The notes beneath the pieces were generated by a model that did no database searches, had not been told where the DNA came from, and worked only from the letters and a program-made list of their open reading frames with translations. 64,000 nt of DNA. Origin: an uncultured virus (IMG/VR IMGVR_UViG_3300038441_002670). Taxonomy: Duplodnaviria > Heunggongvirae > Uroviricota > Caudoviricetes. Of this stretch, positions 1 through 64,000 are shown piece after piece. The DNA is taken from IMG/VR virus record IMGVR_UViG_3300038441_002670; one strand, 5' to 3'. The position numbers and the translations under genes were made by a program. Numbering within the stretch: position 1 is the first letter of the stretch; each line of letters begins with the position of its first letter.

Positions 1-75
1 TCTATTGTGCCGAAACGAATATCGACCGCACGATGGTGCCGGCCCATGAGAGTCTTTGCAGCATAAGGGCGCACG

Positions 76-789
76 ATGCAGACGATCCTCATCTATAGTG
101 GGGGCCTGGATTCCACGACGCTGCTGTACCACCTCCGGGCCGAAGGCCAGACGGTCGCTGCGCTGAGTGTGGATTATGGGCAGCGCCATCGTCAGGAGGT
201 AGTGGCCGCCCAGGCGCTGTGTGCCGCGCTAGGGGTGGAGCACCAGGTCGTCGATCTGCGCGCGGTACGTCCGCTCCTCGCGGGGAGTTCGCAGACGGAT
301 CCCACCGTCGCGGTGCCGCAGGGCCATTATGCCGACCTCACCATGAAGCAGACGGTGGTGCCGAACCGCAATATGCTCCTGCTGGCCCTGGCCGGTGCGT
401 GGGCCGTGAGCCGCCAGGCCGAGGCGATTGCCTATGCCGCGCATGGGGGCGATCATGCCATTTATCCCGATTGCCGCCCGGCCTTCGTGGCCGCGTTCGC
501 GCAGACTCTGGCCCTGGCCAACTGGCACCCGGTCACCGTGCTGGCCCCGTTTCTGGCACTCGACAAGGCGGCGATTGTCCGGCTGGGGGCGTCCCTGGGG
601 GTGCCGTTTGGGCAGACGTGGAGTTGCTACGATCCCCAGACCGACCTCAGCACCGGGCGTACCCTGCATTGTGGGCGCTGTGGCACGTGTTGCGAACGCG
701 CCTTGTCCTTTGATGAGGCAGGCATTGAAGACCCCACAATATATATGGACACAACGTATTGGAAAAGAGTCAGTTTGCCTAAAACATAA
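76..789 (+). CDS. queC: 7-cyano-7-deazaguanine (preQ0) synthase QueC
   Basis: SGGLDS PP-loop, YGQRH, VPNRN, YPDCR and C-terminal CGxCxxC Zn motif. Confidence 0.96.
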
Positions 790-802
790 TGGAAAAGTCC
801 GT

Positions 803-1171
803 ATGTCCTGGCTTCTCCGCAAAACGTTTGGGTTCGAGGCCAGTCATCAGCTTCCGCTGCATGATGGCCCGTGTGCCCATCTCCACGGCCATAGCTATCG
901 CCTCACGGTCGAGGTGTGCGGCGTGACGCTGCATACCACTGGCCCGAAAACCGGCATGGTGGTGGACTATGGCGACATCAGCGCCGCCGTGAAGCCGCTC
1001 CTCGTGCAGGCTCTCGATCACCATGACCTGAATACGTCGCTTCCTGTGGAGACCACCACGGCAGAGATGATCGCGCAGTGGGTGTATGACCAACTCGCGC
1101 CGGTGCTGCCGGGGTTGGTCGCCGTGGTCATTGGGGAAACGGCATCGACTGAGGCCCGCTATGAGCCGTAA
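803..1171 (+). CDS. queD: 6-carboxytetrahydropterin synthase QueD
   Basis: FEASHQL, CAHLHGHSY, GMVVDY, LDHHDLN, TAEMIA and ET motifs; start taken at ATG 803 inside ORF 428..1171. Confidence 0.94.
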   Translation: MSWLLRKTFGFEASHQLPLHDGPCAHLHGHSYRLTVEVCGVTLHTTGPKTGMVVDYGDISAAVKPLLVQALDHHDLNTSLPVETTTAEMIAQWVYDQLAPVLPGLVAVVIGETASTEARYEP

Positions 1172-1778
1172 TGACTTGGTCGTGAATGATATCTTTTACT
1201 CGATTCAAGGCGAGGGGGTCCGTGCAGGTACGATGAATCTCTTTTTGCGCCTGAGTGGTTGCAACGCCACCTGCAATGGCACCATGGAGGATCAAGCCTA
1301 TTTGCCCGTCTGCGACACAGAATTTGTCAGCGGGCGCCGGATGACGTGGGACGCCATCGTGGCCCGGTTTCACGAGCTGGCTCCCGCGTGCCGCTGGGTC
1401 ATCCTCACCGGCGGCGAACCTGCACTTCAGTTGACTCCCGCCTTTACGGCGTATCTTCATGGGCAGGGGTATCAACTCGCCATCGAAACGAACGGCACCA
1501 TCAACGTGGATGCCTTGGGGCTCGACTGGGTCTGTGTCTCGCCCAAGGTGGCGGAGCACGCCATCAAGCAACAGACGGCCAGTGAAGTGAAGTATGTGCG
1601 CAACTATGGCCAAGGCATTCCCAAAACGGTGATCGAGGCCGGGCATTATGTCCTCTCGCCAGCCTTTGAGGGCGAGTATCTCGATCCCAAAACCCTCGCG
1701 TGGTGTCTCCAACTGTGCAAGGATAACCCGACATGGCGCCTGAGTCTTCAGTTGCACAAAGTCTTGCAGGTCCGCTAA
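1161..1778 (+). CDS. queE: 7-carboxy-7-deazaguanine synthase QueE (radical SAM)
   Basis: IFYSIQGEG, FLRLSGCN..C...CDT, TGGEP, IETNGT, VSPK, WRLSLQLHK. Confidence 0.94.
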   Translation: MSRNDLVVNDIFYSIQGEGVRAGTMNLFLRLSGCNATCNGTMEDQAYLPVCDTEFVSGRRMTWDAIVARFHELAPACRWVILTGGEPALQLTPAFTAYLHGQGYQLAIETNGTINVDALGLDWVCVSPKVAEHAIKQQTASEVKYVRNYGQGIPKTVIEAGHYVLSPAFEGEYLDPKTLAWCLQLCKDNPTWRLSLQLHKVLQVR

Positions 1779-2605
1779 TGCTCACCCTGTCCTGGGCCAA
1801 CGTGTATACCCGGCTGCAAGCCGCCCCGCCAGGCCGTCTGTGGGGCATCCCGCGTGGTGGGCAGATTGTCGCGGGCCTCACGGGCCGCGCGGTCGATTGT
1901 CCCGAGGACGCTGATGTGATCGTGGAAGATATTGTCGATAGCGGTGCCACGCGAGACCGCTACCACGCGCTCTATGCCAAGCCCTTTTGGGCGCTGGTCA
2001 CGAAACACCCGGGTGATGGGTGGGTGCGGTTTCCTTGGGAAGCCCATGACGCCACGGCAGACCTGGCCGATACCGTGCGCCGCCAACTGGAATGGATTGG
2101 CGAAGATCCCACCCGGGAAGGCTTACGCGAGACCCCGCAGCGGGTGCTCAAAGCCTTGGGAGAACTCACGGCGGGCTACGGCCAGGACCCGGCGTCGCTC
2201 CTCCAGGTGACCTTTCAAGCCGACTGCGATCAGATGGTGGTTGTGCGCGATATCCCGTATCATAGTTTATGTGAGCATCATCTGCTCCCCTTTCACGGGC
2301 AGGTGACACTCGGCTATGTTCCCAGCGAAGGGCGTGTCGTGGGGTTGTCCAAGCTGCCCCGTCTGGTGCACTGTTTTGCGCGACGCCTCCAGGTGCAAGA
2401 GCGGCTCACGACACAAATTGCCGATGCGCTTCAGGCCATTGTGCGGCCTGCCGGGGTGGGGGTGGCGGTGACAGGCTCGCATACTTGTATGCAGATGCGC
2501 GGCATTCGGTCGAGTGGCGTGATGCTCACGAGTGCGTTGCGGGGGGTATTTCTGGAGAAACCCGAGGCCCGCGCCGAATTTCTCTCTCTCGCCCGGCTGG
2601 CCTGA
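1778..2605 (+). CDS. folE: GTP cyclohydrolase I with an N-terminal phosphoribosyltransferase-like domain
   Basis: C-terminal REGLRETPQR, SLCEHHLLPF, GLSKLPR, RLQVQERLT, HTCMQMRG; N-terminal GIPRGG, VIVEDIVDSGAT, WVRFPWE. Confidence 0.92.
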   Translation: MLTLSWANVYTRLQAAPPGRLWGIPRGGQIVAGLTGRAVDCPEDADVIVEDIVDSGATRDRYHALYAKPFWALVTKHPGDGWVRFPWEAHDATADLADTVRRQLEWIGEDPTREGLRETPQRVLKALGELTAGYGQDPASLLQVTFQADCDQMVVVRDIPYHSLCEHHLLPFHGQVTLGYVPSEGRVVGLSKLPRLVHCFARRLQVQERLTTQIADALQAIVRPAGVGVAVTGSHTCMQMRGIRSSGVMLTSALRGVFLEKPEARAEFLSLARLA

Positions 2606-2638
2606 GCGGGGGGCTTTTGTCAGTAAGGACTTGTCGCT

Positions 2639-3196
2639 ATGAATCGGTCTGAGGCCCGCTGCGCCGAACGACGTCACCAAGTTGCCCAGCTCTATCTCGC
2701 GGGCAAAGTCCAGCACGAAATTGCCGACGACATGGGTGTGACGCAGCAACAAATCTCCCACGACATGAAACGTGTGATGCGGACGTGGGAAGACCGCATG
2801 GTGGGGTTTATTACGCGCCAGAAGGCCATTGCCGCCGCCCAGATTGAGTGGGCCATGCGCGAAGCGGCGGGCGGCTGGGAGCGCAGCAAAGAGCCTCGTG
2901 AGATTACTGAGACCGAAGCGATCCAGGGCGGCGAGGAGGCTCCACGCCACAGAGCCAAGCGGCGCGTGGAAGGGTCGGTCGGCAATCCGGCCTTTCTCAG
3001 TGCGTACCAAAAAGGCATTGATCAGATGGCCACGCTCCTGGGGCTCAATGCACCACAGAAAGTGGCGCCGACTTCCCCCGATGGCGAGCAGGCGTGGGAA
3101 GGCACCCAGGGGTTGGCGATCCTCCTGGCGGGTGCCCAGCAAGCGCGGCAGGAACTGCGCTTGGTGCATCCTAGTGCAGATGACGAGGGCGCATAA
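2639..3196 (+). CDS. terminase small subunit (N-terminal HTH)
   Basis: HTH-like QHEIADDMGVTQQQISHD and LLGLNAP motif; directly upstream of and coupled to the large subunit. Confidence 0.8.
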   Translation: MNRSEARCAERRHQVAQLYLAGKVQHEIADDMGVTQQQISHDMKRVMRTWEDRMVGFITRQKAIAAAQIEWAMREAAGGWERSKEPREITETEAIQGGEEAPRHRAKRRVEGSVGNPAFLSAYQKGIDQMATLLGLNAPQKVAPTSPDGEQAWEGTQGLAILLAGAQQARQELRLVHPSADDEGA

Positions 3197-4662
3197 TGGC
3201 GACCGCGATAGTACAACCACTCCCGCGCACAAGCCGCGATACCGCACGCCAGCTCTATCTTCAGCTCCGGGCGCAGTGGAAAGAGGCGCCCAGTGTTTAT
3301 GTGCGGCAACGGTTTGGCGTCGAGCCGACCCCGCAGCAACAGATGATCCTGGAGGCGATTTTACCCTCTGGCGCGAAAGTATCTGTGCGGTCTGGTCACG
3401 GGATTGGGAAAAGCTCGACGGCGGCTTGGGTCGTCTCATGGTTCCTCGAAACTCACGACTTTGCCAAAGTGCCGTGTACGGCCCCCACGTCGCGCCAGCT
3501 CCAGGACATTCTCTGGGGCGAGTTGGCCAAGTGGCGGCGGCATGCCGACGAGGAGAGCGCGCGCCGTCAGGAGCCGCCCCGCTTCTGGCTCTCAAACTTG
3601 TTCCGCCTCATTAATGATTCCCTGATTGATCCCAGTGCCAAAGACTGGGGGGCCTTTGCCCGTACCGCGCGCAAAGAGAATCCTGAGAGCCTTCAGGGCT
3701 TCCATGGCGAACACTTACTTTACGTAGTAGATGAAGCTAGCGGGATCCCTGAAGAGGTCTTCGAGGCCGCTGAGGGCGCGCTGTCCTCGCCGGGTGCCCG
3801 TGTCCTTATGCTGGGCAACCCGACGCGCACCAGCGGCACCTTTGCCGCGTCCCATCGCCACAACCGGGGCGAGTACACGGCCTTGCACTTTCGCTCGCAA
3901 GATTCGCCCCTGGTCGATCCCGGCTACCGTACCCGGCTGGTAAGCAAGTGGGGGGAAGGCTCGAATGTTGTGCGTGTGCGCGCCGACGGTGAATTTCCCC
4001 TTCAGGAAGACGATGTGCTCATCTCGCTCGAACTCACCGAACCCTGCACCACACGCGACAAACGCGAGGGCGAGGGCAAGCGGCGACTGGGCGTGGATGT
4101 GGCCCGCTTAGGAAGTGATCGTACCGTACTCGTGGTGCGCCAGGGCAATGTCGTGGATCGTATCCGCGTGTTTTCCAAGCAGGATACCATGCAAACGGTC
4201 GGCTGTATCCTGGCCATCTTGGAGCCCTGGCGCGTGGATGAAGTGGACGTGGATGTGATTGGCCTCGGGGCGGGCGTGTATGATCGCCTGGCCGAACTGA
4301 AGCGCCAGGGCGTCATTGCGGGCGAGGTCGTGCCGGTGAACGTGGCCGAGAAAGCCCCGCTCGTGCGTCATCCCGCCGACGCCAGGCCGCGCTTGCTGCG
4401 CGATTATCTCTGGCTCGAAGTCGCCCGGTGGTTACGCGAGGAGCAGCCCGTCTTTTGTGCCGACGATCACGGAGCGTGTGAGGACCTCGCGGGGGAACTG
4501 GCGAGTGTGGGCTATGGCCTCGACAGCAACGGCTGCCTCGTGGTGGAAGATAAAGACCATATGCGCAAGCGGTTGGGCATGTCGCCTGACCTTGGGGACA
4601 GCCTTTGCACAACCTTCGCGCCAGCGAGGGCACGCAGTAGCGTGATGGAGTTTCATATATGA
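3196..4662 (+). CDS. terL: terminase large subunit
   Basis: Walker A RSGHGIGKS, Walker B YVVDEASG, LGNP, nuclease LGVDVAR..D and SPDLGD. Confidence 0.95.
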   Translation: MATAIVQPLPRTSRDTARQLYLQLRAQWKEAPSVYVRQRFGVEPTPQQQMILEAILPSGAKVSVRSGHGIGKSSTAAWVVSWFLETHDFAKVPCTAPTSRQLQDILWGELAKWRRHADEESARRQEPPRFWLSNLFRLINDSLIDPSAKDWGAFARTARKENPESLQGFHGEHLLYVVDEASGIPEEVFEAAEGALSSPGARVLMLGNPTRTSGTFAASHRHNRGEYTALHFRSQDSPLVDPGYRTRLVSKWGEGSNVVRVRADGEFPLQEDDVLISLELTEPCTTRDKREGEGKRRLGVDVARLGSDRTVLVVRQGNVVDRIRVFSKQDTMQTVGCILAILEPWRVDEVDVDVIGLGAGVYDRLAELKRQGVIAGEVVPVNVAEKAPLVRHPADARPRLLRDYLWLEVARWLREEQPVFCADDHGACEDLAGELASVGYGLDSNGCLVVEDKDHMRKRLGMSPDLGDSLCTTFAPARARSSVMEFHI

Positions 4663-6209
4663 GCGTGACCGCAACCCATCCCCAATACAATGAGTGGGCA
4701 GAAAGCTGGCGCTGTTTACGTGACGCATATGAGGGCTCGAGGGCTGTAAAAGGCTCCATCGCGGGCTCCATCGCGGGCTCCACAAGTAGCCGTGACAGGT
4801 CGGCAGCGGGGACACGTTACCTGAGCCAGCCTGCGGGCATGCGGAAGCCGCAGGAGTACGCGAGCTATAGGGACCGCGCAGCCTGGGTCGGGGCCACGGA
4901 ATCCGCCGTGCACGGGATCACCGGGGCTGTGTTTCGGCACGAGCCGCACATTGAGGCCCCTGCGAGCCTGGAGCCGCATCTGGCGGATATTACGCAGACC
5001 GGGATGTCGCTGCGCATGTTTGCCGAACAGACGATACGCGAGACGCTCCTCATGGGGCGCTTTGGGCTCCTGGTCGATTACCCTGCCCCCGTGGTGGAGC
5101 TGCCCGGCATTGAGGCGATGCCTGATCCGCAGGCGCGGCCGTATTGGGTGGCCTACGCGACCGAAGAGGTCCGCAACTGGCGCACAGTGCAACGTGGTGG
5201 CGATACGATCCTGAGCCTGGTCGTGCTCGAAGAAACGCTCTCGGTGCCGAAAGGGCTATGGCCCTCGCCGGACTTTTTCGTGGTCGAGGACCGCACGATG
5301 TATCGCGTTCTGCGCCTCGATGAGCAGGGCCAGTACGAGGTGAGTCTATGGCTGGAAGATACGTCCCTCGGACCGGGCGCTGTCCGTACGGCGACGTTGC
5401 AGCAGGCCTGGCGGCCCTTGCGCCAGGGACGGCCCCTCGACTTTATCCCGTTCTGGGTGTTTGCCCCCTTCAGTCTGGACCTGACGCCGCAGAAGTCGCT
5501 GCTCGAAGCCCTGGTCGAGCGCAACTTTCTGTGCTGGAGACACAGCGCCGACTATGAGCATGCCCTGCACCTCACGGCCATGCCAACCTTTTATGTCGCA
5601 GCCAACATGGAGGCGCCACCGGAGCTGTACGTGGGGGCGTCCATGGCGATCTTTCTCCCCGACAACCAGGCGAAGGTGGGCCTGGTCGAGTTTCACGGTC
5701 AGGGACTTCAGCCCCACGAGCATGCCCTGCAAGAAGACCTCAAGATGATGGCGGCGCTGGGTGCTAGGCTCCTCGAAGGCCCGCCCCAGGTGCAGGAAAC
5801 CGCACGCGGGGTGCAGTGGCGCATGGGGGGGAGTGATTCACCCACACAAAGTCTCGTCAGCGTGGTGAGTCAGGGGCTAACGTGGGCACTCCAAGTGCAC
5901 AATTGGTGGGCCGGTTTTTCAGAAAATATTGATGATCCCGCCGTCCATATCAGTCTCAATAAAGATCTGGTCTCGAATACGATGGAGCCCCAGATGTTGA
6001 CGGCGTTGATGACGGCGCTTCTCAATGGCACTATTAGTTACGAGACATTTTTCTTTAATCTTCAACGTGGCGAGGTGGCGCGACCGCTCACCACCGCAGA
6101 AGAAGAACAAATGCTTATCGAAGATCAACAAGCACAGCGCCCACTCGTGCCGCCGCCCGCAGGACCTCCGCCCCGGGCAACGAATGGCACGACACGTAGC
6201 GCGGCGTAA
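4659..6209 (+). CDS. portal protein (DUF4055-like)
   Basis: Follows terL, 516 aa; HPQY..W..RD.YEG start, Y.DRA, GRFGLLVDYP, HSADYE. Confidence 0.88.
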   Translation: MSVTATHPQYNEWAESWRCLRDAYEGSRAVKGSIAGSIAGSTSSRDRSAAGTRYLSQPAGMRKPQEYASYRDRAAWVGATESAVHGITGAVFRHEPHIEAPASLEPHLADITQTGMSLRMFAEQTIRETLLMGRFGLLVDYPAPVVELPGIEAMPDPQARPYWVAYATEEVRNWRTVQRGGDTILSLVVLEETLSVPKGLWPSPDFFVVEDRTMYRVLRLDEQGQYEVSLWLEDTSLGPGAVRTATLQQAWRPLRQGRPLDFIPFWVFAPFSLDLTPQKSLLEALVERNFLCWRHSADYEHALHLTAMPTFYVAANMEAPPELYVGASMAIFLPDNQAKVGLVEFHGQGLQPHEHALQEDLKMMAALGARLLEGPPQVQETARGVQWRMGGSDSPTQSLVSVVSQGLTWALQVHNWWAGFSENIDDPAVHISLNKDLVSNTMEPQMLTALMTALLNGTISYETFFFNLQRGEVARPLTTAEEEQMLIEDQQAQRPLVPPPAGPPPRATNGTTRSAA

Positions 6210-6212
6210 GGA

Positions 6213-6527
6213 GTGGATATGCCTCTCGACATGCGGGACATTGCCGGGAATAGTTTTTGGCATGGCCTGCCGCTCAACGCTGATCCGCCCACCGCGTACT
6301 GCAAAACCTATTGGCCGAGTCGCGTCTGCACGTGTGGCGCGACAGTGCTTACGTGGGCCACGCGCTCGGTGCCGACCGCCCCAGGCGAGGGCGTGAGCTA
6401 TGTTGGCGCGTCCGTGTTTGTGCATGCGCAGCAGCCACAGGATGGCAGCGGTCCCTTGTGCGAGACGGCGGCGCCCGCCGAGTGCTGTGCGTGTGGCACG
6501 TATCGCATCGTGTGGGAAACGGTCTAG
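6213..6527 (+). CDS. hypothetical Cys-rich protein
   Basis: AGGAG RBS after the portal stop; CxCG motifs at both ends. Confidence 0.55.
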   Translation: MDMPLDMRDIAGNSFWHGLPLNADPPTAYCKTYWPSRVCTCGATVLTWATRSVPTAPGEGVSYVGASVFVHAQQPQDGSGPLCETAAPAECCACGTYRIVWETV

Positions 6528-6538
6528 GAGGAATGTCT

Positions 6539-6736
6539 ATGCCACTGCGCAAGGCGCCCAAGGGCGCAAGCAAGAAACGGCGGCAATCTGTTGCTAGTAG
6601 TAATATTAGAGAAATGCATAAGTCAAGTCGATTTAAAAAGGTGGCCCGTAAGTTTGGCAAAGCCCGGGCGAATCGCATGGCCGTTGCCGCCGGGCTCTCT
6701 GCCATGCGCGGCGGGCGCAAACGCCGGAGGAAATAA
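6539..6736 (+). CDS. small basic protein
   Basis: GGAGG RBS; MPLRK...SSNIREM...MAVAAGLS, very K/R-rich. Confidence 0.65.
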   Translation: MPLRKAPKGASKKRRQSVASSNIREMHKSSRFKKVARKFGKARANRMAVAAGLSAMRGGRKRRRK

Positions 6737-6738
6737 CG

Positions 6739-7164
6739 ATGGAACCGTATGATCCTACCCTTGAAGCCCTGGTCGATGCCATGATTCAGGCCCTCGACCA
6801 CGACGCGGATATGACCCAAGGCTATGTCGCCAAGCTGCGCTCTCTCGACATTACGCTGACACAGATGCTGGCTGATCCCGAGGCCCATGGGCTCGTCGGG
6901 GAGACGCCGAATCCTGAGACAGAGCAGATCATGCGCCAGGCGCTGGGACACCTCGATGCCAAGGCGGGCGATGTGGAGTTGGAGTATCTCCAGGTGCTTG
7001 GGCGGGTGCGCGCGGCGATCGAGAAGGAACTGTTTAAGTGGGCATCCTCACTTGTCCAGCCAGCAGGATTCAGTGGCGAGAGTCAAATCCCTGTCGGTGG
7101 CGGTGAGTGGGAGGCTCATACCGAAGGCGTCTCCGAACCTGCACGGCAGAGACTCACGATCTAG
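6739..7164 (+). CDS. hypothetical protein
   Basis: GGAGG RBS, tightly packed ORF. Confidence 0.6.
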   Translation: MEPYDPTLEALVDAMIQALDHDADMTQGYVAKLRSLDITLTQMLADPEAHGLVGETPNPETEQIMRQALGHLDAKAGDVELEYLQVLGRVRAAIEKELFKWASSLVQPAGFSGESQIPVGGGEWEAHTEGVSEPARQRLTI

Positions 7165-7187
7165 GCAACGTACCCTAGGAGGTGATT

Positions 7188-7394
7188 ATGGCTGAGTCTA
7201 CGAACATTGAAGCGCTCCAGGACCAACGCAACCAGGAAACGCTTCAGCTCTACCGGCGCAATGCCCTGCGGCATACCCTGAGCGTCCTCGATCCGCAACC
7301 GGGCGATGTGGCGCTCGACTATGCGGCACTCGTCACGCGCTTGCAAGAGGTGCTGGCGCGGGAGGCTGCGCCAGAAGCTTCGCAGGCGACGTAG
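7188..7394 (+). CDS. hypothetical protein
   Basis: AGGAGGT RBS. Confidence 0.55.
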   Translation: MAESTNIEALQDQRNQETLQLYRRNALRHTLSVLDPQPGDVALDYAALVTRLQEVLAREAAPEASQAT

Positions 7395-7404
7395 CTGAGG
7401 GCGT

Positions 7405-8445
7405 ATGGCCGAGTCTCTCAACCAGCAGATTGCTGATCGCCTCGTCGAGCAACAGCTCAAGGCGGCACGGGTGGAAGCGCAGCAACGCCGTGAGGTTTGG
7501 GCGATCCTATTCTTGCTGCAACAGGACCTTGTCGCGGCCATCACCGCGACCGATCCGACGCAGTGGGCCCTGCTCAGTCGCCGACGCCGGGAGGTCGAGA
7601 CGCTGGTCGCTGAGGAGCTCGATCCGCTCATTACCTCGCGCTATCAGCAGATTGCTGCGCTCATCGACGCGGCCATGTTGCGCCTGGCCAAACAGGAGAC
7701 GCAGGCGGTCGAGCGCATCGTCAATACTGTCACGGGGGAAGAGACCATTGAGGCACAACCGTCCGAGCGCCGTTTACGTGCGGGCGTGGTGCTGGGCATT
7801 TTCCCCTCCGCCACGACGCCCACCGACCTCAGTGCGCAAGGGGCTGAGTGGTGGCAGCGGCAGGGCAGTAGCCTCAGTCAACGCCTGGGCGATCAATTAC
7901 GGGTGAGCGTGAGCTTAGAGGAATCGTTACCGCAGATGACGCAGCGGGTGCGGGGGACACGGGCCAACGGCTTCGAGGATGGGCTGATGGGGAAGGCGCG
8001 GCAGGATGCGAGTCGGCTCCTCACGACGCAGACGACCAATGCCGTAGGGGAAGCGCGGGCGGCGGTGGCGGCAAGCAATCCTATAGGGCTAATAGTCATC
8101 CACCAATCAGTCCTCGACTCGCGCACATCGTCTATATGCCTAAGTAGACATGGCTTGAAATATACAGCAGATACACACGAAAGCATTGGTCATTCGATTC
8201 CATATCTCTCAGGTGTACCATATCACCCTAATTGTAGAAGCTCTATAGTCCCGGCGATAGACGATGGCGGGCCGATTCGGCAGGAGAATGTAAGTCAATG
8301 GCTCAGCCGACGTGATACGGCGTTTCAGGACGAGGTCCTCGGACCGACGCGGGCGGCACTCTGGAGAGCTGGTAAGTTGTCTCTCAAAAATCTCATTGAT
8401 GCGGTAACAGGTAAGCCATTAAGCCTGGAGGAACTCGGCGTATGA
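7405..8445 (+). CDS. minor head protein (SPP1 gp7 / Mu gpF-like)
   Basis: LDSRTSSIC...G and PYHPNCRS motifs, LGPTRAALWRAG C-terminus. Confidence 0.88.
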   Translation: MAESLNQQIADRLVEQQLKAARVEAQQRREVWAILFLLQQDLVAAITATDPTQWALLSRRRREVETLVAEELDPLITSRYQQIAALIDAAMLRLAKQETQAVERIVNTVTGEETIEAQPSERRLRAGVVLGIFPSATTPTDLSAQGAEWWQRQGSSLSQRLGDQLRVSVSLEESLPQMTQRVRGTRANGFEDGLMGKARQDASRLLTTQTTNAVGEARAAVAASNPIGLIVIHQSVLDSRTSSICLSRHGLKYTADTHESIGHSIPYLSGVPYHPNCRSSIVPAIDDGGPIRQENVSQWLSRRDTAFQDEVLGPTRAALWRAGKLSLKNLIDAVTGKPLSLEELGV

Positions 8446-8567
8446 CGCTGCTCGCAGAGTTGGCGCGACGACCGGCGGCCAATGACGATGAGGTGCCGGA
8501 AGGGGCGCCCGGGTGCCGGTGTACGCTCCCGGGGGTGCCCTCCGCCTTCTGTCGCGTGCATGGGGAA

Positions 8568-8634
8568 GGCCTGGCCGTGCCAGCCAGCTTCCGAGCGGCG
8601 TTCGTAGACAGGGGCTGGCTGGCACGGCCAGGCC
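8568..8634. repeat. perfect 21-bp inverted repeat with 25-nt spacer
   Basis: GGCCTGGCCGTGCCAGCCAGC (8568-8588) / GCTGGCTGGCACGGCCAGGCC (8614-8634). Confidence 0.9.
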
Positions 8635-8637
8635 AGC

Positions 8638-8898
8638 GTGACGGCTGATACGAGAGGAGAGAGGCGTATGAGACGACCGCTGGTGCCGCACGAACGGGTC
8701 GAGGTCGAACTGAGGAACCTGGACGGGACTCCCCCGGGCATAGCGAATCTCATTGCCCGTACCATGTTTCAGGTGGGTCTGCTCCTCGGTGGCTATCCTG
8801 GCGGGCGTGCCCGGGTCATGCTCGCCAAGGAAGCGGCCACGGAGACGCTGCGCATGCAGGTGGATATGACGATCCCTTTGGAGGACCTCCAGCCATGA
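8638..8898 (+). CDS. hypothetical protein
   Basis: ORF ending in an ATGA overlap with the next gene. Confidence 0.5.
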   Translation: MTADTRGERRMRRPLVPHERVEVELRNLDGTPPGIANLIARTMFQVGLLLGGYPGGRARVMLAKEAATETLRMQVDMTIPLEDLQP

Positions 8899-9164
8899 AT
8901 GCAGCCGTGATGACCTTGGAGGATTTTGAGTCAGTTACCCTGGCCTATAGTGAGCAGGCCACGGCACGGCGGGACACGAGAGCAGGGACGGCGTGGGACC
9001 CCTTGGCCATCTGTCCCCAGCATTGGTATGCCTTGCTGCGGCACCGCCCGCGGGGAAGTGATGGCCACATCCGCAGTGTAGGGATGCCCCCTGGCTCTCT
9101 CCTGTATCATGGTGTGACGTTTCACACCAATGACCTCGACCGCTGTTTCTTTTGTCGCGCATGA
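8895..9164 (+). CDS. hypothetical protein
   Basis: GGAGG RBS, ATGA overlap. Confidence 0.5.
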   Translation: MNAAVMTLEDFESVTLAYSEQATARRDTRAGTAWDPLAICPQHWYALLRHRPRGSDGHIRSVGMPPGSLLYHGVTFHTNDLDRCFFCRA

Positions 9165-9331
9165 GACGAGGAGCGGCTACGCATGATCGACCCTGATCCC
9201 CGCTATGCCCATTGGCAGCAACAGCCTGACGAGGACCTCGATTATCGCCCCGATCCTGATCTGCGTGACGTGACGCTAGAGACGTTGCCCCAGATAGCGG
9301 AGCAGATACGCCGAGCCATGGAGGACGAGGC

Positions 9332-9823
9332 ATGATCGATCCTGACGTCTGGCCACTGGCAACCCCACGCGAATTGCTGACGCTCTGTGAGCGGCTCGGC
9401 ATGAGCGGGAGCGATGTCGCCCGGTGGTTGCATGTCCCGAGGTCCTCGGTCAGCACGTGGCGCCATGAGGCGCGTCGTATCCCGTGTAAGCATATCGCCA
9501 CGTTGCGGGTACGGACCCAGGTGGCGTATGCCCATGCGGTCGAACTCCAAGCGAAAGCCTGTAGTCTCGCCCCGAATGAGGCGACTGCTCACGCGATTCA
9601 GGCCGAATTTGCCGCGATGGAAACGCGCTGGATGCTTGAGGTGCTCAGTGCGGCAGCCGCGCCGCGCCGCAAGCTTCACGCTGTCGCTGATACGTTACAG
9701 GTCCTGGTCGAACAGGAGCCCCTGATGCCAGAGGATTATGCGCGCCTCGCCGCGTGTATCCGTACACTCCAAGACGTGCTGGCGGCGGCGCCCAGTGAGG
9801 AGCACGCATGCCTGGAGCCCTGA
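9332..9823 (+). CDS. HTH DNA-binding protein
   Basis: LGMSGSDVARWLHVPRSSVSTW is an XRE-like HTH. Confidence 0.7.
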   Translation: MIDPDVWPLATPRELLTLCERLGMSGSDVARWLHVPRSSVSTWRHEARRIPCKHIATLRVRTQVAYAHAVELQAKACSLAPNEATAHAIQAEFAAMETRWMLEVLSAAAAPRRKLHAVADTLQVLVEQEPLMPEDYARLAACIRTLQDVLAAAPSEEHACLEP

Positions 9824-10010
9824 CCATTACTGCCGAACTCGGTATCCCGGCGCTCCTGCTCACCGGGCGGACCATGCCAGATGTGGAGGTGGTACTCCAG
9901 CGGGCGGGGCTCCTGCCGAGCGAGGCCGAGCAGTTGCGCTGGGGGATGGACCCGGAGACGCCCGGGGCGTATCGTCTCACGTTTACAGTGACCCTGCGCG
10001 AGGAATCAGC

Positions 10011-10334
10011 ATGAGTGCCTGTTGTGCCTGTGCGAAGTGTCAATGCCTGTGTCATCGTCCTTTGACGACGCAGGACTATCGCCGTATGACACAGGAAGCG
10101 TTACTGGGGGAGCCGTTAGCACGGGTGGCGGCGCGGTGGCATACCAATACGACGCAGCTCCGCCAGATCATTGACGCTGTGTGCTTTGAGGCGAACCCGG
10201 CCCGGTATACCCAGGACCGCACGTGGGGGGGCAAAGTCCTGGAGACGCTGCGCCTCTATGCCACAGATTATGGGTTTCAGGCGGCGCCCAAGTACGCGGC
10301 CTGGCGCCGGAAGCACGAGGAGTGCGCCTCATGA
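10011..10334 (+). CDS. hypothetical protein (possible HTH)
   Basis: ATGA-coupled, GAGG RBS. Confidence 0.5.
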   Translation: MSACCACAKCQCLCHRPLTTQDYRRMTQEALLGEPLARVAARWHTNTTQLRQIIDAVCFEANPARYTQDRTWGGKVLETLRLYATDYGFQAAPKYAAWRRKHEECAS

Positions 10335-10798
10335 CGCAGCACCAGAGGACCGGCTTTCCGCTCGAACTCCATGGTGCGATGGGGAGTCTGTTGTCGCACC
10401 TGCGGAACACACTGGTGCATGTCGAGGTGTTCCTGGGCACCACGTATACCAAGCAGATGATGAGTCGCATCGCCAAGCCGCGTAAGGCCATCGATCGCTT
10501 GCGGTGTCGTCTCGACACGGCCGTGTTCCAGGAATATCCGACCCTGACGCACGCGGGCCGTGTGTATTATCCGGTGGCCGTGCAACTCGCTCCCGTGGTG
10601 CCTGTGTCGCTGGAGGAGGTCTGTCGCGTGCTTGATGCCTACGGCGCCACGATGCATGCCGTAGCAGATCTGTTGTTCGAGCACTACCCGGTGGCCCTGG
10701 GGGATGCGGCCATCAAGCTGGCCAACGAGTTGACGTATCAAGCGAGTGAATTGCCCTATGCCGTGGGTCCACCGAAGCATCGACGCCACGTGGCCTGA
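10331..10798 (+). CDS. hypothetical protein
   Basis: GAGGAG RBS, ATGA-coupled. Confidence 0.55.
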   Translation: MTQHQRTGFPLELHGAMGSLLSHLRNTLVHVEVFLGTTYTKQMMSRIAKPRKAIDRLRCRLDTAVFQEYPTLTHAGRVYYPVAVQLAPVVPVSLEEVCRVLDAYGATMHAVADLLFEHYPVALGDAAIKLANELTYQASELPYAVGPPKHRRHVA

Positions 10799-10811
10799 TG
10801 AGGAGCCCACC

Positions 10812-11045
10812 ATGACGCTCGACGCAACGCTCTGGGAGGTCCTTGAAGCCCATGGCGTAACGACCGCCCTAATGGATAAGCTGCGGCGGCTTATGGAAGC
10901 CCAAGAAAATGGTGAATGGACTTGGCATCTCGTGGGCGGCCGCCTGAAGCAGTGTGATTTGCGCATACGGTATTCCGCAGATCCCTACCACGTGACGCGT
11001 GTGGAGAATGCGGTGCTCGACGGGGAAAGCGTCGTGCGGTCATAG
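10812..11045 (+). CDS. hypothetical protein
   Basis: AGGAG RBS. Confidence 0.55.
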   Translation: MTLDATLWEVLEAHGVTTALMDKLRRLMEAQENGEWTWHLVGGRLKQCDLRIRYSADPYHVTRVENAVLDGESVVRS

Positions 11046-11222
11046 AGAAGAGAAGCTCTAGGCAACCGTAACCTTCCGTGGGCTACGTCTTAGGAGAAGT
11101 GTATCTAAAGGCAAAACTGGTCCCAACCATTTGAAAAATAATTACTTGGGACCATTTGAATTTCAGAGAGAAGTCTAGTATATCTCTAGCGTCAAGCTCG
11201 GATTTCATCTCTGGAGGTAGGC

Positions 11223-11927
11223 ATGACTCCTGAACGGCGTGCGCGTATTTCCAAGGCAGTCGCCGCAGAAGAACAGGCTGGAAGACCCTGGACGAATCTC
11301 TCTATCTTTCGTATCGTGCGCGGCAACTACGAAGAGGTCGCACAGGTCCTCAAATACCATCGTCGTGGCAAAGTATGTCCTTTATTGATACGGCCATCCT
11401 CCCATCCTGCGCGATTATCGCCTCAAGAAGCTTTTGACCGTCGCGTGAAGATGGGCCAGAAGACCATCAAACTTATTGAGTTCCTCGAAACCTGTCAGGA
11501 AGGGACCTTCTTTTCCTATGCGGTTATTAATACGCATGTTGGTTTTAATGTTCAGGCCGCGCGTGATAATCTGATGACGGCACGCATGTATGTACTTGCG
11601 ACCTGTGGACTCTGGTTTGAACCTGAAGTCAACAAGGGGCTCCATTGTGTCACGGAGTCAGGCAAGCTGGCTGCGACAGACCGTTATAGGCGCGAGGCCC
11701 ATAATAAGCATAAGAAAAATATGCAGATTAATGCGAGTATTGATATAGATGCGTTGCCTATCGAGGACCACCCGCGCTGGGTCGCTGCTATGAGTATCGA
11801 CAGCGCGGTCGCCATAGCGACGGATGAGAAGACCGTTGCCCAGGTGCGTGACCAGCGTGAACCGCAGCCGTTGTTGATTGATCCCCGTCAATATCGTGAA
11901 GTCTTCCAAGGCTTGTTGGCAGGCTAA
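11223..11927 (+). CDS. hypothetical protein with possible N-terminal (KfrA-like) HTH
   Basis: GGAGG RBS, lower GC than its neighbours, preceded by an AT-rich intergenic region. Confidence 0.6.
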   Translation: MTPERRARISKAVAAEEQAGRPWTNLSIFRIVRGNYEEVAQVLKYHRRGKVCPLLIRPSSHPARLSPQEAFDRRVKMGQKTIKLIEFLETCQEGTFFSYAVINTHVGFNVQAARDNLMTARMYVLATCGLWFEPEVNKGLHCVTESGKLAATDRYRREAHNKHKKNMQINASIDIDALPIEDHPRWVAAMSIDSAVAIATDEKTVAQVRDQREPQPLLIDPRQYREVFQGLLAG

Positions 11928-11973
11928 AGAGGATCGTGCGCTGTGATGAGCAGCGGATGGTGAGAAATAGCAC

Positions 11974-12002
11974 TTGACATTTCTGCCAACTCTGCACACT
12001 AT
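11974..12002 (+). promoter_or_regulatory. putative sigma70 promoter upstream of the scaffold/capsid genes
   Basis: TTGACA (11974-11979), 17 bp spacer, weak -10 CACTAT. Confidence 0.45.
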
Positions 12003-12055
12003 CACGGCATATTATGCGCTAGTCGTTGACTAGCAGCACCATCACTGACCGACAT

Positions 12056-12106
12056 ATGGCTTCGACCTGTTCTCACACGAGGGCGGGGGCGAAGCCATTT
12101 TCTTTT
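12056..12106 (+). terminator. putative intrinsic terminator or attenuator
   Basis: ATGGCTTCG...CGAAGCCAT stem followed by TTTCTTTT. Confidence 0.6.
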
Positions 12107-12116
12107 GTGCCCACAT

Positions 12117-12268
12117 GACCAACGCGGGATGCGGCGGTCTCAGGGCCGTTGGTGGGATGCCAAGGGCCTTGCGGGATAGATGCCCCTCAGATGGAGTGGG
12201 ATGCTCTGTCTGTCTTCACGCTGCTGGCGGGATGCCAGCGGGTGCCTTTACACACTGGGATGGTGCGT
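12117..12268 (+). promoter_or_regulatory. array of five GGGAU-loop RNA hairpins in the scaffold gene leader
   Basis: Five stems of different sequence each close an identical GGGAT loop; the last one overlaps the RBS. Confidence 0.8.
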
Positions 12269-12269
12269 T

Positions 12270-13052
12270 ATGGCATTACGACAACTGTTTGAGACCCAAA
12301 GTGAGATTCCAAGTGGGTTGCAAGAGCACTATATCGAAAAAGACGGCAAGTGGCTGTTGCAAACGGACCCACAGTTTGAAGATGTGACGGCCTTGAAGAC
12401 GGTGCTGAATCAGGAGCGGACCTTGCGCCGCGATGTCGAGAAGTCGTTCTCAGACATGAAGATCAAGTTTGAGGGCGTCGACCCTGAGGACTACCGCAAG
12501 CTTCAGGACCGTGTCAAAGGGCTCGACGACGCCGACGTGTACGACAAGCAGGGGATCGAGGTCCTGATTGCCCGACGCACGGAGTCGATGAAAAACGACC
12601 ACGAGCGCCAACTCGCCACGCTGAAGCGCGAGAACGAGCACCTCAAGGCCACGAGTACCGACCTGGATCGCCGCTGGCGCCAAGACCGGATCAAAACGGC
12701 ACTCCTTGATGCTGTCACCAAGTCCGGGGTCCATGAGAAAGCTGTTGATGATGCTGTGCACCGGGGCCTGAGCGTCTTTACCGACCTGGACGAGAAAGGG
12801 AACGTCATTGCCAAAAATGGCGAGGACACGATTTACGGCAAAGATGGCGTCAACGCGCTGAACCCGAGTGAGTGGATCAGCACGCTGAAATCCAGCGGCC
12901 AGGCCTCGCACCTGTGGCCCAGCTCCTCCGGGGGTGGTGCCCCGGCGCATCACGGCGGCAATGGCGCTGGTGGGATTGATTGGAACAGTATCACGAACCC
13001 GGCTGAACGCCTGACGCGGTTCCGCGAGTGGCAGGCGACCCAACAACGCTAA
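12270..13052 (+). CDS. capsid scaffolding protein
   Basis: Immediately upstream of the major capsid gene; HYIEKDGKWLL start, coiled coil, HLWPSSSGGG tail. Confidence 0.85.
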   Translation: MALRQLFETQSEIPSGLQEHYIEKDGKWLLQTDPQFEDVTALKTVLNQERTLRRDVEKSFSDMKIKFEGVDPEDYRKLQDRVKGLDDADVYDKQGIEVLIARRTESMKNDHERQLATLKRENEHLKATSTDLDRRWRQDRIKTALLDAVTKSGVHEKAVDDAVHRGLSVFTDLDEKGNVIAKNGEDTIYGKDGVNALNPSEWISTLKSSGQASHLWPSSSGGGAPAHHGGNGAGGIDWNSITNPAERLTRFREWQATQQR

Positions 13053-13125
13053 TCCCCTCCCCTGACGAGCCTCCTGGCAGGGCGCTGACGTAGGGGCGGG
13101 ACATCCGTACGGAGGAAACATCCCT

Positions 13126-14061
13126 ATGGCCCTGACTATCGTTGAGGCAAGTAAACTCAATTCCGGTGACGTCGCCCGCACGGCGATCGTGGAAATGTAC
13201 GCAAGAAACAGTGACATATTGCGCGTGCTCCCGTTTGAGGGAATAGCCGGTAACGCCTTGAAATATAACCGCGAAGACATCTTGCCTGGTGTCGGTTTTC
13301 GCGGAGTGAATGAGGGCTTTACTGAGTCGGTGGGCGTGCTCAATCCCATTACCGAGAGCCTCGTTATTGCGGGCGGCGACCTCGACGTTGATCGCTTCAT
13401 CACGCAAACCATGGGGGCGAACCAACGCAGTGTGCAGGAAGGGCTGAAGGTCAAGGCCCTGGCGCATCGCTGGACGCTGGCCTTCATCAAAGGCGACAGT
13501 TCAGCAGATCCCAGAGAATTTGATGGCCTCCAAAGACGGATACCGCCAGGGAGTTCGCAACTGCTCGATGCGGGAGCGACGTCGGGTGGGGACGCGCTGT
13601 CGCTGTTCAAGCTGGATACGCTGATTAGCAAGGTGGATGATCCGAACTACCTTATTATGAACAATACGATGGCGCTGAGGCTGGCGCAGGCGGCGAGGAA
13701 CACCGCTGTCGGCGGGTTCGTAAGCTGGACGCCGGGTCAGTTCGGGCAAAGAATTATGGAATATAACGGTATCCCCATTCTTGTGGCGCGAGAGGATAAC
13801 GTCGGCAACGATATTCTCCCCTTTACTGAGGCCAATCCCGGTGGTGGCGCAGCGGCCAGTACGAGCATCTATGCTGTGCAGTTCGGCGATGGCGGCCTAG
13901 TGGGCATTCAGAACCAGGACATTTCGGTCCGTGATTTGGGGGAGCTTGAGGCGAAGCCTGTTTTTCGTACCCGCGTGGAATGGTACGCCTCAATAGCACT
14001 ATTCCATGGTAGAGCAGTGGCGCGTTTGCGTGGCGTGAAGGACGCCGCCATCGTAGTATAG
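13126..14061 (+). CDS. major capsid protein
   Basis: MALTIVEASKL, FRGVNEG, GGDLDVD, EFDGL, AVARLRG; strong GGAGG RBS; position after the scaffold. Confidence 0.9.
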   Translation: MALTIVEASKLNSGDVARTAIVEMYARNSDILRVLPFEGIAGNALKYNREDILPGVGFRGVNEGFTESVGVLNPITESLVIAGGDLDVDRFITQTMGANQRSVQEGLKVKALAHRWTLAFIKGDSSADPREFDGLQRRIPPGSSQLLDAGATSGGDALSLFKLDTLISKVDDPNYLIMNNTMALRLAQAARNTAVGGFVSWTPGQFGQRIMEYNGIPILVAREDNVGNDILPFTEANPGGGAAASTSIYAVQFGDGGLVGIQNQDISVRDLGELEAKPVFRTRVEWYASIALFHGRAVARLRGVKDAAIVV

Positions 14062-14088
14062 TTCATAATGGCAGCGTCCTATGAGGTA

Positions 14089-14883
14089 CTAGAGTTGATG
14101 CTTCAGGCGGCGCAGGATCGAGGATTTGTCTACCCCGTATCGCGCAGCAAGACGACGCGAGGGCCACTCTCCTGTGGCGTGCAGCGCCAAGGCTTCTTGC
14201 CATTGCGCATCAGTAAGCTTGGCATTTCCGCTGCGCTCGCCGCGTGCCGCACGTTCTCGGCGTCCAGGAATCATCGCAGGATCGCCATACTTCTTGATAA
14301 TCCAGAAGGGCGTGCCCTCCTTGACGCTATAGCGTTCGGCCAGTTGTTTGTACGTCCATTCGCCTGTCGCATACAACGCGCACATCTCAAGTGCCTGGGT
14401 TTTCGTAATTTTCCGTGGGGTGTTGTCACGGCCTTTAGCAATCTTGTCAAGCATGTTGGCTTGGTGCGTCCCAAGCCACAGGTGGGCAGGGTTACAACAC
14501 GCGGGTTGGTCTCCTATCTCCCCCGGACAGTTGTGCAAGACATCCATGCCTTCCGGTGGCCATGTGCTGTGAAAGAGATACCAACTGACTACGTGGGCTC
14601 CGACATTGCGTCGTTGTTCAAGGACGTAGATCGTTCCATAGCCTTTGCCTGCCTTGGCTCCAGTCCACAGCCAGCATTCGTTGGGACCAGCTTTGGCTAC
14701 CTTAGCCCAAAAGCGGTCTGCAAGCGGAGTTGCGTCTTGAGTACTCTTGGCATTTTTGGCACGACAACTCGTAGAACAAAATTCACGGAATATGTCACGA
14801 GTGCGAACGGGAACTATGACAAACGTCTGACTACATGGGGGCCATTGGCATATACGTGTTATAGGCGTAAGACGTGGCTTCAT
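14089..14883 (-). CDS. HNH homing endonuclease with C-terminal HTH repeats
   Basis: RFWAKV, CWLWTGA, GYG, AHVVSW, VLHNC...CCNPAHLWLGTHQANMLD, NAKLT. Confidence 0.92.
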   Translation of the reverse strand: MKPRLTPITRICQWPPCSQTFVIVPVRTRDIFREFCSTSCRAKNAKSTQDATPLADRFWAKVAKAGPNECWLWTGAKAGKGYGTIYVLEQRRNVGAHVVSWYLFHSTWPPEGMDVLHNCPGEIGDQPACCNPAHLWLGTHQANMLDKIAKGRDNTPRKITKTQALEMCALYATGEWTYKQLAERYSVKEGTPFWIIKKYGDPAMIPGRRERAARGERSGNAKLTDAQWQEALALHATGEWPSRRLAARYGVDKSSILRRLKHQL

Positions 14884-15029
14884 CGATGGGCCTCCTTATC
14901 AGGTGGTGGCAGTGCGTTAGGCCCTCATGCAGATAAGGTACACAAGGCTTGCGGGAGTTGCGCAGCTCCACCTAACGTTACTATAAGTATACCATATTTC
15001 AATGGTATATCAATAGGAGTAGTACAAAT

Positions 15030-15458
15030 ATGACTACTGCGGTTTTTGACAAGGCCCTCGAACTTTTAAGTCCCGGCGCAGCCCTAGCGGCCAACGGTTC
15101 TTCGACTGGCGTGTTGCTCTACCCGCGTCAGTTTCCGTCTGCCGATTGGGTTGTCTACGTGTCAGCGGTCGTTGCTACGGGCACCTATGTCTTTAATCTC
15201 CAGGTGAGCGATCTCGTTGGTGGCACCTATACAACGATAGCCACCATCACGTGGCCTCCGGCTGTAGCAACCGGCAAGTTGGCAGTCGGGATTAAGGGCG
15301 CCCAGGCACAGTGGTTTGATAACGATAGCAAATTTGTCCGCGTCAACTATGTGATCGGTGGGACCACGCCTGGCGCGGTAGTGGGATCGTATATCACGCT
15401 TCCATCCAACAATGCTGGCCTAGGTGTTGACGTTGGTGATATTTATACGTTTGTATAA
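15030..15458 (+). CDS. putative capsid decoration/cement protein
   Basis: Beta-rich 142-aa protein right after the capsid gene; KFVRVNY motif. Confidence 0.6.
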   Translation: MTTAVFDKALELLSPGAALAANGSSTGVLLYPRQFPSADWVVYVSAVVATGTYVFNLQVSDLVGGTYTTIATITWPPAVATGKLAVGIKGAQAQWFDNDSKFVRVNYVIGGTTPGAVVGSYITLPSNNAGLGVDVGDIYTFV

Positions 15459-15493
15459 GGTTACATAATGTTCATTTGACGGAGGAACGCGCC

Positions 15494-15925
15494 ATGCCCC
15501 AAAATCCCGTGATGGTCTATTCCACAGAGGACGGGCTTCCTACGTACATGCACACCGTGGATGCCGCCGAAGCCGTGCGCCTGGGCGACTACACCGCCGC
15601 GCCGCCTGACGCGAAAGAGCCGGAGCCCGAAGCCCGCGCCTCGGCCATGAGCCGCTTCCGCACCGGCCAGGGCACCACGCATCCGGAGCTCCAGACGGAG
15701 GAGGAACGCGAGGAAGCCCGTGCCACGGCCAACGCGCAAGCGGAGCTGATGGCCGGGGTGCCCGCCGGGGCACAGGTGGTTGTGATGGCGCCCACGCCCG
15801 CGACCACGCCAAGTGCGCAGCGGACGGCGCGGAGTCAGCAGACGGCGGCGAGTAGCGCGAGCCATACGCCGACGCCGACGCCGACGCCGCCACCGAGCAC
15901 GCCCCCGGCGTCCCGGTCGCACTAA
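15494..15925 (+). CDS. hypothetical protein with Pro/Thr-rich tail
   Basis: GGAGG RBS; TPTPTPTPPP C-terminus. Confidence 0.6.
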   Translation: MPQNPVMVYSTEDGLPTYMHTVDAAEAVRLGDYTAAPPDAKEPEPEARASAMSRFRTGQGTTHPELQTEEEREEARATANAQAELMAGVPAGAQVVVMAPTPATTPSAQRTARSQQTAASSASHTPTPTPTPPPSTPPASRSH

Positions 15926-15942
15926 GGAGGAGGTGCCTGACG

Positions 15943-16458
15943 ATGGCACTCGATGCGACGGTGGGCGGGGTATCGGCAAACTCTTACGTAACCATGTCCG
16001 TCGCCTCGGCCTTCCTCGATGGCCGCTTGCATATCGACGCCTGGATCGAGGCCAGTGGTGCCGAGCGCGAGTCTGCGCTTATCTGGGCCACCCGCCTGCT
16101 CGATCAGCAAGTCCGCTGGTACGGCATGCCGACGACGATGACGCAAGCCCTCGCCTGGCCGATGACGGGCATGGTGGATCGCTACGGACGGCCCATTAGC
16201 CCCACGATCGTGCCGACCACGATCCAGGAAGCGACGGCAGTCTATGCCCTGGCCTTGCTAGAGGATACGAGTAGTGAGACGGATAGTGGGGCGGATACGG
16301 GCATCAAGATGAAGAAGCTGGGCGCCATGACGATTGAGTTCTTTGAGCACCGGCCCCCGTCGTCGGCGGCTACGCTCATGCCGCTCGAAGTGCGGCAAAT
16401 GGTGGCGCTGTATGGCACCGTGGCGGGCAGCATCAATGTGCCGGTCCTGCGGACGTAG
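15943..16458 (+). CDS. head-tail adaptor (DnaT-like family)
   Basis: ANSYVT, ALIWATRLLD, QALAWP, KKLG motifs. Confidence 0.8.
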   Translation: MALDATVGGVSANSYVTMSVASAFLDGRLHIDAWIEASGAERESALIWATRLLDQQVRWYGMPTTMTQALAWPMTGMVDRYGRPISPTIVPTTIQEATAVYALALLEDTSSETDSGADTGIKMKKLGAMTIEFFEHRPPSSAATLMPLEVRQMVALYGTVAGSINVPVLRT

Positions 16459-16460
16459 CC

Positions 16461-16781
16461 ATGCCACTGCATCCCGCGCTGGCGGCGCTCCTCACGCAGA
16501 CGGTGCTGCATGCGCCCTATACCGGGCAAGATGGCTATGGCGCCTCGACGTATGGGCCTGCGGTGACCCGCGAGGCGAGTATCCAGTACGATCTGCGGCA
16601 AGTCCCGACGCCCCAGGGGGAGCAGGCCCGGAGTATGACGCTGGTGTTCCTCAATGGCGATCAGCCGGTGGGGGCGCGCGATAAGCTCACGCTGCCCGAT
16701 GGGACGAGCCCGGCGATTCAGCAACTCGTGGCCGTGATGGATGTCAATAAGAGCCTGTCGCACTATGAGATCCGCCTGTGA
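16461..16781 (+). CDS. head closure / stopper-like protein
   Basis: DGYG..YG, DKLTLPDG, HYEIRL; follows the adaptor. Confidence 0.65.
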   Translation: MPLHPALAALLTQTVLHAPYTGQDGYGASTYGPAVTREASIQYDLRQVPTPQGEQARSMTLVFLNGDQPVGARDKLTLPDGTSPAIQQLVAVMDVNKSLSHYEIRL

Positions 16782-16811
16782 GGCCCAGGCATCTCTTGCA
16801 AGGAGCAGTCT

Positions 16812-17075
16812 ATGGCACTACTAAGTGATGCGGAGCGGCGGGAGTGCTGGGCGCGTCTCATGGCCATGTTTCCCCCGGGCACAGCCATTGCCATTGACAA
16901 AGTCGCCCTGCGGCGCTGTGTCGATGCGATTGATAGCGTGCTCAACTCGAATGCGGGGACGCTGAACCAACAAACGCAGGCCCTGGAGTCCACCTGGAAT
17001 CAGCTCCCCGTGCCCGTACGCTCGCAGGTGACGACCACGGTGATGACGCAGCGCTACGTGACAGGAGCAGGCTAG
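16812..17075 (+). CDS. hypothetical virion-associated protein
   Basis: AGGAG RBS. Confidence 0.6.
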   Translation: MALLSDAERRECWARLMAMFPPGTAIAIDKVALRRCVDAIDSVLNSNAGTLNQQTQALESTWNQLPVPVRSQVTTTVMTQRYVTGAG

Positions 17076-17593
17076 TGGCTTCGGGGCAGGTGGTGGTCAA
17101 GGTCAACGCAATTCAGCCCCCGGCGACGGTCGGCGCGGTGTTTGGCGTGCGCACGGGTGGCTCCTCCCCGGCGGAGCAGGTGCCGTACTATGCCTTTGAC
17201 GCGGCGGCAGACTGGTATCTGGATTTCTACTGTACGCTGGTGGGCTACGGCGGTGGCGGGCTCACCTTCCGCCTGACGGGCATGGCAGCCACGGCGACGA
17301 CCGGGGGCGCGCTCATGGCCCTGGCGATCCGGCGTCTCACGGATGACGCGGTGGACGTGGATACGGCGCAGACCTATGACTATAACGAGGTGCGGGTCCC
17401 GGCGCCCTCGGCCTCGGGCGAACTCACCTACGATACGATTACGTTTACGAACGGCGCCGACATGGATAGTGTGGCCAATAATGAAGACTTTATCCTGCGT
17501 CTGCGGCGGCGTGGCAGTGACAACACGGCCACGACGGGGGATGACATGGCGGGTTTTTATCAGTTGATTGGGCTTGTGGGGTTAGAAAGTTAA
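17075..17593 (+). CDS. hypothetical virion-associated beta-rich protein
   Basis: Coupled ORF with RBS. Confidence 0.6.
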   Translation: MASGQVVVKVNAIQPPATVGAVFGVRTGGSSPAEQVPYYAFDAAADWYLDFYCTLVGYGGGGLTFRLTGMAATATTGGALMALAIRRLTDDAVDVDTAQTYDYNEVRVPAPSASGELTYDTITFTNGADMDSVANNEDFILRLRRRGSDNTATTGDDMAGFYQLIGLVGLES

Positions 17594-17605
17594 GGATCGC
17601 GCTGC

Positions 17606-18355
17606 ATGGCCGTGCGCATGGATGCCGTTGGGGATTTCCTGCTCGGGAGCACCAACGTGCCGAGCGGGGCGGTCTCGGCCTCGTTCTGGCTGTATGAGAC
17701 GGGGACGACGCCAACCACCGACTGGTTTGTGTGGGGCATTGGCGGTAATACCTCCAGCCTGACGGATGCGTATGGGCTCTGGGGGAATCCGAGTGCGCGG
17801 ACGTTGACGCTCTATGGGCCGGGGGCGGTGTCGATGCTCACGACGGCGGCGCTGACGATCAACACGTGGACCTTTGTGGCGCTGGCCGGGAACACGGGGG
17901 CAAGCCAGTCCTGGACGGTGTGGCTCAACGCCACCGCCTACACAGGGACGTCGGGAGCGAGTACGGCCTACCTGGCGGGGCTGGTGGACCTGGGGGCCTC
18001 GGTGGAGTTTGCCTCCGCCTGGAGCGATGGGCGCTTTGCGGCGTACAAGCACTGGACGGCGACGCTGACGACGGCGCAGATGCAGGCCGAGCGCTGGACG
18101 TATCTGCCCCAGCGCTGGGATCAGTTGTGGGCCTGCTGTCCGCTGCTGCACACGGGGGCGCTGGGCGATGTCACCGGCCAGGGGCATGGCTTTGCGCCGA
18201 CGGGGACGCCGACGACGGAAGACGGGCCGGCGCTGGCGTGGGGATCGCACCTGCCGATGGGGCAGTGGTATACGGGAGGTCCCAGTGTGGCTCCCGCAGC
18301 GGTGTCCCGTCCTCCCCGCCGGTCGCTGGCGCGTTTCATGAGGAGGGCTGCCTAG
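17606..18355 (+). CDS. LamG/concanavalin A-like domain protein
   Basis: SASFW, NTWTFVAL, VWLNA, W...LT..QM..E pattern. Confidence 0.7.
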   Translation: MAVRMDAVGDFLLGSTNVPSGAVSASFWLYETGTTPTTDWFVWGIGGNTSSLTDAYGLWGNPSARTLTLYGPGAVSMLTTAALTINTWTFVALAGNTGASQSWTVWLNATAYTGTSGASTAYLAGLVDLGASVEFASAWSDGRFAAYKHWTATLTTAQMQAERWTYLPQRWDQLWACCPLLHTGALGDVTGQGHGFAPTGTPTTEDGPALAWGSHLPMGQWYTGGPSVAPAAVSRPPRRSLARFMRRAA

Positions 18356-18837
18356 TGGGGAGAATCTACTCCGTCACATTTGCCGCCACGGTCACGGCGG
18401 CTGGCACTGATACGGACTGGCTGGAAATTCTGCCGGCCGACGACAAGCCGGTGAAACTCCGGGGCTTCCTGCTCAGTCAGACGTCTGAAGTCAAAGATGC
18501 CGAAGAAGAGGGCTTGCGCTTTTCCGTGATCCGCCTCCCGGCCACCGTCACCAGCGGCAACGGCACCGCCACCACGCCGCAACCGATGGACAGCGCCGAT
18601 AGCGCCGCCGGGGCTGCCTGCGAAACCAACGGCACCACCGTGGCGACGACGAGCGGGACCGCGATCACGCTGATGGAGTTGGCCTGGATTAATCGCTTGT
18701 CGCCGTACGAGTGGTGGGCACCCGACCCGGTGTTTGCGCCCAAGGTGAAGCAGGGGGAAGGGCTGGTCATTCGCCAGCAAAGCACCCTCGTAGACGATAT
18801 GTCGGTGGCATTTACCGCGTGGTTGGAAGAGGAGTAG
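18355..18837 (+). CDS. hypothetical virion-associated protein
   Basis: GAGGAGG RBS, GTG start, W.EE C-terminus. Confidence 0.6.
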   Translation: MGRIYSVTFAATVTAAGTDTDWLEILPADDKPVKLRGFLLSQTSEVKDAEEEGLRFSVIRLPATVTSGNGTATTPQPMDSADSAAGAACETNGTTVATTSGTAITLMELAWINRLSPYEWWAPDPVFAPKVKQGEGLVIRQQSTLVDDMSVAFTAWLEEE

Positions 18838-18842
18838 ACCTA

Positions 18843-19247
18843 ATGGCTTTACAATATTCTGACCTAATCCGTAACGCCCAACTCGACCAGGTGGAGGTCA
18901 TTACAGGAACGGCTCCGCTCCTCACCATTCGCACGCTCGCTCCGCCCGCCAACTGTGCGGCGGCCAATACCGGGACCGTGCTGGCGACGATCAACCTGCC
19001 CTCGGACTGGATGGCGGTGGCGGCGTCGGGCACCAAAGCGATCCTGGGCGGTCCCTGGACGGAGTCGTCTGCCGATGCGGCTGGGACGGCTGGCCACTTC
19101 CGCATCCACAACACCGCGGGAACGGTCTGCCACCTGCAGGGCACGGTTGGTACAAGTGGAACCGATATGATAGTCGATAATGTAGTATTCGCGGTAGGCC
19201 AAGCGTTCTCAATTTCAACCTTCACTTTGACAGCCGGTAACGCTTGA
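18843..19247 (+). CDS. hypothetical virion structural protein
   Basis: RNAQLD, GTAGHFRI, QGTVG..G.D motifs typical of phage decoration/fibre-associated proteins. Confidence 0.65.
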   Translation: MALQYSDLIRNAQLDQVEVITGTAPLLTIRTLAPPANCAAANTGTVLATINLPSDWMAVAASGTKAILGGPWTESSADAAGTAGHFRIHNTAGTVCHLQGTVGTSGTDMIVDNVVFAVGQAFSISTFTLTAGNA

Positions 19248-19368
19248 TTTACAAGAGTTTATAGAATAATTATGATGTATATTATAGTACCCTTTTTAGA
19301 AAGATTCGCTAGAAATTTTCTTTACTATTATATCGTCTTCTAGCCCGTTCTCCCCCTAGAGGTCCCCT

Positions 19369-20793
19369 ATGCCACTCTGGATCGTGCGCCGCCTGCCTCG
19401 CCGCCGACTCCAGGTCCGGCGCGTGTTCACGGCGCCGGTCGTCGCTGGTCCCATTACTGCGACGCTGACGGTGACGCAGGGTGCTCAGACACTCAGTAGT
19501 ACGGGCACGTTGCCTCTGGTTGGGAGCGTGACGCTCACGCAGGCGTCCCAAACCCTTGCCAGTACCGCCAAGCTCGCCCTGCAAGGCACCGTGAGTGCCA
19601 CCCAATCTCCGCAGACCCTCGCCAGTACGAGCGCTCTGGCGCTCCGGGCGACCCTGGCGGTGACCCAGGCCGTACAGACGCTGGCCGCCACGGGGGCGGC
19701 ACCCCCCTTGACCGGGAGCGTGACGCGCACCCAGGATGCCCAGACGCTTGCCAGTACGAGCACGCTCGCGCTCCGCGCCACCCTGGACGTCACCCAGGGG
19801 GCGCAGACGCTGGCGGCTCTGGCGGGTGCGCTGCCAATCGCGGGGAGCCTGACGGCGACCCAGGCGGCACAGACGCTCGTGAGCACGGGGACGCTGGCGC
19901 TCCGGGCCACCCTCAGCGTGACGCAAGCTGCGCAGACCCTGAACAGTACCAGTGCCCTGGCGCTCCGGGCTACCCTGACGGTCACCCAGGGCACCCAGAC
20001 GCTCAGTAGTGCGGGGACGCTGGCACTCACAGGCACGCTCAGTGCCACCCAGGCTCCCCAGACGCTCAGCAGTACGAGCCGCCTCGCCCTGCAAGGCACA
20101 CTCAGTGCCACCCAGGCCGCGCAGGCCCTTACGAGTATCGGCACGCTTGCGGTGCGTGGCACGCTCAGCGTCCTTCAGGACCCGCAGACGCTCCAGGCCA
20201 TTAGCCAGGGCGCGGGCACCGGCGTCGTCATCGCCACCCAGGCGTCCCAGACCCTGACGAGTACCGCCACCCTGCCCCTGCGGGCAACGCTGAGTCTCAC
20301 GCAGGCGCCGCACACCCTGGAGGCCAGTGGGGCACGGATCATTCAGGGGACGCTCGCCCTCACCCAGCAGCCTCAGACGCTGGCGAGTGCCAGCAGCCTG
20401 GCAGTGCAGGCAAGTCTCAGCGCGGTCCAGGACGCGCAGACGCTCAGTAGCCTGGGCGTGCTCCCGATCCGTGCCACCGTGGAGGTCGCACAGCAGGACG
20501 AGACGCTCGACGCGCTGCTGCTGTCGGTCATCACCGGCGCGGTGGTCCTGGCACAGGAAGCCCAGACCCTCCTCGCCACCGGTGGCCAGGGGATTCAGGG
20601 TGCCGTTGAGGTCGTGCAGGCGTCCCAGACGCTGACCGCCAGCGGGACGCGGTTCCTCCGCTGGGCAATTGCGGGCACCTGGCGCCTGGAGGTTGGCGTC
20701 ACCGGCCACTGGGACACCACCCCAACGCTGCGTGGCGCCTGGGAGGTGGAGGAGGCCTTGGAGGGCGCGTGGGCCATTACGACAGGCGTATGA
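19369..20793 (+). CDS. fibrous protein with about 19 tandem 21-22-aa repeats
   Basis: Repeat unit L(R/Q/T)(A/G)TLxxTQxxQTLxSTxxLA. Confidence 0.8.
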   Translation: MPLWIVRRLPRRRLQVRRVFTAPVVAGPITATLTVTQGAQTLSSTGTLPLVGSVTLTQASQTLASTAKLALQGTVSATQSPQTLASTSALALRATLAVTQAVQTLAATGAAPPLTGSVTRTQDAQTLASTSTLALRATLDVTQGAQTLAALAGALPIAGSLTATQAAQTLVSTGTLALRATLSVTQAAQTLNSTSALALRATLTVTQGTQTLSSAGTLALTGTLSATQAPQTLSSTSRLALQGTLSATQAAQALTSIGTLAVRGTLSVLQDPQTLQAISQGAGTGVVIATQASQTLTSTATLPLRATLSLTQAPHTLEASGARIIQGTLALTQQPQTLASASSLAVQASLSAVQDAQTLSSLGVLPIRATVEVAQQDETLDALLLSVITGAVVLAQEAQTLLATGGQGIQGAVEVVQASQTLTASGTRFLRWAIAGTWRLEVGVTGHWDTTPTLRGAWEVEEALEGAWAITTGV

Positions 20794-20803
20794 GGAGAGT
20801 GCT

Positions 20804-21139
20804 ATGATTGCCTATGTGGACAATGACACGGTGGTGCATCTCACCGGCGCCGCTACCCTCAACGTGACCTCCGGTGAAGCCACGCCGCTGGATGCCGCCG
20901 CCATTGTGACGTTTCGTGTGCAGACGTTGGACTATGAAGACGTCGAGTGGCCTACGGGCACCTGGCCGGTGACCATGCAGTATGTGGCGGGCAGCGAGGG
21001 GCACTTTATTGGCCTCCTCTCCCGCGAGGTGGTGCTGGAGCCCGGCGTGCTGTACTGGTTCATTGGCACGGCGGATAATGGCCTGGATCAGGACGCGGCG
21101 TGGGAGTTACCCTTGCGGGCACAAACGCGCGATGAGTAG
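20804..21139 (+). CDS. hypothetical (BppU/Ig-like) virion protein
   Basis: GAGGAG RBS, beta-rich. Confidence 0.55.
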   Translation: MIAYVDNDTVVHLTGAATLNVTSGEATPLDAAAIVTFRVQTLDYEDVEWPTGTWPVTMQYVAGSEGHFIGLLSREVVLEPGVLYWFIGTADNGLDQDAAWELPLRAQTRDE

Positions 21140-21157
21140 CGCTAGAGGAGACGTGCT

Positions 21158-21520
21158 ATGGTGACGCTCGAAGTCACAGGCGTACCCGAGGTGCTTCAGC
21201 GCCTCACCGCCCTGGGGAACGCCCTGCCGCGTGAGCTGCTGCTGGCGGTCGATACCGAAGCCAATGCCATCTTGGAGGCGAGTCATCCCTTGGTGCCAGT
21301 AGATACGGGACAACTCGTATCGTCGGGTACGGTTCGTTCAGATGCTCAAGGGTCTGAGGTGCGCTACGGGAACTTTGGGGCGGTGCCCTATGCCGCGATC
21401 CAACACTTTAACACCGATTACAACCACCCCCAAGGAGGTCAGGCGTTCTATTTGGCCCAACCTTTTTTCGCCGCAACGGCAGGTATGCTCGAACGCCTCG
21501 CCGCTGCGCTCAGGAGTTAA
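21158..21520 (+). CDS. HK97 gp10-like tail completion protein
   Basis: VPVDTGQL..S, PYAAIQH, GQAFYL..P. Confidence 0.8.
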   Translation: MVTLEVTGVPEVLQRLTALGNALPRELLLAVDTEANAILEASHPLVPVDTGQLVSSGTVRSDAQGSEVRYGNFGAVPYAAIQHFNTDYNHPQGGQAFYLAQPFFAATAGMLERLAAALRS

Positions 21521-21523
21521 CCA

Positions 21524-21787
21524 ATGGCGTCCGCCCGGCAGCGTCTCGATGGCTATGGCCGACCGCTCCCCACGCTGGCGGATGCCCGTGAGCAGCGGCT
21601 CCGCCAGAGCCCCACGAATCAGCGTCAGCAGGCGTGGCTGTGGGCACTGCTCGAAGAACAGTATGACGCGCTCCTCTGTCGAGGCTCCTTTGCGGACGTG
21701 ACGCTGACGTTTCGCGTGCGGGATGGCAGCTTGTCGGGGGAAGTGGATGTGAGCGTGGTCCGTCATCATCGCCGGGAGGAGGACTGA
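21524..21787 (+). CDS. hypothetical protein
   Basis: AGGAG RBS, coupled to the next gene. Confidence 0.55.
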   Translation: MASARQRLDGYGRPLPTLADAREQRLRQSPTNQRQQAWLWALLEEQYDALLCRGSFADVTLTFRVRDGSLSGEVDVSVVRHHRREED

Positions 21788-22197
21788 TGTTACTCGATGA
21801 GTTGGGCACGTTCCTGCAAACAGCCGGGATTGGCACCATCGGCGTAACGCTGTTTAAGGGCACGATGCCGCTCGATACCCCGACCACGGTCGAGACGCCG
21901 CTTGTGGCGCTGCTCGAAGTCCCCGGCTTGCCGCCGATGCGCAGCCACGACACCCCGCCCGCGCGGGTCGAGCAGCCGGTCATTCAGGTCGTGAGTCGTG
22001 GGGCACCCTACGGCTATGCGGCGGCACGAGCCAAGGCGCAAGCGGCATGGGAGGTCCTCGATGGCGTCGCCAATCAGACGCTCAGTGGGACGGCGTACCT
22101 GATGATTCAGGCCCTGCAATCACCCTTTTTGCTGCGGATCGACGATATGCACCGGCCCACCATCACGTTCACGGTACGCTGTCAGCGGTCAGCATAG
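21787..22197 (+). CDS. tail terminator protein
   Basis: GIGTIGVTLFKG.MP, P.IQVVSRG..Y, QSPF.L..D...R. Confidence 0.78.
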   Translation: MLLDELGTFLQTAGIGTIGVTLFKGTMPLDTPTTVETPLVALLEVPGLPPMRSHDTPPARVEQPVIQVVSRGAPYGYAAARAKAQAAWEVLDGVANQTLSGTAYLMIQALQSPFLLRIDDMHRPTITFTVRCQRSA

Positions 22198-22344
22198 GCT
22201 TGTCTCCTGATGCGTCGCCTGTTATAGTCTGCCCAGCAATGGCCTTTGCCAGGCCATTGTTCCATACTCGCCGAAAGCCCAGGGAGCTGCGACCTCTGGG
22301 CTTTTTCTGCGCTTGTGTCCTCATGCGCAGCCTGCTATAGTCTG
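22198..22344 (+). promoter_or_regulatory. duplicated sigma70 promoter flanking a small structured RNA and terminator
   Basis: 34-nt direct repeats at 22198-22231 and 22311-22344, each TTGT(C/G)T-N17-TATAGT with extended -10 TG; hairpin and U-tract terminator between them. Confidence 0.7.
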
Positions 22345-22452
22345 GTCACAATTTTTCGTATCCCGGTAGTCGCCAACCACCCTCGCGGGCAGGCACAGCA
22401 CCCCGGATGTCTTTCCTGAACCCCACGCCTGTGGGTCGATGGAGGTCATCTC

Positions 22453-22713
22453 ATGGCTGCGCTACCTCAATCCTTCTACACCACCGAAGCCTGGCACGGA
22501 CTCCCCAAATACGTCTGCCCCGCGTGCGGCTACGATACCCTACGTATCGAACAGATCACCCATCATCAGCAGCACTGCGCCGCCTTCCGGGCGATGCAGG
22601 CCACCCAGGGCGACCCTGAGCCGCCGTCACCCCCTGCGCCTGACGAGGAGCCTGAGCCTGTCCCCGTGCCCGATGAGCCCGAGGACGAGCCGGACGCTGA
22701 GCGGGAGGCGTAG
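22453..22713 (+). CDS. small protein with Zn-finger-like motif and acidic Pro-rich tail
   Basis: GGAGG RBS; YVCPAC...HH..HC; EPEP repeats. Confidence 0.6.
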   Translation: MAALPQSFYTTEAWHGLPKYVCPACGYDTLRIEQITHHQQHCAAFRAMQATQGDPEPPSPPAPDEEPEPVPVPDEPEDEPDAEREA

Positions 22714-22715
22714 CC

Positions 22716-23372
22716 ATGCCCACCCAGGCCCGCTCCGCCCACGGCATGGCCCTGCGCCTCGGCGATGGTGTGCCCCCGGCTACCATCACGATCACGGGTG
22801 CCACCAATGCCACCCCCATTATTGTGCTGACCTCCACCGCCCATGGCATTGTCGATGTGAGTTACGGCACCGTCAGTGGCGTCGGCGGCAATCTCGGCGC
22901 CAATGGCTCCTGGATTGTGCGCCGGGTCGATGCGACGCACCTGGAACTGTGCGGCTCCGCAGGCACTGGGGCCTATACCAGCGGCGGCACGCTCGTCCGT
23001 ACCAGCGCCTATGCCACGGTCGCCGAAGTGCGCAACCTCAATGACGCGGGCTTTGCCATCGAGTTGGTGGACGTGAGTGCCCACGACGGCGCGGGCTGGT
23101 CGGTGTCGATCCCCATTCTCAAGCGCGGCAAAGCGCTCCGTGTCGATCTCAACATGGTCCCCGCTGATCCCACACACGATAACGTCACCGGAGCGCTGGC
23201 CCTCGCGCTCGCCACCACCAAGCGCCCCTGGATGCTCGTCTACCCCACCGTGCCCCGCGCCGCAGCGTATTGGGAAGGCTGGGTGAGCGACCACGGCACG
23301 AATTTCCCCATTGGTCCGTTGCAAGGCTCCATCGTCATTGCCATCGACGGGCAGATGCGCTGGGCACCCTAG
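22716..23372 (+). CDS. tail tube protein paralog 1 with inserted FCCH-like beta domain
   Basis: MPTQARSAHG, AEVRN, VDVSAHD shared with paralog 2; about 75-aa insertion ITGATNATP...GAYTSGG. Confidence 0.75.
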   Translation: MPTQARSAHGMALRLGDGVPPATITITGATNATPIIVLTSTAHGIVDVSYGTVSGVGGNLGANGSWIVRRVDATHLELCGSAGTGAYTSGGTLVRTSAYATVAEVRNLNDAGFAIELVDVSAHDGAGWSVSIPILKRGKALRVDLNMVPADPTHDNVTGALALALATTKRPWMLVYPTVPRAAAYWEGWVSDHGTNFPIGPLQGSIVIAIDGQMRWAP

Positions 23373-23391
23373 CCCTAGAAAGTAGGTTGTT

Positions 23392-23799
23392 ATGCCAACC
23401 CAGGCGAAATCCGCACATGGGGTTATTGTGAAGGTAGGGGCTGATGTCATTGTCGAGTTACGTAATGCGTCGGATGTGGGGTTTGCCACGGCGTTAGTGG
23501 ACGTGAGCGCGCATGATGGGGCTGGATGGGGGGTACAAATTCCCACCCTCAAGCGTGGCAAACAGATTCCCCTGGAGTTTAACTGGGTGCCCACGAACGC
23601 CGGGCATGCGGCCTTGCTGGCGGCGGCGCTGGCTGGAACGAGTGTACCCATTACCATCACCTACAACCTGGCGGGCGCCCCGGAGTGGACGTTTAATGCC
23701 TTCGTGGGCGACTGGGGCAATTCCACGCTGCCGGTAGATAACGCGCTCATGGCACGGGCCGTGCTGAGCCCCGATGAGGCGATGACCTTTACGCTCTAG
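23392..23799 (+). CDS. tail tube protein paralog 2
   Basis: VDVSAHDGAGW, PTLKRG, FNWVP, WTFNAFV (lambda gpV/TP901-like pattern). Confidence 0.8.
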   Translation: MPTQAKSAHGVIVKVGADVIVELRNASDVGFATALVDVSAHDGAGWGVQIPTLKRGKQIPLEFNWVPTNAGHAALLAAALAGTSVPITITYNLAGAPEWTFNAFVGDWGNSTLPVDNALMARAVLSPDEAMTFTL

Positions 23800-23809
23800 G
23801 AGGTGCTAT

Positions 23810-24259
23810 ATGGCCAGCCCGTCCCTGATTGCCCCCGTCGAGGTGGTCCTGGATCGTCCCCGCGTGCTGCGCTTTACGCGCGGGGCGGTGCGACAAGTCG
23901 AGTTGGATCTCACCCGACTGTGGGGCCGTGACTATACGTTTTATGAAGCCATCCGGCGCCTGAGTGAAATGCTGCTCGATAATGACCTGAGCAAGCTCAG
24001 TTATCTCAACATTGCCACGCTGCTCTGGCGCGGCTGTCAGCACGAGGACCCGGGCGTGACGCTGGAGCAGATTGAAGAGGGCTTGCCCTATGCCGACCCG
24101 TCGGGGCTGATCCCCTATGTGGGGCTGATTCTCCAGGCGTGGAACAACGCCACACCCACGGCCCCGGCTTCAGGAGTATCGGAGGCGGCAGAGCGGGACC
24201 CTTTGGACGGATCGACTGGGGCCGCCTCTGGAGCGTTGAGCGCACCTGCCTTGGCCTGA
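23810..24259 (+). CDS. tail assembly chaperone G
   Basis: VLDRPRVLRF; lies between tail tube and tape measure. Confidence 0.8.
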   Translation: MASPSLIAPVEVVLDRPRVLRFTRGAVRQVELDLTRLWGRDYTFYEAIRRLSEMLLDNDLSKLSYLNIATLLWRGCQHEDPGVTLEQIEEGLPYADPSGLIPYVGLILQAWNNATPTAPASGVSEAAERDPLDGSTGAASGALSAPALA

Positions 24260-24600
24260 GTGACGCGGAGTTCTGGGGCCTGACGTTTCTGGAAGGGCAC
24301 TGGCTGATGGAGCAGTACCGACGGCGCGTCGAGCGGGAGCAACGCCCGCTGGCCCTGCTGCTGTGGCACTTTGTCAACGTGCACCGCAACCCGGTGCAGC
24401 AGCGCGAGCCGTTTGCATGGGACGAGGTCCGGGGCTGGCTCGGCTATGCGCCCCTGCCAGACCCTCCCGTTGCGGAGACGCCAGCGCCCGCAGACCCCGT
24501 CGAGCGCATGAGCGCGTTTGTGGCGTATTGGAACCAGATCCCCGATGGCCCCCGCCCGGCAGGCATGCCGCCACCGGATGTGCGGAATGGTACTGGCTAG
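24199..24600 (+). CDS. tail assembly chaperone GT extension (-1 frameshift)
   Basis: Slippery C-CCT-TTG at 24199-24205 into a -1 frame encoding LGLSDAEFWGLT. Confidence 0.75.
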   Translation, partial: PFGRIDWGRLWSVERTCLGLSDAEFWGLTFLEGHWLMEQYRRRVEREQRPLALLLWHFVNVHRNPVQQREPFAWDEVRGWLGYAPLPDPPVAETPAPADPVERMSAFVAYWNQIPDGPRPAGMPPPDVRNGTG

Positions 24601-24612
24601 AAAGGTATAGTC

Positions 24613-27600
24613 TTGGCAGAGATAGTCTTAGGCGATGTAGTAGCAAAGCTACGTGTAGATAACACGCAGTTTACGCAGGCCATGGCCGATGCCGCCCAGC
24701 GCCTCGCCGCCCTGAACCAGGCCCTCGCCCAGACGCGTACGCAGAGTGCCACAACCCAGCAATCGACGCAGCAAGTCGCGCAAGCCTTCCAAGCCCTCAA
24801 CCAGTCGATTCAGCAACAGACGCAAGCCTACACGCAGGCCCAAGGTGCCACCCAGCAATACCGCCAGGCGCAACTGCAACTGCTGGAGGCCATTCGCCAA
24901 CAGCGCCAGGAACAGCAACAAGCCACGCAGGCGACCCAGGCGCAGGGTTCGGCGTTACGCACCGCGTTCTCCATCGCCGGGGGCATTGGCCTGGCGACCA
25001 GCCTCGGGGCCATTGTTGGCCAGATGAAAGAGCTGGCGGTCAGTACCATCCAGGTCGGGGCGCAGTTCCAGCAACTCCGCACGAGCCTTGCGGCGGTGGC
25101 AGGCGGGGCGCAACAGGGCGGACAGTCCTTTCAGTTTCTCATTGAGACCGCCAATCGCTACGGCTTTAGCCTGCAAAGTGTCGCCGGGAGTTACCGGGGA
25201 CTGGCGGCGGCGACGCGGGGCACCAATCTCGAAGGCGAACAGACCCGGCGCATCTTTGAATCAGTGACGGCGGCGGGACGCACGGTCGGGGCCACGTCGC
25301 AGGAGATGGGCCGCATCCTCACTGCCCTCCAGCAGATGGTGTCCAAAGGCGTCGTCTCGATGGAGGAGTTACGCCAGCAGTTAGGCGAGGGCCTCCCGGG
25401 TGCGTTCCAGATTGCCGCCAGAGCCATGGGGGTCACGACCGAACGCTTTAGTCAGATGGTGGCGTCGGGCCAGGTCCTCACCACCGACTTCCTGCCCAAG
25501 TTTGCCCGGCAGTTGCGCGAGGAACTCGGCCAGGGCGCTCAACAGGGGGCTGCGACAGCACAAGCCGCGTTTGCCCGGCTGGAGAATGAGTGGAATCTGC
25601 TGAAAGAGCGGATCGCACGGGGCGGGCCGCTGCGGTTTCTGACGCAAGTCGTGAGTTCCCTGTCCGGCGACCTCGAAGCTGCGCGCCTGGCGGCTGAAGC
25701 GGCCCAAGCCCGGGTCGGTCGGCAGGCGGAGCAAGCCCGCTTCCCGCTCACGCCAGGGGGCCGCCAGCGCCCGGGCACCGTCACCGGGGCGACCGAGGAG
25801 GAACTGGCCCGGCTCCAGGCCATCAATGCAGAATACGATACCCTGCAAAAGCGCATTGCCGAGAATCGCGCGGCGCCCATGCAGGGCATCCCAGGACTGC
25901 AACAGGTCCAAGAAGCCCTGCGACAGCGGCTGGAACAACAGGCCACCGCGTTAGAGCGTGAACAACGGGCCTTGCAGCAGACGATTGCCGCCCGGCGCTT
26001 TGGCCAGCAAGGTGTCGGTGCCCGCACCTCCGGGGTGGCCGAGGACCCCACCGAGCAAGAACGCGAGCGTCTCAAGGGCATCGAGGAAGGTCGCAAGCGC
26101 GTCAATGACCGGCTGGATGAGACCAAGCAGAAGCTCAAAGAGGTCAATGACCTCAATCGGATCGCCCCGGAGCGCTTGGGCGATACTCAGAACAAGGCCG
26201 ACCAGCAAGTCGCCATCCTGAATAGTCGCCTCAAAGAACAACAAGAGGGCCTCAAGAAGGCGGCAGAAGAGGCGTTGAAGCTCGGTACGGCCATTGACGA
26301 GACGACGCAGAAGAATCTGGACAAGGCCCGCAGTGATGTGCGCGCCACCGAAGGCCAGATCAAAGCGATTCAAGATCAGGAAACCGCGAGGGAGAAGGCC
26401 GAGCGCAAAGCCGCCCAAGATGCCGCGGCGGCGGAGCGACGCGCGGCCCAGCAGGTCGAGCAGGCCAAACAGCAAGTCCTCACGCTGGATGCCTTCCAGG
26501 AACGGCTGGGCGCCTTCATGCGACGGCCCGAGGAAGGGCGGGCGGAGGAGGCTGCCAGTCGTATTCGCGTGCAGGGCGCGGCGATCCAGCGCGAGTTGGA
26601 AACCCAAATCCTGGCTCTGGAAAAGTCACCCGCTTTCCAGGCCGGTCGTCCCGGCGCGCTCGATGCGTTGCGCAGCCAGCGGGAGGCGCTCACCCAGAGT
26701 ATTAACGTCCAAGCGGAGGAAGCCTACACGGCGGCGCTGACCAAGCAGATGGGCACGCTCGATGAGTTAGCGCGGAAGTATGGCTTTGTCACGCAAGAAG
26801 CGAATGATCTCGCCCGGGCCGAGAAAGAAGCCGAGCAGTTTCAAGGCACGCCCTTGCAGGAGCAGGCGAAGGAACGTCTGCAAGTCGTTCGCGACGTGGC
26901 GACGGTCGAAGCGCAGATTGTGGATCTGAAGCGGCAGGCGGCGGCCAGTGAACGGGCTGGTCTGGAGGCCATGAAAGAGGCCCGAGCGAGTACGGCCTTT
27001 GACGCGACCCTCACGGAGCAACTCGAACGCTTGCGCGCCCCCCGCGAGGAACGTACGGAACTCCGTCTTCGTGCGCAGGCGCGGAAGCAGAGTCTCGACC
27101 TCACGCCGGACCAGGATGCCCAACTCCGCGCCATTACCGAGCAGGAGCGCCTCAATGAGGCCCTGGAGCTGACCCGACGCCTGGGTGAGGGCGTCAGTCA
27201 GTCCCTCGCAGATGGGCTCCTCAGCATTGCGGACGGCACCAAAAACGTCAGCGAGGCGTTTGAGCAGATGGCCAAAAACATCATCGAGAATCTTGCCAAA
27301 ATCGCCATTAGTGAAGGCTTCCAGGCCCTCCTCAAGATTGGTCTGAAGGCGCTCGGCGGCGCGCTCAGCGGCGGGTCAGGCTTTTCCGATGCGGGGGCGA
27401 GCGCAGGCGGCGGGGCGGCGGGCTTTGAGATTCTCATGGCGCAATCAGGCGCGGTTGTGAATCGGCCCACGCTGATGATGGTGGGAGAAGGCGCCTACAA
27501 CCCAGAGGTGATCCTGAATAGGCCACAGCTCAACTCGCTCGTCCAATCCGCGATGCAAGCTGGCCCGAGCGCGGGCGGTCAAGCCGCTGGAGGGGCGCAC

Positions 27601-27759
27601 GTCACAGTGATTAATGTCGCGGACCGTGCCGAGGGGGAGCGCCGTGCCGCTCAGGAAAGGAGCCTCGGCAGGCAGGTCGTAATAAACTATGTCATGGATG
27701 AACTCGCCCAGGGATCAGGATCACGCATCGGTCAGGTTCTGCGCAATGGGCAAAGGTAA
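24613..27759 (+). CDS. tape measure protein
   Basis: 1048 aa, Ala/Gln-rich helical; ALQQMVSKGVVSMEELRQQLGE tape-measure domain; GE..PE C-terminal motif. Confidence 0.93.
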   Translation: MAEIVLGDVVAKLRVDNTQFTQAMADAAQRLAALNQALAQTRTQSATTQQSTQQVAQAFQALNQSIQQQTQAYTQAQGATQQYRQAQLQLLEAIRQQRQEQQQATQATQAQGSALRTAFSIAGGIGLATSLGAIVGQMKELAVSTIQVGAQFQQLRTSLAAVAGGAQQGGQSFQFLIETANRYGFSLQSVAGSYRGLAAATRGTNLEGEQTRRIFESVTAAGRTVGATSQEMGRILTALQQMVSKGVVSMEELRQQLGEGLPGAFQIAARAMGVTTERFSQMVASGQVLTTDFLPKFARQLREELGQGAQQGAATAQAAFARLENEWNLLKERIARGGPLRFLTQVVSSLSGDLEAARLAAEAAQARVGRQAEQARFPLTPGGRQRPGTVTGATEEELARLQAINAEYDTLQKRIAENRAAPMQGIPGLQQVQEALRQRLEQQATALEREQRALQQTIAARRFGQQGVGARTSGVAEDPTEQERERLKGIEEGRKRVNDRLDETKQKLKEVNDLNRIAPERLGDTQNKADQQVAILNSRLKEQQEGLKKAAEEALKLGTAIDETTQKNLDKARSDVRATEGQIKAIQDQETAREKAERKAAQDAAAAERRAAQQVEQAKQQVLTLDAFQERLGAFMRRPEEGRAEEAASRIRVQGAAIQRELETQILALEKSPAFQAGRPGALDALRSQREALTQSINVQAEEAYTAALTKQMGTLDELARKYGFVTQEANDLARAEKEAEQFQGTPLQEQAKERLQVVRDVATVEAQIVDLKRQAAASERAGLEAMKEARASTAFDATLTEQLERLRAPREERTELRLRAQARKQSLDLTPDQDAQLRAITEQERLNEALELTRRLGEGVSQSLADGLLSIADGTKNVSEAFEQMAKNIIENLAKIAISEGFQALLKIGLKALGGALSGGSGFSDAGASAGGGAAGFEILMAQSGAVVNRPTLMMVGEGAYNPEVILNRPQLNSLVQSAMQAGPSAGGQAAGGAHVTVINVADRAEGERRAAQERSLGRQVVINYVMDELAQGSGSRIGQVLRNGQR

Positions 27760-28758
27760 CGAGCGAGAAATATGGAGCCATGTACGGTAATGCAAGACAT
27801 CGGATATAGCCCCCATACTTACCTGCAAGGTGTGGGCAATGGTTTCGAGGGTCTGTCCCTGCCGTCGCCATTCAAAAATCTGGGCAATGTTGTCCTTGCG
27901 CAGCTTGGCAAATGGACTTGTTTCTCCGCGCCGTCTCTTCGTCCATCTTTTACGCGCAACAGCCTCACCCATATTGGCGCGGGGGGTTGCACTATGAACG
28001 TGGACGGGATTGCAGCACGGCGGGAAATCGCACCAATGAGCGGCTTGATGTTTCGGTGGCATCGGGCGTTGATGGAAGGTTTCCCACAGCATACGTGTAG
28101 CATAGCGCAGTTTCGCCCCTGTGGCTTCTCTTGCGACAATGGTTCCGTAGCCATTGCGATCCCTGGCTCCTTGCCACGGAAAGCAGCAGTAAATACAGTC
28201 CTTCCCGTGCACGCAAACCTCAATGTTGTTCCACAACCGTTGTTCCAGCGACAAGCACGAGCATTCATAGGAACAATATTTCCGCTTTCGCTCTTTATAC
28301 AGCACAGTAAACGGCTTACCACAGAAGATATTTTGACAGGTCTTTTTCAGACGCTTCTCAAGCTGTCCTGCGTCTCGACAACTTGGCGAACAATAGCGCC
28401 GTGCCGTTTGATGTTTTCGCTGCGATCTCAACCCTCTGAGCATGACCGTGCAGGCAGGATTTTGGCAGGGCCATTCTTCCCACCGGCTCGCGTTCTCCAC
28501 AGCTTTGGCAGCAAGGTAGCACGCGCGGGAGCAATATTTGATGCCCTTGGTCATTTCCCCTTGGGTGGCGGTAAAGACTCTTCCACACGCAGGGTTTTCA
28601 CACATGCGTTGGACGTGCGTCTGCATGCCCTGAAGCGTCTTTACGGCATAGTGACAGGCTTGCGAGCAGTATTTGCCACCACCTGCTTTAAGCTGGGATG
28701 GGGGAACAGTAAAAAAACAACTACACGTAGGATTCTGGCAGATACAACGTACTGGCAT
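27721..28758 (-). CDS. HNH endonuclease with four N-terminal Cys-rich repeats
   Basis: Four C.N..C...YCS..C repeats; WQGARDRNGYG, AHWCDFPPCCNPVH, C-terminal HTH. Confidence 0.88.
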   Translation of the reverse strand: MPVRCICQNPTCSCFFTVPPSQLKAGGGKYCSQACHYAVKTLQGMQTHVQRMCENPACGRVFTATQGEMTKGIKYCSRACYLAAKAVENASRWEEWPCQNPACTVMLRGLRSQRKHQTARRYCSPSCRDAGQLEKRLKKTCQNIFCGKPFTVLYKERKRKYCSYECSCLSLEQRLWNNIEVCVHGKDCIYCCFPWQGARDRNGYGTIVAREATGAKLRYATRMLWETFHQRPMPPKHQAAHWCDFPPCCNPVHVHSATPRANMGEAVARKRWTKRRRGETSPFAKLRKDNIAQIFEWRRQGQTLETIAHTLQVSMGAISDVLHYRTWLHISRSLPLPIAQNLTDA

Positions 28759-28900
28759 GAAACTCAACCTCCACTTGTTGAGAAGCGCTCCACATATAGG
28801 GCGCGGCCCAGTGTGGAAGCTGGTTTTTCAGGCGGTCATGACTCCGCCCTAGCCGCAACACAGAGTATAACATATAGATGATGAGCTTTGTATAGTTCAA

Positions 28901-29482
28901 ATGGCGATATATCCGTTGTCACCAACACCGTCGAGCATCAGCGCCGCAGCAATTATAGATCCAATGCACCAGTTCCAGACCGATTCGGGGTACGAAATCA
29001 GGCGTCCCATGCACAGCCGAGGCCGTCGCCAGTTTCAGGTCTCGTACCTGAACCTGAATGCCGCCGAGATGCGCGTGATCCGTGATTTCTTCCAGACGCG
29101 CCGCGCCGGTGCCCTCGACTTTGAGTGGCTGCACTCCACCGCCTTTGACACCGTGACCTACACCAATACCAGCCCGGTCGTGTGTGTGCTGCAACATAGC
29201 TACCAGACGGGTCAGATCGTGTGGATCAATAGCAGCGTGCCCAATACGAGCCTCAATGGCTTTTGGACGGTGCAGCGGATTGACCCCACGTCCTTTGCGC
29301 TTGCGGGCTCCAACGCGGGCGGGCCGGGCTCGTGCAACGTCGTGACGTACCTGCCGCATGCCATCGGACGCTTTGCGGACGGCGTGATGGAATCTCCGAT
29401 CAAATTACTCGGGCCTGAAACGAATAATCTTGATAGACGCACTGCATTTCAAATGAGTGTAATTATCGAGGAACTGCTTTAA
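28901..29482 (+). CDS. distal tail (gpM/Dit-like) protein with FCCH-like insertion
   Basis: DSGYEIRR, RRQF..SY, FF..R.G...F.W; inserted HSYQTGQIV...LNG.W.V..ID segment. Confidence 0.75.
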   Translation: MAIYPLSPTPSSISAAAIIDPMHQFQTDSGYEIRRPMHSRGRRQFQVSYLNLNAAEMRVIRDFFQTRRAGALDFEWLHSTAFDTVTYTNTSPVVCVLQHSYQTGQIVWINSSVPNTSLNGFWTVQRIDPTSFALAGSNAGGPGSCNVVTYLPHAIGRFADGVMESPIKLLGPETNNLDRRTAFQMSVIIEELL

Positions 29483-29499
29483 GTCGAGGAGAGAAACTC

Positions 29500-30007
29500 G
29501 TGCCACGATTGCTTTCAGCGGCGTCGATTAGAGAGAAAAATCAATTACAATCAGATCACGTACTGAGCATGTTATTCCAGTTAGATATACCAAGCACTCC
29601 ATCGCCATATCGTCTGGCGCATGCGGATCAGGATATTGTCTTTCATGGCTTAACGTTTCTCAGATTCCCGGTGAATCTTTGACTCGCTCGAAGACGCGAA
29701 CTCCCTGACCCTCACGCGCCTGCGCATCACAGCAGGGAACGTCGATCAGGGCTTCCAATCCTTGCTGGAGACGTACTGGGGGCCAGCCACGGTCTGGACC
29801 GCTACCATCTGGCAGGTCGATCTGATGCAGCCAGACGAGACGCCCTTTGCGGCAGGAGAACTCTTTACCGTGATGCAGGTGGCGACCGACTTTGTGAGCG
29901 CGGTTATCGACGTGCAGGCAGAAGGTATTACTCTTTCTGGAACTATGCCCAAGCGACGCTACACAGCTAGTTCTGGTTATCCTAATATTCCTAGAAGGTT
30001 GCTATGA
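29500..30007 (+). CDS. tail tip protein (gpL/DUF1833-like), requires a +1 frameshift at CTT-TGA-C (29677-29683)
   Basis: ORF 29500..29682 joins the +1 frame of ORF 29762..30007 (open from 29681), giving about 168 aa ...RFPVNL-DSLEDANSLTLTRLRITAGNVD... Confidence 0.75.
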
Positions 30008-30399
30008 GTACCGTCGCCATGCCAGACCTCGCAGCCCTGGTTGATCCGATTTTGGGGCTCCCATACGAGCAGTACCATTGCTGGAACCTGGTGCGCTACT
30101 TGTTTGAGCAGGGGTGGGGCATTCAGTTTGACGATGATCCGGCGCACGCCCTGGCGCAGGTTGAGGAAATCTGGTTCGTCGGTGACACCACGGACCCACT
30201 GACGCTGACCCAACCGTGGGACTGTTGGATTATGCGGACGAAAGGGATCGCCTCCAGTCATGTGGGCATTGTGCTGGATACGCAGTCTATGGTGCACACG
30301 CGCAAGGCGATTGGCGTGTGCTTGGAGCCACTGAAAGCATGGGCACCACCACGCTCGACCCGGTTGATGCAAATTGCGCGCCTGAAGCGCCTGCGCTAG
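30004..30399 (+). CDS. NlpC/P60-like tail tip protein (gpK-like)
   Basis: GLPY...CWNLV and HVGIV....MVH catalytic motifs. Confidence 0.85.
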   Translation: MSTVAMPDLAALVDPILGLPYEQYHCWNLVRYLFEQGWGIQFDDDPAHALAQVEEIWFVGDTTDPLTLTQPWDCWIMRTKGIASSHVGIVLDTQSMVHTRKAIGVCLEPLKAWAPPRSTRLMQIARLKRLR

Positions 30400-33300
30400 C
30401 CACTGTCGCCTGTCTCCTGGTGCTGTCGCCGCTGCCAGGGCGTGATGGCCGCCTACGCACCCGCTGCGAGCAGTTCCCGGCGGGCGATCCCTTAGAGGCG
30501 TATCTGCCTGAAGGAGAAGCCCTGGCGCGGGTGTGTATCAACGGCGGCATCATTGCCCCGGAGCACTACGCCCACGTCATCCCCAGGGCAGGCGATGAGA
30601 TCTGGCTGTGGCCTGCGTGGGAGGGGGTGGAAATCTGGCTCCCGCTCGCCTCGATTGCCCTGAGTCTCCTCCTGACGACCGCCTCCCACTTCCTCTTTCG
30701 TCCCAAGCCCCTGCTCCTCCCCCAGCAGCCCCAGATGACCGGGGAAACCGAACGCACGTTTAGCTTTGAGGGCATTCGTACGGCGATCGGTCCGGGCGGC
30801 GTTGTCCCCGTAGTCTATGGGCGGCACCGCATTGGCGGCCAGCTCCTCCTCGCCACCGTGGATCATGTGGCCACCGTGATTGATGACGGCATCAGCAGCC
30901 CTGGCGTGGCCATTGTCGCTGTGGGCCACGGCGAGCCCTCCGACATTGTCTTTGTGACGGCGCCCGGTCATGGCTTTGCCACCGACCAGACGATCCTGAT
31001 TGAAGGCGTCCAGGGTAAAACGGCGGTCAATCGGCAGTGGACGATTGCTGTCGTGGACAATGACACGTTTGTGCTCAAATTCTCGTGGGGTGTGGGCTTC
31101 GACCAACCCTATCTGGGCGGCGGCACCGCCCGCCTGCAAAACGTGGGGGCGCGTAGCTATCAGGCCGTCACCAACCCGCCCACCTTGTCGCTGATGATGG
31201 CCCTGTGCGAAGGCCCGATTGACGCCATCCTCACCGAGACGATCCAGATTAACGGCCAACCCCTGGCGAATTTCCCCGGCGTGCAGGTGTATACGGGTCT
31301 GGGCGAGGCGAACCAACCGGCCATTGCCGAGTTTGGCGGGGCGCGTAACACGTTCAGCGATGGCCGGGAGTTGCTGGTAGAGACCCCGCTGACCTACACG
31401 AGTAATGGCATCTTACATGCGTTTACACTCAATTTCACGTTCGCGGAAGGGCTCTACTTTCTCGATGCCAAGGGCGAGAAAAACTCCAATGCCGTGACCC
31501 TGCGCTACCGCTATGCGCTCACGGGCACGGGAGCCTGGTCCGCCTGGTCGCAGTTTCAGGTGGGGGCGGATCGCACAGCCACCGTCCGCATCGGCGTGCG
31601 CCGTGAGGGGCTCATGCTGGCCCAGTACGATATTCAGATGGAGTTCGTGCACGTCCTCAACAACGATGAGTTGCGCTCGCGCTACCGCCCCTCACTCGAA
31701 AGTGTGACGGAACACCTGCCGGAAACGTACGCCTATCCCCACACCGTCATGCTCGGCTTGCGCGCGGTCGCCACCGACGCCTTGCGGGGGGCGCTCCCCA
31801 ATATTACCGTCGAGGTGCGCGGGCGGCGCGTGCGCGTCGGCACCCTGGCTCCGGTGGAGACGTGGAGTGACAACCCGGCCTGGTGCATGATGGATGCGCT
31901 CACCAATACGCGCTATGGCCGCGGCGTGTCCGATAGCGAGATCGACCTCACGTCCTTTAGCGTCTTCGCGGCCTACTGCGCGGAAACGATTGCCGGGGAA
32001 ACCCGCCACACGCTCAACTATGTCCTCGACCGCGAGACGCGGGCGCAGCAGTTTTTCCTCGAAACGATGGGCGGGGCGCGGGGTTTGCTCCTCAAGTCGG
32101 CCGGCCAGTGGCAAGCGCGGCCCACCCGCCCGGAGACGCCGACATGCCTCCTCTCCTGGGCCAGTGTGAGTAATGTGCGCCTCACGTATCTGCGCGATGC
32201 CGATAACATCAATGTCCTCGAAGCCCGCTTTGCCAATGAAGACCAGGACTACGAACAGGATGTGCAGACCTGGCCCACGATTGACCAGTGGCCCCCCGAA
32301 ATCCACAAGCAGAGTCTCGACTTGCGCGGCATTACCAAGCCCTCGCGGGTGCAGCGGGCACTCCAGTTTGAACTCAATCGGCGGCGCTATGAGAATGTCC
32401 AGTTAGAGATGGACTGCTCCCCCGAAGCCCTCCCCATGCAACTGCATGACCTCTTTCGCTTTGCCCACCCGCTCCCCGGCTGGGGTGTCTCAGGGCGCAT
32501 TATGCCAGGGTCCACGAATGCGATCCTCCAGGTGGATGAGGACTGCCTGATCGAGTTCGGGCTCTATTACTGTGTCTACGTGCGGCATGAAGATGACACA
32601 ATCGAGATGCGCAATATCATCAACATTGTGGTGGGCTCCGTGCGGACGCTCTATCTCCAGACCGTGCTGAACCAGACACCCGCGCCGCGCACCGCCACGT
32701 GGGTGTTTGGGCGGCTGGCACCGGATTTCGTGACGGATGCCTCGACGCGCACCTTTCGCGTGACGAACCTGCAACGCCGCTCCGATACCACGGTCCATGT
32801 CGAAGCCATCATCCATAACCCGGCGATCTATGATGAGCCCACGGCGACACCCCTACCCCCCATCACGACGCTGTTTAACCCGCTGGGGCCTCCCCCGCCG
32901 CTCACGATCCTCATAGCGACCGAGGCCACCCGGGTGCAGGCCAGTGGCGCCAGCTTGCGGGTGGTCAACCTGTCGTGGGATGTGGCGGAGTTGAGTAGCG
33001 CTTATGCGCCCTATGCCGGGGCGACCATTCTGCGCCGGACGGTCCTGGTGAGTGGCACGATGGGGCAAGCCCAGGCGGGCGCGATTGCCTTCGGGGCGAT
33101 CAGCGACCCGAACGACCCCAATATCAACTATATCCAGCTCACGCAGGTGCGTGGGCATGTGCTGGACTGGGATGACTATACGGTGGTCAGCGGGGCGACG
33201 TACCAGTATCGGGTGATCCCGGTGTCGAGCCTCGGGGTGCCGAACAACGCGGGCTCCCGCGAGGTCCTGATCCATGTGGCCGGGCCGACCACGCCGGGCT

Positions 33301-35651
33301 ATTATCCGGGCACGGTGCGCAATTTGCGCCTTAAAGGCCAACCGGTGGGGGCGACGATCTGGGAAGGCCGTGATGTGCATGTGGAGTGGGACCGCGTCGC
33401 CGACAGTCCGCTCTTTAGCGAGACGTTTTTTGTCCAAGAGTATATCGTGCAGGTGTGGGCGCCCGGCCAGGTCTATCTGCTGCGCAGTTTCAGTGTGCCG
33501 CTTCAGCCCGTGGGCCAGTCCGCCCAGTTTACCTATACGCGGGCGCAAAATGAAGAGGATCAGATTCATGCGGGCTTTGCCGGGGCGCGGCGCGACCTGC
33601 AAATTATGGTGTGGGCCCGCACCAATACCGGGGCAGAGTCGCTGGTGCCTGCCATTATCGTGGTGACGAATCCGCCCCCGGACATGAGTGTCATTGATCT
33701 CGACATTACGCCCCTCGCCACGAGTGTGGCGATCAAGTGGAATCAATGGCGGGAGCCGCGCGACTTCGAGCGCTACGAGCTCTACCTTGATGTGGTCGAT
33801 CCACCCATCGCCATTTATCAAAGCGTCAGTGCGCTCACCGATACGGCGGGCATTCAGGGGCTGACTCCTGGCGTTACGTACTATACCTATGTGCTCCCTT
33901 ATGATACCTTCGGACCTGGCATCCCCACGTTTACTGAGTCGTTTGTCCCGTTTGGCTTCGACCTGACCTTACTGGAGAAAGACCCGCCAGGCGTGCCAAC
34001 CGGCTTGACGCTGACGACGGGGACGGACATCAGCCAGGACGGGACGATTGTGCCATGGGTGCAGGCCCAGTGGAACCACAACCCGGAAGCCGACTTGCGC
34101 GGCTATCAACTCTCGTTTCGTATTGAGCCCAGCAACGGCGGAGCGCCCACGGTTGTGCATGCCGCCGCTGGGGATACCCGCTACCGCATGAACGTGCCAG
34201 GGGCGCTCACCATTTTCTGTAAAATTGCCGCTGAAGACCGCTTGAGTAACATCAGTGCCTATAGCGCGGAGGTCCAGATTACCAGTGGCCGGGATACGGT
34301 GGCACCCGGGCCATGTAGCAATTTGACGATTATTGGCTCGACACAAAAAGTCCACCTGCTTTGGACCCCGTCGATCAATGCCCCGGATTATGCCTATGCG
34401 GAAGTCTTTGCCTCCGCCACCAACAATCTCGCCAATGGGGGCATCGTCGGGCAAGGCCAGTTCAGCTATGAGCATGCCGGATTCACGGCCAATCAGACCG
34501 TGTATTTCTGGGTACGAGCGGTGGACACCTCGGGCAATAAGAGCACCTTTTTTCCGGCCTCGCCGACCGCCGGGGTCCCCGGCACGGCAGGGCAACTCGA
34601 TACGACCTACATCTCGTCGCTGGCCGCCGACAAGATCATTGCAGGCATCATGACAGCCCTGGTCAAAATTGGCGTGGCCGGGATGATCGACCTGGATGGC
34701 CCGAACCAGCTCATTACCGTCAAGGAGTCCCAAACCGGCAACGCGCGCGTCTACATGGGACGCCTGGGGACTCTGGGCACCGACTGGGGTTTGATGGTGC
34801 TCGACGCCGCCGGGCGCATTATGTTTGATGCCCGCGACTCGGGCGTGACCGCCTTTGGCATCAAGACGGGCGCGATTCAGGCCGGGCATATCACCACCAC
34901 GACTGCGGTCATTACCGCGGCGGCGCAAATTGCCTTTGCAATCATTACTGATGCCCATATCACCAACTTGTCGGCGAGTAAAATCCAGGCTGGCACGGTC
35001 GCGGCTCAGGTCTTTTGGGGCACGGCGGCCAACGGCGTCGGCACGCATATCGTTCTCGACGGGGTCAACCATAATATCGTCATCTATGACGATGTCGGCC
35101 AGCTCCGCACCGTCATGGGGAACTTCGGCGGCAATTACGGCTTTTATGCCTTTGCCCCCGATGGGACCCTCATGTGGGACTCGGTCAACGGCGCCACCAC
35201 GCGCGGCATTGGTAACGATACCATTACGACCGTGAAAATCGTCAACGAGACCATCACGACCGTGAAAGTGGCGGATAACGCCATTACCAATAGCGTGCAG
35301 TATGTGGATGACACGACGCTCAGTGTCACGACGAGCGAAACAGCAGCCGCGAGCCTCGTCTTTGACCTCAATACGAACGATCAAGTGCTGATGTGGGCCA
35401 TGGGCACGGGTGCCAACACCGGCACCAGCGCCCTCACTATTCGCATCCGGCTCGACTCGGTCGGCGGGGGAGAAATTGCCTACGGCCAGTATGGCGGGGC
35501 CGGGAAATCGACCGTTGCCACGCAAGCCGTCTACACCCATACGGGGGCGCCCGGCGTGCGCGCCTTTGTGTTCACCATGCACAATGGCGGCGGCAGTGAT
35601 ATCGTCGCGCTCGATCATCGCAAATTTATCGGCATTCGGAGACAAAAGTGA
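30339..35651 (+). CDS. central tail tip / host specificity protein (gpI-gpJ fusion) with Fn3 domains
   Basis: N-terminal ubiquitin-like VCINGG..GDEI, VPVVYGRHRIGG, LCEGPI, WSDNPAW, YG, Fn3 repeats (VRAVDTSGNKS); start uncertain. Confidence 0.88.
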   Translation: MGTTTLDPVDANCAPEAPALATVACLLVLSPLPGRDGRLRTRCEQFPAGDPLEAYLPEGEALARVCINGGIIAPEHYAHVIPRAGDEIWLWPAWEGVEIWLPLASIALSLLLTTASHFLFRPKPLLLPQQPQMTGETERTFSFEGIRTAIGPGGVVPVVYGRHRIGGQLLLATVDHVATVIDDGISSPGVAIVAVGHGEPSDIVFVTAPGHGFATDQTILIEGVQGKTAVNRQWTIAVVDNDTFVLKFSWGVGFDQPYLGGGTARLQNVGARSYQAVTNPPTLSLMMALCEGPIDAILTETIQINGQPLANFPGVQVYTGLGEANQPAIAEFGGARNTFSDGRELLVETPLTYTSNGILHAFTLNFTFAEGLYFLDAKGEKNSNAVTLRYRYALTGTGAWSAWSQFQVGADRTATVRIGVRREGLMLAQYDIQMEFVHVLNNDELRSRYRPSLESVTEHLPETYAYPHTVMLGLRAVATDALRGALPNITVEVRGRRVRVGTLAPVETWSDNPAWCMMDALTNTRYGRGVSDSEIDLTSFSVFAAYCAETIAGETRHTLNYVLDRETRAQQFFLETMGGARGLLLKSAGQWQARPTRPETPTCLLSWASVSNVRLTYLRDADNINVLEARFANEDQDYEQDVQTWPTIDQWPPEIHKQSLDLRGITKPSRVQRALQFELNRRRYENVQLEMDCSPEALPMQLHDLFRFAHPLPGWGVSGRIMPGSTNAILQVDEDCLIEFGLYYCVYVRHEDDTIEMRNIINIVVGSVRTLYLQTVLNQTPAPRTATWVFGRLAPDFVTDASTRTFRVTNLQRRSDTTVHVEAIIHNPAIYDEPTATPLPPITTLFNPLGPPPPLTILIATEATRVQASGASLRVVNLSWDVAELSSAYAPYAGATILRRTVLVSGTMGQAQAGAIAFGAISDPNDPNINYIQLTQVRGHVLDWDDYTVVSGATYQYRVIPVSSLGVPNNAGSREVLIHVAGPTTPGYYPGTVRNLRLKGQPVGATIWEGRDVHVEWDRVADSPLFSETFFVQEYIVQVWAPGQVYLLRSFSVPLQPVGQSAQFTYTRAQNEEDQIHAGFAGARRDLQIMVWARTNTGAESLVPAIIVVTNPPPDMSVIDLDITPLATSVAIKWNQWREPRDFERYELYLDVVDPPIAIYQSVSALTDTAGIQGLTPGVTYYTYVLPYDTFGPGIPTFTESFVPFGFDLTLLEKDPPGVPTGLTLTTGTDISQDGTIVPWVQAQWNHNPEADLRGYQLSFRIEPSNGGAPTVVHAAAGDTRYRMNVPGALTIFCKIAAEDRLSNISAYSAEVQITSGRDTVAPGPCSNLTIIGSTQKVHLLWTPSINAPDYAYAEVFASATNNLANGGIVGQGQFSYEHAGFTANQTVYFWVRAVDTSGNKSTFFPASPTAGVPGTAGQLDTTYISSLAADKIIAGIMTALVKIGVAGMIDLDGPNQLITVKESQTGNARVYMGRLGTLGTDWGLMVLDAAGRIMFDARDSGVTAFGIKTGAIQAGHITTTTAVITAAAQIAFAIITDAHITNLSASKIQAGTVAAQVFWGTAANGVGTHIVLDGVNHNIVIYDDVGQLRTVMGNFGGNYGFYAFAPDGTLMWDSVNGATTRGIGNDTITTVKIVNETITTVKVADNAITNSVQYVDDTTLSVTTSETAAASLVFDLNTNDQVLMWAMGTGANTGTSALTIRIRLDSVGGGEIAYGQYGGAGKSTVATQAVYTHTGAPGVRAFVFTMHNGGGSDIVALDHRKFIGIRRQK

Positions 35652-36076
35652 TGCTGCTGGTCCGCTACACTCTGGCGACCGGGGCCATCAGTGGCGTCTG
35701 GGAAGGCACCGACCAGGCCCTCCTGGCGCTCCAGATGGTGCCCGATGACCCCACGTATGGCTCCGTGTTTGCCGACAGCGGGACGCCCAGTGAGGTGCAA
35801 GAGCGGTGGCGCGTGGTGGATGGTGCACTGGTCGAGAAGGCCGTGCTCGTCATCACGGCAACGTCTGCGCCCTTTGCCGCCGATGGCGTGGCGGTGTGCA
35901 GCATGACGGTGGTGCCCTTTGTCGCATGTACGCTGGAACTCAACGGCACGCCCTATGCGCTCACGACGGGTGATCCTGCCATTGAACTCACGTCAGAGGT
36001 GCCCGCCGTGTTTCAGTGCGTGCTCCAGATGATGGCGGGCTATTGGGCAGCCCCTGTGACTGTGGAGGCGGTGTAG
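35648..36076 (+). CDS. hypothetical tail-associated protein
   Basis: Coupled to the J gene. Confidence 0.55.
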   Translation: MMLLVRYTLATGAISGVWEGTDQALLALQMVPDDPTYGSVFADSGTPSEVQERWRVVDGALVEKAVLVITATSAPFAADGVAVCSMTVVPFVACTLELNGTPYALTTGDPAIELTSEVPAVFQCVLQMMAGYWAAPVTVEAV

Positions 36077-36078
36077 CG

Positions 36079-36249
36079 ATGCCGAAAGTGGTCCATGCCC
36101 CCCACCGAGAATGGACACCACGCGAGCGGGCCATCCTGCTTACGCTCCTCGACGAACTGAATGTGCTGCGGGTCGAGGTCGGGCTGCCCGCGCTGACTGC
36201 CGAGATGCTCAGGCAGCGGCTAGCGCAGATGCACAAGAGAGAGGATTAA
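36079..36249 (+). CDS. hypothetical protein
   Basis: GGAGG RBS. Confidence 0.5.
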   Translation: MPKVVHAPHREWTPRERAILLTLLDELNVLRVEVGLPALTAEMLRQRLAQMHKRED

Positions 36250-36250
36250 A

Positions 36251-37756
36251 TTGGCCCAACTCGGCAGCGGCAACAATTCGAGTTATCGGGACGGGATTAT
36301 TGACACCCGCCAGACGTTTCAAAATGCGCCGACGGCTGGTCCTGATTCGAATAGTCGCCTTGATTCTGAGGTAATAAATGATGGGCTAGATGCTATTATA
36401 GGTATTGAGACTATATTAGGCGCTAATCCCCAGGGCACTTTTGGCAGTCTCGCCGCGCGGCTCCAGCAGTTCCTCCCTGGTGGCGGGTCCACGCCGTTGT
36501 TCTTTGGCTTTACGAATGAAACGACGGTGGAGATTCCTGGTGTCACGCATAACCTGGGCACGGCGACGCCCCTGGTGCAGATCTGGGATGCCAACACCCC
36601 ACGCGCCGCCATTGAGCCCAGCACTGGCTCGGTCGATCAAAACACGTACAACGTCGTGCTCACGTTTGCCACGCCGCAGAGTGGGGCCGTCAGCCTGGCC
36701 GCGCCGAGTCCCCAGTATACGACGACGTTTACCAATCAAACGACCGTGACGATTCCCGGAGCGACGCACCTGCTCGGCAGTGCGGACTTGCTCGTGCGCG
36801 TGTATACCGTCTCAGGCACGCTCAATGTGTTTAGCAATGCCGCCGTGACGATCGCCGCTGGCACCTTTGATGTGGTGGTCACGTTTGCCACGGCCCAGAG
36901 TGGGTCGATCATCCTGAGTAACGCGGGACCGCGCTACGCTACCAATTTCACGAACCAGACGACGGTGAGTGTGGCCGGAGCTACCCACGGACTCCCCACC
37001 CCCGCCCTGCTCTTTCAGGTCTACAATGCGGCCAGTCCGCGGGCGGTCATTCGGCCCAACTCGCTTACGGTGGACCCGACCACGTTTGACGTGGTGATGA
37101 CGTTTGTCACGCCCCAGAGCGGGCGGCTCCTGCTGATCCAGGCCAGCGAGATTACGGGCAGCGATTTTGAAATCCGGGATGCGGGCGTGACCAATAGCTC
37201 CGCCGTGCGGGTGCTCAGCGACGACGGGTCCCTCATCCTGCAAATGGGCTCCGGGGAAGCCGTGAATGTGCTCAACAAAACGGGCACGGTCGTGCAGGCA
37301 ACGAACAACGCCGGGAATCTCACCATTACAGGCACGGCGACCAAGCCCGGCGGAGGCGCGTGGCTGAGCCCCTCTGATCGTCGGCTCAAGGAACACATCG
37401 AGCCGTTCACCGATGGCGTCGAGCAACTCCTGCACCTCATGCCCGTATGGTTTCAGTATAACGGCCTGGGCGGGGTGCCACGCGATGGCCGCTGGCACAG
37501 CGGGTTTCTTGCGCAAGACGTCGAGCCCGTCGCCCCCTACATGATCCAGCGCACACCCGGCAAGCTCCACTACCGGGATACCGAGGCCGTCGAGCTGCTC
37601 ACGTTTGACGCGGAGGCGATGGTGCCGCTGCTGGTCAACACGATCAAGGCACTCCATCAGGAACTGGCCAGTCTGCACGCGCGCGTGCTGGCTCTCGAAG
37701 CGTTCCATACCCACGTCGAGCCAGAACCATCGCCCCCAGAAGGAGAATCCGTATGA
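36251..37756 (+). CDS. tail fibre with three internal repeats and C-terminal peptidase S74 chaperone
   Basis: Three FTN.TTV..PG.TH.L repeats; SDRRLKEHI, GFLAQDVE, LVNTIKAL coiled coil. Confidence 0.88.
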   Translation: MAQLGSGNNSSYRDGIIDTRQTFQNAPTAGPDSNSRLDSEVINDGLDAIIGIETILGANPQGTFGSLAARLQQFLPGGGSTPLFFGFTNETTVEIPGVTHNLGTATPLVQIWDANTPRAAIEPSTGSVDQNTYNVVLTFATPQSGAVSLAAPSPQYTTTFTNQTTVTIPGATHLLGSADLLVRVYTVSGTLNVFSNAAVTIAAGTFDVVVTFATAQSGSIILSNAGPRYATNFTNQTTVSVAGATHGLPTPALLFQVYNAASPRAVIRPNSLTVDPTTFDVVMTFVTPQSGRLLLIQASEITGSDFEIRDAGVTNSSAVRVLSDDGSLILQMGSGEAVNVLNKTGTVVQATNNAGNLTITGTATKPGGGAWLSPSDRRLKEHIEPFTDGVEQLLHLMPVWFQYNGLGGVPRDGRWHSGFLAQDVEPVAPYMIQRTPGKLHYRDTEAVELLTFDAEAMVPLLVNTIKALHQELASLHARVLALEAFHTHVEPEPSPPEGESV

Positions 37757-38223
37757 CATGGTTGAAGGCCCTTGTCGTGCTCGTAGGGCTCTCGTTTGCC
37801 CCAACCTTTGTCCTGGCCCAGGGGCAGCTCTACAATACCAATATGACCGTCACAGGCACCATTAACGGGGGCACCACGACGGGGTCGGGCAATGCGTATG
37901 TCCTCGCCTTGGCCCCACCCATTACGGCGTATACAACCAACCAGTGCTTCACCTTCAAAGCCAATTTTACGAACACGGCGGCGGCGAGCCTCAATATCAA
38001 TGGCTTAGGAGCCAAGACGCTCAAGAAATTTGTCTCGACCGTTGTGACGGACCTCGCCCCCAACGATGTGACGAATGGGCAGATTATCAGCGTGTGCTAT
38101 GACGGCACCAACATGCAACTCGTAGGCAGCGGCGGGGTAGGCGGCGGCGGTGGTGGCGGTGTGAGTAGTTTCATCGCGTTTAGTGCGGCGGCGTACGCCA
38201 TGACGAACTTCGGAGGGCTCTAA
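37753..38223 (+). CDS. signal-peptide protein carrying a tail-fibre module
   Basis: MTWLKALVVLVGLSFAPTFVLA|Q; GNAY...TNTAAASLNINGLGAK...YDGTN. Confidence 0.75.
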   Translation: MTWLKALVVLVGLSFAPTFVLAQGQLYNTNMTVTGTINGGTTTGSGNAYVLALAPPITAYTTNQCFTFKANFTNTAAASLNINGLGAKTLKKFVSTVVTDLAPNDVTNGQIISVCYDGTNMQLVGSGGVGGGGGGGVSSFIAFSAAAYAMTNFGGL

Positions 38224-38226
38224 ACT

Positions 38227-38733
38227 ATGCAACGATGGCTGATCCTGCTCGGTCTCTTCCTGGGGAGTGTCGGGGTCGCCCTGGCGGCGGTGACCCCCGG
38301 CAGTATTGTGACACTCCAGGCACCTGCGGTGGGGATGGTGCAGTTCCTCCAGGGTACGGATAACGCGGGCACCTACAAAACACTCTTTACCGCAGGCGTC
38401 GGGGGCACGGCGAGTTCGAGCGGCTCCAAATGTAATGCCATGTGGTTGACGACCGATGATGGGACGGCCACGCATCTTGTGACGGTGCAGGTGTCGCGCG
38501 GCGGCATCCGCTATGGCGGGGTGGCGGTGGCGACGACGCTCGGGCAGGGCTTTGTGAATGGCACGCCGCCGCTGAACCTTTTCGCGCCGACCATTTGGCC
38601 TGGCTTGCCCCTGGATAGCGACGGCAATCCCTATCTGCAACTCATGGCAGGCGATCTGATTCAGGCCACCTTTGCCACGGCCCTGACAGCGGCGACCCGG
38701 ATCAGTATCGTAGTGAGCTGTGGTGATTACTAA
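38227..38733 (+). CDS. signal-peptide beta-rich protein
   Basis: MQRWLILLGLFLGSVGVALA|A. Confidence 0.7.
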   Translation: MQRWLILLGLFLGSVGVALAAVTPGSIVTLQAPAVGMVQFLQGTDNAGTYKTLFTAGVGGTASSSGSKCNAMWLTTDDGTATHLVTVQVSRGGIRYGGVAVATTLGQGFVNGTPPLNLFAPTIWPGLPLDSDGNPYLQLMAGDLIQATFATALTAATRISIVVSCGDY

Positions 38734-38737
38734 CGGG

Positions 38738-38766
38738 TTGATTTGTACTATGGATTATGGTATAAT
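38738..38766 (+). promoter_or_regulatory. sigma70 promoter of the EndoVII gene
   Basis: TTGATT-N17-TATAAT with extended -10 TG. Confidence 0.8.
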
Positions 38767-38845
38767 GGCAACACTACAAACGCACTGCCCTGTCGCACGA
38801 ACGACAGGGACAGCACTAACCATACGCTCTGGAATGGAGAGACGC

Positions 38846-39376
38846 ATGGCTACCTCTCAGCTTACCCTATTTCCTAAGCCACTTCTACGCGAGAAACGTT
38901 GTTGTACTTGCAAGGTATGGTTGCCGCTAGAGAAATTTGGCCGCAACAAAGCACGACCAGACGGACTTCAGGACTACTGCGCAATCTGTCACAGGGCCGC
39001 AGTGAAGCGCTACTATGACAAGACTCCAGGGGCGAAAGAGCGTGCCAAAGCCGTTTCGGCTGCGTGGAATAAAGCGAATTACGAACGAAGAAAGCGTATA
39101 GAGCTTCGGAGCAAACTTAAAGAAAAAGGTTTGACGATGGAGCAGTACGACGAAGCCATAATTCGTCAAGAAGGTGGTTGTGGGATTTGTGGCGAAAAGG
39201 AAAATCGCCATACACTTCAGACACGTCTTGTTATTGACCATGATCACGTCACCGGGAAATTTCGGGGTTTGCTCTGCCATAACTGCAACGTGTCTCTAGG
39301 TCTTATGCGTGACAATATTGAGCTACTAGAGCGAGCCATTGCCTATCTCAAAGTATCGCAGGAGAGTCCCTTATGA
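38846..39376 (+). CDS. endonuclease VII-like HNH protein
   Basis: CGIC, LVIDHDHVTGKFRGLLCHNCN.LG. Confidence 0.92.
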   Translation: MATSQLTLFPKPLLREKRCCTCKVWLPLEKFGRNKARPDGLQDYCAICHRAAVKRYYDKTPGAKERAKAVSAAWNKANYERRKRIELRSKLKEKGLTMEQYDEAIIRQEGGCGICGEKENRHTLQTRLVIDHDHVTGKFRGLLCHNCNVSLGLMRDNIELLERAIAYLKVSQESPL

Positions 39377-40320
39377 TGAGACGCCTCCTCTTCCCCCTAC
39401 TGTTCCTGGTCGCTTTGTGCGTCCCGGCCCTGGCCCAGCAGCCCGATACGCGGCCCCATCCGAGCAATCTGCGCTTCAACAAGCTGCGCATTGGGAGCCT
39501 CGTCAACTGCGGGACCAATACCTTCGTGACCGGCTTCGATCCGCGCACGAGTGCGCCGGTGTGTGTCGCCCTGTCGCTCAGTATGCTCACCGATGCCAGT
39601 AATGTCGTGACGACCACGGGCGTGCAAAAGGTGTCGGGGAAGCAGAACGTGCCCCGCGTGGTGCCACTGACTATTGTTGGGACGACCCCCGCGACCGTGA
39701 CCCTCAACTGTGATACGACGGACATTGGTACCCTCGATGCGATTGCCTCGGATATCACCATTGGGGTGCCGACGTGCAGCGGCACAAATCCAGAAGGGGA
39801 ACAAGAAATTGAGTACCGTTTCCGCTCCTCAACCCCACGTATTATCACATGGAACGCAGTCTTTTGCGAAGAAAATAATGTACCCCTCCTCGCCCAGACC
39901 ACGGGCGACGGCGTGAAATTTAACCGCATCAAGTTCCGCCGGAACAGCCTGAGTGCATGCTGGGGGGTCGTGGCAAACCCGAGTGCACTGGCCCGGGGGA
40001 TCACGACGGTGCCAAGCAGTGCGACCTATGCTTGTGACCCCAGGATAGCAGAGAGTTGTGAGATGCAGAACACCCTGACGGCTGGTACGGGGGTCACCCT
40101 GGCGATTGCGGCAGGCACGTATGCCAACGGGACGAAGGTGCTTTTCCGCATCCGGTGTACTGGAACACAAGCGCTCACCCTGCCTACAGGCACGTTTTTG
40201 GGCTCTGCCACGGTGCCGCTGACCGGCATGACGTGTACGTCGAATAGCTACTGGACCCAGCTCGGGTTTATCTTTTCAGGAATCGATAACCGATGGCAAA
40301 TCCATGCGTTCGCAAACTAA
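39373..40320 (+). CDS. signal-peptide, Cys-rich fibre-like protein
   Basis: MMRRLLFPLLFLVALCVPALA|Q; two similar beta modules. Confidence 0.72.
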   Translation: MMRRLLFPLLFLVALCVPALAQQPDTRPHPSNLRFNKLRIGSLVNCGTNTFVTGFDPRTSAPVCVALSLSMLTDASNVVTTTGVQKVSGKQNVPRVVPLTIVGTTPATVTLNCDTTDIGTLDAIASDITIGVPTCSGTNPEGEQEIEYRFRSSTPRIITWNAVFCEENNVPLLAQTTGDGVKFNRIKFRRNSLSACWGVVANPSALARGITTVPSSATYACDPRIAESCEMQNTLTAGTGVTLAIAAGTYANGTKVLFRIRCTGTQALTLPTGTFLGSATVPLTGMTCTSNSYWTQLGFIFSGIDNRWQIHAFAN

Positions 40321-40347
40321 TTTTTCTCTCTCTCTATAAAGGGTAGT

Positions 40348-40860
40348 ATGGTGAGACAACGCCTGGCAGTCGCTCTGCTTCTCTGTGTCCTGGTGGCCAT
40401 GCCAGCGCTGAGTCTGGCCGCCACCTTTGTATGGCTCCGTGGCGCCGCCCAGGTCTGGCTGACCAACAGCACCAACGTTGCTAGTGGCAGCAGTATCCTC
40501 TCGGCGGCCATTACGCTGACCAGTGCCAACTATACGCGGGCTGATTGTGAGCTGAACGTGCCGGCATGGAGTACGACCGTCACAGCGAATACCGCGGTAG
40601 TGGTCTGGCTGATACGCTCAGTGGATGCGACGCCAAATTACGAGGACGGGGCAGCCGGGACGGACCCTGCCCGGACACCCGACATGGTCTTTCCGCTGCG
40701 GGCCGTGAATCTACCGCAACGCATCATTATGCCGAACATTGAACTCCCACGTGGCTTGTTCAAAGCCCTCGTCAAAAATGATGGCACCGGCGCCAGCATG
40801 AACGGTGCGACAACTGCGTGGACATTAACGTGTACACCTTATATTTTACAATCGCTCTAA
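40348..40860 (+). CDS. signal-peptide beta-rich protein
   Basis: MVRQRLAVALLLCVLVAMPALSLA|A; NYED motif. Confidence 0.7.
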   Translation: MVRQRLAVALLLCVLVAMPALSLAATFVWLRGAAQVWLTNSTNVASGSSILSAAITLTSANYTRADCELNVPAWSTTVTANTAVVVWLIRSVDATPNYEDGAAGTDPARTPDMVFPLRAVNLPQRIIMPNIELPRGLFKALVKNDGTGASMNGATTAWTLTCTPYILQSL

Positions 40861-41690
40861 GCCTCCTGCTGCTGGTGACGCCCGCCGAGAGCCAGCGCGC
40901 CGTGGACCGCACGGCCCCCTTCGCGCAGGGCCTCGTCGCCTGGTGGCGCGTCCTGCCCGGCGTCAGTGGGGCGCCGCGGTGGTATGACCTGCTCGGGCGT
41001 TTCAACGCGACACTGACGAACATGGCGGCGGCGGGCACGAGCGGCTGGGGGGCGACGACGCGAGCCGGGGGCCAGGGCGAGGTGCGCTTTGACGGTACCA
41101 ACGATTACGCCGTCACGCCATCGAGTGCCCTGCTCTATCCGCCCGCCTTTACGCTGACCCTCTGGCTGCGCCGGAGCGCCACCGGGAGCGATTATCAACG
41201 GGTGCTGTCGCATCCTGACGGCGGTTCACGGCACCTCTACGTGCGCGCCGCAGGCACGATCAGTACCAGCGTCCTGGTCTCGGCAGGTGGCGGGACGAGT
41301 ATCGGCCATGACAACGAGGGGGGACCGATTACCGTGGGCACCTGGTACTTCCTCTCCATGTCGTATGACAACGTCGTGGGCTTTGCCTTCGCCCGCAACT
41401 GTGTGCAGCAATTCGCCGATGCCCAGAACGGGACGGCCTTCGGTCTCACGAACGTCGTGCTGTTTGGGGCCAATAGTGACGGGTCGGTGGACCGGCTCAC
41501 GGGTGCCATGGATGATGTGCGGCTCTACAACCGGGTGCTCCCGACGCGGGACCTCTGTGCGCTCATGCGTGCCTCTAGCCAGGGCGATCCGCGCCTGCTG
41601 CCCCCCACGCTCCTCACCGGGCTGCTGGCACCGGGCGGGCCAGCCGGGGCGCTGGGGCAATTCTTTCCCTTTTTTACCCAACCACAATGA
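40818..41690 (+). CDS. signal-peptide LamG domain protein
   Basis: Hydrophobic N-terminus; GLVAWW, FDGTNDY, FTLTLW, GAMDDVRLYNRVL. Confidence 0.82.
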   Translation: MDINVYTLYFTIALSLLLLVTPAESQRAVDRTAPFAQGLVAWWRVLPGVSGAPRWYDLLGRFNATLTNMAAAGTSGWGATTRAGGQGEVRFDGTNDYAVTPSSALLYPPAFTLTLWLRRSATGSDYQRVLSHPDGGSRHLYVRAAGTISTSVLVSAGGGTSIGHDNEGGPITVGTWYFLSMSYDNVVGFAFARNCVQQFADAQNGTAFGLTNVVLFGANSDGSVDRLTGAMDDVRLYNRVLPTRDLCALMRASSQGDPRLLPPTLLTGLLAPGGPAGALGQFFPFFTQPQ

Positions 41691-41698
41691 GGTGTGTG

Positions 41699-44176
41699 AT
41701 GATCCGCCGTCTACTCCCGCTCGCCCTACTCGTGCTGCTCCTTCCGTGTCTCGCCCAGGCGGTGACGCGCTATGTCTCGACCAGTGGCAATGATAGCTTT
41801 AGTTGCGATGACTCGCGCGATATTGCCAAGCCCAAACGCAACCTCCGTGGCATGAGTGGTGCCCTGCGGTGTATAGGCCCGGGTGATACCCTGTATATCC
41901 GCGCAGGGACCTACATAGATCATATCCTCTCCGTCGCCGGAGGTGATCCCGCTGAGACGTTTATCCTCCCGAGTGGTGGGGGAAGTTGGGCGACCGCGAC
42001 CACCATTGCTGGGTATCCTGGCGATGCGAGACCAGTGATTCAGGCGGTGAATGATGCCCACAAGGGGACCATTAAACTCACGGATAATGTCCCCCATCAG
42101 TGGATACTCATTAATCATATCGACTTTAATGGCGGTGGATATGCAGAGGCGCAATTCCAAGGGAATAACGACCAGGGCATCCTCAACAATGCGAGCCAGC
42201 CCTTTCGTGGGATCTCACACCTCCGTGTCACGGATGCTATTTTTCGCAATAGTTTCCATACCTGTGTTGGTGGCGGCGGGAGTGATGTCCAATTCATCAA
42301 CAATGAAATCCATAGTTGTCCCACAGAGGCCCCAGGAGAAGGATATGCGTTTTATTTCCCCTGTATTGGGTGCCTCTGGGAAAATAATGTTATCCATGAC
42401 ACGGCTGGCTACGGCATTCATGAGTATGAAACAAGCATGCCTGCGGGTTTGGATAATAACATTATCCGTAACAATCGCTTTTATAATATTGGCCTGAGTG
42501 GTAACACCTCTTTTGCGATTATCATGGCAAAGGGAAGTAATAACCAAGCCTATAATAACCTCATTTATAATGGTCAGTCCGGGATTCAAGTCGGGTATGA
42601 ATGTACAAGTTGTAAATATTACAATAACACCATTGTGAATAACACCGCGACTGGGATGGAGATGCGGCAGGACCATGGTGGTGATGGTTTTATCCGCAAT
42701 AATATTGTCTACAACAACCATCCGAACTTTTATGAAGGCAATAACTTTAGTAGTGGCGCTTATGTGCGGCAGAATAATCTCTGTAATAGCACAGATAGCC
42801 ACTGCGACCACAGCGGCAATCCCGACTTTGTCGATGCGGGCACGGGTAATCTGCGGCTCAACGCGGGCAGCGCGGCCCGCAACCAGGGGATCAGCGTGTC
42901 GGTGTCCACGGCTCCGGGTGCATCGCTGACCCCACTCAATACGTCCTTTTATGGCGTCGCGCGCCCACAAGGGAGTACATGGGACATTGGTGCCGCCGAG
43001 TATGAGGAAGGCGGGGGCACCCCCGTCTCTGGCAACCCCATCTATGTGGCCGCGACTGGGGGCACGCCGACCACCGACTGCACCACGGCGGAGAACCAGG
43101 CGACGCCCATCCGCACGATTACCCAGGGGCTCACCTGCATGACGGTGCCGGGCAAGACCATGTTTATCAAGGCTGGCACCTATAGTGAAGCGATCGACAC
43201 GGGGGCACAGCCCATTGTCGGCGGGAATGGGCCGTCGTATAGTAACGCCACCACGATTGAGGGCTTTGGCAGCGATGTCGTCACCATTCAACTCCCGGTC
43301 GGCGGCTTCTTGCCGCTCTACTTGAACAATGGCGCGAATGACAAATACATGGTGTTTCGTAAACTGATCTTTGATGCGGCTGGGCGTGCGTTCAGCAATG
43401 GCATCGGCTTCGGCGCGGGCGGGCATCATCTCCGCTTTGAGCAAGTCGAGGTCAAAAATAGCGTCTTTGAGGCCGTCTACGTCTTCAACGCCAGTAATAT
43501 CGAGTTGGTGCAAGCGAACATCCACGACGCCGGGGCGGTGGCGGTGCAGCTCGACGGCACGCTTGACGGCTTTCTGTGTCAGCACTGCGCCCTCTACGAT
43601 TCCGCTGGCGGCCTCAACTGGAATAATGCCGGGGCAAAAGGGAACATTGTCATCCGCGAGAGTATCCTGCAAAACCTCTCGGCGGACGCCCTCGACGCGG
43701 GCACGAGTACCGGGGCGATCGTGCAAAACTCCATCATCACGGACAATACCGCAGGCGGCGTGCGGGTGCGCGCCGGAGCCAGCGGCATGAAGGTCTACAA
43801 CACTACCATTGCCAATAATGGCGGCGTGGGCCTCCAGTGTGATACGCTGGCGAGCGGGGTGGAGTTCATCAATGATATCAGTTGGAACAATACGGGCGGG
43901 AATCTGGTCGTCAACTGCGGGATCACCCCGACGACCACCACCACGACGGACCCGCTGTTTGCGGTCGGCACCTATCAACTGGCGGATGGCTCCACGGCCA
44001 TTGATTCAGGCACCAATATCCCCAGCCTGACGGTCGATTACGCGGGGAACGCACGCCAGCAGGGCCAGCAGGACCGAGGGGCCTATGAACGCCTCGGCGT
44101 CACACCCCCGGTCGTCCCTGGCCCCGACGTCACCACACGCCCGCCGGCATTGTTCCAGGCGGAGATGTTTTTCTGA
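41699..44176 (+). CDS. signal-peptide protein with two right-handed beta-helix (pectate-lyase-like) modules
   Basis: MIRRLLPLALLVLLLPCLAQA|V; YVSTSGND, PGDTLYIRAGTY, NN-ladder repeats, DIGAAEY. Confidence 0.85.
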   Translation: MIRRLLPLALLVLLLPCLAQAVTRYVSTSGNDSFSCDDSRDIAKPKRNLRGMSGALRCIGPGDTLYIRAGTYIDHILSVAGGDPAETFILPSGGGSWATATTIAGYPGDARPVIQAVNDAHKGTIKLTDNVPHQWILINHIDFNGGGYAEAQFQGNNDQGILNNASQPFRGISHLRVTDAIFRNSFHTCVGGGGSDVQFINNEIHSCPTEAPGEGYAFYFPCIGCLWENNVIHDTAGYGIHEYETSMPAGLDNNIIRNNRFYNIGLSGNTSFAIIMAKGSNNQAYNNLIYNGQSGIQVGYECTSCKYYNNTIVNNTATGMEMRQDHGGDGFIRNNIVYNNHPNFYEGNNFSSGAYVRQNNLCNSTDSHCDHSGNPDFVDAGTGNLRLNAGSAARNQGISVSVSTAPGASLTPLNTSFYGVARPQGSTWDIGAAEYEEGGGTPVSGNPIYVAATGGTPTTDCTTAENQATPIRTITQGLTCMTVPGKTMFIKAGTYSEAIDTGAQPIVGGNGPSYSNATTIEGFGSDVVTIQLPVGGFLPLYLNNGANDKYMVFRKLIFDAAGRAFSNGIGFGAGGHHLRFEQVEVKNSVFEAVYVFNASNIELVQANIHDAGAVAVQLDGTLDGFLCQHCALYDSAGGLNWNNAGAKGNIVIRESILQNLSADALDAGTSTGAIVQNSIITDNTAGGVRVRAGASGMKVYNTTIANNGGVGLQCDTLASGVEFINDISWNNTGGNLVVNCGITPTTTTTTDPLFAVGTYQLADGSTAIDSGTNIPSLTVDYAGNARQQGQQDRGAYERLGVTPPVVPGPDVTTRPPALFQAEMFF

Positions 44177-44187
44177 GGAGAGTCTCT

Positions 44188-46380
44188 ATGCACTACTGGT
44201 TCCTCATTGTCCTGTTCCTTGCCTCCTCTGTGCAGGCCGCCACGCGCTATGTGAGTCCGCAGGGGAGCAATGGCCGCAGTTGTGAGGCGTCCACCAACCC
44301 TGACCAGCCCAAGCAGAGTCTGAACGGTGCCCAGGGCGCCATCGCCTGTATGCGCTCAGGCGATACGCTCCTCCTTCGGGGAGGCACCTACCGCGAGGCC
44401 CTCGTCATTCCCACCGGCGGGCTGCCCAATGGCGGTGGGAGTTGGGACAGAGCGACCACCATCGCCGGGGTTGCGGGGGAACGCGCCATCCTGCGCCCAC
44501 CCTCCGGCACCTTTACCTCAACCACGCTCAGTCTGGGCACCGGGGGCGGCTTTGCCTGGATGATTTTTGAAAACTTGGAGATGGACGGCACGGATATGGG
44601 GAGTTGTTCTGGGTGTGGGCAAAACGTCATGCTGGGCGGCGACTCGCACCACATTCGGATCAAAGATTGTGATATCCACCACGCCCCAAGCCATAACCTT
44701 TTTGGCGGCGGTGCATTCCACGAATTCCTCGGCAACCGGGTCCACGATGCCAGAGGCTATGGCTGGTACTTTTCCGGCAACCACGCCGTCTTTGATGGCA
44801 ATGACATCTTCTTCATGGGCGGCTATGGCCTCCACATCTATAACACGGGGGCCAACGACGTCAGCGACAATGTGATTAGCAATAACCGGGTGCATGACAA
44901 CGGTTACGGCAAATACCAGGACCCCCCACGCGGCGGCAATGGCATGCTGGTCTCGCATGGCAGTAATAACGTGGTCGTCAACAACCTCATTTACAACAAC
45001 AATCAGGGGGTAGAGATCGACCATCATTGCACCGACTGTCGCTACTACCACAACACCATCGTGGGCAATACCGGGGCCGGGGTCGCGCTCGGCGTGCAGT
45101 ATCCCCAGAGCTTGCCGGGCCTCATCTTCGAGAATAACCTGGTGGCCGACAACGGCCAGAACTTCTACGATCCGAACCAGGTCCCCGGCACCTACAGCCA
45201 TACCCTCTGCTCTCGCGCTGGCGTGCACTGTGACCTCGTGGGGAATCCGGCCTTTGTGGCGGCGGCGGTGGGCAATTTTCGCCTCCTGGCGATCAGTGAC
45301 GCCCGCAACGCGGGCAAGACAATCGACAGTGTGCGCTCCTCCTTTTGGAATGTGCCACGGTCCAACCGTGCGTATGACATCGGGGCCGATGAATTCGAGG
45401 AAGAGGACGAGACCCCCGGGCCTGTCACGGGCAACGCCATCTATGTGCGGACGCCCGCCAGGGGAGGCAACGACGCCAACGATTGTGCGGCGGCTGAGAA
45501 CCCCGCCACGGCCAAGGCGACTATAACTAGTGCGCTGGGCTGTATGACCGTCGCAGGCAAAGTCCTCCGGATCGAGGCCGGGACGTACGTGGAGGAAATC
45601 GATACCGCCAAGACGCCCATTACCGGCGGCACGGCAGAGGCGATGACGCGCATCGAGGGCTATGGGACAGGGGCCGCCATTCTCCAGTCGCCAGCGGGGG
45701 GCAATGCCACGCTCTGGCTGCACGCTGCCACCGATCGCTATATCCACTTCAAGCGGCTCATCATCGACGGGGCGAACCGCACGTTTAACACGCTCGCCCT
45801 CTTCGGCACGACCCAGCATGTACGTTTTGAGCAGGTGGAGGTCAAAAACGTGGCGCACGCCAATGAGGGCGTCTACGTGCTCGGCGCCGACCATGTGGAA
45901 CTCATCGACGTGTTTGTCCACGACACCGGCTCCCATGCTCTGCGGCTGGAAGGGGATATTGACACCTTTGTGTGCGAGCGCTGTCACCTGTATAACGCCA
46001 AAACGACCGGCTTGTCGATTGACGCCACCGGCACCAAGAAGGCAATCAGTTTCCGCAACAGCGAGGTACGGAACAACGGCGGGGATGCGGTGGACTTGGG
46101 CAGTGGCGCGGGGACGCAGATCGATCATTTATTGGCTCAAGGCAACGGCAGTATGGGTGTGCGTATCCGCACGGGTGCCCGTGGTGTGAGCCTGAACACC
46201 AGCACCATCTATAGCAACGTCGGCAACGGCGTGCAGTGTGACGCGGGGGCCAGCGACGTCGTGCTGCGCGAGAACATCATCTATGGCAATGCCGGGGGTG
46301 GAGCCAACAACATTGTCAACAACTGTGGTGCGACGGTCGAGGCCACGGTCGAGCGGTCCCCGTCGGCGCGCATGGAGTAG
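44188..46380 (+). CDS. signal-peptide protein with two beta-helix modules, paralog of the upstream gene
   Basis: MHYWFLIVLFLASSVQA|A; GDTLLLRGGTY, DIGADEF. Confidence 0.85.
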   Translation: MHYWFLIVLFLASSVQAATRYVSPQGSNGRSCEASTNPDQPKQSLNGAQGAIACMRSGDTLLLRGGTYREALVIPTGGLPNGGGSWDRATTIAGVAGERAILRPPSGTFTSTTLSLGTGGGFAWMIFENLEMDGTDMGSCSGCGQNVMLGGDSHHIRIKDCDIHHAPSHNLFGGGAFHEFLGNRVHDARGYGWYFSGNHAVFDGNDIFFMGGYGLHIYNTGANDVSDNVISNNRVHDNGYGKYQDPPRGGNGMLVSHGSNNVVVNNLIYNNNQGVEIDHHCTDCRYYHNTIVGNTGAGVALGVQYPQSLPGLIFENNLVADNGQNFYDPNQVPGTYSHTLCSRAGVHCDLVGNPAFVAAAVGNFRLLAISDARNAGKTIDSVRSSFWNVPRSNRAYDIGADEFEEEDETPGPVTGNAIYVRTPARGGNDANDCAAAENPATAKATITSALGCMTVAGKVLRIEAGTYVEEIDTAKTPITGGTAEAMTRIEGYGTGAAILQSPAGGNATLWLHAATDRYIHFKRLIIDGANRTFNTLALFGTTQHVRFEQVEVKNVAHANEGVYVLGADHVELIDVFVHDTGSHALRLEGDIDTFVCERCHLYNAKTTGLSIDATGTKKAISFRNSEVRNNGGDAVDLGSGAGTQIDHLLAQGNGSMGVRIRTGARGVSLNTSTIYSNVGNGVQCDAGASDVVLRENIIYGNAGGGANNIVNNCGATVEATVERSPSARME

Positions 46381-46395
46381 GACAGAGGAGCGGGT

Positions 46396-46899
46396 GTGGC
46401 TGACGAGGTGCAAGTACAGAGTCAGGGTCCGGGTGGCAACGGGTTCAGCGTGGACCTCAAGCAGCGCTCCTTGGGCATTACGGGCCCTATCGTCATCCCC
46501 GTAGTGACGCTCCTCCTCGTGGGCGCCCTCGGGTGGATACGTTCGCGGGATCTCAAGGACAGCCTAGAGGCCACGAACACCCACCTGCAACAGCTCTATG
46601 ACCGGCAGGATCGCTTCCGCCAGGAGCTCCAAACGTTGTTCTTGACGCAAGTGGATCAACTGCGCGCCCTGCACCTGGCCCACAAGGAACTGCTCGCCCA
46701 GCAGCACACAGAGACGCTGGAGCGGCTGCGCGAGAACCGCGACGTCACTGGGGCCAAACTCGATGAGCAAAACAAGCTCCTGGGTGAGCAGACGAAGGAA
46801 GTGCGCCAGCACCACGCCATCATCATCTGGAACCAGCGCCACGATCCGGGCGAGCAGCTCATCCTCGACCTGCCCATTCCCCCCGAGCGCCCACGCTAG
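46396..46899 (+). CDS. single-TM coiled-coil protein (holin/spanin-like)
   Basis: One TM segment followed by a coiled coil. Confidence 0.55.
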   Translation: MADEVQVQSQGPGGNGFSVDLKQRSLGITGPIVIPVVTLLLVGALGWIRSRDLKDSLEATNTHLQQLYDRQDRFRQELQTLFLTQVDQLRALHLAHKELLAQQHTETLERLRENRDVTGAKLDEQNKLLGEQTKEVRQHHAIIIWNQRHDPGEQLILDLPIPPERPR

Positions 46900-46919
46900 G
46901 GCACGCAAGGCGAGAATCT

Positions 46920-47360
46920 ATGGCCGAGCCGAACAATCACGCCGAATTAAAAGGGTCCATTGCGGGGCAGTCGTTTTCGCTGAATACGAAAGAGATTATC
47001 CCCGTGCTACTCTTGCTAGGGGGCATCATCGGCGGCTACCTCATCTTCGTGGCTCTCGACCACCGTATTACCATGCTGATTGACGGCCAGGAGCGGCTCC
47101 TTACGGCGGTCGCGGCCAGTCGTGCCGCGATGGTAGACGCCCTGCACGAGTACCGAAGCTTTATTGTGGAGCAGGTGAACGCCTCGCATCAGCGCCTCGA
47201 CGCACGCGACCAGGACCGCCTCGCACGCCGGGCCAACGACCTCGACGTGATCCAACAAATGTTGCGTATCCATGAGTACAATATGAACCAAGAACCGGAT
47301 AAGCGGCTCCCGCTGGACCTGGCGCCGGGGTCGCTGCCCCACACTGAGCCAAAACGATAA
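46920..47360 (+). CDS. single-TM coiled-coil protein, probable paralog
   Basis: IIPV-TM segment, coiled coil, shared N...P...L.LDL tail. Confidence 0.55.
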   Translation: MAEPNNHAELKGSIAGQSFSLNTKEIIPVLLLLGGIIGGYLIFVALDHRITMLIDGQERLLTAVAASRAAMVDALHEYRSFIVEQVNASHQRLDARDQDRLARRANDLDVIQQMLRIHEYNMNQEPDKRLPLDLAPGSLPHTEPKR

Positions 47361-47383
47361 GGGTCGTGCCACTAGGAGATTCT

Positions 47384-47542
47384 ATGGGATTAATTCTCTT
47401 AGTAATATTAATCGTATTTCTGTTGGGAGGCTTACCCACCTGGGGGTATCATTCATACGGCTATAGACCAGTCGGCATTGTCGGAATCCTGTTAATCGTA
47501 GTCGTAATTCTCTTAGTCCTCGGGTATTTTCCCTTGCGGTGA
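47384..47542 (+). CDS. small two-TM membrane protein (DUF3309-like)
   Basis: Hand translation MGLILLVILIVFLLGGLPTWGYHSYGYRPVGIVGILLIVVVILLVLGYFPLR; AGGAG RBS; absent from the ORF track. Confidence 0.75.
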   Translation: MGLILLVILIVFLLGGLPTWGYHSYGYRPVGIVGILLIVVVILLVLGYFPLR

Positions 47543-47576
47543 TAGGCTCCCGGTCCCAGGTCCCCAGGAGGAACTT

Positions 47577-47744
47577 ATGGATTTGCTCCTGCCCACCCTC
47601 TTAATCGTCCTGCTGTGGGCCAATCTGCCCAGGCGGGGCGCGCACCACGGTGACTCTGGGCGCACGGGCCTGGTCGGGCTATTGTTACTCGTGACCATCG
47701 TGCTCAACGTGCTCCTCGCCTTCGGCTATTTTCCCTGGCGGTGA
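47577..47744 (+). CDS. small two-TM membrane protein, paralog
   Basis: MDLLLPTLLIVLLWANLP...LLAFGYFPWR; AGGAGG RBS. Confidence 0.65.
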   Translation: MDLLLPTLLIVLLWANLPRRGAHHGDSGRTGLVGLLLLVTIVLNVLLAFGYFPWR

Positions 47745-47872
47745 GAGATGCCGTGTTTTTGGTCGCATAGACGAGCCTAGAAGGCACGATCGCCCTCCGG
47801 CCTGACTACCGGGACGCGCGAGGGTGCTCCCCCCTCTTGTTTGCCTTACCCCCCCCCCTTCCCGCGACAGGC

Positions 47873-48079
47873 TCATGGCGTCAGCTCCTCCCGAACCTTG
47901 GCGACAATCGCGTCCACGTCCTCGGTACTCCACAGCCAGTCATACAGCACCGCCCAGAGGGCCGTCGCCCCTTCCTTCGACAGCGTGGTCGTAGACTGCT
48001 GCTCGGCGATCGTGAGGCGCAGGCGCAGCCCGTCTGCGGTGGGCTCCACGGTCAGGTCACCTATGTCTGTGGGTTCCAT
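47873..48079 (-). CDS. hypothetical protein
   Basis: AGGAG RBS. Confidence 0.5.
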   Translation of the reverse strand: MEPTDIGDLTVEPTADGLRLRLTIAEQQSTTTLSKEGATALWAVLYDWLWSTEDVDAIVAKVREELTP

Positions 48080-48092
48080 CGTGGGGCTCCTT

Positions 48093-48659
48093 TCACACGC
48101 ATGGGCACGTCGCCTGCACGAGTGCCTCCTGAAAGACGACCGCATAGCCCGCGATCTGCTCCGCACAGTCCAACCCGTTCACGACCTGGCGGGCGTGCGT
48201 GTAGTCGCACTGCGCCGCGTCAATGTACTCACCAAGACCCAGGCCCGTAAAGTCGCCGTCGCACATGCCCTCATAGAGGATACGCGCCGCCGGTCCCGGT
48301 TGCAGGGCCAGGTCGGGAGTCGTGACGAGGGGCAACTGGAGCTTCGCGCCCTGATAGGCATAGTTGTTTTTCCAGGTCAATTGAACATAGCCGCGACCAA
48401 AATAGGACTCTCCGGTCTCTGGGTCAGGCACGCCGTAGGGATACCCGGCACCATGACCGTACTCGGCAATGGGCTGCATGGTGCGGGCCGTCTCATGCAG
48501 CACCGTGGCCAGGATATACGCCACCTGACGCAGATCGAGCGGCGGCTCGTGCAACTCCGCATAATCCAGGAGATATTCACAGCCCTCGACCTGACTCTGC
48601 GTGAGGGTGCCGCCAAAAAGCGGGGTACGGATCACGTCATAGAAACGCTGGCGGTACAT
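48093..48659 (-). CDS. glycoside hydrolase family 19 endolysin
   Basis: AYILATVLHET, YFGRGYVQLTWKNNY, ARQVVNG.D. Confidence 0.88.
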   Translation of the reverse strand: MYRQRFYDVIRTPLFGGTLTQSQVEGCEYLLDYAELHEPPLDLRQVAYILATVLHETARTMQPIAEYGHGAGYPYGVPDPETGESYFGRGYVQLTWKNNYAYQGAKLQLPLVTTPDLALQPGPAARILYEGMCDGDFTGLGLGEYIDAAQCDYTHARQVVNGLDCAEQIAGYAVVFQEALVQATCPCV

Positions 48660-49228
48660 GGGGCTCCTTTCTCCTCCTCCGTTGCTATGGCTCACCCATT
48701 CGGCATGGCATAACGGCAGGCTGGGCACCAGAGCTGCTGCTGGGTGTCGTCCCAGACCATAGGCTGTAAACAGTAGTAGCACATGAGGGTCACTGCGTCG
48801 CTCTCGTCCACGGCGGCAGGAGGCAGGGTCATGGTGGGGCTCCTCTTTCTATGGGATGATGCGCTTAGTAGTCATGGTCTGCCCTATCCGTGCCAGAGGT
48901 GCCCATCCAGCCAATCCTCTGCCGGTGTTGCGCACGGAGTAGCCTGTCGCCCTCGACGTAGGCTTCCGCTTCGTCACCCACGGACCACGGGATACTGTAT
49001 CCACAGCGGCCACATTTCCAGATATTTGCGTCACCATCCTCACGAATCTGTACCGTATAGGTATGCGGTTGTGGTGGGTGTCGGTCATGGCATGGTGTCA
49101 GCATAGCGTTCCTCTCTGATGTTCTCGACATTGATTGTTGCACTCAATCGCCGTTTATAGTCCGTCCCCACGCAGCAAGAAGATTCCTGCAGCGAGAAAC
49201 GCCTTATAAATCAAGTAGATAGCCTCGC

Positions 49229-49486
49229 TCACTGGCTCTGCCCTGCCGCGACCTGGTCCGTGACGCGAGCATGCCCGTCGTGCTTCATGGCCTGCCAGGC
49301 ATCCCAGGTCGGGTTGTCGGTGCGGCGGCGCATCTCGGTTTCCCACACGCTCACCGCCACTTTGTAGCGGTCTTGACAGTCCCCGCACACCACGTAGACC
49401 CACCAGCCAGACTGGCTCAGGGTGGCTGCACGGGCCTGTTCGATATTGTGGGCCTGCGGCGTGCGGAAGGCCATACAGTGTTCCAT
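49229..49486 (-). CDS. hypothetical protein
   Basis: GAGG RBS, CxxC. Confidence 0.45.
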   Translation of the reverse strand: MEHCMAFRTPQAHNIEQARAATLSQSGWWVYVVCGDCQDRYKVAVSVWETEMRRRTDNPTWDAWQAMKHDGHARVTDQVAAGQSQ

Positions 49487-49495
49487 GGTGCGACC

Positions 49496-50938
49496 TCACT
49501 CCTCCCGGGCGGTGGCACGGGCTCGCTGTTGCAGCTTCGCGATAATTGCCGCGAAGTTCGCCGCCTCCAGGGTGAGCCCGGTGTGCGCCCAGACTGCCGC
49601 TTCATACTCGGCTTTGGTGCGGCACTGTTCCCCCCGGGCCGTGAGCAGGTTGCGGATGACCACGCGCGCATCAACAGCGGGAGCCACCGGCGGCCCGGGG
49701 CTCATCGTGGGCACGGGCCGCTTGTCGGCCTCGTCCTCGACTTCCTCCACCGCGCACTCCTCAATCCCCAGGGCATCCCGCAGGCACCGGGCTTTCGCCC
49801 GCGTGAGGGCTACGCGGCGAAAATGCGGCTTCACCATGGGCGTCACATTGCTCGGCGTGGCATCGCCAGATTCTTCGTAGCGCCGGCCATCCTGGAACGT
49901 CGCCACCGCATGCGCCAGCGACAGTTCCGCATCGTTGTACGTCCAGTCGGCGGCGAGGGACGCCAGCCCATCCTCTTGCGCCATGGCCACCAACCCGGCA
50001 AACTGCACATGGCGCTTGCCCTTAATCACGTCAATGTACTCGGCAGGCACTTTGGGACGGCGGCGGGGCAGGGGCACGGCAGGCGGGGGCGTCTCCAGGG
50101 TGGGTACAGGGATGCCCTCTTTCTGGTCGTGCGGGGGCGCGAGGGGCGTTGGGGCGTCCTGGGAGTCGTCCTGGAGGGCGATAGCGTCTCCTGGGGCATC
50201 CTGGGGCGTTTGCGGGGGTGTTTCAGCGAGACGCTCCTCCACCGTCTTCTCCTGCGGGAACAGGGAGGGGGCCGCGAGCTTGTCCTGCCAGAGGCGGTAG
50301 ATCTCAACAGCGGCGGTATGGTAGCAAGGATGCGTGGCCTGGCAGGAGCAGCGGCCATCGCGCACCGTGTAGCGCCGCTTCGCCTCGCGGTTGCTCTGGA
50401 CATAGGCCACGCTGCTGGCCGGAACGCCCAGGCTCACATGGCCAGCCTTGATCGCGCTCACGGCCTTGGCGATGCGCTCCGGGCTGTAGTCCCAGGGGTC
50501 GCGTTCCATCAGGCGGGCCTGGCGCTCTAACTCCGTCCAATCGGGTTCGCCGTACAACTCGGTCATGGGGCTATCCTTTGGCACAACGATGGTGCTACTT
50601 TCGTCGTATGCTATACTCATGGCTGCTACTCCTTCAAGGGTAGTCGTGATCGTGCTGTGGGTGCTCTCCAGTCTCGCCCGGCTGGGGAGCATCGCTGCCT
50701 CCTCCTCGGTGATCGTCTCACCAAGGGCCTTCCGTAGACTCGCGTGGACATCAGTGCCCTGCTTACTCGCCCACCGCAGGGCCAGCGCTTTCAGTTGCGT
50801 ACACACCTGCGCTGACCAGCCCGCTTCGTCCAGCCGCCGCTCGACATTGGGGCGATCCTTCTCCGTCTCGGCGTAAGCCGTGTCGGCGAGCATCGCGCAG
50901 AGTGCCCACCGTAGCGAGGGGATGTGCACGGGGGTCAT
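49496..50938 (-). CDS. multidomain protein: SWIM Zn finger plus Rad52/ERF-like single-strand annealing domain
   Basis: RYTV...CSC....CYH; C-terminal GDATPSNV...VALTRAKARCLRDALGI. Confidence 0.65.
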   Translation of the reverse strand: MTPVHIPSLRWALCAMLADTAYAETEKDRPNVERRLDEAGWSAQVCTQLKALALRWASKQGTDVHASLRKALGETITEEEAAMLPSRARLESTHSTITTTLEGVAAMSIAYDESSTIVVPKDSPMTELYGEPDWTELERQARLMERDPWDYSPERIAKAVSAIKAGHVSLGVPASSVAYVQSNREAKRRYTVRDGRCSCQATHPCYHTAAVEIYRLWQDKLAAPSLFPQEKTVEERLAETPPQTPQDAPGDAIALQDDSQDAPTPLAPPHDQKEGIPVPTLETPPPAVPLPRRRPKVPAEYIDVIKGKRHVQFAGLVAMAQEDGLASLAADWTYNDAELSLAHAVATFQDGRRYEESGDATPSNVTPMVKPHFRRVALTRAKARCLRDALGIEECAVEEVEDEADKRPVPTMSPGPPVAPAVDARVVIRNLLTARGEQCRTKAEYEAAVWAHTGLTLEAANFAAIIAKLQQRARATAREE

Positions 50939-51375
50939 GGTTGCACCTCCGGGCATGTATGCGGCAGGCCCAGCGCTGCCGTGATGGGTGGCTCGCAGAT
51001 CTCCCAATGCGCAGGCACCTCCTCCGTCCGATTGTGCCAGATGCGCTCAAGCAGGAGCGTGCCACACGCGCACCGCCAGAAGGCCGAGCGCGGCGGCTCA
51101 TCCAGGGGCGGAATCCAGGTGGGATAGGTTGTCAGCGTGGCGGCGGTCATACATGCACCTCCACGGGAGCACAGGCGAGCACATACGTCCACCACGCGCG
51201 GCACGCGGCTTGCGTGGCCTTGAGGTTCCCGGTCTGGGCTTGAGCACACATGGCATCGCCCAACGCCACCCAGCATGGATCGTGGCGACACGTCTGGCGA
51301 TGCTCGCTCGGCCAGTCCTGCGTTTTCTTTCCGACATAGTCCATCGCCGTTGTGATGGCTGCCCTACAGGCTGCA

Positions 51376-52941
51376 TCACCCATGATTGCCTCCAATCACT
51401 ATCAGTGTTTCCCGCGCCCGGGTACAGGCCACATACAGCATGCGGTACACGTCGTCTGCGCCCTCCCCGCCTTCACACAGGGCCACCCGTTGCGCCCGTG
51501 AGAGGTCCTGCCAAAACACCACCGTGTCCGCCTCGGCTCCCTTGAGGGAGTGGGCCGTACCAATCGTGATCCTGGGCATCTCCAGGAGCCCCTCCCGCCC
51601 GAAGCGTCGATACACGCGCAGGGGATAGGCCAGGGCCTTCGCTCGACTTTGTAAGAGGTTATCGGCCAGCCAGTGCAAGTCCCCCCGCAAGGCGCCGTCG
51701 AGCTGGCCGGGCAGGAACAGGTCTTCGAGGTCGCCCATGGTGCACGGCTTCGCCTCGTCAGCGTGGAGCGTCACATGCGTTTTGGCCTTGCGTCGTAGGA
51801 CCCCATCGGCCCGAATGAGCGGGACCCATGTTGCCAACTCCTGCCAGGACCACAGGCGGTCGGGGGGGCGCGCGAAGTCGAGGAGCCGCTGCATAATGCC
51901 CACACCCTTGGCCGGGGGGGCGAGCGGGTTCCAGTCGCGCCGGTGGGGGCGCCAGCGATTACTAAAGGGCAAGCCCTCCTGCTCCAGGGCCTCAATGAGC
52001 GGCTCCAGCATGTACGAACACGGCGCGATGCAGGCATACGTGCCCCAGGGTTCCTCCAGCCAGGCGGTCAGGCGGGCGATGACCATGTCTGGCGCTTCCC
52101 ACGTCCCTCCCTCGTGCAGCAGCGTTCCCTCCTCCGCGCGGGACTCCCAGGTTTTGGGGTGCCGCTGCTGGATACTCTCGGCATAGCGGGTGGCCCACGC
52201 CTGGAGCCGTCTCGGCACGCGGTACGACTGGGGCAGCACCCGGCGCTGCGGCGCGGCGAGCAGGGGGCGGAAATCCGCGCCACACCAGCGGTACAGGGCC
52301 TGGTCGTCGTCCCCCGCGGCGATGACGCGGGTCGCATGCCGCCCCCAGCGCGTCAGGAGGTCCCACTGGAGCAGGCTCAAGTCTTGCGCCTCATCCGCAA
52401 TGATCGTGGCGGGTCGGCCCGGGGCCACGGGCACCACAAAGCGGGCGCGGTCGATCAAGTCGGTAAAGTCCAGATACCCGCGCTCGTGCTTCCACTTCTG
52501 CCACAGTTTCCAAAAGAGTTGCTCGGGATAGGGCCAGCGGTCTTCCGGGACCAGGCGATGCCGCAGGACGTTAATTTGATTCAGGTACTCATCCGCGATG
52601 GTTCCGGGCGTGCTGCCCCCAGGGTCATCGGCGGCCAGGGGTGACTTTTGCCGCGAAAGCGGGTATAGTGGGTTCGCCTCATTCCATTCTTGATACGCAG
52701 GCTCCGCAATCGTAGGACGGTCTAATGCGTGATAGCAGTGTGAGTGCAATGTCCCTACCTGATGGGGTTCGAGCGGCAGGTCCCGCCCGGCAAGTTCCCG
52801 TGCCGCCGTCTTCGTGTAGGCACAGAGCAGCACACTGTCACTGCCCTCATCGTCCACGTATTGCCGCGCTAAGCGTGCCAACTCCGTTGTTTTTCCTGTC
52901 CCTGGCGGTCCAAACACCACTGCAAGGTTCGGCATTTCCAC
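51376..52941 (-). CDS. UvrD/Rep-like SF1 helicase
   Basis: GPPGTGKT, GTLHS, DEAQD, GDDDQALY, QSYR, TAHSLKGAE, LYVACTRAR. Confidence 0.95.
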   Translation of the reverse strand: MEMPNLAVVFGPPGTGKTTELARLARQYVDDEGSDSVLLCAYTKTAARELAGRDLPLEPHQVGTLHSHCYHALDRPTIAEPAYQEWNEANPLYPLSRQKSPLAADDPGGSTPGTIADEYLNQINVLRHRLVPEDRWPYPEQLFWKLWQKWKHERGYLDFTDLIDRARFVVPVAPGRPATIIADEAQDLSLLQWDLLTRWGRHATRVIAAGDDDQALYRWCGADFRPLLAAPQRRVLPQSYRVPRRLQAWATRYAESIQQRHPKTWESRAEEGTLLHEGGTWEAPDMVIARLTAWLEEPWGTYACIAPCSYMLEPLIEALEQEGLPFSNRWRPHRRDWNPLAPPAKGVGIMQRLLDFARPPDRLWSWQELATWVPLIRADGVLRRKAKTHVTLHADEAKPCTMGDLEDLFLPGQLDGALRGDLHWLADNLLQSRAKALAYPLRVYRRFGREGLLEMPRITIGTAHSLKGAEADTVVFWQDLSRAQRVALCEGGEGADDVYRMLYVACTRARETLIVIGGNHG

Positions 52942-52944
52942 TAA

Positions 52945-53171
52945 ATTCCCCTTAAAACCCTTAAGTTTCCCTTAAAACGGTTTTCCTTCTAACCCTTTGA
53001 AACTAGAGGAGTGCTTAAAACCCGTGTATAACGTAACGCGAAAACTCTCGCCGCAATTTTTGGTTAAGGAAATTAAGATGTTAGGATGTCGTTTATTTTC
53101 AATCACTTACAGAATTTCCTGTTTTAGGATAAATTAAGGGTTTTAAGGACGCCTTCATTTTCAATCACTTA
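52945..53171. other. AT-rich putative replication origin with inverted and direct repeats
   Basis: 15-bp IR at 52950-52964/53134-53148; ATTTTCAATCACTTA twice; multiple CCTTAA/TTAAGG. Confidence 0.6.
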
Positions 53172-54249
53172 GATCAAATAGTGTTGTATCGTCTTGTTTT
53201 TCAAGCACTTGCTGGCTTTCTGTCTCCGGCTCCGTCGTCGGCAGCACGGGCACCGTCTCGACGGGCACCTCCTCCAGGCTGGCGGGCGGGATGCGCCAGA
53301 CACTGCGACTGGTCTTCTTGGGTTGTTGGACCGTCAGCGTGATCCTGCGGCCCTTGAGGAGGCGCAGCAGGTCCAGCAAATCCGTCTGGATCATCTTGCT
53401 ATTGACCACGCGCACGTAGTTGAGAAACATATGGCGCGCGGCGAGGTAGAGCATGCCCTGGCGTACAAAGGGGCGGTTGCCCAGCGCCAGCAATTCCCAC
53501 TCTTCGCTACTGTTATCCCGGTCCAGCATGCACGACTGCATCTCCAGGTAGCCCAGGACCAGGGACTTGGCCTGCCCCAGCCTGGTCATTTCCGGCGTAT
53601 CGACGGTGACGGCCACTTGCGCCAGTATCTGCATGTGATGGTCCCAGAGATGGGCGTCTTTGGGCGGATAGCGCCGCAGCACATGCCCCGTCACATCGTA
53701 GATGCGTGCCCGCACATGCGCCTGCGACATCAGCTCTTTACTCGTGCCCAACTGAATCTCTGACCCATCGTGCAGCTGGAGATGCCACAGGGCATTCTCC
53801 CTCCCATGCCGCACAACGGCTTGAATCTCTAACCCCCAGGTGTCGGACAGGTTCATGAGGAGCGCTTCGCGGGCAAAGTCGAGGTTGCCTAGGTTCGCTT
53901 TGAGCCGCGCCTCATGGATGACCAGCCGACAATACCCGATATCGGGCTCAGGCCGCGCACTGCGGCTATTCCCCTCGCGGATGAGGGCGATGATGTCGTC
54001 CTCACTCCACTGCGCCAGCAACCCCGTTTCGGCCAGGAGCACATCGAAATACCCATGCCGCGTGTCGTCGGTCTCAGGATCGCGCTTGAGCGCCCGGCGC
54101 AGCCGGGGCGAGTCGAGGAGCAAGTTCACCAGCGCTTGCGGATCGAGCGTGCTGCGCGGTTCCTCTTCCTGGTCGGGCACCTCCCCCGGGCGATGGCCAT
54201 TGATGCTAACGGAGGGGTCAGGGAGGCGAGGGCGTTTTTTCTCGGCCAT
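53161..54249 (-). CDS. putative replication protein (primase C-terminal-like helical domain plus unknown region)
   Basis: Lies upstream of the origin-like region and helicase; no catalytic motif recognised. Confidence 0.5.
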   Translation of the reverse strand: MAEKKRPRLPDPSVSINGHRPGEVPDQEEEPRSTLDPQALVNLLLDSPRLRRALKRDPETDDTRHGYFDVLLAETGLLAQWSEDDIIALIREGNSRSARPEPDIGYCRLVIHEARLKANLGNLDFAREALLMNLSDTWGLEIQAVVRHGRENALWHLQLHDGSEIQLGTSKELMSQAHVRARIYDVTGHVLRRYPPKDAHLWDHHMQILAQVAVTVDTPEMTRLGQAKSLVLGYLEMQSCMLDRDNSSEEWELLALGNRPFVRQGMLYLAARHMFLNYVRVVNSKMIQTDLLDLLRLLKGRRITLTVQQPKKTSRSVWRIPPASLEEVPVETVPVLPTTEPETESQQVLEKQDDTTLFDLSD

Positions 54250-54409
54250 CGGCTTGTCCTCTGGGGTGGTAAGCCATAGCGATATATGGTGCAAAGCCAT
54301 TGCAATGTGCTATAAATAATGACTGAGCACTATGCTGTCTATTCTATAACTATTTTTGGTGAAAATCAACTACAAATATTCTATACTCTCATGTAAGGAG
54401 GTTTCCTGT

Positions 54410-54616
54410 ATGAGTCGCCCTAAGACTGAGCCCAGTACACATCAGATTGTCTCTGTCCGCTTTCCGGTTGATGTCTGGGAAGCATGTCACGAGGTCGCGG
54501 CGGCAGAAGACCGCAGCTTGAATGAGCAACTCCTGCGCATTACCAAGGAATGGTTTGCCGATAAGAAGGGGAAGGAGTTTGCAAGCGCTCGATCCCGCAA
54601 CCATCGCCATCAATAA
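54410..54616 (+). CDS. Arc/ribbon-helix-helix regulator
   Basis: VSVRFP...AAAEDRSLNEQL; AAGGAGG RBS. Confidence 0.85.
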   Translation: MSRPKTEPSTHQIVSVRFPVDVWEACHEVAAAEDRSLNEQLLRITKEWFADKKGKEFASARSRNHRHQ

Positions 54617-55055
54617 CCTGCCCTCACCGCTTCCGCCTCCGCCCCACCCGGATCGCCCACGCCGGGCACTCATGCACGTAGCCGGGCGGGTACTGCCGCT
54701 GCACCCAGGCGGTGACGCGCGGCCAGCGGTAATCGAGTACCAACGCATCACCGGCATGCAGCAGGCGGGCGATGCGCCAGCGTACTTGAGCAACCATGAT
54801 CTCTTCCTCCCTGGAGGCCCCCATGTCCCCTGATGCCCCCGACGTGTTCCGTGCCATGGGCCCGCTCCTCGCTGCCCTGCCACCCGCGCTTCAGGCGCTC
54901 GTGCTCCGCGCCCGCCATGAGCCCGCGTTTGCGGCGGCAGTCGCCAGCCTAGAGGCGATGCTGCGAGCGGGCCTCACGCTCGACGACGTGCAGGGCGCGC
55001 TCCTGCTCGCCGTGCTGGCCACGAAGCTGGAGGGGTCGCCCTAACCCTGGAGGCC

Positions 55056-55313
55056 ATGATGTCCGCTCACACTGCCGTCGATGCCATGCTTGCCGACCCC
55101 CGCTATGCTGCTGGTATAGAGGCCTTTGCCGACCGTGTCCGCGCTGGCCGCCCGGTGTGGTGGCACGTGCTCACCTTTGATGGACTGGGAACGCAGGCGT
55201 TCGCCTCCTGGGATCTCGCCAGCGTAGCCGACCTCAAGTGGCGCCTCGCCCGCGATGGCATTGCCACGACACTCGAGTCCGGCTGGATCACCTTCCCGCG
55301 TCCGCCGCCCTAG
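55056..55313 (+). CDS. hypothetical protein
   Basis: GGAGG RBS. Confidence 0.5.
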   Translation: MMSAHTAVDAMLADPRYAAGIEAFADRVRAGRPVWWHVLTFDGLGTQAFASWDLASVADLKWRLARDGIATTLESGWITFPRPPP

Positions 55314-56157
55314 CCACCTCCTTTCATGCAAGAGTCCACAGACGAAAGAGCACATACAGCAGGGCTGCGACCGGCCCCCCCAGCGACAGCGTATAGAGCA
55401 GCCCCACCATGATGCGGAAGGCGAGGGAATGGCTATGTCTCATGTCTCATGATCTCCCGCATCAGGTGACACCCCCTCCCCTCACCACGGCCTTTTCCCC
55501 GCCTCCTGGCGCCGGGCCATCCACGCCAGGGGTGTCCCCGCGCTCTGCTCCTGGCGCTGGTGTTGCGCCAGGACCCCGGCGTACAGGATGCGCTGGCCCA
55601 GGGGCCACGACGCCGTCCAGCCTTCTTCCGTGCCACACGTGACGCAGCGAAAGCTGACACAGCGCTCCGCCATGCCGTCCGCTTCCGGGAAACTCAGGAG
55701 CAGGTAGTACGAGATGCACCAGTCATGGCTATGCATGGGACGCCTTTCATGCTTTCAATGATTGAATGAAAAGAGTGTTTTCATGAAAACATGCCTATGT
55801 CTCATGATCCGCTGCCTCGGGGGGCAGCCACAGCGGCCAGAGCACGCCGGATCGCGCCAGCTCAGGCCGTCCGACTTGCAGATGCCGCGTGTACTTCAGC
55901 GCGACCGCCCGCCGTTCCCGCCGCCGTTCCTCCGTACCATCCAGCGGCAACTCGTGTAGCCAGAGGTAGCACGCCCAGGCCTTCAAGCAGGGACGACTCA
56001 GCGTGCAGGGGCAGGGCCTGGGCATGGCGTGCCTTCTTCCAGTAGGGCCGCCTCGTCGCCCCATGCCTCCATGGCATCGAGCAGGTCGTGGATGAACAGC
56101 GCAACGATGGAGCGCAGGCGCACCGCGCAGGCGTCTGCCTGCGCGGGATGGTGCTGG

Positions 56158-56472
56158 TTAGTGTTCATGGGATGTCCTTTCAGCGAGGATCTGAAGTTTC
56201 GCCAGCGTTGTCTGGCCGAGCATGCTCGCGGGCACCAAGACGTCGCCCTGGAGTAGGCGCAGGAGATACTGCGCTTCGGCGGGCGTTACGGTCGGGTGCG
56301 GTGCGGGCGTGGGCAGGGCATTCCACACGGCGCCGCAATGCGGGCACGTACAGAGGAGCCAGGTGCCCTGTGTCGTCAGTCGGCTGACGACGTCCGCGAC
56401 GGTCTGCTGACAGGCCATGCACCGGGCGTGAGTAGCACTTTTAGGAGGGTTCATCTTTCGTGTTCTCCACAC
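56158..56472 (-). CDS. Zn-ribbon hypothetical protein
   Basis: CxxC...CPHC motifs. Confidence 0.45.
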   Translation of the reverse strand: MWRTRKMNPPKSATHARCMACQQTVADVVSRLTTQGTWLLCTCPHCGAVWNALPTPAPHPTVTPAEAQYLLRLLQGDVLVPASMLGQTTLAKLQILAERTSHEH

Positions 56473-57115
56473 AGAAGAGCGGCAATGTCTCTACGCTCAA
56501 TGCTTGCTGAGCCTGTAAGTTTGCATGGTGTGCAAGATAGCGCCGGGCTGCGCGTGACCACTCTGACTTCTCAAGATTGCCGAGTCTCAAATTGCATCGC
56601 GTACAGAGGAGCCCGCGTACGACACCTGTGGTGTGATCATGATCAACCGCAAGAGATCTGGTGTATTCGGGACGTCCACAAATCGCACAGGCACCACCTT
56701 GGGCATTGAAGAGTGTTTCATAGGCCTCTAGCGTGATAGCAAATCTGCGGCGTAGCCAACCCTGCCGCTTTATACGCTCTGTGCGCTCTGGGTCGCGTTC
56801 GTCCCGTTGCTGTCGTAGCTTTTTTACACAATCCCGGCATTGCCCTCGATGTTTCCCGGTTTTCTTGTCAAAAAAGAAGACTTCCCATGGCAGCATCGTT
56901 TGGCACGAATTACATAGCCGCTTGGTGCCATCTTCAGAAATAGGGATAAAAGGCCACTTCACGACGTGAGGATCGCCATGACGTTTCCAACGGTAGTAGT
57001 GTTTCTGACAATAACCAAAAGAAGCCCATGGCGTAGAACAGCCATCAACAAGACACGGCGCACCAGTCTTCGGTCGGTTTGCGGGAGGTGGTGTGATAAA
57101 CTTAGAGATAGCCAT
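56441..57115 (-). CDS. endonuclease VII-like HNH protein
   Basis: C.VDGC...GYCQKHY.RW.RHGDP; CAIC, LAVDHDHTTGVVRGLLCTRCN. Confidence 0.92.
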   Translation of the reverse strand: MAISKFITPPPANRPKTGAPCLVDGCSTPWASFGYCQKHYYRWKRHGDPHVVKWPFIPISEDGTKRLCNSCQTMLPWEVFFFDKKTGKHRGQCRDCVKKLRQQRDERDPERTERIKRQGWLRRRFAITLEAYETLFNAQGGACAICGRPEYTRSLAVDHDHTTGVVRGLLCTRCNLRLGNLEKSEWSRAARRYLAHHANLQAQQALSVETLPLFCVENTKDEPS

Positions 57116-58085
57116 GGCACCTGTGCTCCTATCACAGCGTGAAATGGTTAGAGTCCTAGCAGTGTGTCGAGCACTACTAGGACTTGTTTTTTGTAGCCTA
57201 CAGTATAACATATTTTAGCACCACATAAGAATAAAAATACAAAAATTTCAAATAGTTATGCGTCCCTGGGTGGGTTCATCGTGCCCTCCTCTCAGGCATG
57301 GGTCTGGTGATACTGGTGGCAGTAGGGACAGCGGTATACCTTCGCCTTCCTGGGCTTGTGCCGCTGCTGCTGCTGCGCCTGGAGGACGCGATGCGCCGCC
57401 TGGGCGCTCGGGTAGGCGATCTTGCCCGCGCACCCGCTCGTGGGATCAGTCGGGAGCGCGTCGGGGGAGGCCGTGAGTCTCATGAGAAGGGCTCCTCTAG
57501 AAGCCGAGGGGGAGTTGGCGCGGGTCCGCGTCTTCCGTGCTCGGTGCGTCCTGGCAGCGGTGACAGACCGTGATGCCGGGCCACGCATAGGGCTGGACCC
57601 GTGCCCATTCCGCCTCGGTGACGCTGGTACAGGCGGCCTTGGGGCCACGGCCGAACGCACAGAGCCAGGTGAGGTCGCGGCCCAGGAGCGTCTGGACCCG
57701 GGTGCGGGCGCGGTGGGAGGCGAGCGCGATGTTCATGATGCGGCCTCCTTCGCGTCTTGGGGGTGGCGTTCCCACACGACCCCGCCGGACGCCGCGCGAT
57801 AGGGATTGGTCGAGCCCCACAGGATGCCGCAGTGGGGGCATTCCATCAGCGTCACCTGCTCCAAGTCGGGACTCTGCCGCAGCGTGGCCGTGGTTACGAC
57901 CGCCCGGCAGGCATGGCACCGCGCCTGCCTCGGCTCGTGCGCTGGCACGATGGCCGTGTTCTCCGGGTTGCAGCGCTCGCATAGGCTGCCAGCCAGCGCC
58001 AGGGTTTCCTCCTGGCACGAGGGACACCGAAGCAGGACGGGCTCGGCGGGTGCGGCGGTCGGGATGTGGAGATGCGTGCGATGCT

Positions 58086-58631
58086 TCATAGGGCGGGAAT
58101 CTCCTGTTCGAGAAAACGCTGCTGCTGCGTATCCCACGTACAGAGCTTGAATCGCACCATGGGATACAGACTTGCCGCCGTCTTCAGGCGATCCAAGGCC
58201 CGGCGGTGGTCGAACATGAACGTGTGTTTCACCTCGATCAGCGTGAGCCCATAGCTGCCAAAGCGACACAGGCTCTCGGCAAAGGCCGGGCTCAGCGTGA
58301 TGGGCTGGCTCGCGGGAAAGGTCAGGACGTCAGGGCCACGCGCCTGCGTGAGAAAGTCCGCGGTGTAGGACATGCGAGGCGCGATCCAGAGGCGGAGGGG
58401 GCACGGCCACCACGCCTTGAGGTGCCCCTCCTGCTTGGCGACGTCAAGAACCGTGGCATAGCGCTGCTCCGTCTTGGAGACGTTGCGCCCCGGGGTGCGG
58501 GCGCGGGTGACCTCCACGTCCTGCGCCGTAGGGGCGGGTGCCGTCCGCACGGTCAGCGCCGGGTCGAGGGCCAGGCCGTGTCGCTGCGCATGGGCAATGG
58601 CGTCGGCTTCCGTCATGACAAGGCCGCGCAT
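58086..58631 (-). CDS. DUF1064-like PD-(D/E)XK nuclease
   Basis: SKTEQRY, YTADF, IEVKH. Confidence 0.7.
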   Translation of the reverse strand: MRGLVMTEADAIAHAQRHGLALDPALTVRTAPAPTAQDVEVTRARTPGRNVSKTEQRYATVLDVAKQEGHLKAWWPCPLRLWIAPRMSYTADFLTQARGPDVLTFPASQPITLSPAFAESLCRFGSYGLTLIEVKHTFMFDHRRALDRLKTAASLYPMVRFKLCTWDTQQQRFLEQEIPAL

Positions 58632-58966
58632 GGAGCCTCCTCCTGCGCGGCGGGGAGCACGCCGAGCACGCGCCGACAACAGGCGGCCACGAGGATTTGC
58701 GGCTTCCCTGGCAGCACTAAGATGGGATGGAGTGTGCCACCGCAGCAGGCGATCAGGTTGCTCCCTGGGGCTGCCCACTGCGCCTCGCGGGCCTGGCGTG
58801 CCGCCGCCAGGAGGGCCGCGCGGTGGCGCGCACGGTACGCCCGCTTGTGGCGGTTCTGCTGGGTGGCGCATTCGTCGCACAGGACGCTTCTGCCCCTCGG
58901 ACGGGCGCACCGTACACAGCGCCCGGCGGCTTTGTGCTGCGCATACGTGGCTTTGTCGTGGGGCAT
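58613..58966 (-). CDS. hypothetical Zn-finger protein
   Basis: GRCVRC...LCDEC. Confidence 0.5.
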   Translation of the reverse strand: MPHDKATYAQHKAAGRCVRCARPRGRSVLCDECATQQNRHKRAYRARHRAALLAAARQAREAQWAAPGSNLIACCGGTLHPILVLPGKPQILVAACCRRVLGVLPAAQEEAPCAALS

Positions 58967-59182
58967 CTACGGGGCCTCCTCTGGCTGGGGGAGCCGATAC
59001 ATGCCCTCACCACACCAGCGCAGCCGTCCGTCGTGCAGCATGCGGTAACAGGCGCGGTGCGTGGCCAGGAACGGCGCCTTGATGTGCTTGGCGATGACGC
59101 GGTAATGCTGCGGCCCCTCAGCCTGGCGGAGGTACGCGGTAATGCGCAGCGGGAGGGGCGTACGATGGCGAGTGGGGGTCAT
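58967..59182 (-). CDS. small winged-helix-like protein, copy 2
   Basis: LRITAYLRQAEGPQHYRVIAKHI...RMLHDGRL...GMYRL. Confidence 0.65.
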   Translation of the reverse strand: MTPTRHRTPLPLRITAYLRQAEGPQHYRVIAKHIKAPFLATHRACYRMLHDGRLRWCGEGMYRLPQPEEAP

Positions 59183-59391
59183 GTGTCCCCTCCCCCCTGA
59201 TGGGGGAGGCAATACGTGCCGTCCTCCGACCACAGGAGCCGTCCCTCGTGCAGCATCCGCAGGCAGGCGCGATACGTCGCCAGGCGCGGGGCCTGAATGT
59301 GCTTGGCGATGACGCGGTAGTGCTGCGGGCTCTCGGTGCGGCGTAAGTAGGCAGCAATGCGCAAGGACAAGGGGATATGGGTCGCGGTCAT
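59179..59391 (-). CDS. small winged-helix-like protein, copy 1
   Basis: LRIAAYLRRTESPQHYRVIAKHI...RMLHEGRL...GTYCL. Confidence 0.65.
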   Translation of the reverse strand: MTATHIPLSLRIAAYLRRTESPQHYRVIAKHIQAPRLATYRACLRMLHEGRLLWSEDGTYCLPHQGGGDT

Positions 59392-60315
59392 GGTGTCTCC
59401 TTCTCGGGATGCGGGCGCGGGCCTTCGCGCATGTTTCCCAGTTGCGCGGGGTCGCGGCCATAGTAGGGGTCCGCAATGCTCTTGTCGTGCAGGATGCGGC
59501 GGCCACCGCCGCGGTCGCGCTTGGCGTGGTCGGCATAGGTATGCTCTTTGCCCAGGCCGTGACAATGGGGTGGACTCGCCAGGCAGGCGTCGAGCGTGCC
59601 GGGGGGGAGGGACCCGAGCTGGCCCTCGGTGGTGCCGTAGGAGTGGCCCATTTTGCGTAACATTGTTCGCACGCGCGTATCAATGTCTCTGCTTGTCTGG
59701 TCGCGCGCATTGTCTCGAAGGGCACAGATACGGGCTTGTTCTTCTGTCAGCGTGCCACTATTGAGGCTGCCCTGAAACGGTGGACTTGCCACACAAGCGC
59801 TGACCTGCTCCCGCAGTATCTTGCCCAGTTCCCGCGAATCGCCTTGGAGCAGCGTGGGCGCCACGTACTGCGGCAGGTGCCCGTAGCGTCTTGCCCACAA
59901 TTCCAGGTTGCCGGTGACGTGGTGCGCCGCGTGATCGCCCTGCTGGCTACACGCCTCGTGCTTGGCCGCACTGCCGCCACAGTCGAAGCCGTGGGCGATG
60001 GCATGAAAGCGCAGCTCCAACTCGCACCCGATGAACCGATACCCGGCGAGGGCGGCATCGAGCCCGCCAAGTCCCGTGCCAGAAAAGCAATCGAGGACGG
60101 TGTCTCCCGGCTTCAGCCATCCTTCCTCAGCACAGTGCTTATAGATAGTTTGTATCAAACTACGAGAAAATTTAGCTGGGTCCTCAGTGGGCGAAGGCTT
60201 CAGGACACAACAGCCCGGCCCAAGTGCTGGAATAGCACTTCTCCCAGACGTCCTGAAGCACTTCGCCCCTATCCTTCCTTGTACTTTGCATGGTTTTCCT
60301 CGCTGGCCGCCTCAT
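59388..60315 (-). pseudogene. N4/N6 DNA methyltransferase, interrupted by a 7-nt insert/TGA and probably truncated
   Basis: VLDCFSGTG, IGCELE, QGDSR, SPPF; AFAH|PAKF split by TGAGGAC at 60186-60180. Confidence 0.7.
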
Positions 60316-60599
60316 TTTCCTGTCCCTTCCTCGGCCGTCAGCGCAGCATGCCAGCGCGCCTCACACGCCGCACAGAGCGGGGCGGGCCAGGTCGTGGGGG
60401 GTGGGAAGCGGAGGAACCGCACCAGATCCCAGGGGTGCACGTCGTACACGCGGGCGAAGCGCACCAGGTCGTTGAGCGTGAGGGGGCGCTCGCGGCTCTC
60501 CTTGCGCGAGACCCACGTTTTGGAGCGCTTCAGCACCTCGGCCACGGCTGCTTGCTGCAACCCCCGGTCATCCCGCACGGCCTGCAAGAGCAACTGCAT
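60312..60599 (-). CDS. XRE/Cro-like HTH regulator
   Basis: RGLQQAAVAEVLKRSKTWVSRKE. Confidence 0.8.
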   Translation of the reverse strand: MQLLLQAVRDDRGLQQAAVAEVLKRSKTWVSRKESRERPLTLNDLVRFARVYDVHPWDLVRFLRFPPPTTWPAPLCAACEARWHAALTAEEGTGK

Positions 60600-60791
60600 G
60601 AGCCCCTCCCTCCCTGCATAAGCATGATTGCCACTGTGGCATCATAGCGGATTTTGCCCCAGAAGCAAACATCAAGATCCCGCCATGTGACACACCGAAC
60701 GCGTAAATGATTGCATTTGGTACATGGATGGCGTAGAGTTGCCAGAGCGGCAACTGTGTGTCTAACAGCAACTCTGGGGAGGCCCTCGTGC

Positions 60792-61154
60792 ATGGCGCAC
60801 TGCTTTGAACGTCCCCTCCGCCCCGAGGAGGATTTGCCGTATTGCGGGCGCGTGGTCCGTGCCGCCCGTCACCTTTGCGGGCTGACCATGAAAGAGTTGA
60901 GTAGAGAGGCCCGCGTCTCGCGGGGACCCTTGAATCGCTTGGAACTCGGCCATTCGTTCCCCCAGCTGCCCCATTTCGTGTCGATCTGTCGAGAGCTCCA
61001 CCTGTCGATGGATGCGCTGTTCGGCCTAGAGGCAGATCCCACGGAAAAGCAACTGTTTCTCGAATTGCGGAAGCGTCCTGGCCTGGCCCAGGCGTTCCTC
61101 GGCATGCTCGAAGTGGAGCATCCCCTTCGCGTACAGTCACGGAGCGCGTCGTAA
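60792..61154 (+). CDS. XRE-family repressor (CI-like), divergent from the Cro-like gene
   Basis: GLTMKELSREARVSRGPLNRLELG...SMDALFG; GGAGG RBS. Confidence 0.8.
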   Translation: MAHCFERPLRPEEDLPYCGRVVRAARHLCGLTMKELSREARVSRGPLNRLELGHSFPQLPHFVSICRELHLSMDALFGLEADPTEKQLFLELRKRPGLAQAFLGMLEVEHPLRVQSRSAS

Positions 61155-62524
61155 GCCTCTATGGGCTTTTTTCTGGTGTGCTATCGGGAAAGGGGCTAGC
61201 TATTCTGTAAATAAGGTGCTAATCTCGCTGCAACACAGACAAACCACGCTGAGGTTGGCCTTCCCCCTGGTGGAGGTGCGGATGGGAAGATCTGTCTTGT
61301 TGCATGACGAGGACACCGGAGAGGGCACGGTCCCGTCTCCACGAACCCAACTCCATGACCTGGTCGAAAACCTTACCGAGGAGGCCGTGCCTCCGGTGTT
61401 GGCCTTGTTGGCGCTCTGGCTGGAAGGGCCGCGCGCCCTGCTCCCCGTGGTGGGGCTGGCCTTTGTCGTCGGCACCTCTTAAGCGATGTCTGGGGCGACG
61501 GGCCGGGAGGGATCGGCCTTTGTGCCTTCCCGCATGCGCTCGTGGAGAATGCCCTATGGCTCTGTTCAAACGTGCGCCCGCCGTGCGCATGCCCCCACGC
61601 TATACGTGGCTCTGGATCGCCTGGGTGATCGCGTTCGGGCTGCTCGGGCTGCTCTCGACCTGCCCTGGTGTGATTGTCTACTAACCTGTACGGAGGTCTG
61701 CGATGGCCCTGTTCCCCGCGTCGGCAAGCCCGTCCGCCCTGGCCGTCCTCGGCGTCGTGGTGCTCCTGCCCCTCACCCTTGCCGCGTGGGGCATTGGCCT
61801 TGCCGCGCTCTGGCTCTGTGACCGCGTGTGCTGGCCGCTGTCGCCACCTGCCGCGCCGCTCGTGCCAGACGTGGACACCGAGACGGAGTATGGTTGGGCA
61901 CAGTCGTCTCCCACTGAGCGCTAGACGCTCGACACAGGGAGGTGTCTGGTGACACCCATGGACGATCTTCACGCGGCGCTCGTGGCCGCTCTCGCCGCCG
62001 CAGAGGCGGAACTGTGTACCGTCGAGGCGGCCGTCGTGCATCTCCAGCGCCTGGCCTATGCCCTTGAGTGCCACGCGGCCGTGTTACGGAGTTTTATGGG
62101 CGTCGGACACACGCTGCTTGAGCAAAAAGATGCGTACGCGATGGGTGATGCCACGCCAGGGGGATAACGTCCCATGCTGCCAACCCTCGCGCTGCTGGTG
62201 CTGCTGGTGGGCGTCGCTGGATACTTCGGGACGCGCTACCGTCAGGCCCACGACCGCCATGGCCTTACCGGGCGTGCGGCCCTGCGCTGGATGCTGACGG
62301 GTGTCGTGCGGCCTACGGACGACTGTTGACGGTCTCTCCGGTCTCTCCGCTCTTTCCCTTTCTATTTTACTATGAGTAAATAACACTTCGCCTTTCGCAT
62401 AAATCACTTCATGCATTTTTTATTTGCACATTGCGAGAAATGGTGTATGCTCTGCTTAAACGTGGGAAAGTTCGTATCCTTTTCTCGTAGCTCACCGACA
62501 CATCACTGTGGAAAGACGGGAGGG

Positions 62525-62989
62525 ATGACCGAACCGCAAGTACATGATCCGCGTGATGAGATCGCTCGGCGGCTCGATGACCTGCGCGAGGCCAAGGGGC
62601 TCTCGATGTCCGAGGTCGCCAGCCTGGCAGGTGTCAAAATTGGCGTCCTCTCCAATCTCCATACGGGGAGGCGAAAGGGACGCAATATGAAATTGGGGGT
62701 GGCGGCGGCTGTCTGTCGTGCGCTCGGGGCCAGGGTCGGTCGGGACCTGCTCGGAGAAGAGGAGTTGCCGCTACCGCCGGGGTTCGACCTCGGGAAGATG
62801 ACCCCGACGGAGAAAGACAATTTACTGATTCGCCTGATGGCGGAGGTGCTGCGTCAGGGGCTGCAAATTCCCCCGACGCTCGTGCCGAGGAGCAATGATG
62901 CCGACGAAACCGGACGACGAACACGTGCTCGCGCTACCCCCAGATCCCGAAGGCGAGGCCGAGGAAGCACGGGTGATGGAAATGTCTGA
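62525..62989 (+). CDS. XRE-family HTH regulator
   Basis: LREAKGLSMSEVASLAGV...LSNL.TG. Confidence 0.75.
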   Translation: MTEPQVHDPRDEIARRLDDLREAKGLSMSEVASLAGVKIGVLSNLHTGRRKGRNMKLGVAAAVCRALGARVGRDLLGEEELPLPPGFDLGKMTPTEKDNLLIRLMAEVLRQGLQIPPTLVPRSNDADETGRRTRARATPRSRRRGRGSTGDGNV

Positions 62990-63133
62990 GGAAGAGTTCG
63001 CCAGGTACATGACCGAAGGGGAGGATGGTCTCGCCTTCGGCGCGTGAATCGACAGGAAGCACGGGGAGGGAGGCTACCAACCGTCTCCCCATGCTGGAGG
63101 TCTCGCAGCCCATCTCCCTTGAAAGGAGACTGT

Positions 63134-63658
63134 GTGGCTAGTGTACCATCTTTTTCCTCCATACCACTAGCCAGTCGTGCGCGCACGACCCGCCCTCAGC
63201 GCAGCACCCTGCTCCTCGCGGGCTTCCTGTGCCTCGTTGTGGGCAGTACGCGCTGGCTGCGCTTCAACGTCAGCCACAGCCTCCCCTACGGTCTCTATCG
63301 CCTGCATGCGGTGCCTCCCACGCTGACCCGGGGCATGCTCGTCCTCATGCCAGTACCGCCGAGCGTACAGCATGTCTGGTCGCGTTGGGTGCCGCTCCTC
63401 AAGCCTATCGCCGGGGTGCCGGGGGACCGTATTGAGCTGCTCGGTGAGGACCTCCGCATTCATGACGTGTCTTTTGGTCCGGTGCTTGTGCACGCGCACG
63501 GCCAGGCGCTCCCCCAGATACGAGGTAGTTGGATCGTGGCAGACGATGAAATCTTTGTCGCGTCCACCGTCCCGCGCAGTCTGGACGGTCGCTATTTCGG
63601 TTGTACCAAGGTGGCGGCGCTTACGGCGGTCGCTACCCCTTTGCTGACCTGGAGGTAA
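63134..63658 (+). CDS. S26 family signal peptidase (conjugative TraF-like)
   Basis: TM segment, NVSHSLPYGLY (Ser), LLKPIAGVPGD (Lys), SLDGRYFG. Confidence 0.85.
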   Translation: MASVPSFSSIPLASRARTTRPQRSTLLLAGFLCLVVGSTRWLRFNVSHSLPYGLYRLHAVPPTLTRGMLVLMPVPPSVQHVWSRWVPLLKPIAGVPGDRIELLGEDLRIHDVSFGPVLVHAHGQALPQIRGSWIVADDEIFVASTVPRSLDGRYFGCTKVAALTAVATPLLTWR

Positions 63659-64000
63659 CGTCAATGGCTCATCCATTCCTACGCCAACGCGCCGCGCACT
63701 TTGTCGCGTGGTGCATGAGCAAGGCCTTTACCCGTGACCAGGACCCGTCGCGGGACCCTCGGCAGGAGCCTGGTGCGCTGGAGCGGTTCCAGGATCGCCG
63801 CTCTGAGGCCGAGCGTCAACGCGAGATGGTGACTCGTCACTACCACGGGGGGCGCTATGGCCGATAGCTTAGGCGAAACCTTTGCCGCCTTTCATACGCG
63901 CTGGGAGGCGCTCTTTGCGAGTCAGCAGCAGCACTGGCAGGAGTACGACGCTGCGAATCCGACCCTCCTTGATACGCTGGAAGGGTTGCAAGAGCGTATG

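Follow-up and report, generated by a model that had tools for sequence, protein, structure and literature searches.

The leader of the head scaffolding protein gene in this soil phage raises a simple question: why do several hairpins with different stems present one and the same loop ahead of the scaffold start codon, and what, if anything, reads them? Five such hairpins are found on the plus strand of the window, that is, the entire 64,000-nt stretch of DNA analyzed. In hairpin 1 (H1, 12117–12139) GACC (12117–12120) pairs with GGTC (12136–12139), and CGC/GCG closes the GGGAU loop at 12126–12130; in hairpin 2 (H2, 12142–12170) AGGGCC (12142–12147) pairs with GGCCTT (12165–12170), and TTGGT/GCCAA closes the loop at 12154–12158. 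Hairpin 3 (H3, 12188–12212) has a 10-bp stem with three G-U pairs (arms 12188–12197 and 12203–12212, loop 12198–12202), hairpin 4 (H4, 12221–12241) an 8-bp stem (arms 12221–12228 and 12234–12241, loop 12229–12233), and hairpin 5 (H5, the SD hairpin, 12253–12265) is formed by CACT (12253–12256) and GGTG (12262–12265) around the loop at 12257–12261. The five stems are mutually unrelated in sequence, and the GGGAU pentaloop is identical in all of them. One more plus-strand GCGGGAT (12171–12177) is unpaired, lacks a convincing stem, and is probably a decayed hairpin copy. The five hairpins and the unpaired sixth motif at 12171 had been reported in a preliminary description of this DNA, and all coordinates given there proved to be correct.

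The minimum-free-energy RNA fold of 12100–12290 consists of exactly these five GGGAU-pentaloop hairpins, the fold energy itself being unexceptional (z = –1.68, with 9 of 200 shuffles equally stable) and weak as support when taken alone. Counting both strands, the 64-kb window has 44 copies of GGGATG against an expectation of 52, yet five of them, all on the plus strand, are packed into 137 bases. A perfect flanking stem of at least 4 bp is found at only 5 of the 136 GGGAT in the window, the background rate of such a stem at random positions being 2.2%; four of these five are in the scaffold leader, none is on the minus strand, and the fifth, at 32977, is within a tail ORF. H1 escapes this count, its loop-adjacent stem being only 3 bp long. 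A covariance model, trained on 41 hairpins from the relatives and the window with H5 left out, returned the five leader hairpins as the top five matches in the whole window (H4, the best, 23.3 bits; H2, 20.9; H1, 19.9; H5, ranked fourth, 18.2; H3, 17.2). Further matches at 32969–32989 (16.7 bits) and 7101–7121 (15.6 bits) are inside ORFs and were taken as chance. In four related records (63–99 kb) the scaffold-leader hairpins are the only strong matches to the model. In four DNA runs, one contig of X3 matches the window over 11900–12202 with 0 differences, and no contig spans the remainder of the array.

Upstream of the array, a promoter-like site on the plus strand (11974–12002) comprises TTGACA (11974–11979), a 17-nt spacer and CACTAT (11997–12002). 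Its upstream edge, AAATAG..TTGAC, is kept in relatives despite unrelated DNA further upstream, and we regard the whole site as a putative promoter, missed by a consensus scan because of its weak –10 box. An intrinsic-terminator-like hairpin follows on the same strand (12058–12107; GGCTTCG 12058–12064 and CGAAGCC 12090–12096, then ATTTTCTTTTG), with a weak ctRNA_p42d-like match in Rfam (E 0.28). All full-length relatives have a terminator-like hairpin and GTGCC immediately upstream of the array, and the genes upstream of the leader differ between relatives.

On the downstream side, the SD of H5 is placed 8 nt upstream of the ATG at 12270 that starts the scaffold gene (12270–13052, plus strand; 260 aa, phrog_206), whose AlphaFold model (pLDDT 80.6) consists predominantly of long helices. 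GGGAUGG of H5 is the sole SD-like element ahead of this ATG, as had been noted previously; canonical SDs are found at other genes of the window, e.g., AGGAGGTGAT at the ORF near 7188 and GGAGGA at the capsid gene. The major capsid protein gene (13126–14061, plus strand; phrog_212, Pfam GP7) is probably on the same message as the scaffold gene, and in the window phage its 73-nt leader contains no GNGAN-type hairpin. The capsid protein has 3739 relatives at E <= 1e-20, the sole informative name among them being one Spirochaetota MAG. No tRNA genes were found in the window.

The leader was compared with 25 distinct leaders from uncultured phages whose scaffolds are 58–89% identical. These contain one or two upstream hairpins and an SD hairpin, compared to four and one in the window phage. 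By position, H3 corresponds to hairpin A of the relatives (loop at approximately –67 to –76 from the ATG) and H4 to hairpin B (approximately –36 to –45); H1 and H2 are extra copies not seen in the relatives. This variability of copy number argues for additive sites rather than for one fixed fold. The SD hairpin of the relatives has the form CACC[GAGAG]GGUG or ..CC[GGGAG]GG.., with the SD within the loop and the 3' arm. Between the terminator and the ATG of the 25 leaders a perfect stem of at least 4 bp surrounds 66 of 101 GNGAN, whereas the coding DNA at these loci has such a stem around 35 of its 773 GNGAN (Fisher 3e-47).

Among 41 distinct upstream hairpins, pairing is retained in 98.4% of stem cells, and double changes are seen in 75 stem cells, compared to 22 ± 3 after shuffling (none of 500 shuffles was as high). 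Covariation across scaffold leaders had been suggested as a check, and the stems indeed covary under a fixed loop. G-U pairs, earlier taken to point to structure in the plus-strand RNA, account for 40 of the 246 stem cells and are consistent with the mRNA-sense strand only. The invariant positions in the 41 hairpins are G1, G3 and A4 of the loop and the 3' closing G, which yields the rule Y[GNGAN]G; U-G and C-G close 21 and 20 of the loops, respectively, and 39 hairpins have a purine-pyrimidine second pair. Constancy of the loop and the top pairs, with stems that vary freely, is what one would expect if a factor recognizes the site. As judged from the pairing statistics, the hairpin array is not a product of chance and is under selection.

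The window matches no Rfam family at the gathering threshold, and nothing relevant is found up to E <= 10 in 11800–12500. When 50,697 phage records were searched by blastn, none matched the region, and an initial search of genome contigs with the scaffold alignment found nothing either. The window hairpins share all features of the Y[GNGAN]G class: mRNA-sense orientation, free stems, and location in scaffold or capsid leaders of the phrog_206/phrog_212 module. On comparative grounds, they are a conserved, uncatalogued cis-regulatory RNA element with Y[G-N-G-A-N]G pentaloops.

Of 31 distant loci in bacterial genomes and MAGs (Betaproteobacteria, Cyanobacteria), 8 have the same loop class; 17 of 33 plus-strand matches fall in leaders, which constitute 2.7% of the bases (p 1.5e-18). 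In phage P-SS2, gggcGUGAUgccc is located 18 nt upstream of the scaffold ATG; ahead of the capsid gene, a terminator is followed by hairpins with GUGAU and GAGAG loops. The P-SS2 hairpins were identified by eye; the GC-rich covariance model R1 had no matches in P-SS2 or Mwe-JY26, and no clear GNGAN hairpin is seen in Mwe-JY26. The loop rule, closing pair and location are alike in the window element and the G-N-G-A-Y hairpins of P-SS2-like cyanophages, whereas the window element is restricted to the scaffold leader, is GC-rich, has GGGAU loops in five copies, and is merged with the SD. As far as we searched, the hairpins in P-SS2-like head-gene leaders have no published description. Moreover, other fixed loops occupy the same position in phages with the same scaffold and capsid module: ACGG in E. 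coli phage ECP2304, AUGU/AUGG in MiCath, and CAUGG in RDJL3, R7M, and VpKK5. From this distribution, the reader of the hairpins seems to travel with the head module.

We observe an association of the second loop base with the scaffold N-terminus, localized to codons 11–43 of the scaffold gene (12300–12398, plus strand). All 35 upstream hairpins of the phages with type-1 scaffolds (n = 20) have the GGGA loop. Where the N-terminus is of type 2 (EPS..IPKLQ; three phages, L014, L077, L083), six hairpins out of six have GAGA, on unrelated stems, and L053, whose N-terminus is of a third type, has two GUGA loops. Seven scaffold columns are exclusive to type 2, all within residues 11–43 and none among the other 217 residues. 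L014 is a mosaic: its promoter-to-terminator segment (88–95%) and its 3' half (from nt 371; 87–95%) are close to type-1 phages, while codons 4–43 are 80–82% identical to type 2. In the capsid protein no column tracks the second loop base, and the capsid proteins of the GAGA phages do not form a clade.

These lineages are few, three of type 2 and one of type 3: a pattern scan for GAGA-type leaders returned nine loci, five of them in the three known lineages and four being chance matches, and scans with N-terminal peptides yielded L083 as the sole additional phage of type 2 and none of type 3. The chief reservation is that, as the loops are at most 150 nt from the N-terminal codons, the association may also reflect plain linkage within one recombination block. 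Elsewhere the second base is not uniform, and hence it may not be the specificity determinant: four type-1 leaders have GAGAG in their SD hairpins, U, A, and G are mixed within one leader in the distant relatives L107 and L115, and the P-SS2 loops are GUGAU, GUGAU, and GAGAG. The cyanobacterial scaffolds with hairpins (P-SS2, L126, L134) do not have the EKDGKW-type N-terminal mini-domain.

Taken circumstantially, the best-supported reading of these observations is scaffold autoregulation. The array may be an operator for a protein of the phage itself, the leading candidate being the scaffold, acting through its N-terminal 45–65 residues or so; to this proposal we would give somewhat less than an even chance. 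As expected of an autogenous operator, conserved leader structure overlaps or abuts the scaffold ribosome binding site (the SD in H5, and hairpin B at –36 to –45), and in the window and the four related records the element is limited to the scaffold leader. The idea of a multivalent post-transcriptional operator upstream of the scaffold gene, already put forward in the preliminary description, fits all findings. Of the three options named there, the scaffold gains circumstantial support from the confinement to its leader and from a second loop base that tracks the scaffold N-terminus and not the capsid protein; the other two, a CsrA operator and a CsrA sponge, fare poorly (see below).

In the proposed mechanism, free scaffold would bind the hairpin loops, occupancy would extend to the last hairpin with its SD 8 nt upstream of the ATG, and the bound scaffold would lower initiation or message stability. 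Procapsid assembly would use up the scaffold and thereby relieve the block, as in P22-type autoregulation, and five copies here, compared to two or three in relatives, would make the response more multivalent. Since most hairpins are 36–144 nt upstream of the ATG, direct occlusion would apply to the last hairpin only. We infer all three components of this scheme, that is, a protein reader, the scaffold in this role, and the sign of the effect. More speculatively, and with considerable doubt on our side, the N-terminal part of the scaffold could be a sequence-specific RNA-binding module that reads GNRA-like pentaloops of its own leader.

Post-transcriptional self-control by the P22 scaffold has reportedly been known since 1985, and we know of no RNA operator or target defined for it. 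In one recent account, the free P22 scaffold (gp8) controls its own synthesis post-transcriptionally, with the N-terminus implicated (bioRxiv 10.1101/2022.12.13.520362). The scaffold families differ (phrog_206 here), and in our case it is a conserved RNA element of the scaffold leader that tracks the N-terminal variant, autoregulation being proposed from sequence. Operators of the MS2/PP7 coat proteins, T4 gp32 and RegA, ThrRS, and ribosomal proteins consist of one or two sites whose reader is known. Like them, the hairpins described here are small, have fixed loop bases on free stems, and are located in or near the ribosome binding site; unlike them, they belong to a dsDNA phage and form an array of two to five copies that extends to 144 nt upstream, with a different loop and a candidate reader only.

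Alternatively, the reader may be another phage-encoded protein that times or balances head-protein synthesis: an RNA-binding regulator, a RegB-like endoribonuclease, or a head protein (MuF-like, portal). A constant loop on free stems and group-specific loops are equally expected in this case, and the P-SS2 hairpins, which precede both the scaffold and the capsid gene, agree equally with a general head regulator and with the scaffold. However, no candidate gene was identified, the genes upstream of the leader vary among relatives, and in the mosaic L014, where type-2 sequence is limited to the leader and the first 45 or so scaffold codons, a distant gene would have to be exchanged together with them. 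Nor does the capsid protein covary. As for RegB, its unpaired GGAG/U target resembles the G-closed GGGAU/GGGAG loops; T4 RegB cleaves GGAG/U with the GGA unpaired and the next base constrained, the consensus being GGAGRAYARAA (PMC3014915). The hairpins do not have this organization, as neither the required GGA nor an A-rich 3' context is conserved, and the 3' context here is a GC-rich stem. On balance, a phage reader other than the scaffold appears unlikely.

Another possibility, which we consider quite unlikely, is that the hairpins act in cis only, protecting the message from 5'-end-dependent decay or, through their SD-like loops, serving as 30S standby sites, and so boosting the abundant head proteins. 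The position in the 5' leader, with a terminator-like hairpin directly upstream and highly expressed genes downstream, agrees with such a role, an additive effect is compatible with the variable copy number, and GGGAU, GGGAG, and GUGAGG loops resemble the SD core, the SD hairpin itself being of the same loop class. Stabilizers, however, need neither the invariant G1, G3, and A4 nor the oriented top two pairs; the loops GCGAU (L131) and GUGAU (P-SS2, L134, L126) are not SD-like; and different fixed loops at the same place in different phage groups are unexpected for a generic stability or ribosome-landing function.

The N proteins of lambda and P22 recognize a GNRA-like fold with an extra nucleotide, and GNGA plus one base can be read in the same way, so the hairpins might be boxB-like sites bound by an arginine-rich N-type antiterminator for read-through of late-operon terminators. 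The likeness to lambdoid boxB covers a short hairpin, a five-nucleotide purine-rich GNRA-like loop, and a conserved phage-specific identity, and the leader adjoins a terminator-like hairpin and the conserved promoter-like site. Nevertheless, we find this reading improbable. Unlike a lambdoid nut site, with its single boxB between an early promoter and the terminators to be overridden, the hairpins occur in two to five copies with no boxA partner recognized, are downstream of the terminator-like hairpin in every leader as well as in the capsid leader of P-SS2, and reach the ribosome binding site of a late gene, the last copy carrying the SD. Moreover, the scaffold–capsid interval has no terminator-like site, and Pfam and PHROGs scans of the window ORFs revealed no N-like protein, although small N proteins are easily missed.

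The preliminary description had also proposed that the array is a translational operator for host CsrA/RsmA, or a sponge for it built into the late message. In its favor, the window leader has six GGA motifs, five of them in loops, one of these at the SD, and one unpaired, much as in CsrA/RsmA sites and CsrB/RsmZ sponges, and GGGAUG fits RGGAUG, the core of the SELEX consensus for CsrA. CsrA needs the GGA triplet, which is present in every loop in the window but not across homologs: 8 of 43 upstream hairpins, from four lineages (GAGA in L014, L077, and L083; GUGA in L053), do not have it in an otherwise identical architecture, and in L014, L077, and L083 there is no GGA at all from the first array hairpin to the ATG. 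No CsrA was matched by Pfam in the 77 ORFs of the window, and PF02599 was found in none of five bacterial genomes and MAGs with related hairpins, while the positive controls (E. coli, B. subtilis, T. maritima) were all matched. The CsrB, CsrC, and RsmX/Y/Z families of Rfam have no match up to E = 10 in 11800–12500, and the host of P-SS2 is a cyanobacterium. With GGA lost in four lineages, no CsrA gene found in the window or in those five genomes, and no Rfam match, this proposal is not supported as the function of the element class and is very improbable overall, although host CsrA might bind the six GGA sites of this one phage.

Three further candidates were rejected. Kissing of the loops with RNA in the leader or early coding region does not fit, the exact complement being inconsistently placed in 11 of 20 type-1 leaders and absent from the window, from all three type-2 leaders, and from the single type-3 one, with no conserved complementary partner within –210 to +300; the array is not coding (in-frame ATG 12180, ORF 12115–12387), since relatives start at MALKQ, the length varies by whole hairpins, and stem changes are compensatory; and a DNA-level palindrome is not compatible with the G-U pairs, a conserved center rather than arms, and no copies on the minus strand.

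Should something other than the scaffold read the hairpins, they would still represent an unrecognized layer of head-gene control in phages of Betaproteobacteria and Cyanobacteria, absent from Rfam. If the scaffold is the reader, these hairpins as a class would supply the operator so far lacking for scaffold autoregulation, and a wider code may exist in which each head-module lineage has a loop of its own (GNGAN in the window phage and in cyanophages, AYGG in Queuovirinae), the copy number, five here, setting the feedback threshold. In either case, a very large scaffold gene family has in its leaders a well-defined RNA element that is conserved and simple to mutate, and the element's natural allelic series GGGA/GAGA/GUGA, paired with three variants of the scaffold N-terminus, makes the question directly testable.

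Five hairpins precede the start codon of the scaffold gene (ATG 12270) on the plus strand, at 12117–12139, 12142–12170, 12188–12212, 12221–12241 and 12253–12265 (H1–H5), exactly where the preliminary description placed them, and the folding check it proposed bears them out: the minimum-free-energy RNA fold of 12100–12290 contains all five, with the GGGAU pentaloop unpaired in each. The H1 stem next to the loop has 3 bp only, and the sixth GCGGGAU (12171–12177) has no convincing stem. The folding energy of the array is unremarkable (z = –1.68; 9 of 200 shuffles are equally stable), and GGGATG occurs in the window at background (44 vs 52 expected); five copies lie on one strand inside 137 bases, at the array. 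Perfect flanking stems of at least 4 bp are observed for 5 of 136 GGGAT in the window, four of them in the array, and for none on the minus strand.

Scaffold-protein scans (26 and 30 IMG/VR loci and 24 metagenome loci) yielded 51 leaders of relatives, 26 being distinct in the last 200 nt; one more phage, L083, was added later. The metagenome contig L057 has the same sequence as the window. Full-length leaders all follow a single layout, comprising a terminator-like hairpin with a T-run, GTGCC, hairpin A (loop at approximately –67 to –76), hairpin B (–36 to –45), the SD hairpin (–9 to –18) and the ATG. Most relatives have two upstream hairpins, that is, hairpins other than the SD one, and L017, L019, L022 and L055 have one. 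The window array, with four upstream hairpins and the SD hairpin, is the largest among the leaders compared: H3 and H4 are positional equivalents of A and B, while H1, H2 and the decayed sixth copy are additional to the layout of the relatives. The SD loop is GGGAU in the window and in L049. No SD hairpin is recognisable in L053, which has AAAGGAGAG, or in L075, and L051, L076 and L078 have instead an ordinary GGAG SD, with the start reading CTGGGATG, so that the loop hexamer GGGAUG recurs at the initiation codon itself.

Selection on structure is supported by an unselected count: in 25 leaders of at least 150 nt, 66 of 101 GNGAN pentamers between the terminator and the ATG (all 300 nt in two leaders without a located terminator) have perfect stems of at least 4 bp, compared to 35 of 773 in scaffold–capsid coding DNA of the same loci (Fisher 3e-47). 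In an in-register alignment of 41 distinct upstream hairpins, 98.4% of stem cells are paired, a percentage that is partly circular, as the hairpins were picked for having a stem. Covariation, named beforehand as a check, is found: two-sided changes affect 75 cells vs 22.1 ± 3.4 in shuffled data (0 of 500 as high), and pairing falls to 24–53% when the partner is shifted by 1–3 columns. The reading of G–U pairs as a sign of plus-strand RNA structure extends to the relatives, since 40 of 246 stem cells are G–U, and hence only the mRNA-sense strand adopts the structure. No hairpin departs from G, G and A at loop positions 1, 3 and 4 or from G on the 3′ side of the closing pair; this pair is U–G in 21 hairpins and C–G in 20, and the second pair is purine–pyrimidine in 39 of 41. 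The loops are GGGAU (29), GGGAC (3), GGGAG (3), GAGAU (3), GAGAG (1) and GUGAG (2), with two more GAGAU in L083 beyond the 41. These types yield the rule Y[GNGAN]G, a pentaloop closed by a Y–G pair, which may be read as a GNRA tetraloop with one extra base.

A covariance model built from the 41 hairpins returns the five leader hairpins as its top five matches in the whole window, including H5 (18.2 bits), which is outside the training set. The next matches, at 32969–32989 (plus strand, 16.7 bits) and 7101–7121 (plus strand, 15.6 bits), have GGGAU/GGGAG loops inside ORFs and are probably due to chance. In four related records of 63–99 kb, the only strong matches are scaffold-leader hairpins, themselves training members, and all matches outside scaffold leaders have E ≥ 0.24. 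Thus, in the close phage group the element is confined to the scaffold leader. A 10-bp hairpin at 923 (plus strand) in the QueD-like ORF, ggtgtgcggc-GUGAC-gctgcatacc, also satisfies the rule.

A strict scan, requiring stems of at least 5 bp, of a more distant set of 37 capsid relatives in bacterial genomes and MAGs gave 33 plus-strand and 8 minus-strand matches; 17 of the 33 are in scaffold or capsid leaders, constituting 2.7% of bases (binomial 1.5e-18). A scaffold ORF is recognisable at 31 loci, and 8 of them are carriers: Gallionella, Burkholderiales, Telluria, a betaproteobacterial MAG, an Anaerohalosphaeraceae MAG and, among cyanobacteria, Stigonema, Thermosynechococcus and Nostoc sp. FACHB-110. 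The scaffold is phrog_206-best in all eight (8 of 21 phrog_206-best loci vs 0 of 9 whose scaffold is of another type). Of the 13 cultured phages inspected, P-SS2 alone has the GNGAN type, with gggcGUGAUgccc 18 nt upstream of the scaffold ATG, and ggcGUGAUgcc and agggcGAGAGgctct in the capsid leader, downstream of a terminator. In five other cultured phages these places are taken by other fixed loops: ACGG in Escherichia phage ECP2304 (L139; GUCAC-ACGG-GUGAC and CCUUCC-ACGG-GGAAAGG, at 1113–1225 and 2096–2220), AUGU/AUGG in Pseudomonas phage MiCath (L141), and CAUGG in RDJL3, R7M and VpKK5 (L146, L147, L145).

The window is a siphovirus-like phage genome. The 260-aa head scaffolding protein (phrog_206, E 6e-33) is followed by the major capsid gene (from 13126, phrog_212), and then by a minus-strand HNH endonuclease gene with a C-terminal HTH (14089–14883), probably a homing element. 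Large terminase, portal and MuF-like head protein genes are also recognised, with about 3.5 kb of unknown genes between the MuF-like block and the scaffold; head-tail adaptor, tape measure and tail fibre genes lie downstream of the capsid gene. Two separate genes have an endonuclease VII domain (38720–39376, plus strand; 56441–57211, minus strand). The QueD-like (PTPS; 428–1171) and FolE (GTP cyclohydrolase I; 1733–2605) genes are part of the 7-deazaguanine pathway and point to DNA modification of the 7-deazaguanine kind, as known from Queuovirinae; several cultured phages among the scaffold relatives belong to this subfamily. Upstream of the array are a promoter-like site (TTGACA at 11974–11979, 17 nt, CACTAT), a short structured stretch and an intrinsic-terminator-like hairpin with a T-run (12058–12096). 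The promoter-like module AAATAGTTCTTGAC.., with a weak –10, is conserved in the window (11960–12108) and the L001–L079 leaders; a –10-like element (CATAAT/TATTAT) follows in the first transcribed bases, and the terminator-like hairpin lies about 100 nt downstream, an arrangement recalling lambda PR′–tR′ with Q antitermination. Depending on the phage, this same hairpin array is preceded by one of at least three unrelated promoter-to-terminator versions, among them an AT-rich palindrome.

The constancy of loops and top pairs while stems vary freely, the variable copy number and the lineage-specific loop classes point to a lineage-specific trans-acting reader travelling with the head module, and we consider it rather probable that this reader is phage-encoded. 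The second loop base follows the scaffold N-terminus: it is G in 35 of 35 upstream hairpins of 20 phages with the type-1 N-terminus, A in 6 of 6 hairpins of three type-2 phages (..QTEPS..IPKLQ..), and U in both hairpins of L053, of a third type in the N-terminal 45 residues; types 2 and 3 are represented by only three lineages and one, respectively, in the collections searched. The stems of the three type-2 phages are unrelated and their promoter-to-terminator modules differ, so the shared A is maintained, not merely recent. All seven type-2-exclusive scaffold columns are in residues 11–43, with none in the other 217. L014 is a mosaic, 88–95% (promoter to terminator) and 87–95% (3′ half, from nt 371) identical to type-1 phages, while its codons 4–43 share 80–82% identity with type-2 L083 and about 50% with type 1. 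In an AlphaFold model (pLDDT 80.6), residues 15–30 form a small helix and a beta-hairpin, and the long helix 36–66 bears invariant E49, R50, R53, R54, E57 and K58.

The association could also reflect co-inheritance in one recombination block, as less than 150 nt separates the loops from the N-terminal codons. Moreover, the scaffold as reader is weakened by the uneven second base (GAGAG in SD hairpins of four type-1 leaders; U, A, G in L107; A, G, G in L115; U, U, A in P-SS2), by cyanobacterial scaffolds with hairpins that have no EKDGKW-type mini-domain, and by hairpins upstream of the capsid gene too in cyanobacterial carrier phages.

CsrA, proposed earlier as a reader, could conceivably bind the window's own GGA-rich array. 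It is not the common function of the class, whose hairpins do not qualify as CsrA sites: none of the upstream hairpins in L014, L077 and L083 (GAGA) or in L053 (GUGA) has GGA, with the architecture kept. Pfam CsrA had no match among the window ORFs, and PF02599 none in five genomes or MAGs with related hairpins (the MAGs may be incomplete), the control search being positive in E. coli, B. subtilis and T. maritima. The capsid protein, judging by the alignments, is excluded as the base-2-specific partner, having no type-2-exclusive columns, and capsid proteins of GAGA phages do not form a clade. No conserved complementary RNA partner for the loops was found from –210 to +300.

In function the array recalls the P22 scaffold circuit and autogenous translational operators, and in shape boxB; it does not qualify as a nut site or, by the RegB rules in PMC3014915, as a RegB site. 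The Rfam search proposed beforehand (Rfam 15) assigned no family to the array region, and the hairpin class is absent from it; the best weak match nearby is terminator-like (ctRNA_p42d, E 0.28). Nothing similar was found in the literature searched for P-SS2 stem-loops, scaffold/capsid leader hairpins and repressors, and phage capsid pentaloop operators, and "hairpin" and "motif" do not occur in the main text of the P-SS2 genome paper. New from the window are the largest array, the SD merger and the link to the scaffold N-terminus. Also new is that CsrA is excluded as the common function and the capsid protein as the partner specific for the second loop base.

Of the scaffold operator suggested in the preliminary description, the conserved sense-RNA hairpin array ending in an SD-bearing hairpin stands, while the scaffold as its reader we only infer. 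Scaffolds oligomerise. Tentatively, on sequence grounds, free scaffold might bind the GNGAN loops through its N-terminal part and feed back on its own synthesis: multivalent occupancy would extend to hairpin B, located at the 5′ limit of the 30S footprint, and on to the SD hairpin, lowering initiation or stability, and assembly with the capsid protein would use up free scaffold and relieve the block. The analogous hairpins would be tractable in ECP2304, with E. coli as the model. In the window phage, where the SD loop has turned GGGAU and two copies have been added, stronger feedback would be expected.

Follow-up and report, generated by a model that had tools for sequence, protein, structure and literature searches.

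The stretch of DNA analysed here (the window; 64,000 nucleotides) derives from an uncultured soil siphophage and carries, among its tail genes, an open reading frame that ends after 60 codons with the UGA of a CUU UGA C heptamer, while the remainder of the protein is encoded in the +1 frame. CUU-UGA-C is a textbook +1 frameshift site, and a first-pass annotation made from the letters alone had proposed a site of the prfB type in a tail-tip gene. The question raised by this locus is whether ribosomes slip at the heptamer to make one full-length protein, or whether the gene is inactivated, divided into two products, restored at the RNA level or merely misassembled. The features on which the argument depends are listed below in coordinates of the window.

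24613..27759, plus strand: tape measure protein (PF20155, E=1.4e-36)
28901..29482, plus strand: DUF2460-like tail gene in the M / GTA g12 position (PF09343, E=1.2e-4, below the cut-off)
29500..29682, plus strand: ORF1, frame 0; GTG start behind GAGGAG; the first 60 codons for the L-like tail-tip protein, closed by UGA
29668..29683, plus strand: 16-base core CCG GTG AAT CTT TGA C, with the same letters in the diverged relative L018
29670..29674, plus strand: weak SD-like GGUGA, derived from conserved Pro-Val codons, 2-3 nt upstream of CUU
29672..29674, plus strand: TGA in the +1 frame, read directly from the sequence
29677..29683, plus strand: shift heptamer CUU UGA C, the putative slip site; the continuous gene of L001 has CTT GAC
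29681..30007, plus strand: ORF2, +1 frame; residues 61-168 of the L-like protein and the stop
30004..30399, plus strand: NlpC/P60 gene in the position of lambda K (PF00877, E=1.8e-5); its start overlaps the ORF2 stop
30216..35651, plus strand: J-like tip/host-specificity protein (PF13550, E=5.4e-6)

In frame 0, the plus strand reads CCG (29668-70) GTG AAT CTT (29677-79) TGA (29680-82) C (29683), exactly the site that had been annotated. The +1 frame was likewise correctly followed to its stop (30005-07), but its upstream limit, set at 29681 in the annotation, needs to be moved: the frame is open from 29675, being bounded by its own TGA at 29672-74, and a productive shift is therefore confined to positions 29675-29682. 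The earliest ATG, GTG or TTG of the +1 frame, a TTG, lies at 29762 (ORF 29762..30007, 81 aa), and the listing of open reading frames bears out the earlier statement that no obvious independent start precedes it. The stop of ORF2 overlaps the ATG of the NlpC/P60 gene (ATGA) in the window and in L018 alike. Decoding TGAC as a single aspartate yields a protein of 168 amino acids (P0003) with no cysteines. The hexamer CTTTGA occurs 37 times on the two strands of the window, and at 29677 only is it flanked by long open frames rather than lying in mere gene interior; moreover, among 1504 distinct single-base insertions into the continuous homologue L001, one makes CTT-TGA-C the first in-frame stop. 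On the scan of the 37 sites and the insertion count, the site is beyond chance expectation. No downstream RNA structure was detected at the shift site (z = -0.29), and no phage tRNAs, suppressors included, were found in the window. The GC content, 61% over the window, is markedly lower at 29380-29660 and 29920-30005, i.e. at the ends of the L-like gene and in the intergenic sequence, and the GC3 of ORF1 is 0.41; these AT-rich ends may be mosaic or recombination boundaries.

A similarity search with the joined protein P0003 retrieved, from 147 candidates, 84 proteins with E<=1e-3; almost all are continuous, with lengths of 166-169 aa. The best match, P0004, is a continuous homologue of 168 aa with 89% identity at 100% coverage, and the alignment runs without a gap across the junction, where homologues show FPV(T/N)L-D(S/A)LED; residues 1-60 of the window protein correspond to the N-termini of the continuous forms. 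The continuous product expected on joining the two frames is thus confirmed. Its assignment as 'L/DUF1833-like' stood in the first half only. Against Pfam, the window protein matched no family at E<=10, Phage_tail_L (PF05100) and DUF1833 (PF08875) included, and the search of PHROGs assigned it to phrog_396, 'minor tail protein' (E=1.9e-4). Among 68 relatives searched against Pfam, weak matches to Phage_tail_L were obtained for 11 (best E 3.4e-5), matches to the baseplate-hub N-domain family PF09931 for 13 and a match to DUF1833 for a single one (E=0.16). The structural comparison was made with the AlphaFold model of P0004 (pLDDT 77.2), the continuous homologue mentioned above and not the read-through protein of the window itself. 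Foldseek aligned this model with gpL-type chains at E-values from 5.7e-7 to 1.9e-3 and query TM-scores of 0.57-0.64, namely with the tail chain F of Sf11 (9occ_F, E=5.7e-7), gpL of lambda (8iyk_L, E=4.1e-6, query TM 0.64), the tail-tip chain of phage T1 (9l9p_J, E=5.6e-6) and RcGTA (6tba_7A, E=1.9e-3). The predicted fold and the gene order support the identification of the split gene as one for a lambda gpL-type tail-tip protein, the order TMP, M-like, L-like, NlpC/P60 and J-like being common to lambda and the window. The two proteins differ in length (232 aa in lambda vs 168 aa in the window). Lambda gpL has a C-terminal cysteine-ligated Fe-S domain, which is absent from the cysteine-free read-through product. 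In the model of P0004, residues 58-63 form a predicted beta-strand of a single gpL-like domain, and it is this strand that the break interrupts.

The stretch was listed for 19 soil-metagenome runs, none of the 19 recorded as RNA, and four of them (X1-X4) were compared with the window. A contig of 411 nt from run X4 (depth 11.5) spans 29541-29951 with no differences and no gaps; X4 comes from a different sample and study than X1, which is probably the source run of the window. The contig from X1 stops at 29597, X2 contributed a 55-nt piece elsewhere and X3 nothing, so that the shift site is covered by X4 only. With the X4 contig and the same break in L018, described below, the extra T is present in the DNA and is not an assembly slip. 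A second contig in run X4, 151 nt long, has 12 differences over 132 nt (29260-29391, in the upstream gene), and a related strain thus co-occurs in that sample.

DNA of relatives was available for 50 loci from three collection scans, 49 of which were matched in tblastn. The frame change is absent from 47 of the 49 (three of the 47 being clipped at contig ends) and present in two, L018 and L020; the CTT-TGA-C allele is, therefore, a minority within the gene family. In L018, the match leaves frame 1 immediately after residue 60 and continues in frame 2; the sequence there reads AAA TTT CCG GTG AAT CTT TGA CGC. The two DNAs share 74.7% identity over 1159 nt, and their codons already differ within 7 nt before and 2 nt after the 16-base core. 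Such flanking differences, together with the overall divergence, indicate that the break in L018 is neither a chimeric assembly nor part of a long recombination tract. L018 also has a four-codon insertion relative to the window (863-890, around YW-MPTPWSPEPW) in the part encoded in the +1 frame, and the frame stays open. The nearest continuous relatives with DNA, L001 and L002 (85% protein identity), read CCG TTG AAT CTT GAC, with one T fewer. Further records are known at the protein level: P0089 and P0090, two members of one cluster and each 60 aa long, terminate after Leu60 (final residues FPVTL and FPVNL, respectively), and P0088, P0091 and P0092 are downstream ORFs called separately. The first-pass annotation had suggested looking among homologues for a conserved CTT-TGA-C break; it recurs in L018 as DNA and, as far as protein ends can tell, in P0089 and P0090, and is not the rule in the family, as the 47 loci demonstrate.

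The other frame-changed locus is of a different kind. Around 1440-1450, L020 lacks one G of the G5 run present in the intact gene of L010, the two being otherwise separated by 1 mismatch in 500 nt; unlike the window site, this looks like an isolated error or a recent mutation. Three further candidates for split genes (P0057, P0078 and P0066) were dropped, as members of their clusters (P0093, P0094 and P0095) are continuous across the junction, and two C-terminal fragments known as proteins only (P0084 and P0086) were not counted as split genes. Searching IMG/VR with the exact 16-mer gave 10 hits, about chance level, with none of the 10 homologous (best tblastn E=0.038), and a degenerate pattern of the break and the next five codons gave 19 hits, again with none homologous.

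Between the window and L018, dS amounts to 0.94 and dN to 0.098 (omega 0.10). For the downstream part in the +1 frame, omega is 0.09 (Sd 46.5/80.7 sites, Nd 22.5/243.3), and over the 27 codons that immediately follow the site and precede any start codon it is 0.066. Judged from this comparison of codons, the +1 frame is under purifying selection. Codons at which translation might restart are not conserved: the TTG at 29762 of the window is TTA in L018, and GTG and ATG of L018 correspond to ATC and GGG in the window. In the protein tree, the window and L018 fall inside an unresolved polytomy of 12 rows together with continuous forms, and in the AU test the grouping of the two as one clade is neither rejected nor established (p=0.385). 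Possible histories of the break are a single old insertion, independent insertions, or very short gene-conversion tracts. If the insertion was single and old, the omega values are direct evidence for translation of the +1 frame from then on; under independent insertions or conversion, the same 1-in-1504 insertion must have arisen repeatedly or been retained, and a filter in favour of this site would be implied. With two independent recent insertions the dN/dS ratio would be uninformative on the time since the break.

The state of the DNA, its recurrence in a second sample and in a diverged lineage, the protein restored without a gap, the fold and the selection on the +1 frame are observations, to which we would add the following mechanism. 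The reading that we favour, and consider fairly probable on sequence grounds, is that the inserted T is tolerated, or 'corrective', and that an RF2-type +1 slip allows ribosomes to make the full-length 168-aa protein. An ancestral CTT GAC would have become CTT TGA C by a heritable insertion of one T, moving residues 61-168 into the +1 frame. With UGA-C, a poor termination context, in the A site, the peptidyl-tRNA-Leu would slip from CUU to UUU, and GAC (Asp61) would be the next codon read, the mechanism being that of bacterial prfB; ribosomes that terminate instead would release a fragment of 60 residues. A tail-tip protein is required in only few copies per virion, so that slippage of a few per cent could suffice. 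The allele would lower the output of the L-like gene and, probably, that of the translationally coupled NlpC/P60 gene, since the overlap of the ORF2 stop with the NlpC/P60 ATG makes it likely that a smaller flow of ribosomes reduces NlpC/P60 output as well. We infer the slippage, its efficiency and any dependence that it may have on the level of RF2. A regulatory role of the site in sensing RF2 would be speculation, and with 47 of 49 relatives continuous, a tolerated or corrective indel is a better fit than a long-standing device dedicated to regulation.

The main rival to a +1 slip is a dead allele: the T would inactivate the gene in defective genomes, either cryptic prophages or genomes complemented by co-infecting phages, and the likeness to prfB would be incidental. 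The mostly continuous relatives, the unremarkable SD-like element (see below) and a common origin of the window and L018 alleles that the polytomy and the AU test leave unestablished all agree with this explanation. Nevertheless, it would have to account for an identical insertion, one in 1504, in two backgrounds 25% apart in DNA and in further haplotypes, for CTT-TGA-C being the assembled allele in two samples, for neighbouring structural genes that are all intact, for the low omega of the downstream frame and for the lack of an integrase among the 55 ORFs scanned against PHROGs, and we regard it as unlikely, if deserving of serious weight. Much less probable is a truly split gene, in which the N-fragment of 60 aa and a separately initiated C-fragment assemble non-covalently; separate downstream ORFs have indeed been called among the protein records, but the candidate starts differ between the window and L018, the 27 codons ahead of the first start are strongly purified and the break lies within a beta-strand of a single domain.

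An error of sequencing or assembly, with a surplus T in the T run, was the alternative named in the first-pass annotation. The contig from run X1, ending short of the site, leaves room for it; it is contradicted by the independent contig from X4, identical over the site, and by L018, a diverged sequence from another data set in which the insertion recurs, and a TTT run is not error-prone, so that an artefact is hardly credible. We consider equally far-fetched that the frame is restored at the RNA level, by slippage of RNA polymerase or by editing, or that a -2 shift takes the place of the +1 ribosomal slip. Both formally fit the frames, with no specific support, but the T run is only three long, and a -2 shift should add a residue where homologues align without a gap and would require tRNA-Leu to re-pair on AUC, as can be reasoned from the sequence.

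An internal SD element had also been annotated upstream of the presumed slip codon. GGUG(A) does lie at the distance given, but its strength does not single it out: the duplex with a generic anti-SD motif was calculated at -4.9 to -6.0 kcal/mol, a strength equalled at 11% of 6680 in-frame positions in the long genes of the phage. Furthermore, we reason that GGUG(A) of the window base-pairs with CACC in the anti-SD and not with CCUCC, a part other than that used by the prfB element. According to the sections on prfB in a recent study, shifting at CUU UGA C in Escherichia coli prfB is about 50% and is nearly abolished by SD substitutions, shifting in Flavobacterium johnsoniae is about 7%, apparently without a contribution of the SD, and the SD has been lost from the prfB site in many clades (PMC10798248).

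The window shares the heptamer CUU-UGA-C with bacterial prfB, and in both genes a conserved protein continues in the +1 frame; likewise, a short zero-frame product is presumably discarded, and a purine-rich element lies upstream, which in the window is the weak GGUG 3 nt before CUU. The differences concern function and distribution. The product of prfB is RF2 itself, while that of the window gene is a tail-tip protein, so that there is no autoregulatory loop, and the prfB site is near-universal, while the window site is polymorphic within its family. In the RECODE entries covered by the pertinent part of PMC10885494, every case of +1 shifting at CUU-stop is a prfB gene, and our full-text search of the literature returned no report of a phage gene with CUU-UGA +1 shifting.

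Two other groups of known cases bear comparison. 'Corrective' or 'savior-indel' frameshifting is a recognised class which, in the section of the review devoted to it, consists mostly of mitochondrial cases, the G-run of herpesvirus thymidine kinase being another and endosymbionts being placed under the same heading (Atkins et al. 2016, PMC5009743). As characterised there, this class shares with what we propose for the window an indel, relative to a continuous ancestral gene, that is compensated in translation, and a non-shifted product that is useless; the window would differ from the cases described in that the best-characterised +1 site of bacteria arises from the indel itself, in a structural gene of a dsDNA phage. 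The same review, in its passage on Listeria phages, describes a +1 frameshift at CCC_UGA in the tail shaft gene tsh of PSA, A118 and A500 (PMC5009743). A +1 slip at a P-site codon adjoining UGA in a phage tail gene would be common to tsh and the window. In tsh, as described, the shift occurs near the 3' end and gives a second, extended product beside the main one; in the window the slip codon is CUU and the shift would be obligatory for any functional product.

If slippage does occur, the RF2 site works outside its autoregulatory setting, and a one-base indel can be tolerable, or even usable to turn down a structural protein needed in low copy number. 'Pseudogene' calls at such heptamers in viral metagenomes could then be wrong, and the locus, as a compact natural cassette whose SD is weak, would lend itself to studies of SD-independent +1 shifting. 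A broader proposition, which we put forward as doubtful, is that CUU-UGA-C is a recurrent, selectable translational gate in phage genes, where insertion of a T at CTT-GAC leads to slip-dependent, RF2-titrated expression at a low level; in this family, where free-standing HNH homing endonuclease genes crowd the module, the insertion could also protect a nuclease target site or spread by co-conversion.

The tail-tip genes are arranged in the order tape measure, HNH gene (minus strand), DUF2460-like gene, L-like gene, NlpC/P60 and J-like. The HNH gene, encoding a cysteine-rich endonuclease (27721-28767, minus strand), lies between the tape measure and DUF2460-like genes. In the flanks of relatives (L003-L048), HNH genes with 25-38% identity occupy varying positions around the three tail-tip genes, sometimes two per locus, and the region resembles a hot spot for homing endonucleases. 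An HNH gene lies at most 1 kb upstream in both frameshifted loci, but many continuous loci carry one too, in varying positions. A specific link between HNH genes and the break was considered and dropped, because continuous loci carry such genes as well and the HNH proteins of the window and L018 are only 36% identical. Endonuclease VII/HNH-like genes at 38720-39376 (plus strand) and 56441-57211 (minus strand) have a GC3 of 0.46 vs approximately 0.7 in their neighbours and are likely further mobile nuclease genes.

The window encodes terminase, portal, scaffold, major head protein, adaptors, tail proteins, fibres and a helicase, and, the split gene aside, the genes of the structural module are intact. 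The L-like protein had no tblastn match among 50,697 records of cultured phages, and the capsid protein is less than 60% identical to that of each of 280 matching phage records; the phage has, therefore, no close cultured relative. A scan of genome contigs gave a single weak match of 18 residues (L021), and hence no host assignment.

Just before the tape measure gene, two overlapping ORFs (23810-24259 and 24139-24600, plus strand), the second in the -1 frame, share a candidate slippery heptamer, C CCT TTG, at 24199-24205; the overlap within 23810-24600 is probably the usual G/GT frameshift of the tail assembly chaperone. Adjoining the terminase gene, QueD-like and GTP cyclohydrolase genes (428-2605, plus strand) suggest a pathway of 7-deazaguanine DNA modification. 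After the tail fibre gene, the segment 40818-46380 (plus strand) encodes a Laminin_G_3 protein and two large right-handed beta-helix proteins, which may be tailspikes or depolymerases.

Follow-up and report, generated by a model that had tools for sequence, protein, structure and literature searches.

Secretion-type leaders on fibre-, lectin-, and beta-helix-type genes beside the tail fibre gene of an uncultured soil siphovirus

Organization of the locus

The window, the whole 64,000-nt stretch that was analyzed, comes from an uncultured soil siphovirus with a lambda-like tail comprising a J-type tail tip and an S74 fibre. The central tail fibre/host-specificity protein of the lambda J type (30216..35651, plus strand; phrog_31, 6.3e-80; PF13550) is followed on the same strand by the gene for a 142-aa protein (35648..36076), for which no family was found in Pfam or PHROGs, and by the gene for an S74 tail fibre with a C-terminal intramolecular chaperone domain (36251..37756; PF13884, 4.9e-12; phrog_1980, tail fiber). 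All three proteins are without a leader, and the S74 fibre contains no Cys. Among the related loci compared with the window (L-numbers), J homologs with 44 to 83% identity lie directly 5' of the gene block described below in L002, L003, L008, L009, L012, L027, L028, and L034, and homologs of the 142-aa gene, which is always located between J and the S74 fibre, occupy the same position in L002, L003, L008, L009, L012, and L027.

The block at 37753..46380, also on the plus strand, begins with a 4-nt overlap between the S74 fibre stop and the start of gene A. It contains the seven genes A, B, D, E, F, G, and H, here called the module, and an Endonuclease VII-type homing endonuclease gene (38720..39376, plus strand; PF02945, 8.8e-21; phrog_2633, 2e-36), which sits as an insertion between B and D, is outside the exported set, and is absent at the equivalent site in L002, L003, and L005. 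Leaders were scored with a rule-based Sec/signal peptidase I scan (uncharged hydrophobic core of 8 to 18 residues, −3/−1 rule, cleavage at 15 to 35); the calls combine this rule set with comparative evidence. A (37753..38223; score, 12.6) consists of a leader (residues 1 to 22, ...FVLA|QGQ), one tail-fibre repeat domain, and a Gly run. B (38227..38733; 13.0) has a leader (1 to 20, ...VALA|AVT) and a 148-aa domain without a family in Pfam, PHROGs, or NCBIfam; its leader-bearing homologs were found only in L002, L003, L005, L028, and L034. D (39373..40320; 14.0) is a putative Cys-rich fibre-tip protein with a leader at residues 1 to 21 (...PALA|QQP), and E (40348..40860; 13.5) has a leader (1 to 24, ...LSLA|ATF) and a 146-aa CBM-like jelly-roll beta-sandwich. 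F (40830..41690, in an ORF that opens at 40818; 10.6) combines a leader of about 21 aa, a LamG/concanavalin-type lectin domain (PF13385, Laminin_G_3; 3.1e-19, 70.1 bits against a cutoff of 27.6), and an aromatic C-terminal tail. G (41687..44176; 13.7) has a leader (1 to 25, ...LAQA|VTR), two right-handed beta-helix regions, a choice-of-anchor Q domain (PF13229, 4.9e-20; NF041518, 3.8e-15), a Pro-rich linker, and an ...EMFF tail, and H (44188..46380; 11.7) has a leader (1 to 17, ...VQA|ATR) and a beta-helix/NosD-type region (PF13229, 2.8e-29; PF05048, 6.6e-12). The GC content at 42 to 44 kb, in G, is 0.548, versus about 0.61.

The end of the same operon encodes four membrane proteins, as judged from the ORFs and their sequences: a pair of paralogs that each span the membrane once and have a coiled-coil tail (46396-46899 and 46920-47360, plus strand) and two small ones with two helices each (47366-47542 and 47577-47744, plus strand). 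These four had no family matches in Pfam or PHROGs and probably have lysis functions; homologs of their genes come after the beta-helix gene in L002, L008, and L029. The first terminator-like sites on the plus strand 3' of the block are at 47738 and 47820, and a GH19-type endolysin gene (48093..48782; phrog_181, 3.8e-28; PF00182 at 23.1 bits, just below the cutoff of 25.5) follows on the minus strand. The domains assigned by the initial annotation to the S74 fibre (Peptidase_S74), the endonuclease (Endonuclease_7), F (Laminin_G_3), and G and H (Beta_helix/NosD) were all recovered in Pfam, and every ORF was present at the coordinates that it had given. A cluster at 16.8 to 21.1 kb, which it had used as a leaderless LamG/beta comparator, indeed lacked leaders, but neither Pfam nor PHROGs gave a LamG or beta-helix match there.

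Leaders, start sites, and cysteines

All seven of the nonendonuclease genes at 37753-46380 opened with a short Sec/signal peptidase I-type leader, as had been proposed from inspection of the sequence. Every one scored at least 10.6. Elsewhere in the window, 69 further greedy ORFs were scanned, and only one of them, encoding a 73-aa membrane protein at 61703, reached 10.5. The cleavage sites first proposed for A, B, D, G, and H were reproduced. For E the scan cut two residues earlier, yet leaderless homologs begin at E position 23 or 24, favoring the proposed SLA|A. F, singled out earlier as the least canonical, had the lowest score and no positive n-region, and the n-region of H was likewise without positive charge. 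Translation of F more likely begins at the GTG at 40830 (MYTLYF...), as its relatives begin with MYALYL or MYKLYL, and F homologs with canonical leaders are present in L008, L009, L010, L011, L012, L027, and L029.

An explanation in which these N-termini are not cleaved export signals, being either start artefacts or uncleaved inner-membrane tethers until assembly, would fit the uncharged n-regions of F and H, the rule-based and comparative nature of the leader calls, the in-frame ATG or GTG codons found 20 to 55 codons downstream in A, B, D, G, and H, and the L010 homolog at 7582-9444, which has a longer, anchor-like N-terminus that the scan left unscored. It is nonetheless improbable. Shine-Dalgarno motifs lie 7 to 10 nt 5' of the leader-including starts (AAGGAG at 7 nt for A, GGAGG for B, AGGAG for D, and GAGGAG for H), the G start is part of an ATGA overlap with F, and E has no in-frame start within 70 codons after codon 17, so the starts include the leaders. 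Across about 70 orthologous ORFs, moreover, the frame, the start, the hydrophobic core, and the small-x-small site were kept while residues changed, and leader identity was far below mature identity (55% versus 99% for A and 21% versus 77% for E). Leaderless homologs that open exactly at the predicted cut, and paired Cys that track the leader, which a tether to the cytoplasmic face does not explain, also argue against it.

The expectation that homologs in related phages would keep their leaders was borne out: of the 72 module ORFs in 11 distinct loci, 70 bore a leader (score of at least 10); these loci are related to each other and do not count as independent events. They comprise the window, the L002 group, L003, L005, L008 to L012, L027, and L029 (25 to 95% identity; GC, 50 to 62%). 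The upstream J, 142-aa, and S74 genes never bore leaders in the related loci. For individual proteins, the leader was kept in all 12 D homologs with an intact N-terminus (13 aligned) and in 19 of the 20 H homologs inspected.

The mature proteins A, B, D, E, F, G, and H contain 2, 2, 10, 2, 2, 16, and 15 Cys, respectively, the count for H being odd. The Cys content of the mature block proteins was 1.96%, compared with 0.75% for a set of 27 virion-module proteins without leaders (P = 7.5e-7). Three pairs of Cys were gained or lost together within the D family, with an even count in 12 of 13 members, and the F pair was either present or absent as a whole. The Cys65/Cys115 pair of the A domain occurred in 22 of 48 leader-type proteins versus 1 of 102 leaderless proteins (P = 4e-12), or, per domain copy, in 25 of 90 versus 1 of 271, and the canonical pair of E was largely absent from leaderless E-family relatives.

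The best explanation of the seven N-termini is that they are genuine Sec-type leaders cleaved by signal peptidase I. That the leaders are real, conserved, discrete add-ons tied to disulfide-type cysteines comes close to being demonstrated, and they are under selection. Because all seven proteins carry bacterial secretion signals, these fibre-, lectin-, and sugar-cutting-type proteins almost certainly fold outside the cytoplasm, the compartment in which phage particles are built. Export and disulfide folding outside the cytoplasm, as the initial annotation had suggested, are thus strongly supported by leaders that drift while being conserved, by homologs that start at the cut site, by paired Cys, and by the Cys pair tied to the leader. 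Some members may use the Tat route, since D and G carry an RR pair.

Relatives with and without leaders

With 13,199 representative proteins, most of them fibres without a leader, the A repeat domain is very common. The D model (pLDDT, 80 to 92 across residues 91 to 314) had 178 matches in BFVD at an E value of 1e-3 or lower, the top ones being Caudovirales fibre, collagen-repeat, and minor-tail proteins; in the PDB, only eight representatives reached a Z score of at least 5, and these were mostly phage tailspike or baseplate parts. D is thus modeled as a fibre tip, and A and D are predicted to be the proximal half (shaft repeat) and the distal half (tip), respectively, of a split exported fibre. 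In L008, L009, and L012, A and a D-type tip are fused into a single leader-bearing protein, which in L008 (1,377 aa) contains collagen repeats. A mainstream tail-fibre repeat in A and the likeness of the D model to fibre, tailspike, and baseplate parts point to a virion-type identity.

The E model (pLDDT, 91.9) was nearest in fold to CBM36/CBM6 and the PNGase F domain (Z, 8.3 to 9.3). E and F form a conserved gene pair. Of 81 E-family proteins, 74 had a leader and 7 did not; six of these seven start at the residue corresponding to window E position 23 or 24, and their frames are closed a few codons upstream. Leader state was all or none: E and its LamG partner both had a leader in 14 distinct loci and both lacked one in 6 others, and no locus was mixed. 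The leaderless modules (L018 to L020, L021, L022, L023, L024, and L036) belong to the same E family (37 to 66% identity to the leaderless query), have E directly followed by a Laminin_G_3 protein as in the window, and share the mature N-terminus (MAAVVEKFLLGS... versus ...HA|AIVTKFLLGS...). They differ from the window in having leaderless partners, frames closed just upstream, a tail-operon setting, and a Cys pair that is largely missing. L024 also has the small upstream partner (hhalign, 97.3%), again with no leader; the leaderless pair comes after the tape-measure gene in L019 and lies near a tail-sheath-type gene in L021.

G and H are predicted beta-helix glycanase-type proteins, and the module may bind and cut glycans. 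Some relatives are single proteins of 892 to 1,571 aa in which G is fused with an H-type half. Because distant G and H relatives resemble ordinary bacterial secreted beta-helix proteins, both genes could already have had their leaders when they were acquired. In another reading, ordinary secreted proteins of host origin make up the whole block as a "moron" island, which happens to be placed between the tail fibre and lysis genes, is unconnected to phage morphogenesis, and benefits a lysogen by modifying its surface, much as lambda carries the exported nonvirion genes lom and bor in and after its tail-fibre region. Such an origin agrees with the lower GC content of G and with its choice-of-anchor Q domain, of a kind that typifies surface proteins of bacteria. 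It is very improbable for the module as a whole, in view of a gene order and a position immediately after J and the S74 fibre that are constant across loci of 25 to 95% identity, of module genes that overlap or abut tail genes with no internal terminator standing out, and of language-model and fold searches in which the nearest relatives of D and E were viral. In addition, a single family member, a leaderless E homolog, had an NCBI genome source, two scans of 185,579 species genomes returned leaderless fibres only, and no integrase was seen in the window. The homologs lie in phage tail loci and not among ordinary host genes, with only distant G and H relatives looking like bacterial secreted proteins.

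Known exported phage proteins and the place of the module

No published description was found in the literature. The only cultured-phage precedent verified for leader-bearing virion proteins is Cellulophaga phage phi18:3 (NC_021794.1; Pachyviridae), whose gp085 to gp087 are annotated in the record as virion/tail proteins "based on experimental MS/MS". Their N-termini are leader-like (10.0, 12.2, and 12.1; ...SGVSA|Q and ...GLNA|Q), and the portal and terminase score nothing. This phage differs in being a podovirus with a Bacteroidota host and in having three such proteins with few Cys (0, 1, and 3); a tblastn search with A, D, G, and H as queries gave no match in the phage collection containing phi18:3. 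Host export is likewise used by the phage-encoded nonvirion proteins T5 Llp, lambda Lom and Bor, and Cor-type lipoproteins, all of which are either lipoproteins or small proteins of the outer membrane and not fibre or glycanase modules; from the envelope, those of the Llp and Cor types block the receptor. XepA of the phage-like element PBSX (PDB 6i56, "exported" in its title) has a beta-sandwich that aligns with the E model (Z, 8.1; root mean square deviation, 3.6; 107 aligned), a score in the range of common arrangements and below those of CBM36, CBM6, and the PNGase F domain; its host is monoderm, and its gene presumably adjoins the PBSX lysis genes. Signal-peptide late proteins exported by host Sec before lysis include Lys44 of Oenococcus phage fOg44 and the SAR endolysins (PMC6116005). 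Such endolysins resemble the module as late tailed-phage proteins exported before lysis but are single-gene lysis enzymes and not fibre-, lectin-, or tailspike-type proteins. To our knowledge, a host-recognition role has never been proposed for them. Inoviruses (filamentous phages) are tailless and are assembled at the membrane. Their coat proteins, which form part of the virion, also travel by the Sec route (PMC4823517).

The main rival to a virion role, somewhat doubtful on the present evidence, is that the module is exported and never enters the particle, acting as a free or envelope-associated glycan-targeting set. Disulfide-stabilized lectins and beta-helix enzymes would then be released in soluble form at lysis and would remove capsule or slime from the surroundings of the burst cell and neighboring cells, or destroy or mask the receptor on the dying cell and on debris, sparing progeny from trapping, with the fibre-like A and D serving as a scaffold for targeting or as a blocker of the receptor. 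No N-terminal virion anchor is recognizable in the mature fibres, where only about 18 conserved residues precede the first fibre domain; the leaderless J and S74 fibre are available for adsorption; distant G and H relatives are ordinary secreted proteins; and the Pro-rich linkers and aromatic C-terminal tails common to F and G/GH could form a tail-independent complex. Free diffusion of depolymerase from plaques is a textbook observation (PMC6116005). WceF of Pantoea stewartii, likened to G and H by description, is an exported trimeric beta-helix protein of tailspike fold that cuts its producer's own exopolysaccharide and indicates that tailspike-type enzymes function after export, although it is a bacterial protein whose gene belongs to an EPS synthesis operon and which carries a 28-aa Tat signal (PMC7949094). 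Against a free set stand the leaderless E-LamG pairs in tail operons of other phages, where a secreted role before lysis is impossible, the mainstream fibre character of A and D, and the competition that a loose receptor-binding tip would offer to the phage's own particles. Furthermore, no PADLOC defence or exclusion family was matched, and the module proteins showed neither a lipoprotein signal nor one for sorting to the outer membrane, so that they would be confined to the periplasm until lysis. A cell-surface structure, also raised in the initial annotation, found no specific support.

The best reading, about as likely as not, is that these proteins are an accessory receptor-binding module, are folded oxidatively in the periplasm, and do not encounter the particle until lysis. 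The module is taken as a virion appendage set because leaderless E-LamG genes, with a small upstream partner at one locus, occur in tail operons of other phages, a distribution that favors a virion role. The short leaders of 17 to 25 aa and the lambda-like tail suggest a diderm host, on which a periplasmic location, rather than one beyond, depends. Since J and the S74 fibre already provide leaderless receptor-binding candidates, the module would not be needed for infectivity. Late in infection, its genes would be translated from the tail-gene operon and the host Sec translocon would deliver the products to the periplasm. There, the split fibre A and D, the CBM-like E paired with the LamG lectin F, and the glycan-cutting-type beta-helix proteins G and H would fold with disulfide bonds. 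The particle, with its leaderless J and S74 fibre, would be built in the cytoplasm, and the module would join it only when holin lesions and lysis merge the compartments. The module would then represent a set of virion appendages for which folding has been shifted to another compartment.

Gene block and leaders downstream of the tail fibers

By family matches, the + strand of the window, a phage contig with a GC content of about 61% whose proteins are recorded on a 76.6-kb contig in the protein database, encodes a complete virion module of the siphovirus type, with genes for terminase, portal (DUF4055), MuF-like protein, scaffold, major head protein, adaptors, tail terminator, major tail protein, tape measure, NlpC/P60 tail protein, and a lambda J-type central fiber of 1,811 aa (J, 30216-35651). 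J is followed by a gene for a 142-aa protein, by a leaderless 501-aa fiber with a C-terminal S74 chaperone domain (the S74 fiber, 36251-37756), and then by seven genes on the same strand: A (37753-38223), B (38227-38733), D (39373-40320), E (40348-40860), the LamG gene F (40818/40830-41690), the beta-helix gene G (41687-44176), and the beta-helix/NosD gene H (44188-46380). An endonuclease VII gene (38720-39376, + strand; PF02945, 8.8e-21) is inserted between B and D, splitting these two predicted exported genes. The genes of the block overlap or abut, with 4-nt overlaps at the S74/A, endonuclease VII/D, and F/G junctions. No convincing terminator was found within the block, which runs on into four membrane protein genes, with a GH19-type endolysin gene on the opposite strand.

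The initial annotation had placed signal peptides on all seven genes other than the endonuclease VII gene. Our own rule-based Sec/SPase I scan was applied to a greedy set of 76 window ORFs; a signal of this type is a short N-terminal stretch made up of an n-region that is usually positive, a hydrophobic core free of charges, and a c-region in keeping with the -3/-1 small-residue rule. The scan agreed: the seven genes scored 10.6 to 14.0, versus one of the other 69 ORFs, a 73-aa membrane ORF, at 10.5. The leaders are 17 to 25 aa long and Leu rich, with K/R in the n-region of A, B, D, E, and G and none in that of F and H. Short Leu-rich leaders fit Sec/SPase I substrates of diderm bacteria. The alternative that the true starts lie downstream of the hydrophobic segments was checked, and leader-including starts were favored by strong Shine-Dalgarno motifs (A, B, D, and H), by an ATGA coupling the start of G to F, and by the lack of a later in-frame start within 70 codons in E. 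The start of F is more likely the GTG at 40830, because orthologs begin with MYALYL or MYKLYL. Wrong starts, or leaders acting as uncleaved tethers, are a minor rival that we hold to be quite unlikely.

Two other signal types were considered. The Tat consensus combines an S/T-R-R-x-F-L-K motif with a long n-region and a core of weak hydrophobicity, typically over at least 30 aa. Judged by eye against this consensus, a Tat signal was rejected as a general rule: RR occurs only in D (MMRRLLF) and G (MIRRLLP), the cores are Leu rich, the leaders measure 21 to 25 aa, and RR is absent from the paralog H and from most orthologs. A lipoprotein (SPase II) signal was also rejected, the lipobox L-[ASTVI]-[GAS]-C, which should close the core and be shared by orthologs, being found in none of the seven proteins; one LGAC occurs in the B homolog of the L002 group of related loci and is not kept in locus L005 or in the window.

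Several further features of the contig were noted. A membrane-anchored TraF-like S26 signal peptidase is predicted at 63044-63658 (+ strand; PF10502, 2.4e-12; TIGR02771, 4.7e-20, below the model cutoff), with the Ser motif HSLPYGLY, the Lys box LLKPIAGVPGD, and the box SLDGRYFG. It matched 73 plasmid records at 29 to 41% identity, mostly from Alphaproteobacteria and Vibrio, whose annotations read S26 signal peptidase or TraF; no homolog was found in 50,697 phage records, in the 25-kb record behind L002, or in a viral-contig scan. The placement of this putative phage-borne signal peptidase beside at least seven leader-bearing late genes is suggestive. Between the leader-bearing genes and the endolysin gene, 46396-47744 (+ strand) encodes two paralogous single-pass membrane proteins with long coiled-coil tails ending in LPLDL-like motifs and two small paralogous membrane proteins of about 56 aa with two helices and GYFP(L/W)R ends; both pairs are kept in L002 and may be of holin or spanin type, and no lipoprotein o-spanin was seen. 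In the J ORF (30216-35651, + strand), phrog_32 (tail assembly, lambda I type) matches residues 145 to 213 and the J match begins at about residue 321, so the ORF may be an I-J fusion or have its start misplaced. A second endonuclease VII-type homing endonuclease gene lies at 56441-57211 (- strand; PF02945, 1.6e-20), and the modules of relatives carry other homing endonucleases elsewhere (an HNH-like gene on the minus strand of L002 at 11498-12136 and a NUMOD3 gene in L019). Adjacent genes at 76-2605 (+ strand) encode QueC (PF06508, 4e-61), a radical-SAM/4Fe-4S protein, and GTP cyclohydrolase I (PF01227, 6e-67); we take them to be a 7-deazaguanine (queuosine-precursor) pathway of the type that phages use for DNA modification. 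At least half of the words sampled from the DNA of the block (37700-46400) were present in 10 soil metagenome DNA runs, all from 2019 and possibly from one campaign, and no RNA run was among the holders listed.

Domains and predicted folds of the block proteins

The resemblance of the mature proteins to fiber modules, LamG domains, and beta-helix folds, proposed from the sequence at the outset, was borne out. A consists of one copy of a mainstream tail fiber repeat, and most of its top 150 domain relatives are canonical fibers; only about 18 conserved residues precede the first fiber repeat, and no known anchor domain was detected in mature A. The monomer model of D is confident over residues 91 to 314 and had 178 matches among BFVD viral models at E values of ≤1e-3, led by Caudovirales collagen-repeat, tail fiber, or minor tail proteins. 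Against 48,161 PDB representatives it gave only eight matches with Z scores of ≥5: the chaperone-substrate complex 6o38 (8.8), presumably a phage tail fiber/chaperone pair; an Acinetobacter phage tailspike (8.0); CBA120 TSP4 (7.4 and 7.0); a Klebsiella phage baseplate chain (7.1); a Pseudomonas phage capsid spike (7.0); StcE (5.7); and a cyanophage Pam1 chain (5.1). Both D and E have viral neighbors in the ESM Atlas.

The monomer model of E (pLDDT, 91.9; pTM, 0.81) consists of a leader helix followed by a nine-strand sandwich. The folds closest to it are those of PNGase F domains, CBM36, and CBM6 (Z, 8.3 to 9.3), with further matches to the PBSX "exported protein XepA" (Z, 8.1) and to lambda J domains (Z, 7.0 to 7.2); because Z scores in this range can reflect a common arrangement, E is termed CBM-like and no more. 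Foldseek returned no match of the E model to the PDB at E values of ≤1e-3. F has a LamG lectin domain, matching Laminin_G_3 (PF13385) over residues 92 to 243 at 70.1 bits, versus a gathering threshold of 27.6, and G and H match Beta_helix (PF13229) at 72.2 and 102.2 bits, versus 25.9; G also carries a "choice-of-anchor Q" domain. A comparable LamG/beta cluster without leaders, placed at 16.8-21.1 kb by the initial annotation, was dropped as a comparator, no LamG or beta-helix match having been found there in Pfam or PHROGs. Labels of glycanase and lysis protein function are drawn from fold families and are putative.

Close relatives of H (77 to 87% identity) lie on contigs of up to 134 kb, and 19 of the 20 H relatives that were read have a leader (P0035 is leaderless). 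Longer relatives add a domain with a VLYE-GNE motif, which we take to be glycoside hydrolase-like, and distant relatives of 410 to 566 aa resemble ordinary bacterial secreted proteins. Searches of the PDB by sequence gave no match for H or for the D profile, PADLOC gave none for 10 proteins, hhalign showed no relation of B to the E family, and both B and the small helical protein encoded upstream of E in related loci were without a known family. The LamG and beta-helix proteins end in a Pro-rich linker and a short aromatic tail (41600-41690 and 44090-44176 in the window, and in homologs from L002 and L008 to L012): F ends in GQFFPFFTQPQ and G in FQAEMFF, relatives end in ESFF, GWFF, SMYF, or LPFFR, and H has no tail. 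Docking or processing is a possible shared role for this peptide.

Leaders and cysteines in related loci

Viral and metagenome scans recovered syntenic loci at 25 to 95% identity, some with GC contents of 50% and 57%, and tblastn maps gave a common order: J, the 142-aa protein, the S74 fiber, A, (B), D, (the small helical protein), E, LamG, one or more beta-helix proteins, and membrane proteins. In ORF tables for 11 distinct loci (the window, the L002 group, L003, L005, L008 to L012, L027, and L029), 70 of the 72 ORFs of the module, meaning the gene set behind the S74 fiber, had a leader at a score of ≥10, so homologs in related phages do keep the signal peptides. Both exceptions are in L010, one an ORF with a longer, anchor-like N terminus and the other a 145-aa ORF. 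Leaders were always absent from the J, 142-aa, and S74 genes upstream, consistent with the original description of the S74 fiber as signal-less; the sole flag, in a 5'-truncated J ORF of L012, was an internal hydrophobic segment, located in the phrog_32-containing region of J. Leaders diverge much faster than mature parts while their architecture is kept, with leader versus mature identities of 55 and 99% for A (L003), 21 and 77% for E (L005), and 38 and 64% for D (L005). D has 15 relatives among 5.8 billion proteins, all metagenomic, and every D family member with an intact N terminus (12 of 12) keeps a leader with a small-x-small end before Q.

In L008, L009, and L012, A and D are fused as one leader-bearing fiber of 490 to 773 aa, so A and D of the window are two halves of one fiber; L008 has an extra leader-bearing fiber of 1,377 aa with collagen repeats. 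The leader-bearing module (D-type tip, small helical protein, E, LamG, and beta-helix) was also observed in L010 (GC, 0.50), L011 (0.57), and L029 (0.56), versus a GC of 0.61 in the window, and its presence in phages of clearly different base composition indicates spread between host lineages. A, D, G, and H had no tblastn match in the 50,697 phage records, and the best terminase match among phage records had 39% identity. A scan of the species-genome collection with the S74 fiber alignment found nothing; a scan with the leader-bearing fiber alignment found four loci, all leaderless or distant, the best being a Pirellulales MAG prophage fiber without a leader. That the block is a moron island derived from the host is very unlikely in our estimate.

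The initial annotation had also called several of the proteins Cys rich, and D, G, and H, with 10, 16, and 15 mature cysteines, are so; A, B, E, and F have two each. Cys density is 1.96% in the mature block proteins versus 0.75% in 27 leaderless virion module proteins of the same window (Fisher P = 7.5e-7). Cysteines came and went in pairs in the D family, for which 13 of the 15 relatives were aligned (two fragments of 218 to 219 aa were left out): 113/135 were both lost in one member, 165/196 were both present in six and both absent in seven, and 152/176 were both gained in two. The mature count was even in 12 of these 13 members, the odd one being an N-terminal fragment. The F pair was together present in three aligned homologs and together absent in nine. 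E is reported by counts, since alignment of its two subfamilies gave no clean Cys columns: exactly two mature cysteines occurred in 62 of 65 scan-passing members, and the seven leaderless members had 0, 2, 2, 0, 1, 0, and 2.

An exhaustive search with the fiber domain of A found 13,199 representative proteins at E values of ≤1e-3. Among the best 150 of these, 34 passed the leader scan and about 7 more had obvious leaders below the score, the rest having classical leaderless fiber N termini; leaders on about a quarter of the best 150 indicate that the phenomenon is not rare. Within these 150, the cysteine pair at A positions 65/115 was present in 22 of the 48 whose N terminus is leader type or hydrophobic versus 1 of the 102 others (P = 4e-12), a contrast that is weakened, not inflated, by several false leaders in the class of 48; by domain copies, the figures were 25 of 90 versus 1 of 271. 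Disulfide-type pairs are thus linked to the leader, a pattern that folding of the leader-bearing versions in an oxidizing compartment would predict. It is very likely, on these sequence comparisons, that the leaders are genuine, selected, discrete export leaders on late-operon receptor-binding-type proteins and are tied to disulfide cysteines.

A profile search found 81 E family proteins, of which 65 passed the scan, 9 more had obvious leaders, and 7 had none. Six of the seven leaderless homologs begin at position 23 or 24 of the window E, where the cut is predicted. When viral contigs were scanned with the leaderless forms as seeds, 19 loci were recovered, and at six distinct loci (L018 to L020, L021, L022, L023, L024, and L036) a leaderless E homolog is directly followed by a leaderless Laminin_G_3 protein, with stop codons a few codons upstream of these starts. 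The pair follows a tape measure gene and a homing endonuclease in L019, and in L021 it lies beside a 1,578-aa protein with a tail assembly-like end, near a sheath-type gene. In L024, the upstream small helical protein is also leaderless (hhalign, 97.3%, with the alignment starting just after the leader); a 149-aa upstream ORF of L022 showed no relation to the small upstream-partner family. With the partial locus L035 left out, leaders were present on both E and LamG in 14 loci, absent from both in 6, and mixed in none; the loci are phylogenetically related, so these are not 20 independent trials, and both states span wide sequence and GC ranges.

Compartment of assembly and implications

In textbook tailed-phage assembly, every virion part is made in the cytoplasm. 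The leaders here would suit a diderm host, and the proteins bearing them would build up in the periplasm late in infection. The module would then be a virion appendage set with its folding compartment moved, and the appendages would be added to the particle once periplasm and cytoplasm mix through holin lesions and lysis. This is the most economical reading, and we give it about an even chance. It is favored because the E-LamG unit is a tail operon component where it is leaderless and because A and D are fiber parts, and the record of the cultured Cellulophaga phage phi18:3, which annotates leader-bearing virion proteins detected by MS/MS, makes it at least possible.

The main rival holds that none of these proteins becomes part of the particle; they would instead bind and cut glycans, either free or bound to the envelope. 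In its favor, no virion anchor was recognizable, the phage already has the leaderless J and S74 fibers, G and H have bacterial-type relatives, and WceF provides a precedent (PMC7949094). We regard this rival as possible but rather doubtful.

Beyond the appendage reading stands a wider proposal, for which the balance tips slightly toward doubt. Particles would be finished from two compartments: Sec would export a whole receptor-binding module (fiber, lectins, and glycanases), which would fold oxidatively in the periplasm and dock to a cytoplasm-built tail only at lysis; evolution would toggle entire modules between the cytoplasmic and exported states by simultaneous leader gain or loss on all partners, and disulfide pairs would follow. 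The S26 peptidase and the aromatic tails shared by F and G may belong to such a two-compartment assembly pathway.

The literature offers Sec/SAR endolysins and free depolymerases (PMC6116005) and WceF (PMC7949094). In the openly accessible full-text literature, no description was found of secretion signals on tailed-phage fibers or of a periplasmic branch of virion assembly. What is new is a lambda-J-type siphovirus clade with its whole post-fiber module predicted to be exported; the apparent all-or-none switching of the E-LamG unit, with leaderless homologs starting at the predicted cut; and the statistical tie between a fiber domain cysteine pair and the leader.

Three testable regularities emerge: a module has leaders on all partners or on none, homologs without a leader begin at the cleavage site, and cysteine pairs go with leaders. 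Whether or not the proteins join the particle, cytoplasmic expression of such fibers and depolymerases by phage engineers would give misfolded proteins, annotation pipelines would be affected, and host range prediction from "tail fiber" genes would need to weigh the export route. If the proteins do not join the particle, they would form an undescribed class of phage-exported glycan-targeting complexes; if they do, there would be a second, extracytoplasmic branch of virion assembly, which would explain how soil phages get disulfide-hardened fibers and enzymes.
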